This document shows positions 1 to 21,610 of a DNA stretch of 21,610 nt, piece after piece. The notes beneath the pieces are model-generated. The model made no database searches, was not told where the DNA came from, and saw only the letters and a list, made by a program, of their open reading frames with translations. Positions within the stretch are counted from its first letter, which is position 1; every line of letters begins with the position of its first letter. This stretch comes from Bacillota bacterium (GTDB taxonomy: Bacteria; Bacillota; Clostridia; Lachnospirales; CAG-274), in contig JAFYGI010000020.1 of NCBI GenBank assembly GCA_017543265.1, forward strand, positions 1 through 21,610, given 5' to 3'. A program made the translations under genes and the position numbers.

Positions 1-1141
1 GGGCGGTGCCGTGGTCGCGGGACAATGGCTGGGCTCCGAGGACAGGGAGCGGGCATCCGAGTCCGCGCATCAGCTTATATGGTTTATAACCATTTTGTCG
101 GTTATTGTAATGGGACTGGTGTATTTTTACAGCAATGCCCTATTATTTAATGTATTTGGCAAAATAACGGACGAGGTGCGCGGCTATGCCCGTATTTATC
201 TTTTGATAGTGGCGGCATCCATCCCGTTTATTGCACTTTATAACGGCGGTTCCGCCGTGTTTCGCGCCATGGGCGATTCCAAAACGCCTATGTCCATTTC
301 CATAAAAATGAATATTATCAATGTTGTCGGAAACGCAATACTTATTTACGGCTTTCACTTCGGCGCGGAGGGCGTTGCCATCCCCACCCTTGTTTCAAGG
401 ATGTACGCTGCCTTTGCCGTTATATTTTTACTGCTTAACGACAAATTGACCTTACATATAAAAAAGACGTTGAAATATATCCCCAATTTTAACATAATAA
501 AAAAAATACTGTATATCGGCGTGCCCTACGGCATGGAAAACAGTATGTTTCAGTTGGGTAAAATATTGGTATTAAGTCTTGTATCCACCTTTGGTACCTT
601 TGCCATAGCCGCAAATGCAGTCTGCAACGTACTGGCAGGCTTTCAGATACTCCCCGGCATGGCCGCGGGTCTGGCGGTAACAACGGTAATTTCACGCTGT
701 ATAGGCGCAAACGACTACGAACAGGCACGGTATTACACCAAAAAGCTTCACGCCTTTGCATGGGCGGGGCTTTTGGTATCGGTGTTATTGATATGGCTTA
801 TTTTGTCGCCCGTGCTTAAAATATACAATCTCTCGCCCGAGGCGACCGATGCCTCCGTAAAAATAATGTATCTTCACGGCATCTGTGCGCTTGCCGTCTG
901 GCCTTTAAGTTTTACCCTGCCCTCCGTGTTCAGGGCTGCGGGCGATATAAAATTTGCAATGGTCGTAGCCATAGTTTCCATGTGGATATGCCGCGTTGTT
1001 ATGAGCTACGTTCTGGGCAAATATCTCGGCCTGGGCGTGTTTGGTATATGGGTCGCAATGATAATGGACTGGTGCGCAAGAAGTATCTGCTTTGCCGCAC
1101 GCTATAAAAGCGGCAAATGGAAAGGCAAGGCTGTGGTGTAA
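1..1141 (+). CDS. MATE family multidrug/oligosaccharidyl-lipid efflux transporter, 5'-truncated by the window edge (no in-frame stop before position 11; frame continues to position 2)
   Basis: ORF-track protein is polytopic and highly hydrophobic with paired MATE-like repeats (GVPYGMEN, internal duplicated 6-TM halves). Stop at 1139-1141. The first in-frame codon is GTG, so this is a C-terminal part of a longer gene. Confidence 0.8.
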   Translation, partial: GGAVVAGQWLGSEDRERASESAHQLIWFITILSVIVMGLVYFYSNALLFNVFGKITDEVRGYARIYLLIVAASIPFIALYNGGSAVFRAMGDSKTPMSISIKMNIINVVGNAILIYGFHFGAEGVAIPTLVSRMYAAFAVIFLLLNDKLTLHIKKTLKYIPNFNIIKKILYIGVPYGMENSMFQLGKILVLSLVSTFGTFAIAANAVCNVLAGFQILPGMAAGLAVTTVISRCIGANDYEQARYYTKKLHAFAWAGLLVSVLLIWLILSPVLKIYNLSPEATDASVKIMYLHGICALAVWPLSFTLPSVFRAAGDIKFAMVVAIVSMWICRVVMSYVLGKYLGLGVFGIWVAMIMDWCARSICFAARYKSGKWKGKAVV

Positions 1142-1237
1142 AACAAGCCCCATTATGAATTATTATAAATAATCATCATAAAGTGTTCTTATAACAATGT
1201 TTATTTTGTCCGAATACGGTGAATGGATGCGTGCATA

Positions 1238-1633
1238 TTATACATTTATTTTGTATATATATTCTATGCTCATACAGAGAACCGTCCCCTGTATGACCTC
1301 GATGTAGGCGTTATTTGTGTTTTCGCCCGTGCTGTAGTTCCAAACAAGAGCTATTGTGTTTGAGGTAGTTGTTTCCGTTGCCGTTTCTGTCACGGTCTCG
1401 GTCGTACCCTCTGTTGTTATTTCGATCAAGCTTTGAAAACCGGTTACTCCAACAATGTTGTCGCTTGCATCATAGCTGTAAGATGCCGATTTTGTTGTCT
1501 GCTCGTTTGAGTAGTCAACCTGTGTGAGTCTGCCTAAAGCATCGTATTCGTAATGAGCTGCAAAGGCAAGGTTTGCGTTTATTAAAACTCCCATAAGTGT
1601 AAGCAGTAAGAGTGTTATTTGTTTGTTTTGCAT
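1238..1633 (-). CDS. Secreted YD-repeat N-terminal fragment (Sec signal peptide plus two YD/RHS repeats) that ends in the 28-bp repeat copy A
   Basis: N-terminus MQNKQITLLLLTLMGVLINANLAFA is a classic signal peptide. YEYDALGRLTQVDY and YSYDASDNIVGV are YD repeats. Strong RBS AAAGGAGGACAAATA before the ATG (rc of 1634-1650). C-terminal codons VIQGTVLCMS are encoded by repeat A. Confidence 0.55.
   Translation of the reverse strand: MQNKQITLLLLTLMGVLINANLAFAAHYEYDALGRLTQVDYSNEQTTKSASYSYDASDNIVGVTGFQSLIEITTEGTTETVTETATETTTSNTIALVWNYSTGENTNNAYIEVIQGTVLCMSIEYIYKINV
1269..1296. repeat. 28-bp repeat copy A, CTCATACAGAGAACCGTCCCCTGTATGA: perfect inverted copy of 4578-4605, with palindromic 8-bp arms TCATACAG/CTGTATGA around an asymmetric 11-nt core
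   Basis: Direct string comparison; the reverse complement of 4578-4605 is identical over 28 nt. It lies in-frame at the 3' end of the 131-aa ORF. Confidence 0.9.
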
Positions 1634-1797
1634 TATTTGTCCTCCTTTCAGGTGAGGTAATTGTTATTTGGGAGAATTATGCAGACAAAATATCAGCATA
1701 ATTTGTATAAATATTGGCAACAGGACAGTTTCTATGTTTCCATGTGGTAGTATGAATTTTTTCATCTCATATACATCTCAACTCCCATATGACTTAT

Positions 1798-2628
1798 TCA
1801 GTTTTTGGTATTATCAATAATATAATCAATTAATTTATTTGGAATTGGAAGATGAAATAATTCATTTTTATAATCTACATTTTCAAACATAATTGGGGGC
1901 ATTTCAATCGTTTTAATATCGGCAATAACACCATACTTTATCGCACATTTAAGCAAAGCCACAGAGTAGTAATCAATTGTTACAGAAAAATCTGTGCCAC
2001 CTAATCTTCTCTTTTTCAACATTAACTCAATATTCTTTTTAAATTCTTTTTCATTACCACAAACCAAGCTATTAATTGCAGGTTTTAAAGAATAAATATA
2101 TTGATAATAATTTATTGAATCTAGTTCTATAAAACTTGGTGGTTGAAGCTTTTCTAACCCGTTTTTGACTTTATTAATATTACCGCAAAATAAATTCAAT
2201 AAAATCGAATCTTCATAAATGTGCATAAACTCGTTTACTGCATTAATCGAAATGATTTTACAAGCAAATTCCTCATAACTATGTTTAATTTGCCATTCAG
2301 GAATTAAATCCGATACAATTCCTTCACAATATAATTTATACATTTTTGTAAATGCTTTAATTGATAGATAAGTATTACATATCACTTCAATGCCTTTATT
2401 CTCTAATTGATACATATTTGTTGCAATATCAAACAATACATACGCCATTTTCCAATCACGCAACAAATCTTTATCTTGATTACTGTTTGAAAAAAAATTT
2501 CCCATAATAGATTCTATATTGTAATAATGATAATCATTGTTGTATTGCATTTTTTCGTATGATTTTATAAAATCATTATGTTTGTCTATTTTTTTCTGCC
2601 ATGTTTTTGTCTTATACTGTAAAGCCAT
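1798..2628 (-). CDS. Putative RHS-toxin immunity protein (hypothetical, 276 aa)
   Basis: Starts 21 bp downstream of the RHS ORF stop with RBS TGAGG (rc of 2633-2637). Extremely AT-rich coding sequence compared with flanking genes. No recognisable catalytic motif. Position and composition are typical of a cognate immunity gene. Confidence 0.45.
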   Translation of the reverse strand: MALQYKTKTWQKKIDKHNDFIKSYEKMQYNNDYHYYNIESIMGNFFSNSNQDKDLLRDWKMAYVLFDIATNMYQLENKGIEVICNTYLSIKAFTKMYKLYCEGIVSDLIPEWQIKHSYEEFACKIISINAVNEFMHIYEDSILLNLFCGNINKVKNGLEKLQPPSFIELDSINYYQYIYSLKPAINSLVCGNEKEFKKNIELMLKKRRLGGTDFSVTIDYYSVALLKCAIKYGVIADIKTIEMPPIMFENVDYKNELFHLPIPNKLIDYIIDNTKN

Positions 2629-2649
2629 ATAAAAACCTCATATATATTA

Positions 2650-4581
2650 TTAACCAGTGATATTTTTTATACCAAAACCAAGTTGGAGTTGTGTACATGA
2701 TGAACAAGAACGAAATGTAGTAGCCTGTCTAGCGCCTTTAACACTTAAACCATTAGTCATTAACGCTTGAATTCCTCTTGCTTCTGCATGTTTTAGCTCG
2801 GTTGCATTTATAATGCTTCCTTTCCAATTTGTCCAAATGTTATTTTGATATTGAACCCCTTTGCCAGATGGTATAATTACATCATTCCCAAAAATTTCCT
2901 TAGCCTTTTCTATGGATTTTTTCCCCAGAACACAGTTATTCTTGGTGACTATTACACTTCCGTTAGATTCAGTTACACAAATAGGATTCACTTTCCCCCA
3001 CCATTTATTACCATATTCAGCATAATGAATTTCATGAGCAGCATTTGCCAAAAAATCATCGGAATATTTGCCGAATTGAATGTATCCATGTTGGTCTTTC
3101 AACGCAGCAGCTATTTTGCTTTTTAATTGATTAAATTTGGGTGAAAGGATATTGGATAACTCTTGTAAATGTGGTGTGACAAATTTCTTTAATGCACCAC
3201 CAACTTTATATCCAGCATATAGTTCAAGAACAGTTTTTGAAGCATCAAGCGCCACACCCTCAGTATTATAGCCAAGCATATATGCTTCTTCATCTGATAT
3301 TGTAGTCCAAGGCAGGTATTGGTAAATACCTTTTCCTATACTTTTAGCAGTTTGCTTACCGCTGTCCCACGCTCCGCTTGCGATACTTTTAAGAGTTATA
3401 TCTCCGTTACGAATTCCTGTAATGGTATCAGTAATTCCATTGTATGCACTATTGAAAGCGTTACTAATCTGACCTTTAGGATCCATAATGAAATCCCCAA
3501 TTCCTTTTGTTACGGAATTATTGAAGTCTTCCATTCGGGCATATATACCTCTACCGAAGTCATCATATTGCGTAGACCAGTTTATCATACCTGTAGGGTC
3601 TATACTCATTATAGGATCGCATTCTACATAAGAATACCAGTTTAAGCCATCACTAACAGGGTCAACATTGATAAATCTCTGTGTCTGCGGGTTATAATAC
3701 CTTGCACGCATATAATAAAGCCCGTTTGCATCAGTTTCGACACCGTACTTACCCACATAAAGGAAAGGTGTTTCATCCGCCCCTGTTCTCTTTACCATAT
3801 TACCGTAAGCATCATAGAACATGGTATCAACCACAGCGCCGCCGAGAGTTGTCATTGCTGTTGTGCTGCCGCGATAGTCGTAATGATACAAGCGATAAGT
3901 TGTGCCTGTTTCTTCACTTATTAAGCCAAGACCATAAACATAATAAGTCGTTTCGCCGTCTGTTGTAGCCATAAGCACTCTGCTTAATTCCGCGTTAGGG
4001 TCAACAACAAAGTTTGTGGTAGTTCCGTTCTCTGTCTTTGATGTTCTGTAACCCTCTGCATCATAAGTATATGAGCAACTTATCGCCGAGCCACTTATAG
4101 TTACGTCTGTAAGCTGATTAAGGCTGTCAAAGGTAAGGTTGCCAAACTCATTGCCGAGCGGAGTTTTAAGCATATTGCCGTCAGCATCGTAAGGTATAGA
4201 TGTACCGTTGAAGTTTGTCAGGCGGTTAGCCGCACTGTACGACATTGCCGCATCATCAACACTTATTTCATTAACATCAGGCTCATTTGCGGAGATCTCA
4301 TCCGTAATGTTACCGTCTGCATCATAAGTATAAGAATACTCATTGATAATTGTGTTGCCGTTTTGGTCTATGGTGTGAGTAAGCTGTCCTTCGGCATTAT
4401 AGGTGTTTGTTTCCACACTTCCGTCGGGGCGTGTAGTCGTTTTCAATCTGCCGTTATTATCATAGGTATAGATAGTTACTCTGTTTGCCCAATCCTGTAC
4501 AGCGGCAAGCTGATTATTTGCGTTATAGCTGTACCTTACTATCTTATTATCGGGATAGGTAAGCTGTGTAAGGTAACTCAT
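2650..4581 (-). CDS. RHS/YD-repeat polymorphic toxin, N-terminally truncated 'orphan-like' module: about 330 aa of YD repeats, an RHS core end (RARYYNPQTQRFINVDPV...DPTGM), and an about 310-aa unassigned C-terminal toxin domain
   Basis: Multiple YxYDxxGxL repeats (YSYNANNQL, YTYDNNGRL, YTYDADGNI, YTYDAEGYR). Hyperconserved RHS core terminus RxRYYxPxxxRFxxxDP...DPxG at aa 292-332. No signal peptide. The ATG sits inside 28-bp repeat copy B, with an in-frame stop 12 codons upstream. Confidence 0.8.
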   Translation of the reverse strand: MSYLTQLTYPDNKIVRYSYNANNQLAAVQDWANRVTIYTYDNNGRLKTTTRPDGSVETNTYNAEGQLTHTIDQNGNTIINEYSYTYDADGNITDEISANEPDVNEISVDDAAMSYSAANRLTNFNGTSIPYDADGNMLKTPLGNEFGNLTFDSLNQLTDVTISGSAISCSYTYDAEGYRTSKTENGTTTNFVVDPNAELSRVLMATTDGETTYYVYGLGLISEETGTTYRLYHYDYRGSTTAMTTLGGAVVDTMFYDAYGNMVKRTGADETPFLYVGKYGVETDANGLYYMRARYYNPQTQRFINVDPVSDGLNWYSYVECDPIMSIDPTGMINWSTQYDDFGRGIYARMEDFNNSVTKGIGDFIMDPKGQISNAFNSAYNGITDTITGIRNGDITLKSIASGAWDSGKQTAKSIGKGIYQYLPWTTISDEEAYMLGYNTEGVALDASKTVLELYAGYKVGGALKKFVTPHLQELSNILSPKFNQLKSKIAAALKDQHGYIQFGKYSDDFLANAAHEIHYAEYGNKWWGKVNPICVTESNGSVIVTKNNCVLGKKSIEKAKEIFGNDVIIPSGKGVQYQNNIWTNWKGSIINATELKHAEARGIQALMTNGLSVKGARQATTFRSCSSCTQLQLGFGIKNITG

Positions 4582-4605
4582 ACAGGGGACGGTTCTCTGT
4601 ATGAG
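4578..4605. repeat. 28-bp repeat copy B, TCATACAGGGGACGGTTCTCTGTATGAG: inverted partner of copy A
   Basis: Reverse complement is identical to 1269-1296. It encodes LIQRTVPCMS in the RHS ORF frame, where copy A encodes VIQGTVLCMS in the 131-aa ORF. Confidence 0.9.
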
Positions 4606-4614
4606 TTCAGTAAT

Positions 4615-4776
4615 TTATAATGTTAGTTTACCATTTTCCATTTTTTCAAGAAAATATTTGTAACTATCTTTTGCTTCTTGTGGAGCATCAGGCAAAATAA
4701 TTACTTTCCCATTCTCATCAATATCCCACCAATTAGGGTCTTTGTACCAACATTCCAAATACCAATCACCGGTCAT
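4615..4776 (-). CDS. Small 53-aa ORF (MTGDWYLECWYKDPNWWDIDENGKVIILPDAPQEAKDSYKYFLEKMENGKLTL); possible orphan immunity-like protein. It is not in the supplied ORF track because it is under 60 aa.
   Basis: Hand translation of the rc of 4615-4776: ATG to TAA, in frame, AT-rich, GGGGG 10-14 nt upstream of the ATG. It ends 1 nt before repeat copy B. Trp/acidic-rich small proteins are common in toxin-immunity loci. Confidence 0.25.
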   Translation of the reverse strand: MTGDWYLECWYKDPNWWDIDENGKVIILPDAPQEAKDSYKYFLEKMENGKLTL

Positions 4777-4823
4777 AAGTAACTGCCCCCATCGCCATAC
4801 ACTAACCGCCCCCCCGTGTGAGC

Positions 4824-5519
4824 CTATTTTTCCGCCTTACACTGTCTATTCCTGTCATCGACAAGCATATCGGTATATTTTATTTTTTCCGCAAGTTCCT
4901 CCGTTTTGCCGGACAAAACAAGTTCCTTTATTTCATCTATACTCTGTGATATTTTTTCTTCAATATCGGCAAGGGCGGGGGATGAAACGGGGTCGCTGTA
5001 TTTAAGCTTTTCGGAAAGTTTTTCAAGCAGTTTTTTAGCCTCGGCATCCTCGCATTTATCCGCAAGCGATGAAATATCCAACTTAAAGGTCTTTGTCTGC
5101 TGTATTTTTCCTTTTATATTGCTGTCAACGCTTTCTATTATATCCCTTGCATTATCCATGCCCACCGTGCCTATAAGGGCTGCGGCAAGCAATATCATGC
5201 TTATAACGGCTGCCACCCAAGCGGGCGTATGTGTTGACAAATTGACAATAAAAAATATCAGCGACAGCACTATCTGCGCACCCATGTAATAAAAGCCGAT
5301 ACGCATAAGCGGTATGCCGTAGACCTTTGACCTTGTGCCTTCACCGAGAAGTCCCCTGTATGTCATGGCACAGCCAAGGCCTATTGAGATAATGCCAAAA
5401 ACAAACATCGTCACGCAGGCCGCGTTTCTTACAAACGGCACCACAAAAAACACCAGTACAAACACCGCAAGTATTATGCCGAATACCGCGATCACGGAAT
5501 TTTTCTTTTTATTATCCAT
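4824..5519 (-). CDS. Membrane protein with 4 TM helices and a C-terminal coiled-coil (YdjH-like third gene of the SPFH operon). The likely ATG is at 5519; the track starts at GTG 5525.
   Basis: Hydrophobic helices at aa 10-120 followed by a charged, K/E-rich helical tail. ATG 2 nt after the upstream TGA, with SD-like AAGGGGTGA. Confidence 0.55.
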   Translation of the reverse strand: MDNKKKNSVIAVFGIILAVFVLVFFVVPFVRNAACVTMFVFGIISIGLGCAMTYRGLLGEGTRSKVYGIPLMRIGFYYMGAQIVLSLIFFIVNLSTHTPAWVAAVISMILLAAALIGTVGMDNARDIIESVDSNIKGKIQQTKTFKLDISSLADKCEDAEAKKLLEKLSEKLKYSDPVSSPALADIEEKISQSIDEIKELVLSGKTEELAEKIKYTDMLVDDRNRQCKAEK

Positions 5520-5521
5520 TA

Positions 5522-6928
5522 TCACTCACCCCTTTTTTTGCCGCAGTTGGGACAAAAGCTGCTTGTTATGCCCTTTGTGCCGCACTCACAGTCCCACGAG
5601 CCGCTCTGCGGACGTTTTTTACCGCAGTTGGGGCAAAATGCACTTAAAATATCCTTTGTGCCGCACTCACAGTCCCAGCCCTTTTCGGGTACGGGCTTTT
5701 TTGCGCCGCAGTCGGGACAGAAATTTGTTGTTATGCCTGTTTTGCCGCAATCGGGGCATTTCCAGCCGTCGGGCACCTCACCCTGCACTACTGCGCCGAA
5801 GCCTGCGCCCACCTGTGCGGAGTTGTCCATTATTGGGTTAAGCGCATCCTTTGTCATATTTATCACGCCGCCCATTGCACCAAGAGTAACGCCAAGCCCC
5901 GCAATATCGCCAAGGCCGCCGCCCGTGCCGCCGCTGCCGCCAGTTATGCCGTTTTGCATGGCCTCCATGCCGACCTTGCGCGCAGTTTCCTGCTGATAGG
6001 TGTAACCTTTGGCTTTCATTTCCTCGGCTTCCGCAAATGCCTGCATTTTGTAAGCCTCGGCCTCGGCAGCCGCTTTTATCTTCGTCGCCTCTGCCTCGCC
6101 CTGTGCGCCTACCATTTTAAGCTGTGCGGCGGTCTGTGCCTCTACTATCTTTCTGCCCTGCGCAGCCTCGGCCTCGGCACGCCTTATCTCCTCCTCGCGC
6201 ACCTTCAGGGTCTTATCGGCAAACTGCTGTTTAAGACGTTTGAAGTTCGGGTCGTCGTCGGGTGTCATTACGCTTGTAACGTAAAATTCGGGCATTACAA
6301 GGCCGTATTCATCCAGCGTTTCATTTATTATTGTACGAAGCTTTTCCGACAATACGTCAAGATAGGCATCAATTTCAAGTATATTTATATTTTCTTCCTT
6401 GATGACCCGCGCAAGACAGGACTTGACCTTGTTCATTACCAGCGCCTTGAACTTGCCCGTACCGTAGGCCGTACCCTCGCCGAGCATTTCGTTTTGCAGC
6501 AGGCCGTCTGTCGTACCGACAATTTTTAATATCAGCTTGCGCGAGTCATTGACACGCAGGTTAAAGTTTCCGCTTGCGCCTATTTCTATATGCAGTCCCG
6601 ATGCGGGGTCAAACAGGCGCACCTTGCTGTCCGTGCCCCATTTAATGCCCATCTGCGTGGTCATATTGATAAAATACACCTCGGAGTGGAAAACATTTTC
6701 TCCACCCGTACCCAGCTTGACTACCTCGCGCAAAAGCGGGATGTTCTGGGTCTCCAGGGTATATCTGCCCGCGCCGAACAGGTCAAGCGCACGGCCGTCA
6801 CAGAAGAAAAGCGCCTCCTGCGACTCATGCACGATAAGCTGTGTGCCTAAATTAAAATCCTCCTTGGGGTGCCTGTAAACAAAAACATTGTTGTCACCCT
6901 CGTACTTTAATACGCTTATAAGTTCCAT
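5522..6928 (-). CDS. SPFH/band-7-like (YdjI-type) protein with a Gly-rich linker and three tandem C-terminal zinc ribbons. The likely start is ATG at 6928; the track's 6949 is a TTG.
   Basis: N-terminal region VLKYEGDNNVFVYRHP...LIVHESQEALFFCDGRALDLFGAGRYTLETQNIPLL matches the conserved start of the SPFH-domain band-7 family (PF13421-like). The AEAEA-rich helical region is typical of flotillin-like proteins. The C-terminus carries 3x CPxCG...FCPxCG. Confidence 0.7.
   Translation of the reverse strand: MELISVLKYEGDNNVFVYRHPKEDFNLGTQLIVHESQEALFFCDGRALDLFGAGRYTLETQNIPLLREVVKLGTGGENVFHSEVYFINMTTQMGIKWGTDSKVRLFDPASGLHIEIGASGNFNLRVNDSRKLILKIVGTTDGLLQNEMLGEGTAYGTGKFKALVMNKVKSCLARVIKEENINILEIDAYLDVLSEKLRTIINETLDEYGLVMPEFYVTSVMTPDDDPNFKRLKQQFADKTLKVREEEIRRAEAEAAQGRKIVEAQTAAQLKMVGAQGEAEATKIKAAAEAEAYKMQAFAEAEEMKAKGYTYQQETARKVGMEAMQNGITGGSGGTGGGLGDIAGLGVTLGAMGGVINMTKDALNPIMDNSAQVGAGFGAVVQGEVPDGWKCPDCGKTGITTNFCPDCGAKKPVPEKGWDCECGTKDILSAFCPNCGKKRPQSGSWDCECGTKGITSSFCPNCGKKRGE
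5525..5767. repeat. Three tandem units of about 81 bp (about 75-80% identical) that encode the triplicated zinc-ribbon tail of the SPFH-like protein
   Basis: Visible periodicity on the + strand: ccgcagttgggacaaaagctg... / ccgcagttggggcaaaatgcac... / cgccgcagtcgggacagaaatttg.... Protein units GW(K/D)C(P/E)(D/C)G.K.I...FCP(D/N)CG.KK. Confidence 0.7.
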
Positions 6929-6932
6929 TACA

Positions 6933-7715
6933 TCACTGCCTTTCCGCAAAAAACGCTATAATTATTACCAAAACCACGGGTATCCCCACCGCAAGCCCCG
7001 CGGCGAGCCCCGTACTAAGCTTAAACACATACGCCAGCACCACAAACAGCAAAAGCGGCACCAGCAGGACAAAGGAAAGTATCTCTATTATCATTGACCA
7101 TACGCCGTTTCGCCAGACCGCATACCCAAGCAAAGCCGAGGCTGCGATAAAAATAAGCACGCACAGCGCGATAGACACATCCGCTCTTTCCTTTAAGACA
7201 AAAAATACTATTGCGGGGATTATCATGCCCACCGTCACCGCGTAGGGTATGCGGCGCTTGCCTGCCGCAGCAAGCTCGACACGGCATTTTTGCGCCATTT
7301 TGTCCGCATCCTTCACGCCGCCCAGCTTTTCAAACTCCGCCAAGGCCTTTGCATAGGCCTTTTTTTCATAATGTGCAACAGCCGCGGCATAGGCCTTTAT
7401 CTGCCCAGCCCTGCTTTGTCCGTCCTTGCAAAGACGCATAAGATCCTCGGCCGTTTCGGATGAACGGTGTACGCATTCCGCCGCCGCACTTTTGTACAGT
7501 ATCGCGGCCTCCTCGGCCTGTTTTACGCCGGGTGCATCCTGTGCAAGAAGCTCATTTGCCTTGTTAAGTTTTTCGATTATATGTATATATTCCTTGTAGT
7601 CGGCATCCAGATCCTCCAAAGACCAGCGGTTGCCGCAGTTTTCACATACACAGACCCCCGTCAGATAGTCGTTTGCAAGGTCGCCGCCGCATATCATACA
7701 TTTAAAAGCAGCCAT
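6933..7715 (-). CDS. Zinc-ribbon (CxxC...CxxC) plus TPR-like plus C-terminal multi-TM protein; YdjG-like first gene of the SPFH operon
   Basis: N-terminus MAAFKCMICGG...CVCENCG gives two CxxC pairs. Ala/Lys-rich helical middle. Hydrophobic C-terminal third. RBS GGAGGGTG before the ATG. Only a 4-nt gap to the next gene. Confidence 0.6.
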   Translation of the reverse strand: MAAFKCMICGGDLANDYLTGVCVCENCGNRWSLEDLDADYKEYIHIIEKLNKANELLAQDAPGVKQAEEAAILYKSAAAECVHRSSETAEDLMRLCKDGQSRAGQIKAYAAAVAHYEKKAYAKALAEFEKLGGVKDADKMAQKCRVELAAAGKRRIPYAVTVGMIIPAIVFFVLKERADVSIALCVLIFIAASALLGYAVWRNGVWSMIIEILSFVLLVPLLLFVVLAYVFKLSTGLAAGLAVGIPVVLVIIIAFFAERQ

Positions 7716-7763
7716 TTTGCACCCTCCGAATTAAAATATTACTCTCCATATACTATTGTTTTA

Positions 7764-7792
7764 ATTTTACAATAAAATCCAAAAATAGTCAA
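7764..7792 (-). promoter_or_regulatory. Candidate sigmaA promoter for the zinc-ribbon/SPFH operon: TTGACT-17-TAAAAT on the minus strand
   Basis: rc of 7787-7792 is TTGACT, and rc of 7764-7769 is TAAAAT, with a 17-nt spacer. About 50 nt upstream of the ATG at 7715. Confidence 0.4.
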
Positions 7793-7866
7793 TATTTTTG
7801 TTCAAATTTAACCATAACCCGTACAGGCCGATATATTATCCGGGCTTGGCGTGGGTATTATTCGCC

Positions 7867-7895
7867 TTGACAAGTTCCGACACAGCTTATATAAT
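7867..7895 (+). promoter_or_regulatory. Consensus sigmaA promoter TTGACA-17-TATAAT
   Basis: TTGACA at 7867-7872, TATAAT at 7890-7895, exact 17-nt spacer. About 30 nt upstream of RBS AAGGAGAA (7913-7920) and the ATG at 7926. Confidence 0.6.
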
Positions 7896-7925
7896 ATTTT
7901 TGACAACTTTTTAAGGAGAAATAAA

Positions 7926-8888
7926 ATGAAAGAATACAGTTTTCTGTTTTTTATGCTGGGCTCGTTTACGGGCATATATTATCACGCCGTTATGAATGCG
8001 ATAGTCAGCACGCTGTGCGGATTGGATTTTCATTTTTTATCGGTATTTGACAAAACAATTGTAAAAAAAGACGGCAAAATAATCGTAAGTAAGCGTCCGT
8101 TCAAGCTTTTCCAATGTATTACGGTATTTGAAAAAAAGGGTGCTTCCGTAATGTATATGTCGCTGGTGCAGTTTGCCGTTATGGCAGTTGAATTTATGCT
8201 GGCGCTTACGGGCATGGTCGGCATTTGTTTATTGCCCTTTAGCAATATCAAGCTTGATCTTATTTATTTTATGGCAGGCATAATGTTTTTTGTTGTACAA
8301 TTTTTTATTGTGGACAGCGCATCAATGCTGTTTAAAAACAGAAGCATCGACGGCTATACACGCTATATTATAAAAAAATTGCAGGCAGACGCAGATATAA
8401 ACAGCCTGGATATCACACTTTCCAAGGCAGAAACGCTTAAAAAGCCCGACAAGCTGCTTAACCTTTTTTATGTTTTATGCTTTTACAAAATGCTTTACAA
8501 TAATGAGATAAATGAAATGGCGCCGCTTATGGCCAAAATCGAGAAGTATTTAACAAGCAAAACTCTCTCGCCGCTTCAAAAGGAAACGACGCTGTATGCG
8601 ATGGCGCAATACTGCTGCCTGCCCGAAACGGCCGCAATTGAAGAAAACAAGGATAAGGCCGCGGCCTGGTTTTCAAAATGGGCAAATACGGCAAAAAAAC
8701 CGTATGACAGCGCCGAATACCGTCTGGCCGCCTATTACAACTATTTTATAAAAGCCGATGTGCAGCAGGCAAAAAAATACCTTGACCTTGCGCAGGACAG
8801 CAGGCCAAGCTATGCTGGCACATTGTTTGAGACAGAACTCAACGATATGATGATAAAAAGACTAAAAAAGATACTTGACAACTTGTAA
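7926..8888 (+). CDS. Membrane-anchored TPR-like hypothetical protein, 320 aa. The start is reassigned from the track's 7851 to 7926.
   Basis: A perfect promoter and RBS precede 7926. The 7851 ATG lies upstream of the -35. The N-terminal half has about 5 TM helices. The C-terminal half is helical-repeat-like (AEYRLAAYYNYFIKADVQQAKKYLDLAQ). Confidence 0.6.
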   Translation: MKEYSFLFFMLGSFTGIYYHAVMNAIVSTLCGLDFHFLSVFDKTIVKKDGKIIVSKRPFKLFQCITVFEKKGASVMYMSLVQFAVMAVEFMLALTGMVGICLLPFSNIKLDLIYFMAGIMFFVVQFFIVDSASMLFKNRSIDGYTRYIIKKLQADADINSLDITLSKAETLKKPDKLLNLFYVLCFYKMLYNNEINEMAPLMAKIEKYLTSKTLSPLQKETTLYAMAQYCCLPETAAIEENKDKAAAWFSKWANTAKKPYDSAEYRLAAYYNYFIKADVQQAKKYLDLAQDSRPSYAGTLFETELNDMMIKRLKKILDNL

Positions 8889-8893
8889 ACAAA

Positions 8894-8930
8894 ACGGGAC
8901 TGTCGCGTTGATTGAACACGACAGTCCCGA
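8894..8930. terminator. Bidirectional intrinsic terminator between convergent genes: GGGACTGTCG-(13 nt)-CGACAGTCCC, flanked by T-runs on both strands
   Basis: 10-bp GC-rich perfect stem, followed by GAATTTTTAT on + and GTTTTGTTTAC on -. Confidence 0.65.
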
Positions 8931-8934
8931 ATTT

Positions 8935-10374
8935 TTATCTTGCAGCCTCCGTCAGCGCCGTTATACCACCGTCGGGCTTTGTCATCATAACATTTGTGCC
9001 GCCGTAGCGCAGCTTATACACGGTATGGTTTGAGGTATACTCCTCCTGTGAGCCCTCAAAATGCAGACCCGTTATTTTTTTGCCGTCCTCGTCGTAAACC
9101 GAGTAATCATAGCCGAATTCGTCAATATAGATCAGGCCGTCGCTGCCTGTATAATAGGCCCGTATGCCGTCCTCACCCGTTTCGTCATCTATTACTGTTT
9201 CCTCTTTTTCAAATTCAAGCACTACTTTTTTGCTGTCGGGGTATTCCACGATAGAATTGCCGTCCTCGTTTCTGTAAACGCGGTATTTGTTGCCCTTATC
9301 ATCGGAATAGTTATCGTAGCTGTCACTCATAGCTATATCCTGCGAGGGATTGCCGTCCTCGCCCAAAAGCACAAGCCAGCCGTTGGCAATGCCGTAGCCG
9401 CGGTCGTCCTCGTCATAGTAGATGTTTTTATACTCTCTCTCACAGGGCACATATTCGCCGTTTGAAAGAATAAAGCCGCTATCGGGGCTGCCGTCTTTGC
9501 CATACACATAAACCAGCGTTTCCGCATTTTCATTGACATAGATAATATGGGTCTCATCCTTTTGGGTATATTTTTCGATAAGGTCGCCGTCGCTGTTTTT
9601 TACGCAAAGAAAAGCCTCTGCACCCACCGTTGAAAATATATAGCTGTTTTCGTTATCATCCTGAAGGCTGCCGTTTTCGTCATAGGCCAGCTTTACCTCG
9701 GTGCCGTCCGCCTTTACAAGGCTTCGCTCATCATCGTCATATATGACCAGACAATCCCTGCCTGTCTTGTCGATATAAACATACTCATACTTATTAAGGG
9801 AGCTGTAGGTCTCCAGAACATTATCATTTTGGTCACAGATGACAATATCATCGTCCTTTTCGTAATATATCCTGCCATCCTCGCCGATATGGGGAGTGCC
9901 CATGTCCACGGGCTCCTCCGCGATAGTATCGTCCTGTTTGGAGATATAAATGGATTTTGTCTCGGCATCCCATTCCGTTTCGTAGCCAAAGCTCTCCGCA
10001 ATAAAGCGCAGGGGGAGCATTGTCCTGCCGTCTATTATGGCAGGTGCGACATCAAGTGTTTCCGTAGTGTCGTTCAGTACCGCCTCCGTGCTGTCTATCG
10101 TCAGTTCGATATGGCATTTGCCCGAATCCAGCAGCGCCGTTTTGGTTTCGGCCGCCCAGTCCACATATCCGCCCAGCGCCTCCACAACTGCCCTGACAGG
10201 CACAAAGGTACGGTCATTTATTATAACGGGCGGGGTGTCTATCTCGGTCTCCTCGCCGTCAACATACATGATTTGGTCGCCTATTGTGAGCGCTATGCCC
10301 GTATCCGCATATACGCCCGTGCAAAAACCTGCGGTAAGCAATACGGCTGCCGCCGCAAACAATTTTTTCTTCAT
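8935..10374 (-). CDS. Secreted protein with two copper-amine-oxidase-N-terminal-like (stalk) repeats and a long D/E/Y-rich C-terminal region
   Basis: Signal peptide MKKKLFAAAAVLLTAGFCTGVYA. Motifs RTFVPVRAVVEALGGYVDWAAETKT and RTMLPLRFIAESFGYETEWDAETKS are typical of the Cu_amine_oxidN1 fold. RBS AAGGGGA. Confidence 0.55.
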   Translation of the reverse strand: MKKKLFAAAAVLLTAGFCTGVYADTGIALTIGDQIMYVDGEETEIDTPPVIINDRTFVPVRAVVEALGGYVDWAAETKTALLDSGKCHIELTIDSTEAVLNDTTETLDVAPAIIDGRTMLPLRFIAESFGYETEWDAETKSIYISKQDDTIAEEPVDMGTPHIGEDGRIYYEKDDDIVICDQNDNVLETYSSLNKYEYVYIDKTGRDCLVIYDDDERSLVKADGTEVKLAYDENGSLQDDNENSYIFSTVGAEAFLCVKNSDGDLIEKYTQKDETHIIYVNENAETLVYVYGKDGSPDSGFILSNGEYVPCEREYKNIYYDEDDRGYGIANGWLVLLGEDGNPSQDIAMSDSYDNYSDDKGNKYRVYRNEDGNSIVEYPDSKKVVLEFEKEETVIDDETGEDGIRAYYTGSDGLIYIDEFGYDYSVYDEDGKKITGLHFEGSQEEYTSNHTVYKLRYGGTNVMMTKPDGGITALTEAAR

Positions 10375-10460
10375 AATGCTGTCCCCTTTCTTTGATACAG
10401 ATATCTGTTAAATATATTTTAACAGTTTTTTATCCCACTTTCAAGCCCCATATCGTTCTT

Positions 10461-10502
10461 GGAAAAAAAGAACTGCTGCCGCAGTATACACCGCAGCAGC
10501 AG
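10461..10502 (-). terminator. Intrinsic terminator of the hydrogenase operon
   Basis: Minus-strand RNA GCUGCUGCGG-UGUAUA-CUGCGGCAGC (10-bp stem including 2 GU pairs) followed by AGUUCUUUUUUUCC, immediately after the hydA stop. Confidence 0.6.
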
Positions 10503-10514
10503 CTTTATGACATT

Positions 10515-12281
10515 TTATCTAAATCCCTCTCTTGCTGCGTAGGTAGTATGCAGCAGTTCGTGTGCCTTGTGCGAATTGGGCTCGCCGAGGAAGTCCTCGT
10601 AAAGCTTGATTATCTGCGGATTATTATGCGACTGACGGATCACCTGACGCTCGTCCTCCGAATAAAGAGCCTTTGCGCGTCTTTCCTTATAGGTCTGCAT
10701 AATATCGTCGGGTTCGTTCTCCATAAAGCACTGTCTTACATAAGGCTGACCACCGCCGTTTATACAGCCGCCGGGACAACCCATTATCTCGATAAAGTGG
10801 TACTTGCTCTTGCCTGCACGGATATCGTCAAGAAGCACCTTTGCGCTCTTCATACCCGAAGCGATGGCAACATTTACGACTGTGCCGTTTATATCGAGGC
10901 TTGCCTCTCTTATACCAGCATCATGGCCGCGTACCTCGGTAAACTCTATGTTTTCCTTCTCCTCGCCCGTAAGCTTGAAGTAAACGGTTCTTAAAGCAGC
11001 CTCCATAACGCCGCCCGTTACGCCGAAGATAACGGCTGCGCCCGTATAATCGCCCATGATATCGCCGTCCCAGTCCTCATCGGGCAGACGGTTGAACATG
11101 ATACCCGCACGCTTTATCATCCTTGCAAGCTCTCTTGTGGTGATAACTGCGTCAACATCTCTTACGCCGTCTACCTCCATCTGCTCGCGGTCTTTTTCAA
11201 ATTTCTTTGCCGTACAGGGCATTACCGAAACGACAAATACGTCCTTGGGGTCGATGCCGTTTTTCTCTGCCCAATAGCTTTTTATTACTGCGCCCTGCAT
11301 CTGGTGCGGGGACTTGCATGACGAAACGTGCGGCAAAAGGTCGCCGTAGTTCATTTCGGCATAGTTTATCCAGCCGGGTGAGCAGGATGTTATCATCGGC
11401 AGTACACCGCCGTTTGTAATTCTTCCCAGAAGCTCCGTGCCCTCCTCCATAATGGTAAGGTCGGCACCGAAGTTTACGTCGTATACCCTGTTAAAGCCAA
11501 GTCTGCGCATAGCTGCGATCATTTTGCCGGTAACGGGTGTGCCGACGGGGTATCCGAATTCCTCGCCCAAAGCGGCTCTTACAGCGGGTGCTGCCTGTGC
11601 GATAACGCACTTGCCTGCCTTGAATGCCTCGTCGATCTTGTCTATTTCGCTGTGCTCCATAAGTGCGCCTGTAGGACAGACATTTACACACTGGCCGCAC
11701 TGTATACAGGGCGAATTCCGGAAGCTTCTGTCCTGTGCGGGTGCAACAAAGGTGTTGAAGCCGCGGTTCTCAAAGCCGAGTATACCGAGACCGTGCGCAT
11801 TTTTGCAGCGCTCTATACAGCGGCCGCAGAGTATACACTTGGATGTATCTCTTACAAGGCCGGGTGCCAGTCTGTCGATATGTGCCTCGGTGTGTACGCC
11901 CGCAAATGCGTTGTCGCGTGCGCCCGTAAGCTTTGCAACGTGCAAAAGCTCACATCTGCCGTTTTTGTCACACTGCTGGCAGTTCTGGTTATGGTTTGAC
12001 AAAAGAAGCTCTACACTCTCGCGTCTTGCCTCAAGTGCCTTGGGAGAGTTTATCTTTATCTCCATACCATCGGATACGGGATAAACACAGCTTGCCACAA
12101 GACCTCTTGCGCCCGTAGCCTCAACAAGACATACGCGGCAGGAGCCCTGATTGCACTCACCGTTGTTAAATTCGCAAAGTGACGGTATCTCATAGCCGCA
12201 GGATCTTGCAGCCTGTAAAATGGTCATGCCTTCCTCGACCTGATAGGAGATACCTTCTATTTTAATATTTATTTTAGCCAT
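10515..12281 (-). CDS. hydA: [FeFe]-hydrogenase catalytic subunit, M3-type group A (HydA/HndD-like): N-terminal 2Fe-2S, His-ligated 4Fe-4S, two ferredoxin-type 4Fe-4S clusters, and an H-cluster domain
   Basis: H-cluster motifs L2 MPCTAKKFE and L3 EIMGCPGGCINGGGQP are present. The L1-like motif reads TSCSPGW. Also CxxCxxCxxxCP x2 and HxxxCxxCxxxxxC. RBS TAGGGGGT. Confidence 0.85.
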   Translation of the reverse strand: MAKINIKIEGISYQVEEGMTILQAARSCGYEIPSLCEFNNGECNQGSCRVCLVEATGARGLVASCVYPVSDGMEIKINSPKALEARRESVELLLSNHNQNCQQCDKNGRCELLHVAKLTGARDNAFAGVHTEAHIDRLAPGLVRDTSKCILCGRCIERCKNAHGLGILGFENRGFNTFVAPAQDRSFRNSPCIQCGQCVNVCPTGALMEHSEIDKIDEAFKAGKCVIAQAAPAVRAALGEEFGYPVGTPVTGKMIAAMRRLGFNRVYDVNFGADLTIMEEGTELLGRITNGGVLPMITSCSPGWINYAEMNYGDLLPHVSSCKSPHQMQGAVIKSYWAEKNGIDPKDVFVVSVMPCTAKKFEKDREQMEVDGVRDVDAVITTRELARMIKRAGIMFNRLPDEDWDGDIMGDYTGAAVIFGVTGGVMEAALRTVYFKLTGEEKENIEFTEVRGHDAGIREASLDINGTVVNVAIASGMKSAKVLLDDIRAGKSKYHFIEIMGCPGGCINGGGQPYVRQCFMENEPDDIMQTYKERRAKALYSEDERQVIRQSHNNPQIIKLYEDFLGEPNSHKAHELLHTTYAAREGFR

Positions 12282-12296
12282 AGTTATTACCCCCTA

Positions 12297-14180
12297 TTAT
12301 TTCTTGGAAATTGCCTTAAGACGGCAAACACTTATACATGAACCGCATTTTACGCACTTAGTCGGGTCGATGGCAAACGATGCCAGCTTATGACCCTCCG
12401 CAATATATTCCGTGCGCTGGATACATCCAACGGGACAGCCCTTCGCGCAAAGGCCGCAGCCGATACACTTGTCGGGGTCGATGTAGTATTCCATAAGGTT
12501 CTTACAGACATGAGCAGGACATTTCTTGTCAACTATGTGCGCGATATACTCATCCCTGAAATGCTTAAGGGTAGAATCAACGGGATTTGCTGCTGTCTGG
12601 CCGAGCGCACACAGGGAGTTGTTCTTGACCGTGCGGCTTAATTCCTCAAGCGCATCAAGGTCCTCCATTGTACCCGTGCCCTCCGTTATGCGGGTAAGTA
12701 TCTCAAGCATACGCTTTGTACCGATACGGCAGGGAGAACATTTACCGCAGGACTCGTCACAGATAAATTCCATATAGAACTTTGCAACATCGACCATACA
12801 GTTGTCCTCGTCCATAACGATAGCACCGCCGGAGCCCATCATGGAGCCCTTTTGTACAAGGTTGTCGAAATCTATGGGTTCGTCAAGGAACTCTTCCGTA
12901 AGGCAGCCGCCCGAAGGACCGCCTGTCTGGATGGCCTTGAACTTTTTGCCGTTGGGGATGCCGCCGCCTATATCGTATATAAGCTCGCGCAGCGTTGTAC
13001 CCATGGGTACCTCCACAAGGCCTACGTTGTTTACCTTGCCGCCGAGGGCAAATACCTTTGTGCCCTTTGATTTTTCCGTACCTACGGAAGCAAAGCTTTC
13101 GGCTTTTTCCCTTAAAATATAAGGTACGCAGGCAAGTGTCTCAACATTGTTTATGATGGTGGGCTTGCCCCAAAGACCCTTTACTGCAGGGAAAGGCGGA
13201 CGGGGACGCGGCATACCGCGCTTACCCTCGATAGAGTTAAGAAGCGCTGTTTCCTCACCGCATACAAAGGCACCCGCACCAAGACGGATATGACAGCGGA
13301 AGCTGAAATCCGTGCCCAGTATATTATCACCCAGAAGACCCATTTCCTCGGCCTGCATAATAGCTATCTTTAATCTGTTTACGGCAATTGGATATTCCGC
13401 ACGCACATAGAAATAACCGTTTTGTGCGCCGATAGCATAGCCCGCTATCATCATACCCTCTATTACCGCAAGAGGATTACCCTCTAATATACTTCTGTCC
13501 ATAAATGCACCGGGGTCGCCCTCGTCACCGTTACAGACAACATATTTTTCGTCGCTTTCGGAGTTGAATGCAAACTGCCACTTTCTGCCCGTGGGGAAGC
13601 CCGCACCGCCGCGGCCGCGAAGACCTGCCGCAAGCACCTCGTCGATGACCTCCTGTCTGGACATTGAAAGTGCACGTTCAAGACCCTTGAACGCACCCTC
13701 GCCCAAAGCCTCGTCTATATTTTCGGGGTCGATAACGCCGCAGCCGTGCAGCGCTACACGCCTTTGCTTTTTGTAGAAATTGATGTCGTCCTGCTTGGAT
13801 ACCTTTTCACCCGTTGACGGTTCCTCGTAAAGCAGTCTTTCAACGACCTTGTTGTTGATGATGTCGCTTTCTATTATCTCCTCAACATCGTCAATGGACA
13901 CAAGGCGGTAAAGCGTATCCTCGGGATATATCTTGACAAACGGACCCTGCGAGCAGAAGCCGAAGCAGCCCACCTGATTTACGGTCGCCTTGTCGGCAAT
14001 GTCCTTTTCCTCCAGTACAGTGCGGAATTTGTCGGCTATCTCCTTTGAGTTGTTGGAAAGACAGCCCGTACCACCGCAAAGCACGATATGTCTTTTTCCG
14101 TCCGCACCGGTAAGCTTGTCGGAAAGACATTTTGAACAGGCGGAGATCTTTTCGTTGAGTTTTTCCTTGTTTGTTATCAT
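12297..14180 (-). CDS. hydB: NADH-binding NuoF-like subunit of a bifurcating-type hydrogenase (HydB/HndC). The start is reassigned to ATG 14180, inside the track's longer ORF.
   Basis: GLRGRGGAGFPTGRKW (the NuoF FMN/NADH site), an N-terminal thioredoxin-like 2Fe-2S, and C-terminal 2x CxxCxxCxxxCP. RBS AAGGAGG before 14180. The ATGA overlap with hydC argues for this start. Confidence 0.85.
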   Translation of the reverse strand: MITNKEKLNEKISACSKCLSDKLTGADGKRHIVLCGGTGCLSNNSKEIADKFRTVLEEKDIADKATVNQVGCFGFCSQGPFVKIYPEDTLYRLVSIDDVEEIIESDIINNKVVERLLYEEPSTGEKVSKQDDINFYKKQRRVALHGCGVIDPENIDEALGEGAFKGLERALSMSRQEVIDEVLAAGLRGRGGAGFPTGRKWQFAFNSESDEKYVVCNGDEGDPGAFMDRSILEGNPLAVIEGMMIAGYAIGAQNGYFYVRAEYPIAVNRLKIAIMQAEEMGLLGDNILGTDFSFRCHIRLGAGAFVCGEETALLNSIEGKRGMPRPRPPFPAVKGLWGKPTIINNVETLACVPYILREKAESFASVGTEKSKGTKVFALGGKVNNVGLVEVPMGTTLRELIYDIGGGIPNGKKFKAIQTGGPSGGCLTEEFLDEPIDFDNLVQKGSMMGSGGAIVMDEDNCMVDVAKFYMEFICDESCGKCSPCRIGTKRMLEILTRITEGTGTMEDLDALEELSRTVKNNSLCALGQTAANPVDSTLKHFRDEYIAHIVDKKCPAHVCKNLMEYYIDPDKCIGCGLCAKGCPVGCIQRTEYIAEGHKLASFAIDPTKCVKCGSCISVCRLKAISKK

Positions 14181-14683
14181 AAAGCCTCTGCCTCCTTTTT
14201 CTTTTCTTCTGCAGCAAGGTACTGTGAAACCACCTCGGTTACCTGTGAAACGGACATTTTGGGGTATACCTTGCCGTTTATGCTTACAGCAGGTGCAATA
14301 CCGCACGCACCGATACAGCGAAGAGCGTCGATAGTGAACAAGCCGTCCTCCGTTGTTTCGCCGGGCTGTATTTTAAGCACCTCGCAGAATTTGTCGATAA
14401 CCTGCTGTGCGCCCTTTACATAGCACGCCGTACCAAGACAGCAGCCAATAACGTACTTGCCCTTGGGCTCCAGCGAGAAAAACGAATAAAATGTTACAAC
14501 GCCGTATATCTCGGCAACGGGGATACCCGTCTTTTGTGATACTATCTCCTGCACCTCCAGCGGGATATAGCCATATTCGTTCTGGATATCGCTCAATATC
14601 ATCATAAGAGGCGTTTTGTCGTCGATGTGTCTGTCGCAGATCTCCGCGATCTTTGCAGCCGCGGCTGCCTGAAGTTTAGCCAT
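14177..14683 (-). CDS. hydC: NuoE-like 2Fe-2S thioredoxin-fold subunit (HydC/HndA)
   Basis: CCLGTACYVKG...CIGACGIAP is the NuoE 2Fe-2S signature. RBS GGAGGAG. Translationally coupled to hydB. Confidence 0.8.
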   Translation of the reverse strand: MAKLQAAAAAKIAEICDRHIDDKTPLMMILSDIQNEYGYIPLEVQEIVSQKTGIPVAEIYGVVTFYSFFSLEPKGKYVIGCCLGTACYVKGAQQVIDKFCEVLKIQPGETTEDGLFTIDALRCIGACGIAPAVSINGKVYPKMSVSQVTEVVSQYLAAEEKKKEAEAL

Positions 14684-14717
14684 GTTGCTCCTCCTTTAGA
14701 GTTCCCTTCACGGGGAC

Positions 14718-14735
14718 TTGTGAAAAATTTAACAT
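14718..14735. promoter_or_regulatory. Rex-like redox-repressor operator candidate, TTGTGAAAAATTTAACAT, in the hydC leader
   Basis: Close to the Rex consensus TTGTGAA-N4-TTCACAA or TTGTTAA-N4-TTAACAA (1-2 mismatches per half-site). It is 35 nt upstream of the hydC ATG and downstream of the putative promoter. Confidence 0.35.
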
Positions 14736-14780
14736 AAAATACCCGCAGAATTGACCCTCCGCAATTCCACATTCCATATT

Positions 14781-14809
14781 ATTTTATAATATTTTGACTG
14801 TAAAGTCAA
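14781..14809 (-). promoter_or_regulatory. Candidate hyd promoter, TTGACT-17-TAAAAT on the minus strand. Its -35 lies inside the perfect palindrome TTGACTGTAAAGTCAA (14794-14809).
   Basis: Hexamers read from the rc of 14804-14809 and 14781-14786, with a 17-nt spacer. Confidence 0.3.
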
Positions 14810-15059
14810 TAAACCAAATCAATTTAGCATAATGCACAAATAACAATTTTGTCAACTTTGTATAAAATACGCGGTTTTTCGCGCCGCAAACAACAGGGAT
14901 ATTTGCGAAAATATGTTTATTAACGGCGTTTTTTGTCTAAAACGCCACCCGTAAAACGCTTGGCAAAACCCACCGCACACAGCAGCGCAAAATAATAACG
15001 GATACGGCTCCCGAGGGCTGTTTTCCTACCCAAAGGAGCTATATCCGCTGTTGTATACA

Positions 15060-16976
15060 TCACATTTTATCGGGCGCGATATCTGTTTCGGGTACTGCCT
15101 GCGCATCCGCAGCTTCATCTGCCGCAGGTGCCTGCTCGCCTTTTATGAGCACCCTTAACTCGTCGCCTGTTATTTTTTCCTTTTCCATAAGCAACTGCGC
15201 CGCTCTGTCAAGGACATCCATATTTTCTTTAAGCGTTTTTTCCGCAAGCTCGTACGCCTCGGAAACAATGCGCTTTATCTCATCGTCTATCATTGTTGCG
15301 ACATTCTCGCTGTAGTTTTTGGTATGGCCGAGATCTCTGCCGAGGAATACTTCCTGATTTTCATCCGCATAATTTATCGGGCCTAATTTTTCACTCATAC
15401 CAAACTGGGTCACCATAGCCCTTGCAAGCTTGGTAGCCTTCTGGATATCGCTGACCGCACCGGAGGAAAGCTCGCCTCCGACAAGCGTTTCCGCTATTCG
15501 TCCGCCCAAAGTTGCCGCTATAGTCTGCTCGAGTACCGTTTTGTAAAGATAGGGCTCCTCCTGCGGAACGGGCATGGTATAACCGCCCGCCTGTCCCACG
15601 GGTATTATGGATACCATATGCACGGGGCTTAATTCCGACAGCTTCTCAAAAAGTATCGCATGGCCTATCTCGTGATATGCCGTAAGACGCTTTTCTTTTT
15701 CAGTTATGACACGGCTTTTTTTCTCCGTGCCGTATGACACCTTTATAAACGCCTGTCTGATATCCTTATCCTCTATAAGCTTTTTATTCTCACGCGCCGC
15801 AAGAAGAGCGGCCTCGTTGAGCAGGTTTTCAAGGTCGGCTCCCGTAAAGCCGGGAGTAGTTTTTGCAACCTCTTCAAGATCCACATCGGGGCCTATCTTT
15901 TTGCCCTTTGCGTGCACCTTTAATATTGCCTCGCGTCCCTTTACATCGGGCGGAGCTACCACTATCTGCCTGTCAAAACGTCCCGGGCGCAGCAGCGCGG
16001 GGTCGAGTATATCGGGGCGGTTTGTTGCCGCGATAACTATAACGCCCTCGTTTGCACCGAAGCCGTCCATTTCCACAAGCAGCTGGTTAAGTGTCTGTTC
16101 ACGCTCGTCATGTCCGCCGCCGAGACCTGCGCCGCGCCTTCTGCCGACCGCATCTATCTCGTCGATGAAGATAAGACAGGGCGAATGCTTTTTTGCGTTG
16201 TCGAAAAGATCGCGCACGCGCGATGCGCCGACACCTACGAACATTTCCACAAAATCGGAGCCCGATATCGAGAAAAACGGCACATTTGCCTCGCCCGCAA
16301 TAGCCTTTGCAAGCAGGGTCTTACCCGTACCCGGGCTGCCCACAAGCAGTACGCCCTTGGGTATTCTTGCGCCTATCTCAACGTATTTTTTAGGCTCTCT
16401 GAGGAAGTCCACTATCTCCGCTACCTCTGCCTTTTCCTCGTCAAGACCCGCAACATTGTTGAATGTCACGCGCTTTGCGGAATCCGTCATCATTTTTGCA
16501 CGGCTGCGGCCGAAGTTCATCACCTTGCCGCCTCCGCCGCCGTTCATCTGCTGGAAGATAAACATAAGCAGCATTATTGCAATAATGATAGTTACTATTA
16601 TACTGATAAACGAAAAAATGCTGTTTGCCTTGGACGGGGACACGGTTTTTATTGTCACCCTGCCCTCACGGCCGCTTTCGCTTACTTCTTCCAGAAACTG
16701 CGATACGGACGAAATGGACACCCTGTGTTCCTCACCGTCCTTTGACTTTACCACGGCTGTACCCGCATCGTTTACATCCGCATCTCTTTGCAGGGTGACC
16801 GTATCCACAACACCCTCGTCTATGTCCCTGAGCATTGTGCTGTAGGTGTATTCCGCAGCCGACTGCGACACCGACGTACCCTGTATCATCCTTTTGCCGA
16901 CTACGGCAACAACTATAATAAGTACGATAGTACAGTATAGACCCAGTATCCTGAACATATTGTTTTTATTATTCAT
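15060..16976 (-). CDS. ftsH: ATP-dependent zinc metalloprotease FtsH
   Basis: N-terminal TM helix, Walker A GSPGTGKT, Walker [13 protein letters not shown] region, zinc site HEIGHAI. RBS AGGAGGAAACC. Confidence 0.9.
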
Positions 16977-17009
16977 TGGTTTCCTCCTGTTTTAATATCC
17001 TATCTTTCA

Positions 17010-17038
17010 ATGATACCACAATTGTATTGCATATTCAA
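17010..17038 (-). promoter_or_regulatory. ftsH promoter candidate: TTGAAT-17-TGgTATCAT (extended -10)
   Basis: rc of 17033-17038 is TTGAAT, and rc of 17010-17015 is TATCAT, with an upstream TG. Confidence 0.45.
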
Positions 17039-17105
17039 GTAAAACTTTTTTGAGTTTTTGCAAGTTTAAGTTTTGCCGCATTTATCATAGCTTTCGGAAA
17101 AAAAG

Positions 17106-17134
17106 ATTGAAAAATCCGCCGCACTGTGATACAA
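17106..17134 (+). promoter_or_regulatory. Divergent promoter TTGAAA-17-TGaTACAAT (extended -10) for the small membrane protein pair
   Basis: TTGAAA at 17106-17111, TG at 17126-17127, TACAAT at 17129-17134. RBS AAAGGAGG at 17151-17158. ATG at 17167. Confidence 0.55.
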
Positions 17135-17166
17135 TATTTTTATAAACATACAAAGGAGGTCTATTT

Positions 17167-17541
17167 ATGGCTTGTTTTATTGTACCGACAGCCGAGGCCA
17201 TAGTTACCACAGCTGTTAAAAAGGCCGCAGACAAAAAGGCAGAAAAAACAAATACACAAATAACAAATCCCTACATTAAAAGGATGAATTGGCTAAACAA
17301 TATGCTTTGGGGCGGCAGCGCACTGCTTGCATTTGAGCATGTATGGCACGGCGAAGTCACACCCTGGTTCCCGTTTTTGACAAACGCAGCCAACCCCGAC
17401 GATCTTGCGGAAATGCTTACGGAAATGGCAACATCCGGCGTTGCGATGGCCGTACTGGTAAGCGTTGTTTGGGCCGTGATGGTGGCTGTTTCGCTGCATA
17501 TCGAAAAAGCGGGCGAAGTTAAGGGGGCGAAGGCAAAATGA
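17167..17541 (+). CDS. Small hypothetical membrane protein (124 aa)
   Basis: Strong promoter and RBS. Basic N-terminal segment, then two hydrophobic helices. Confidence 0.5.
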   Translation: MACFIVPTAEAIVTTAVKKAADKKAEKTNTQITNPYIKRMNWLNNMLWGGSALLAFEHVWHGEVTPWFPFLTNAANPDDLAEMLTEMATSGVAMAVLVSVVWAVMVAVSLHIEKAGEVKGAKAK

Positions 17542-17849
17542 CATTGCTTATAACCGTATTTGCCGCTGTGGTCTCCACCGCAGTATGGTATACAAGACCC
17601 GACAGCAAAATGAAGACGGGTATGCTTGCCCTTATGTACTGGGGCGCGGCACTTATGTGGCTTGTAGACGCAGTTGTGGAATATTTCGAGGCAGGAGCGG
17701 AGTTTTTTGCACCTGCGGCAGCGGACATGGTAAACGATGCCTTTCTCGGTGCATCCGCAGTGGCGCTCGGCCTTGTGATATGGCTTATCGCCGTACTTGT
17801 AAAGGACCCCAACGGCAAGATAAAGGCCGCCTTGACAGGCAAAAGCTAA
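17538..17849 (+). CDS. Small hypothetical membrane protein (103 aa), possible paralog of the upstream gene
   Basis: ATGA overlap with the preceding gene. Similar layout (MxWGxxAL...E...F...D...VA..LV.W..AV.V). Confidence 0.45.
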   Translation: MTLLITVFAAVVSTAVWYTRPDSKMKTGMLALMYWGAALMWLVDAVVEYFEAGAEFFAPAAADMVNDAFLGASAVALGLVIWLIAVLVKDPNGKIKAALTGKS

Positions 17850-17857
17850 ACCGACAC

Positions 17858-17886
17858 AAGCGGCTTTTACAGCCGCTTATTTTTTT
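17858..17886 (+). terminator. Intrinsic terminator: AAGCGGCT-TTTAC-AGCCGCTT plus ATTTTTTT
   Basis: Perfect 8-bp stem and a 7-T run; sits between the small membrane genes and larC. Confidence 0.6.
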
Positions 17887-17897
17887 CAGGAGAACTT

Positions 17898-19094
17898 ATG
17901 AAAACACTTTATATAGAATGTAATGCGGGTGCGGCGGGTGATATGCTGATGTCGGCGCTGTCCGAGATACACCCCGACCCCGACGGCTTTGCGGCGCGTT
18001 TTAATGCCGCGGGCATCCCCGATGTAAGGCTTGAGCGCGGCAAAGGCACGCAAAACGGCATTGTCGGCACACAAATACATATTCTGGTAAACGGCAGGCG
18101 GGAGAACGGGGATATGCACGAACACCACGGGCATTCCCATACGCACGGCGGGCACCACACCCATACCTCACTTTCGGACATACAGGCGCTTATCGCGGGG
18201 CTTGATGTAAACAAAAATGTCAAGAAAAATGCAGCCGCCGTCTATGACCTGCTTGCACAGGCAGAGGCACACGTCCACGGCTGTGAGATAAGCGACATAC
18301 ACTTTCACGAGGTAGGCACGATGGATGCCGTGGCGGATATAGTGGGCGTTTGTATGCTTATTGACGAGCTGGGCGCGGAAAATATAATCGCCTCTCCCGT
18401 AAATGTGGGCAGCGGCTTTGTCAAATGCGCACACGGCATACTGCCCGTACCCGCCCCTGCGGCGGCTCATCTACTGTGCGGCATACCAATATACAGCGCA
18501 GGCGGCGAGGGTGAGCGCTGTACCCCGACAGGTGCCGCACTTTTAAAGCACTTTGTCAAAAAGTTTATGCCCATGCCCGTTATGACGGTGGAAAAATACG
18601 GCTGCGGTGCAGGCACAAAGCAATTTGAAACGGCAAATATACTGCGTGTTTTTTTTGGTGAAGCAAAAGACAGCACCGACGAGATATTCGAGCTTTGCTG
18701 CAACATTGACGACATGACGGGCGAGGAAATGGCCTACGCCTGTGAAATGCTGTTCAAGGCAGGTGCAAGGGATGTTTTCACCGTCCCCGTATATATGAAA
18801 AAAGGCCGTCCCGCCGTAATGCTTTGCTGTATCTGCACACAAGACGAAAAGGATGTGCTTGCAAAGGAGATATTTCGACAAACAACGACCATAGGCATCC
18901 GTGTACACAAATGCGGACGTTATGTACTGAAGCGCAGCGAGGAAAGCGTTTCCACGCCCTGCGGCGATATCCGTGTAAAGACCTCCGAGGGCTATGGGGT
19001 CACACGCCGCAAGCCCGAGTTTGAGGACATAAAAAAAGCCGCCGAAGCAAGCGGATTGTCCCTTTACGAGATAAAAAGGGGGCTTGACCTATGA
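17898..19094 (+). CDS. larC: LarC-family (DUF111) nickel-pincer-cofactor nickel insertion protein
   Basis: N-terminus MKTLYIECNAGAAGDM is the DUF111/LarC signature. A His-rich stretch HEHHGHSHTHGGHHTH (Ni-binding) and a C-terminal LarC2-like domain. RBS CAGGAGAA. Confidence 0.8.
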   Translation: MKTLYIECNAGAAGDMLMSALSEIHPDPDGFAARFNAAGIPDVRLERGKGTQNGIVGTQIHILVNGRRENGDMHEHHGHSHTHGGHHTHTSLSDIQALIAGLDVNKNVKKNAAAVYDLLAQAEAHVHGCEISDIHFHEVGTMDAVADIVGVCMLIDELGAENIIASPVNVGSGFVKCAHGILPVPAPAAAHLLCGIPIYSAGGEGERCTPTGAALLKHFVKKFMPMPVMTVEKYGCGAGTKQFETANILRVFFGEAKDSTDEIFELCCNIDDMTGEEMAYACEMLFKAGARDVFTVPVYMKKGRPAVMLCCICTQDEKDVLAKEIFRQTTTIGIRVHKCGRYVLKRSEESVSTPCGDIRVKTSEGYGVTRRKPEFEDIKKAAEASGLSLYEIKRGLDL

Positions 19095-19972
19095 GCGCAC
19101 GGACGCAGAACAGGCAAAAGGCCATTATATACATTATAAGCGCAGCCTTTTTCTTTGCCGTGATGAACTGCTTTGTAAGGCTTTCGGGCGAGCTTCCGAC
19201 CCCGCAGAAAAGCTTTTTCAGAAACTTTATTGCCTTTATTATCGCTGTGTTTGTGCTGATAAAAAGCGGTGAAACACAGCGGCCGAAAAAGGCCGATATC
19301 CCCTACTTGTTTGTACGCTCCGCGGCGGGCACGATAGGCATACTGGGCAATTTTTATGCCGTGGATCATATGTCGTCTCTGTCGGATGCGTCGATGCTGA
19401 ACAAAATGGCACCGTTTTTTACGATAATTTTTTCGTATCTGATACTGCGCGAAAAGCCCAGACTTTTTCAGGGCTTATGCGTTGTTGCAGCCTTTGTCGG
19501 CAGTTTGTTTATAATCAAGCCGTCGCTTGATTTCAGCCGTTCCCTGCCCGCGCTTATCGGGCTTTGCGGCGGATTGGGCGCGGGGCTTGCCTACACCTTT
19601 GTACGCATACTTTCGGGGCGCGGTGTGGCAGGCTGCTGGATAGTGCTGATATTTTCGGGCTTTTCGTGTGCCGTCACCCTGCCCGTCCTTATTGCCGACT
19701 ATACGCCCATGTCATCAAAGCAGATAATGATGCTGCTGGGTGCGGGCATAGCCGCAGCGGGCGGACAGTTTTCCGTAACGGCGGCCTACTCCAACGCACC
19801 TGCCAAGGAAATATCCATATTCGACTATTTTCAGATAATATTTGCGGCACTGCTGGGATTTTTCTTCTTCGGACAAATACCCGATGGCTACAGCCTTATA
19901 GGCTATGTTATAGTCATAGGCGCTTCCGCCGTAATGTACATAGGCAATAAAAAAGAGAGGCCGCAGCACTAA
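19091..19972 (+). CDS. EamA/DMT-superfamily transporter (10 TM)
   Basis: Two-fold hydrophobic repeat typical of EamA. ATGA overlap with larC. Confidence 0.7.
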   Translation: MSARTQNRQKAIIYIISAAFFFAVMNCFVRLSGELPTPQKSFFRNFIAFIIAVFVLIKSGETQRPKKADIPYLFVRSAAGTIGILGNFYAVDHMSSLSDASMLNKMAPFFTIIFSYLILREKPRLFQGLCVVAAFVGSLFIIKPSLDFSRSLPALIGLCGGLGAGLAYTFVRILSGRGVAGCWIVLIFSGFSCAVTLPVLIADYTPMSSKQIMMLLGAGIAAAGGQFSVTAAYSNAPAKEISIFDYFQIIFAALLGFFFFGQIPDGYSLIGYVIVIGASAVMYIGNKKERPQH

Positions 19973-19985
19973 GCTCCGGCCTCTC
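19955..19985 (+). terminator. Weak intrinsic terminator: GAGAGGCCG-(13 nt)-CGGCCTCTC, then a T-rich tail
   Basis: 9-bp stem overlapping the stop codon. The U-tract is delayed and imperfect. Confidence 0.35.
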
Positions 19986-20031
19986 GGACTGTCTTTTGAC
20001 ATTTTTTCTCATATATCGGTATCTGATCCGG

Positions 20032-20049
20032 GTTATCAAATTTGATAAC
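20032..20049. promoter_or_regulatory. Perfect 18-bp palindrome GTTATCAAATTTGATAAC (candidate operator or recombinase-binding site)
   Basis: 9-bp arms, exact reverse complement, in an intergenic AT-rich tract. Confidence 0.3.
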
Positions 20050-20152
20050 TTGACAGTATAAACTTCGCCGTGATGATCAGCCCTTCATAGCAAATGCGAA
20101 GTTTTTTATGAAAGTCAGTTTTTTACAGGAGTTTTTTAGGTACTTATTTATT

Positions 20153-20237
20153 TTTACGCAAATTTTACACAATTTTAATTTTTCGCACTAAATGGAGAAT
20201 TAAAAAATCTTTACGCAAATTAATCTTTTACGCAAAT
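20153..20237. repeat. Three exact direct copies of TTTACGCAAAT (20153, 20210, 20227), plus degenerate copies (20164, 20181). Possible arm-type recombinase binding sites or iterons.
   Basis: String matches. Copies 2 and 3 are spaced 17 bp start to start. They lie next to the integrase remnant. Confidence 0.5.
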
Positions 20238-20254
20238 CGTAAATTTGCTTATAT

Positions 20255-20380
20255 TTAATTAAGAAAGTTGCCTACTTTTGCAACTTCTTTTTGTTTCGTA
20301 TTCTGTAAAATATGTGTATAAGATACCGTTGTTGAATAATTGGCGTGACCCATTACGAGGGACAGGGGACGGTTCTTTGT
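20255..20380 (-). pseudogene. C-terminal remnant (about 40 aa) of a tyrosine recombinase/integrase, truncated at degenerate repeat copy C
   Basis: ...LVMGHANYSTTVSYTHILQNT... matches the XerC/D-type C-terminal box LGHxxxxTTxxYTH with the catalytic Tyr. Nothing upstream in any frame continues the fold. Followed by a hairpin AAGTTGC-N8-GCAACTT (20265-20286). Confidence 0.5.
20362..20380. repeat. Degenerate copy C of the 28-bp repeat core (ACAGGGGACGGTTCTTTGT, 1 mismatch to the copy-B core); the arms are eroded
   Basis: String comparison. One minus-strand frame reads RRQRTVPCPS*, which echoes LIQRTVPCMS. Confidence 0.6.
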
Positions 20381-20452
20381 CTCCGCCGGTAATTTTATAT
20401 TTTTCATAAACACATCTCTTTCAGCTCTTGAGTAAAACATTTATTTACAAAG

Positions 20453-20506
20453 TCATACAGGGGACAGTTTTGTGTATGAGTCACAGCAAAGCCTCCCCTG
20501 TATGAC
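20453..20506. repeat. Head-to-head degenerate copies D (20453-20480, TCATACAGGGGACAGTTTTGTGTATGAG) and E (20481-20506) of the 28-bp repeat. Together they form a 13-bp-arm palindrome GTCATACAGGGGA...TCCCCTGTATGAC.
   Basis: D differs from B at 3 core positions. The rc of E is GTCATACAGGGGAGGCTTTGCTGTGA (A-orientation). The outer 13-mers are exact reverse complements. Confidence 0.65.
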
Positions 20507-20511
20507 ATCCC

Positions 20512-21432
20512 TTAAAATTTCAGGTTCGTTTTTAACGCAGGTGTAATGTCAAAATCCTTATTCAAAAATCCTCTTGCTCTTGCGCCCATCACAAAGCCCA
20601 TTACATCATTTTGGGGCATATTCGGGATAATTGCAGGGAAAAGCGCAAATTTAGCCTGTCCGTAAATATCCGCAAGAATTTTTGCTTCTTTTATATCGGC
20701 TGCGTCAAAGTATTCCGACAGTATATTCCCCCAGATCTCAAGTGAGGTTTTGTATTCAAGCCCAATAAAATGGGGCGAACGTTCGGGAGTAGCCCGTCCG
20801 AACACCTCCATTACAAGGCAGGTCGCGCCGAGGTCAAGAAGCGGATGTCCGTAACCCATATCGGCAAGGTCGATAAAAAGAAGCTCGTCATTTTTTTCCG
20901 AATACATAACATTTTTAGGGTGAAAATCACCATGCATTACGGTATTTCGCTCATCAAGACAGTCATAAACCGCCATAAGCTTATCGGTCTCTTCTTTTGT
21001 AAGAAACTTCTCCATACGGCGCACACGCTCTTTGAACAAGGCGCGTACATCAACAAACTTATTTGTATCAACTTCTATCTTGTGTAGTTCCTTTAGCAAG
21101 CGCCCCATTCTTTTGCCCATTTCGGCTGCACGATCGGGATTTTCCCTTATAAATGCGGAAAGCGTTTTCGCACGCAGCATCTCATAGACCGCGCCGTAGC
21201 TTTCGCCCACCTTTACAACATCAAAAGATATGGCGGTAGGAACGCCCGCAACAAACGCATTTTTTGCAATACGCTTTTCCTCCTGTACAACTTCAAGCGG
21301 CACCCCGGGCGCAAAAACCTTGATTATCGTCTCATCATCAAGCCGATACACTTTTCCGACAGCACCCTCGCCTATAACTTCACAGCCTGCCACCGAAAGC
21401 TCACGCATTTTCTTTTCCTGTTCTTTTTCCAT
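20512..21432 (-). CDS. Aminoglycoside-phosphotransferase/choline-kinase-fold (APH family, PF01636-like) small-molecule kinase
   Basis: Gly-rich loop VIGEGAVGKVY, catalytic Brenner motif HGDFHPKNV, and IDLADMG (DFG-equivalent). RBS AGGAGGTATCG. Confidence 0.7.
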   Translation of the reverse strand: MEKEQEKKMRELSVAGCEVIGEGAVGKVYRLDDETIIKVFAPGVPLEVVQEEKRIAKNAFVAGVPTAISFDVVKVGESYGAVYEMLRAKTLSAFIRENPDRAAEMGKRMGRLLKELHKIEVDTNKFVDVRALFKERVRRMEKFLTKEETDKLMAVYDCLDERNTVMHGDFHPKNVMYSEKNDELLFIDLADMGYGHPLLDLGATCLVMEVFGRATPERSPHFIGLEYKTSLEIWGNILSEYFDAADIKEAKILADIYGQAKFALFPAIIPNMPQNDVMGFVMGARARGFLNKDFDITPALKTNLKF

Positions 21433-21610
21433 ATACGATACCTCCTGTCAATCTTTCCAAAACCGTATTGTCAATGATATTCGTATTCCGCAGAAATAAA
21501 TTTCTGCTACACAAGCCGAAACGCGCGACAAGCGCGTACAGGCTCATCCTCTGTAGGCTATACACGCCTTTGGCGTGTTACGCCATAACTCATAACCAAC
21601 GGAATTGCAA

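Follow-up and report, generated by a model that had tools for sequence, protein, structure and literature searches.

We find that a perfect 28-bp inverted repeat around an RHS toxin fragment in Clostridia DNA belongs to a dispersed family of REP/RAYT-type hairpins. The two 28-mers are probably this organism's REP variant, capping both ends of a leftover RHS-immunity-YD/CBM77 unit. A shufflon-like inversion switch, which an earlier note on the same DNA had proposed, is not supported. The window is the whole stretch analysed, 21,610 nt in length.

Structure of the 28-bp pair

Copy A (1269-1296, minus strand) and copy B (4578-4605, plus strand) are exact reverse complements across all 28 nt, as first reported. 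Dinucleotide-preserving shuffles gave no match to the pair in 100 trials with up to 3 mismatches tolerated. The inverted repeat is real and far beyond chance. Target-site duplications were not found around the pair.

The arms of each copy are palindromic over 8 bp (TCATACAG/CTGTATGA), and those of copy B are longer at 11 bp (AACTCATACAG/CTGTATGAGTT). The hairpin-like character seen in the earlier note holds for these arms but the 11-nt core between them is not asymmetric, being itself a quasi-palindrome. Folding of the element's G-rich strand gives a stem of 12-15 bp that includes two G.U/G.T pairs and closes on a loop of 3 nt; the opposite strand has A.C mismatches at the same places. The stem extension of this organism's variant is TCAT/ATGA.

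Copy B has the G-rich form on the plus strand, and its stem reaches 4575-4608 and folds with 15 bp at -19 kcal/mol (z = -4.0). On one side of it is the stop codon of a 53-aa ORF, and on the other the truncated RHS gene starts with its first retained base. Copy A has the G-rich form on the minus strand, in the sense direction of the gene upstream, folds there with a 12-bp stem at -16.7 kcal/mol (z = -3.0) and caps the 3'-truncated YD/CBM77 gene.

In the core sites of invertases and tyrosine recombinases, the spacer is 2 or 6-8 bp long. The 8-11-8 layout is unfit for such sites but suits a hairpin that one strand forms around a 3-nt loop. Hence, of the proposal that the pair is a recombinase core site and not a random duplication, the non-randomness and a strand-transfer type of site survive but the recombinase-core geometry does not.

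A dispersed repeat family

As a dispersed hairpin repeat, mostly outside genes, the 19-nt core ACAGGGGACGGTTCTNTGT recurs in many Clostridia MAGs. It has at least 188 copies across at least 120 stretches of a 596-Gb collection, against about 69 chance matches expected in the whole collection. Among the matches listed, 47 of 120 loci carry 2-6 core copies, and an open frame of at least 150 aa covers 32% of the repeat copies versus 86% of all bases.

Covariation is seen in the four base pairs next to the core, which are Watson-Crick in 0.91, 0.70, 0.70 and 0.55 of the copies among the matches listed, with shuffled maxima of 0.54, 0.54, 0.53 and 0.39. In the same matches, close doublets have a fixed polarity (24 '+-' versus 0 '-+') and the repeat has a strand bias of 67:26 on the downstream side of genes and 22:40 on the upstream side. 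Downstream copies tend to have the G-rich form in the sense strand, and upstream copies the opposite form.

The Y1_Tnp genes of two loci (L034 and L059) have inverted repeat copies within 100 nt on their flanks. The products of about 240-250 aa match best, in NCBIfam, the REP-associated tyrosine transposase model, with 79.1 and 71.5 bits just below the curated cutoff of 80. Truncated versions occur in L103, L104, L109, L141 and L143, and in the closest relative the RAYT was seen only as a truncated gene. In vitro, RAYT-type enzymes cut single-stranded REPs and join them again (PMC3479197).

Because the outer stem covaries, the doublet polarity is fixed and Y1 genes are flanked by inverted copies, the 28-mers belong to a REP/RAYT-type family. 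The partner enzyme of the repeat is likely an IS200-like, RAYT-like Y1/HUH transposase.

Further copies of the element exist beyond the pair, mostly away from RHS genes, at odds with an RHS-specific site. Identical or near-identical ones lie in the EamA/APH spacer, beside a HigB-like TA pair in L138, where the 28-mer is identical, and by an Imm53 gene and a RAYT remnant. Around the latter two, a close relative has at least 7 repeat copies in 2 kb. The RHS locus is not the specific home of the repeat.

Since an identical 28-mer occurs elsewhere, the perfect identity of the pair is explained by a common master sequence that was active recently. That the two copies are inverted is in keeping with the family's strand bias around genes.

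Genes of the RHS cassette

The 643-aa ORF at 2650-4581 (minus strand) is a 5'-truncated orphan RHS gene with RHS_repeat, Rhs_assc_core and YD_repeat_2x matches. Its parts are a YD shell of about 330 aa, the RHS-associated core (TIGR03696, residues 256-332) and a C-terminal deaminase-like toxin domain (dCMP_cyt_deam_1, E = 1.4e-4, below its cutoff). In relatives the similarity is confined to the first ~51% of its residues, and related main RHS genes are longer, at >1300-1500 aa. A population variant (L007) has the ORF split. The first ATG of the window ORF lies inside an arm of copy B, and no Shine-Dalgarno-like sequence was seen by eye for an ORF starting there. We take the fragment to be, in all likelihood, a silent orphan and the cassette a static, non-functional leftover.

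Directly downstream of the toxin, the 276-aa ORF at 1798-2628 (minus strand, GC 0.259 or 26%) is a putative cognate immunity gene by position only, with no match in Pfam or NCBIfam. In L134 and L135, ORFs of 205-215 aa occupy the same place behind the RHS gene. The window gene may still protect the cell.

The 131-aa ORF at 1238-1633 (minus strand) had been read as a signal-peptide/YD fragment. By homologue alignment it is no RHS N-terminus but the 5' third of a separate secreted YD/CBM77 gene, with DNA homology to 1300, followed by read-through across copy A to the first stop; the alignment diverges past ...ENTNNAY. Full-length counterparts of 325-332 aa, with a signal peptide, a YD repeat, a Thr-rich linker and CBM77, come after the RHS and immunity genes of L134 and L135, and RHS-immunity-CBM77 is the conserved gene order in both. 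The RHS toxin of L134 differs, being Peptidase_M91.

On the outer flank, the 53-aa ORF at 4615-4776 (minus strand) just upstream of copy B has its stop codon 10 nt from this copy and no family match in the profile search. GC is 36% for 1297-4577 and 48% elsewhere in the window. The description of the interior as a low-GC module is correct for the whole interval but not for all its parts, as the RHS shell (42%) and the YD gene (43%) are near the flank values.

Breakpoints at the hairpins

Homology to the intact RHS gene of L134 begins at window position 4574 and homology to its intact CBM77-family gene stops at 1300, both 2-5 nt from the hairpins. Two other genomes have independent REP/RHS-fragment junctions (L136 and L023), and the REP polarity at the junction varies, with the C-form in the window and L023 and the G-form in L136. 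As REP hairpins also abut RHS fragments in these two genomes, REPs probably took part in the rearrangements of the cassette.

No clean empty site was found, and a 93% MatE orthologue diverges wholly past the MatE stop codon. Four long, apparently untruncated RHS ORFs (L023, L039, L064 and L092) have no REP inside. REP copies do lie in the RHS/immunity array spacers of six loci (L023, L125, L092, L114, L039 and L064) and around the immunity genes of L141. Among the matches listed, 7 of 120 loci have RHS genes, in a REP-selected and so biased sample for a REP/RHS association. In the independently found arrays L149-L151, about 1/6 of the RHS-fragment boundaries have a REP and one carries an IS3 remnant instead.

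A conserved three-gene unit of RHS toxin, immunity and secreted YD/CBM77 genes has lost the 5' part of its RHS gene and the 3' part of its CBM77 gene, and a REP copy caps each break. We propose, as the likeliest history, that REP copies in such variable, toxin-rich DNA helped in the rearrangements that cut the unit from its original context. The REPs could have come to sit exactly at the breakpoints either by insertion and then REP-REP deletion or exchange, or by breakage and illegitimate joining at the hairpins.

Reading across the repeats

The 28-mer was thought to be coding in both ORFs that it touches. Copy A does lie within an ORF, in its tail past the homology, and copy B contributes only the first ATG. 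VIQGTVLCMS makes up residues 113-122 of the 131-aa ORF. LIQRTVPCM(S) at copy B is confirmed as a peptide, with the residues LIQRTVPC upstream of the ATG and after the in-frame stop of the 53-aa ORF. Each orientation of the 28-mer is open in two of three frames. The near-identical peptides thus exist, but they are no hallmark of inversion, because a palindromic 28-mer gives them trivially. Nor would inversion join the ORFs, because the two share a strand and the 131-aa ORF is no part of an RHS gene.

Recombinase genes of any kind are absent from the 21.6-kb window. Four independent contigs spanning both copies have one orientation, gene order and orientation agree in all contigs, and in 13 contig retrievals (12 distinct contigs) none ends at a repeat copy; being consensus metagenome assemblies, they could leave a minority inverted subpopulation unseen. 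On these grounds, together with the wrong geometry, the trivial peptides, the ORFs that inversion would not join and the copies in non-RHS contexts, an in-gene inversion or shuffling site is not supported.

Alternative origins

REP/RAYT cassette capture is an unlikely alternative, although the foremost one. Here a segment made up of an RHS core fragment, toxin, immunity gene and REP would be mobilised or imported, with the hairpin as its fixed end and the other end at variable points within RHS genes, and integration by RHS-core homology would displace the old toxin tip and leave REP|RHS-fragment junctions. If true, it would make a polymorphic-toxin cassette system like an integron or a one-ended transposon. 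The REPs 0-5 nt from RHS-fragment breakpoints at different gene positions in three independent genomes speak for it, as do those in the array spacers and around immunity genes, the RHS genes among REP-selected loci and the in vitro processing by RAYT-type enzymes. However, most boundaries of the REP-independent arrays have no REP, the junction polarity is inconstant, circular or excised forms were not seen, and the REP/RHS proximity comes from the biased sample. REPs would land there anyway, since the immunity-to-RHS-fragment interval is the only sizeable spacer in the arrays. Less probable still is a coincidence, in which unrelated illegitimate recombination truncated the unit and REPs inserted later in neutral junction DNA. 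The family accumulates in non-coding DNA, is dense in the toxin/immunity DNA of the close relative and is missing from some boundaries in other arrays, all as a coincidence would have it, but a random later insertion would rarely be so precise four times, with a hairpin 0-5 nt from the homology breakpoint at both window junctions, L136 and L023.

A programmed inversion is very improbable. A recombinase encoded elsewhere would flip 1297-4577 and change the expression of the RHS fragment, placing it downstream of and co-directional with MatE, and copies 3.3 kb apart with perfect identity suit this, as does a minor flipped population compatible with consensus assemblies. Besides the missing recombinase gene, the single orientation and the unsuitable geometry, the site belongs to a family mostly away from RHS genes, no sensible fusion protein results and most of the shell is missing from the RHS fragment. 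We give the least credence to a non-autonomous transposon ('transporter IS' or MITE with cargo), with the 28-mers as terminal inverted repeats for a DDE transposase elsewhere. Perfect terminal repeats around a 3.3-kb segment without transposase look the part, but target-site duplication is absent, the cargo is two truncated genes, contiguous with intact counterparts in relatives, and not complete passengers, the identical sequence occurs also singly or as tight doublets, and the family enzyme is a Y1 transposase, a class not using terminal inverted repeats.

Comparison with known systems

In the R64 shufflon (Rci) and Gin/Cin/Hin systems, the recombinase gene is adjacent and the crossover is 7 bp (sfx) or 2 bp (gix/hix). 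Alternative C-terminal exons in opposite orientations are fused to a constant N-terminal part, and both orientations occur in populations. The window locus resembles them in having inverted repeats around gene 3' parts and overlapping ORFs, but has none of those features.

Integron attC sites are recognised as a folded single strand and mark cassette boundaries. They are 57-141 bp with R and L boxes and are recombined by IntI next to attI. The likeness is in the imperfect palindromes and, in some relatives, in REP copies separating small toxin/immunity ORFs; these attC features are otherwise absent, and the cassettes here are gene fragments.

Orphan rhs-CT/immunity cassettes of Enterobacteria reportedly arise from C-terminal displacement (Jackson et al. 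2009; Koskiniemi et al. 2014). The window cassette is similar in its 5'-truncated RHS gene with a shell/core part, a divergent low-GC toxin tip and a downstream immunity gene, and in that the shell is common to close relatives whereas toxins differ (Peptidase_M91 in L134). Unlike those, it has no full-length rhs gene adjacent in the window, has a REP hairpin at either end and includes a third conserved gene (secreted YD/CBM77), also truncated. PMC3482391 gives the general framework for rhs-CT/immunity cassettes.

Rickettsia palindromic elements and intragenic REPs are in-frame insertions within otherwise intact genes (PMC3733652). The window repeats are likewise palindromic and readable as part of annotated ORFs, but lie at the ends of truncated genes.

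The closest parallel in type is the REP/REPIN elements with RAYT (TnpA_REP) of E. coli, Pseudomonas and Stenotrophomonas (PMC2817692, PMC3116915, PMC3479197). Shared are an imperfect palindrome of about 20-35 nt, repeated and mostly extragenic, a stem conserved as structure with conserved, strand-specific mismatches, frequent inverted doublets and an IS200-like Y1 transposase gene with inverted copies on either side. However, Firmicutes are absent from the REP survey (PMC3733652) whereas the window family is from Clostridia. Classical REPs are largely lineage-specific but the 19-nt core here is identical across many families, even phyla. The window family is also without the 5' GTAG tag, its CGTC tetranucleotide sits in the loop and not at the end, and the flanked transposases fall just under the NCBI RAYT cutoff.

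Further copies in the window

Three more related copies occur in the window, at 20362-20380, 20453-20480 and 20479-20506. The first (20358-20384 with its stem, plus strand) sits in the spacer between the EamA and APH genes and has one mismatch in the core; its stem extension also differs, being GGG.../...CTCC. The other two, copy C (plus strand) and copy E (minus strand), stand head to head in a REPIN-like doublet at 20452-20506, directly after the APH gene stop, with a fold of -30 kcal/mol (z = -6.0). Synteny of two ~98.5%-identical relatives with the window ends exactly at this doublet (20445).

Hairpin structure of the inverted repeat

The 28-bp inverted repeat claimed in the earlier note is exact. 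Copy A (1269–1296, G-rich form on the minus strand) and copy B (4578–4605, G-rich form on the plus strand) have 3281 nt between them in the window repeat search. The claimed 8-bp palindromic arms, TCATACAG/CTGTATGA, are likewise present in both copies, and those of copy B reach 11 bp. With up to 3 mismatches, the 28-mer matches the window at both copies and at a third place, 20453–20480, and finds no match in 100 dinucleotide-preserving shuffles of the window.

The 11-nt core between the arms had been taken as asymmetric, but the fold of the G-rich strand reveals it to be quasi-palindromic itself. This strand forms a 12–15-bp stem with two G·U (G·T) pairs and a 3-nt loop at −16.7 to −19 kcal/mol, with z = −3 to −4 for copies A and B. 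On the complementary strand the G·U positions become A·C mismatches, and pairing is limited to the outer arms. Invertase and shufflon core sites consist of two binding arms round a 2-bp or 6–8-bp crossover region. The recombinase-site layout once read into the 28-mer does not hold, as the element is either 8–11-bp arms round 11 nt or a 12–15-bp one-strand stem with a 3-nt loop.

Rfam has no family above the gathering score anywhere in the window. An intrinsic terminator was also considered and rejected, there being no terminator-like site within 1100–5000 and no T-run after copy A or B.

A three-gene unit with two broken ends

The module genes are all on the minus strand, and MatE converges on them from the plus strand. 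A 53-aa ORF (4776–4615) comes first and copy B follows it. Next are the 643-aa RHS tip (4581–2650), with YD/RHS repeats, an RHS-associated core (TIGR03696, residues 256–332) and a C-terminal extension of ~310 aa, and, 21 nt downstream, a 276-aa ORF (2628–1798). A 131-aa ORF (1633–1238) is last and has copy A near its end. Low GC between the repeats is true of the interval (36%) and most of all of the 276-aa ORF (26%) against 48% in the rest of the window, but not of the RHS-shell/YD parts at 42–43%.

Relatives match only the first ~51% of the 643-aa protein, its shell and core, and related RHS genes that are long and apparently untruncated measure at least 1320–1530 aa, so this ORF is an RHS tip truncated at its 5′ side. 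Its C-terminal ~310 aa are divergent and common to few relatives. The last ~260 aa (2650–3450, minus strand) match Pfam dCMP_cyt_deam_1 below the cutoff (E = 1.4e-4) and PDB 7fh4 weakly (E = 0.31), and contain by eye an HAE...SCSSC zinc motif. By these features the toxin domain resembles a deaminase acting on cytidine or nucleic acids. Deaminase toxins carried by RHS proteins attract interest as a source of base editors.

In the RHS fragment most of the shell and any export domain are missing, and the sole start codon lies inside a hairpin arm. No obvious ribosome-binding site is seen by eye at that codon. The fragment is probably silent. The putative immunity from the 276-aa ORF may still be working.

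The 131-aa ORF, once described as a signal-peptide/YD fragment from the RHS N-terminus, belongs instead to a different, CBM77-family gene. Its homologues are alignable up to ‘...WNYSTGENTNNAY’ and divergent beyond. Two related RHS loci (L134 and L135) have the gene order of an RHS gene with a Peptidase_M91 toxin, a 205–215-aa ORF and a 325–332-aa protein with a signal peptide, one YD repeat, a Thr-rich linker and a CBM77 domain. The window module is the same three-gene unit with another toxin/immunity pair and with both outer genes cut.

The two cuts are placed at base level by alignment with L134. In blastn the module gives two colinear blocks, window 4574–3634 and 1731–1300. On the copy B side, homology to the intact L134 RHS gene starts 2–3 nt past the hairpin, at L134 position 357, and the L134 gene extends further upstream. 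On the copy A side, homology to the intact CBM77-family gene stops 3–5 nt short of the hairpin. Thus, what is left of a larger conserved unit has a 28-mer capping each of its two broken ends.

No REP (short palindromic repeat) follows MatE in its orthologues at 93%, 77% and 74% identity (L144–L148), where synteny is lost right after MatE and the pre-insertion site is not reconstructable. The closest orthologue found (L144, 93% protein identity) shares rplJ-rplL-MatE with the window, and its synteny ends at the MatE stop. Past it, from L144:11344 onward, DUF4291, PARG, NADAR and NrtR genes take the place of the window sequence from 1142–1147 onward. The entire stretch after MatE thus varies from relative to relative.

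One orientation and no support for a switch

The earlier note proposed that the repeats are in-gene inversion sites, as in the shufflons and the Gin/Cin switches, and asked whether orientation varies among related strains. The 13 contigs retrieved are 12 distinct ones from independent metagenomes, 99.6–100% identical to the window. Four independent assembled contigs span both repeats (one returned as both L001 and L006, and L003, L005 and L007), and all have one order and one orientation in consensus, behind which a minor subpopulation may be hidden. None of the 12 ends at copy A or B. Being so nearly identical and colinear, they are uninformative on deeper history.

What variation there is lies elsewhere. 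Two independent assemblies break or diverge at window 3159 in the toxin-coding part (L005:7879–7945 and the start of L009), which suggests a co-existing population haplotype with a different toxin tip. The L007 variant differs at two positions in the RHS ORF, and its gene call is split into 295 and 319 aa. The ORF splits in L005 and L001 were considered as inversions and rejected, for they are at scaffold gaps (N runs) with divergent sequence, away from the repeats. We read them as strain heterogeneity or scaffolding.

Reading through in both directions, held to be a hallmark of such sites, carries little here since two of the three frames are open whichever way the element is turned. Palindromic arms necessarily yield similar peptides in the two orientations, IQGTVLCM and LIQRTVPCM. 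The 131-aa and 643-aa ORFs would not become fused by inversion either, both being on the minus strand and in different genes, and the constant 5′ part of RHS is absent from the window. Pfam searches of all 20 larger ORFs find no serine or tyrosine recombinase and no transposase in the window.

Nor is the 28-mer confined to this RHS locus. An identical one stands beside a Gp49/HTH (HigBA-like) pair in L138, and close variants lie on both sides of an Imm53 gene and of a remnant of a RAYT, the IS200-like Y1 transposase partner of REPs. An invertible RHS toxin switch would be a new way of varying toxins, but with no recombinase in the window, a single orientation, no sensible fusion and a site widespread outside RHS, the evidence does not support it and we consider it very improbable.

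A REP family with a conserved core

The core query ACAGGGGACRGTTYTNTGT was scanned against a 596-Gb collection with one genome per species and gives at least 188 copies in at least 120 stretches. Chance alone would give about 69 core matches in the whole collection, so isolated matches in odd taxa may be noise. Among the matches listed, however, 47 of 120 loci hold 2–6 copies, and a second copy has a chance of only ~1e-6.

Their MAG labels include Lachnospiraceae, Oscillospiraceae, Acutalibacteraceae, Blautia, Coprococcus and Ruminococcus, and also, with others besides, Christensenellales, Syntrophomonadaceae, Peptococcaceae, Alkaliphilus, Atribacterota and Enterorhabdus among the matches listed. 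The 19-nt core (window 1274–1292, 4582–4600 and 20362–20380) is identical across MAGs of many Clostridia families. Multi-copy loci with it occur also under the labels Atribacterota and Enterorhabdus among the matches listed. Classical REP families usually keep to one lineage, so a range this wide suggests that the core spread horizontally or that it is a recognition site under strong constraint.

The family is conserved as a structure. Among the matches listed, the core is invariant and the four flanking base pairs vary yet stay complementary, being Watson–Crick in 0.91, 0.70, 0.70 and 0.55 of the copies, above all 200 shuffles. The stem extensions are TCAT/ATGA in copies A and B and taag/ctta, ggag/ctcc or ggg/ccc in others. 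The window holds five copies in all: A, B, a single copy with another stem extension (20362–20380) and a head-to-head doublet (20452–20506), a REPIN-like inverted pair, the last three in the EamA/APH spacer.

The copies are arranged with a polarity. Among the matches listed, 24 close pairs run from the G-rich to the C-rich form (G-form then C-form) and none the other way, and 32% of the copies lie within an open frame of at least 150 aa, as against 86% of all bases. Up to 200 nt past the end of an ORF, the G-form is on the sense strand in 67 cases and on the other in 26, and upstream of ORF starts the ratio is 22 to 40, again among the matches listed. This bias is compatible with an RNA 3′-end hairpin role or a replication-strand effect. 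It makes C-form upstream and G-form downstream the commonest layout to be expected for a transcription unit that has REPs at both ends, and the RHS module has this layout. Gene callers routinely translate through the REP and yield peptides such as ‘QGTVL’, ‘RTVPC’ and ‘EPSPV’.

Partner transposase and assignment

Two intact transposase genes, above the Pfam cutoff for PF01797 (Y1_Tnp, IS200-like), are flanked by the REP. The gene at L034:3988–4740 has copies at 3923(+) and 4762(−), and that at L059:6482–7402 at 6453(+) and 7294(−). In both, the inverted copies are each within 100 nt of the gene, with the G-form upstream and the C-form downstream. The sole NCBIfam match is NF047646 (REP-associated tyrosine transposase), whose scores of 79.1 and 71.5 bits fall just short of its cutoff, 80. 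Truncated transposases accompany REPs in L103, L104, L109, L141 and L143.

The last two loci belong to a close relative of the source organism, 97–98% identical in the DNA upstream of APH. At L141:300–2200, as also in L143, at least seven REP copies are found in ~2 kb, and two inverted copies flank a short ORF starting MPRTARKQSKTGVYHIMLRGN. The L141 REPs separate a truncated RAYT gene and small AT-rich ORFs, one of which encodes the immunity protein Imm53, much as spacers would in a poly-immunity array.

REP/REPIN-RAYT systems are defined as repetitive, extragenic and palindromic, forming doublets (REPINs) and flanking a Y1 transposase gene (PMC2817692, PMC3116915). Our family is of the REP/RAYT type since it is repeated, extragenic, palindromic and doublet-forming and flanks such a gene. 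As in those systems, the many short palindromic copies are mostly extragenic, compensatory stem changes keep the hairpin, inverted doublets are a common unit and inverted REPs flank the Y1 gene. It differs from them in having no unpaired 5′ GTAG tag, and its CGTC is in the loop of the C-rich strand, not terminal; a terminal GTAG or CGTC tag belongs to the REP definition (PMC3733652).

That broad REP survey lists no Firmicutes (PMC3733652), while Group 1 RAYTs are classified as occurring also in Clostridia (PMC5581495). A full-text literature search for the motif returned unrelated primer-type matches only. A Clostridial REP family with a core so unusually conserved over many gut and rumen lineages appears undescribed in the accessible REP literature.

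REPs at rearrangement breakpoints

Near the other end of the window, homology between it and two relatives, ~98.5% identical over the APH gene, and between those two, ends exactly at the REP doublet, at 20445. Beyond this doublet after the APH gene are three different sequences (window 20445; L137:1100–1190; L142:1230–1300). At this REP site synteny breaks.

RHS genes are present in 7 of the 120 REP-selected loci among the matches listed. L136 has an RHS remnant that reaches 51 nt further 5′ in the RHS gene than the window fragment does, and a REP from the window's subfamily directly adjoins its 5′ end. The hairpin loop of this REP has the opposite orientation. The two junctions are independent of each other. 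In L023, downstream of a long RHS ORF, the C-form half of a REP doublet abuts an RHS fragment (‘GHRTVPCL|TYTYTYDNGG...’), and a 284-aa ORF comes next, ending in a G-form REP (‘...QGTVL’). This repeats the window's architecture. REPs are also located 16–55 nt upstream of truncated RHS frames in L125, L092 and L114.

At L039:150–3550, a 1513-aa RHS open frame is followed by three paralogous ORFs of ~280–330 aa with shared C-terminal motifs. They are each separated by clusters of 2–5 REP copies.

Three RHS arrays (L149–L151) were found via protein homology, independently of REPs. There, one fragment boundary has a degenerate REP-like doublet, one an IS3-type remnant and the rest neither, so REPs are not upheld as a universal RHS-cassette boundary. 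At L151:4955–5370, a remnant of an IS3-type transposase orfA (MYDKQFKIAAVKLVLDD...) is fused directly to a 5′-truncated RHS fragment, indicating that mobile-element remnants other than REPs are also at RHS-fragment boundaries.

Origin of the remnant

We show that the 28-mers are REP-family hairpins and that between them lies a static RHS-immunity-CBM77 remnant truncated at both ends. The whole is probably best explained by REP hairpins capping the remnant, with the REPs party to rearrangements. REP copies would have taken part in those that made the fragment, either by REP insertion followed by REP–REP deletion or exchange, or by breakage and illegitimate joining at the hairpins. No microhomology is seen at the junctions. 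The perfect identity of copies A and B comes from a shared master sequence, present elsewhere too, and their inverted orientation fits the transcription-related bias of the family.

That the REPs instead inserted later and by coincidence is distinctly unlikely. Some proximity is expected in the arrays because the immunity-to-RHS spacer is their sole sizeable non-coding gap. What needs explaining is the direct abutment, within 0–5 nt, at four junctions in three genomes. A transposon with terminal inverted repeats is extremely improbable: no target-site duplication is found between the flanks ...ATTCTATG and TTCAGTAA..., and the cargo is two truncated genes plus toxin and immunity, not complete passenger or transposase genes. 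A cassette inserted into a REPIN doublet is likewise rejected on polarity, since the doublets always run ‘+−’ whereas the cassette is bounded by ‘−’ then ‘+’ on the plus strand.

A bolder possibility is that the Clostridial REP/RAYT captures and shuffles polymorphic-toxin cassettes. A mobilised segment of RHS tip and immunity gene would have the REP as its fixed end and a second end at varying places in the RHS shell, and integration via RHS homology would build orphan arrays. This would account for the direct joins of REP hairpins and RHS fragments in three unrelated genomes and would give REP/RAYT systems a concrete function, but we hold it unlikely.

That REPs and RHS-fragment breakpoints coincide amounts to a lead and falls short of a result. 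Hairpins at breakpoints, including RHS-fragment edges in three genomes, suggest that they help in shaping toxin/immunity islands. If a systematic survey bore this link out, it would matter for the long-open question of REP/RAYT function.

Both REP/RAYT systems and orphan rhs cassettes are already known kinds. The module resembles the latter in its RHS-associated core, variable C-terminal toxin, small downstream ORF and 5′ truncation relative to full-length rhs genes. It differs in having no main full-length rhs gene upstream in the window, where a 53-aa ORF, a 231-aa membrane protein and an SPFH protein are found. In L023, L092 and L151, the RHS fragments do sit downstream of a main rhs gene.

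The remaining window ORFs encode MatE, the SPFH/zinc-ribbon protein, HydABC-type hydrogenase subunits, FtsH, LarC, an EamA transporter and an APH-type kinase. The SPFH/Band_7 gene (ORF 5522–6949) contains at 5534–5761 three tandem 63-nt direct repeats with 81–84 nt spacing, which encode Cys-rich zinc-ribbon units at the C-terminus of the protein.

Follow-up and report, generated by a model that had tools for sequence, protein, structure and literature searches.

The five copies of a short motif (A to E) in the window, by which we mean the whole 21.6-kb stretch of DNA that was analysed, are in all likelihood short non-autonomous hairpin repeats of a REP/TIR family associated with a RAYT-like Y1 (HUH) transposase (“TIRYT”). 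Selfish repeats of this kind are known; in related bacteria the repeat flanks an IS200-like transposase, which probably spreads it. The enzyme associated with the repeat is an IS200-like Y1/HUH transposase (RAYT/TIRYT) and not a site-specific recombinase, and a DNA-cleaving enzyme very probably acts on the hairpin element.

Copies of the repeat in the window

The copies lie at the following positions.

1269-1296, minus strand: copy A, a 28-nt hairpin repeat 100% complementary to copy B (repeat family I1)
4578-4605, plus strand (“-” on the RHS coding strand): copy B, hairpin repeat
20355-20386, plus strand: copy C, single hairpin repeat (repeat families D2, I16)
20452-20480, plus strand: copy D, hairpin repeat GTCATACAGGGGACAGTTTTGTGTATGAG (repeat families D2 88%, I2 90%)
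20483-20509, minus strand: copy E, hairpin repeat with the loop and 3' arm eroded (repeat families D7 81%, I13)
20452-20506: D/E head-to-head doublet (“+ then -”) with 13-bp perfect outer arms

Copies A, B, C, D and E are one repeat family. Copies B and D are 88% identical across 32 nt, and A and E are 81% identical across 27 nt with E in the opposite orientation; E retains an intact left arm followed by GGGGA, with the remainder eroded. The window contains the 17-mer core with up to three mismatches four times, where 0.05 occurrences would be expected; none of 100 shuffles reached four, so that chance is excluded for these copies. The original prediction had added C, D and E to A and B, and all three copies are found where they had been placed.

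Copy C had been described as eroded. Its core CAGGGGACGGTTCTTTG (20363-20379, inside 20362-20380) differs from the A/B core at one of 17 positions. Its stem, GGGACAG/TTGTCTCC, is of a different type from CTCATACAG/CTGTATGAG in A and B and is also unlike those of D and E, and copy C may thus be a member of a sister sub-family rather than an eroded 28-mer. The doublet was confirmed as described, with D and E in opposite orientation forming a palindrome with perfect 13-bp arms, GTCATACAGGGGA (20452-20464) and TCCCCTGTATGAC (20494-20506). The end of this palindrome at 20506 lies 5 nt past the stop codon of the kinase gene (20512-20514), which is the spacing that had been noted for copy E.

Folded as single-stranded DNA, the 65-nt D/E unit reached -16.5 kcal/mol (z = -5.9) and copy B -9.9 kcal/mol (z = -6.8), with z = -4.7 for copy A. 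Folding was weak for copy C (z = +0.8) and for copy D taken singly.

A conserved core with covarying stems in many genomes

The top of the hairpin is formed by a conserved, asymmetric 17-nt core, CAGGGGACGGTTCTCTG, standing on a genome-specific basal stem of 4-9 bp. The exact core was found in at least 120 DNA stretches from several phyla, and the hosts among the matches listed include Lachnospiraceae, Oscillospiraceae, Acutalibacteraceae, Syntrophomonadaceae, Atribacterota, Prevotella, Desulfovibrio, Treponemataceae and Bacillaceae. The flanking stems vary among genomes yet keep Watson-Crick complementarity, with three to four pair types at each position and paired fractions at stem positions 1-5 of 0.94, 0.83, 0.71, 0.75 and 0.54, compared to shuffle maxima of 0.78, 0.42, 0.56, 0.49 and 0.38. 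The bases beside the stem are variable and the conserved bases are those of the core and loop; CGTC occurs solely within the loop, and neither a GTAG nor a CGTC tetranucleotide was found at the foot of the palindrome. With respect to the published motif GGGGWSAS, copy D (GGGGACAG) fits exactly, the sequence GGGGACGG in the consensus core and in A, B and C is one base off (G for A at position 7), and copy E reads GGGGAGGC.

Away from the transposase gene described below, the motif occurs as singles, as 17 “+ -” doublets and in several clusters, and the window holds five copies including one doublet. All of the close inverted pairs found elsewhere (17/17) are “+ then -”, the same polarity as D/E. 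When 150 ORFs lying no more than 300 bp from the motif were surveyed with Pfam, they belonged to ordinary housekeeping families, and Y1_Tnp alone recurred. A toxin-specific association of all motif copies was rejected on this result. A search for the motif sequence in the full-text literature yielded unrelated primers only.

These distributions do not sustain the earlier reading of the copies as relics of a “coding-embedded site”, as the motif adjoins ordinary genes of all kinds in many phyla. The peptides QRTVPC, LIHKTVPCM and DVIQGRLCC, on which that reading drew, are correct translations; they echo one another because the copies share nearly palindromic nucleotides, and they are not evidence of an embedded coding site. 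In copy C, QRTVPC comes from a frame other than that of the remnant ORF, where the reading is ETKNRPLSL. Read-through of the repeat explains a number of odd short ORFs and apparent start codons.

The motif brackets a Y1 (HUH) transposase gene in related DNA

Among the ORF families near the motif, a protein of ~250 aa with a Y1_Tnp domain is the only one that clearly has the motif on both sides. The motif-adjoining ~250-aa proteins match Pfam PF01797 (Y1_Tnp) at E = 1e-14 to 1e-16. Their scores against the NCBIfam REP-associated tyrosine transposase (RAYT) equivalog are borderline, just under the cut-off of 80 (79.1, 74.1 and 68.2 bits), and a close homologue was named “RayT” by JGI. Both the HUH motif (GNHIH) and the tyrosine motif RYIHQNP are conserved in 116 of 120 homologues, and a C-terminal extension carries a weak HTH signal. 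The RAYT-like clade in gut and rumen Clostridia comprises more than 7,800 proteins at E <= 1e-20.

Eleven TIRYT genes were examined, five reached through the motif and six chosen by protein alone. A “+” copy is located ~50 nt upstream of the ATG in 11/11, and a “-” copy follows the stop in 10/11, where it either begins within 6-15 nt or overlaps the stop codon as called. The five motif-found loci show the “+” copy upstream in every case and the “-” copy downstream in four, with a “+” copy in that place at the remaining locus (L071). The protein-first control (P0021, P0088, P0125, P0032, P0124 and P0112; 12 loci) gave a “+” copy ~50 nt before the ATG and a “-” copy 6-12 nt past the stop at all loci.

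No transposase gene was found in the 21.6-kb window. The bracketed gene that characterizes a TIRtron/TIRYT is present in related DNA and not within the window itself. An intact transposase with the CATACAG stem of the window was absent among the best 120 homologues, and a metagenome scan gave only three contigs. One metagenome contig (L134/L135), which may or may not share the species of the window, carries the CATACAG stem in a “+” copy followed by 50 nt and an ATG with MPRTARKQSKTGVYHIMLRG..., until a “-” copy cuts the frame after ~22 codons. This is a decayed transposase unit of the same kind.

Truncated genes beside the copies

The following features adjoin the copies or lie close to them.

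1238-1633, minus strand: truncated small secreted-protein gene (131 aa) with a signal peptide, two YD repeats and a T/E-rich linker
2650-4581, minus strand: 5'-truncated RHS fragment beginning at copy B, made up of the end of a YD shell and a toxin region at the C-terminus (weak deaminase-like match)
20152-20237, plus strand: three direct repeats of TTTTACGCAAAT, directly downstream of the integrase relic
20255-20440, minus strand: integrase-like remnant (61-aa ORF), the last ~35 residues like a tyrosine integrase C-terminus (GH..TT..YTH)
20512-21432, minus strand: APH-family phosphotransferase (“kinase”) gene, its 3' end adjoining the D/E doublet

The original prediction that the copies mark breakpoints was upheld and extends to copies A and B. 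The homology of the 131-aa secreted YD-repeat protein to relatives of ~210 aa stops exactly at copy A, from which point its CBM77-like C-terminal domain is missing. The stem of copy B provides the ATG of the 5'-truncated RHS toxin fragment. Copy C marks the place where the integrase-like remnant is truncated at its 5' end, as had been stated, and falls within this ORF (20440 to 20255), while copy D contains an insertion sequence in one sample. A fusion of the 131-aa stub with the RHS fragment through inversion or circular permutation was also considered and rejected; inversion between A and B does not bring the two together, and the stub belongs to a separate family of ~210-aa proteins.

The 61-aa ORF looks like a relic of a tyrosine integrase without function as a recombinase. 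Its C-terminal tail carries LVMGHANYSTTVSYTHIL and its N-terminal part reads through copy C. Searches of Pfam, plasmids (tblastn) and PDB gave no match to the remnant, and tblastn against phages gave weak matches (E = 0.2-8) for which, among the ten listed, the informative annotations were all integrase. The TTTTACGCAAAT direct repeats may represent arm-type binding sites of a lost integrative element. A tRNA scan for an att site found none in the window.

Alternative explanations

The original prediction treated the copies as targets of a site-specific recombinase and raised the possibility of a large inversion between the two patches. A tyrosine or serine recombinase acting on the 28-bp element could flip the 3.3 kb between A and B or the ~16 kb between the clusters and leave breakpoints behind, in keeping with the perfect 28-nt inverted repeats at A and B, the integrase-like relic that adjoins copy C, and the gene truncations that coincide with copies. 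However, the integrase is a relic of ~40 residues without the catalytic core, no recombinase family recurs near the motif, the motif is scattered beside unrelated housekeeping genes in many phyla, and the protein that it brackets is the Y1/HUH transposase. The 11 contigs obtained from other samples all show the arrangement of the window in their assemblies, which represent majority states, and four of the 11 carry copy B with both window-like flanks. Six contigs share the spacer between the EamA and kinase genes, with C, D and E in it, at 100% identity over 281 aligned nt, and one further contig is too short to extend that far. L002 (~1-12299) and L136 (~11091-21524) are colinear with the window. 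Because of this colinearity, no chromosomal inversion between the clusters is seen in the 11 contigs at the level of majority assembly states. Neither the recombinase target nor the large inversion is retained, and we regard such an explanation as extremely improbable. This removes a false lead from the annotation, since neither a phase-variation switch nor a 16-kb inversion is present.

The insertion sequence within copy D brings up a different origin, in which the hairpins would belong to this element as its preferred target, as footprints, or as a MITE derived from its ends. In one metagenome sample (L001), a DDE insertion sequence (DUF772 + DDE_Tnp_1_6, IS1182/IS5-like) splits copy D between CAGG and GGAC and is bordered on its other side by half of a further hairpin. 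In addition, an end fragment of the same insertion sequence adjoins a hairpin copy in L134, and the ORF of a DUF772-type transposase in L034 extends into a copy. The terminal repeats of the L001 element, GAGACCASTGAAAAAGTCC, nevertheless have no similarity to the motif and occur in 1/131 loci; they are absent from the 120 genome loci, which appear to lack this element, and the 10/11 genes with the motif on both sides are Y1 genes with no DDE gene there. Targeting by insertion sequences also fits the transposase-associated repeat, since such elements within REPs are documented, as in the ISPpu9 report (PMC8450116). On one or two examples, the hairpin copies may be a hot spot at which an unrelated DDE element inserts, and an origin of the repeat from this element is very unlikely. 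The hairpin could instead act chiefly in RNA, as a 3' stabiliser, terminator or protein-binding structure, with D/E under selection as the 3' terminus of the kinase mRNA. The long D/E hairpin begins 5 nt past the kinase stop codon, a conserved loop with stem covariation is what a structured RNA would be expected to show, and an effect of classical REPs on mRNA stability is reported in PMC3733652. Against this, the whole window had no Rfam match at the gathering threshold, a search of 20200-20600 at E <= 1 matched D/E only to miRNA-type hairpins, all sub-threshold, and the terminator scan did not call D/E. Copies occur in both orientations as well as in strictly polarised doublets at the DNA level, and the conservation of the motif is explained by its partnership with a DNA transposase. 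A role in RNA would be a secondary co-option and offers no alternative origin, and we consider it very unlikely as the chief function.

Proximity to RHS and polymorphic-toxin loci

Five of the six protein-first TIRYT genes directly adjoin RHS, PT-HINT or small uncharacterised-domain (possibly immunity) genes, and one RHS-CT/immunity module is bracketed by two identical TIRYT copies. Both at L149 and at copy B of the window, a 5'-truncated toxin fragment starts exactly at a “-” hairpin. A functional tie between the clostridial TIRYT/hairpin system and polymorphic toxins, with hairpins serving as single-strand recombination or cleavage sites that bound RHS / PT-HINT toxin-immunity cassettes, is a speculative and rather unlikely reading of these positions. 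If true, the hairpins would help to insert, truncate and swap toxin cassettes, loosely like integron attC sites. A literature search for a RAYT-Rhs link gave no true match. That the transposase is repeatedly found next to RHS toxin cassettes is a lead that merits follow-up.

Proposed mechanism and significance

By analogy with RAYT and IS200/IS605 enzymes, the transposase would recognise the folded hairpin on single-stranded DNA, cut it and rejoin the strands. Such activity would spread copies and doublets in trans and, on the same analogy, would sometimes delete DNA beside a copy, a step that could account for the truncated genes adjoining A, B and C. The insertion-sequence junction and the “stutter” duplications hint at a possible cut near CAGG|GGAC. 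The D/E doublet is here a passive resident downstream of the kinase gene, given that it is fixed and identical in six other samples, and it may double as an RNA 3' hairpin of this gene.

A very large, mostly unannotated RAYT-like clade in gut and rumen Clostridia has a cognate hairpin repeat. The combination of an unusually conserved 17-nt core with covarying stems provides a clean substrate for studying how an enzyme reads DNA hairpins.

Comparison with known systems

Invertons and shufflons share with the window the inverted repeats around a segment (A/B) and the recombinase-like relic nearby. Here, in contrast, neither an intact recombinase nor a polymorphism in orientation is seen, and copies of the repeat are scattered throughout genomes and among phyla. 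IS1397 is an insertion sequence that targets REPs. The placement of a DDE-type element inside a repeat in L001 resembles that described for ISPpu9 of Pseudomonas putida (PMC8450116), although the family here is DUF772 + DDE_Tnp_1_6 and is represented by one or two examples.

The IS200/IS605 elements IS608 and ISDra2, from which the proposed mechanism is taken, have the same type of Y1/HUH transposase (Pfam Y1_Tnp) and recognise sub-terminal hairpins. IS608 is a multi-copy autonomous insertion sequence with its end hairpins on the same strand, whereas the flanking copies here are inverted and most copies are gene-less solos or doublets.

The REP/BIME/REPIN repeats and RAYTs of E. coli and Pseudomonas (PMC2817692, PMC3116915, PMC3479197) are likewise short imperfect palindromes, mostly intergenic, with inverted doublets of fixed polarity, one Y1 gene with inverted flanking copies and a genome-uniform stem; the D/E doublet is the equivalent of a REPIN/BIME-like dimer. 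Unlike in classical REPs, the conserved part here is in the loop and upper stem and there is no GTAG/CGTC head at the stem foot. The proteins of ~250 aa differ from classical RAYTs by an extra C-terminal domain and by scores just under the NCBI cut-off (79.1 vs 80). The classical hosts are Proteobacteria, whereas those here are mainly Clostridia and other anaerobes; RAYT Group 1 reaches Clostridia (PMC5581495).

The TIRtron, a TIRYT gene plus two flanking repeats, was described in 2013 (Di Nocera et al., PMC3733652), and the 11 bracketed genes examined here have this REPtron/TIRtron layout. According to that paper, its repeats carry the GGGGWSAS motif and are found singly, in dimers and in clusters; in the REP families covered there, head-to-head dimers predominate. 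The TnpA(REP)-like proteins of subclass 2.1, to which we infer that the present proteins belong, have a C-terminal HTH domain (Quentin et al. 2018, PMC6006769). Both systems agree with ours in the Y1/HUH gene within inverted GGGG-rich repeats, the C-terminal extension, and the moderate abundance of singles, dimers and clusters. PMC6006769 reported no REP-like sequences around subclass 2.1 genes, whereas all genes examined here had them. In comparison with the TIRtron, the present repeat is set apart by a 17-nt core that is identical across phyla and occupies the loop and upper stem, above a basal stem that covaries.

Copies C, D and E as members of one hairpin family

All three copies of the repeat predicted at 20340-20514 are present, with D and E abutting in opposite orientation and their outer arms (GTCATACAGGGGA and TCCCCTGTATGAC) showing perfect complementarity over 13 bp. 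The original prediction also placed E five bases from the stop codon of the kinase gene, and this is the gap found.

20362-20380, core of copy C, differing from the A/B core at 1 of 17 positions
20452-20480, copy D, abutting copy E
20483-20509, copy E, in the orientation opposite to D
20512-21432, minus strand, APH-family kinase gene

With up to three mismatches allowed, the window contains four occurrences of the 17-mer CAGGGGACGGTTCTCTG, where 0.05 would be expected. The canonical copies A and B, whose identity ends exactly at their 28-nt limits, have the hairpin layout CTCATACAG-GGGACGGTTCT-CTGTATGAG. As single-stranded DNA, A and B have folding energies of -7.9 to -9.9 kcal/mol (z = -4.7 and -6.8), and the D/E doublet, which forms a single long hairpin, reaches -16.5 kcal/mol (z = -5.9); C alone and D alone fold weakly. 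The element matched no Rfam family and D/E was not called by a terminator scan; a secondary role for the doublet as an mRNA 3' hairpin of the kinase gene is possible. Elsewhere in the window, the gene for a 475-aa Band_7 protein contains three 63-nt direct repeats (5534-5761; 68-83% identity, spacing 81-84 nt) that encode repeated Cys-rich zinc-ribbon-like units (WDCECGTK...FCPNCGKK).

Distribution, stem and polarity of the repeat

At least 120 DNA stretches from reference genomes contain the exact 17-mer, with hosts including Lachnospiraceae, Oscillospiraceae, Acutalibacteraceae, Syntrophomonadaceae and Atribacterota, as well as Prevotella, Desulfovibrio, Treponemataceae and Bacillaceae. Alignment of 172 occurrences from these stretches showed an invariant core between flanks of 4-7 nt, which vary between genomes yet remain complementary (aagaCAG...CTGtctt, ggagaCAG...CTGtctcc, caatCAG...CTGattg), with identical stems in copies from the same genome. 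Across 140 distinct stems, the Watson-Crick fractions at the five positions outside CAG/CTG were 0.94, 0.83, 0.71, 0.75 and 0.54, compared to shuffle maxima of 0.78, 0.42, 0.56, 0.49 and 0.38, with three or four pair types at each position. Every close inverted pair had the '+ then -' polarity of D/E (17/17), and none was '- then +' (0/17). Among 150 ORFs lying up to 300 bp from the motif, a Pfam census turned up ordinary housekeeping families, with Y1_Tnp the only motif-relevant family to recur; the element is therefore not bound to one kind of gene.

Directly 5' of some complete '+' copies lie arrays of 2-4 incomplete tandem copies of the left stem with CAGGG(G), for example gcgaacacagg-gcgaacacaggg-gcgaacaCAGGGGACGG... 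In the comparison contigs these arrays are found at:

L024:~2198-2260
L052:~1140-1190
L054:~3750-3800
L064, L104, L107 and L117, likewise upstream of '+' copies

The arrays suggest that DNA was cut and rejoined more than once near CAGG|GGAC, which is also where an insertion sequence interrupts D in contig L001. In Bacillaceae and a Bacillota MAG, the 17-mer lies within a longer conserved repeat, ggaagCAGGGGACGGTTCTCTGcttccttcgaacttcgaagaaagcg..., and in these genomes a larger element seems to include the hairpin:

L058:4317-4370
L058:6483-6540
L078:3238-3290
L086:6527-6580

A Y1 transposase flanked by the repeat

When every ORF up to 2.5 kb from the motif was assigned to a family by clustering, only one family, a ~250-aa protein at five loci, clearly had the motif on both sides. 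A '+' copy lies upstream at 5/5 loci and a '-' copy downstream at 4/5, the downstream copy at the remaining locus (L071) being '+'. The protein is an IS200-like Y1 transposase (Pfam PF01797, E = 1e-14 to 1e-16) that scores 79.1 bits against the cut-off of 80 in the NCBI REP-associated tyrosine transposase model. More than 7,800 proteins proved homologous to it at E <= 1e-20. One of them carries the JGI name 'REP element-mobilizing transposase RayT', and 116 of the 120 best homologues keep both the HUH (GNHIH) and the RYIHQNP tyrosine motifs. As an independent control, contigs were fetched for six Y1 homologues picked without regard to the motif; all six have a '+' copy ~50 nt before the ATG and a '-' copy 6-12 nt past the stop codon. 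Scanning metagenomes for the stem type of the window gave L134/L135, where a '+' copy is followed, 50 nt on, by an ATG (MPRTARKQSKTGVYHIMLRG...) whose frame a '-' copy cuts off after ~22 codons; this is a decayed transposase unit with a CATACAG stem.

Directly after the '+' copy that precedes the transposase gene comes a -35-like box, TTGACA (L143-L154, about 1450-1465 or 3950-3965), which many solo '+' copies also keep (L022, L073, L099, L100, L118, L125); dispersed copies may thus bring with them a promoter element that faces outward. L134:240-2100 holds a cassette-array-like string of small ORFs split by hairpin copies (286-, 823+, 972-, 1015-, 2081+); one of the ORFs resembles an immunity protein, and several have no known function.

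Breakpoints, the proposed inversion and the peptide echoes

The proposal that the copies mark breakpoints holds and extends to A and B: C lies at a truncated integrase-like relic, and A and B lie at truncated genes. Copy A is the exact point at which the homology between a 131-aa secreted YD-repeat protein and ~210-aa relatives ends; the relatives continue into a CBM77-like domain. An RHS fragment, 5'-truncated and beginning mid-YD shell, starts exactly at B, a '-' hairpin on the coding strand (4578-4614, minus), whose stem contributes the ATG. Deletion beside the hairpin, by the transposase or by recombination between copies, would plausibly leave copies abutting truncated genes.

In L001, from one metagenome sample, a 1.6-kb DDE insertion sequence (DUF772 + DDE_Tnp_1_6; L001:1343-2954, ends GAGACCASTGAAAAAGTCC, transposase split into two ORFs) splits D between CAGG and GGAC, with half of a different hairpin on its other flank. 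Either a genuine rearrangement or a chimera assembled through a repeated insertion sequence could account for this. A 75-bp end fragment of this insertion sequence abuts a hairpin at L134:2094-2165, and at L034:3520-3975 a DUF772-type transposase ORF stops short at a hairpin. Insertion sequences within REPs are known elsewhere, ISPpu9 being one example (PMC8450116).

A 61-codon ORF spans C, and its final ~35 residues resemble a tyrosine-integrase tail (GH..TT..YTH), which weakly suggests that identity. Pfam, plasmid tblastn and PDB searches returned nothing for this ORF; phage tblastn gave E = 0.2-8, with integrase as every informative annotation under the match among the ten hits listed. Just 3' of the relic are three direct repeats of TTTTACGCAAAT (20152-20237), accompanied by AGTTTTTTA-like repeats (20100-20140); these may be arm-type sites or the att region of an integrative element lost from between the EamA and kinase genes.

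No evidence was found for the suggested large inversion between the two clusters: all compared contigs share the window arrangement, although assemblies represent majority arrangements, in which rare variants may escape notice. B has both flanks as in the window on four contigs; the EamA gene is on seven, six of which reach the spacer, with the C/D/E segment 100% identical over the aligned 281 nt. Two contigs are colinear with the window (L002, about 1-12299; L136, about 11091-21524). The peptides read from the copies (QRTVPC, LIHKTVPCM, DVIQGRLCC) are correct translations, but their reading as relics of a coding-embedded site is ruled out, because nucleotide identity in a nearly palindromic sequence explains the echoes and the echo frame of C is not its ORF frame. 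Of the predicted recombinase target, the single family, the breakpoint association and the targeting by an enzyme stand; the enzyme class does not, a Y1 transposase having been found instead.

Polymorphic-toxin genes beside the transposase

Of six genes for TIRYTs (RAYT-like Y1 transposases) chosen by protein alone, five are immediate neighbours of polymorphic-toxin genes. Neighbours of the five are RHS or PT-HINT toxin genes or small ORFs with uncharacterised domains:

L152, L153: TIRYT follows a full-length RHS gene (2,176 and 2,125 aa) and the next small ORF
L143/L144: an RHS-CT gene and a 203-aa ORF lie between two identical TIRYT copies
L149: TIRYT precedes a PT-HINT fragment whose Hint domain begins right at a '-' hairpin
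L146: TIRYT precedes DUF7878 and DUF5071 genes

At L149:2248-2310 the first Cys of the Hint domain directly follows the repeat, the 5'-truncated toxin fragment starting at the '-' hairpin. On its coding strand, the A/B block of the window (1238-4605) reads '-' hairpin, RHS-CT, 276-aa ORF, truncated stub and '+' hairpin; its polarity is that of the segment between the two transposase genes in L143/L144. In the RHS fragment (2650-4581, minus), the C-terminal ~60 residues show a sub-threshold match to a cytidine/dCMP deaminase zinc-binding region (PF00383, E = 1.4e-4, 22.1 vs 25 bits). The next ORF (276 aa, 1798-2628), which had no Pfam match, may encode an immunity protein. Because some of the toxin-adjacent loci are orthologous (L144 and L152 each have FolD as a neighbour) and mobile DNA is tolerated in toxin islands, the adjacency may reflect accumulation rather than function. 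In a literature search, no paper turned up that connects RAYTs with Rhs loci, and this side lead is worth a systematic survey.

Comparison with known systems

RAYT-like genes between inverted repeats, and their enzymes, were named TIRtrons and TIRYTs by Di Nocera et al. (2013), who describe a GGGGWSAS motif common to the repeats and moderately abundant repeat families with REP-like dimers and clusters; their head-to-head preference is stated for the GTAG and CGTC REP families (PMC3733652). Quentin et al. (2018) place most TIRYTs in TnpA(REP)-like subclass 2.1, with a C-terminal HTH or DnaA-like domain, and report an absence of REP-like sequences around subclass 2.1 genes (PMC6006769). In Bertels et al. 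(2017), the widespread RAYT Group 1 reaches Clostridia and has modestly repeated flanking 16-mers (PMC5581495). The GGGGACAG of D fits GGGGWSAS exactly, whereas the consensus GGGGACGG is one base away. Unlike a classical REP, the window element has no GTAG/CGTC head at the stem foot, and its associated proteins fall just under the RAYT equivalog score. Since these features of classical REPs are lacking, the element is best filed not as a classical REP but as a probable TIRYT-type repeat that would work like a REP/REPIN, an architecture already described in the literature.
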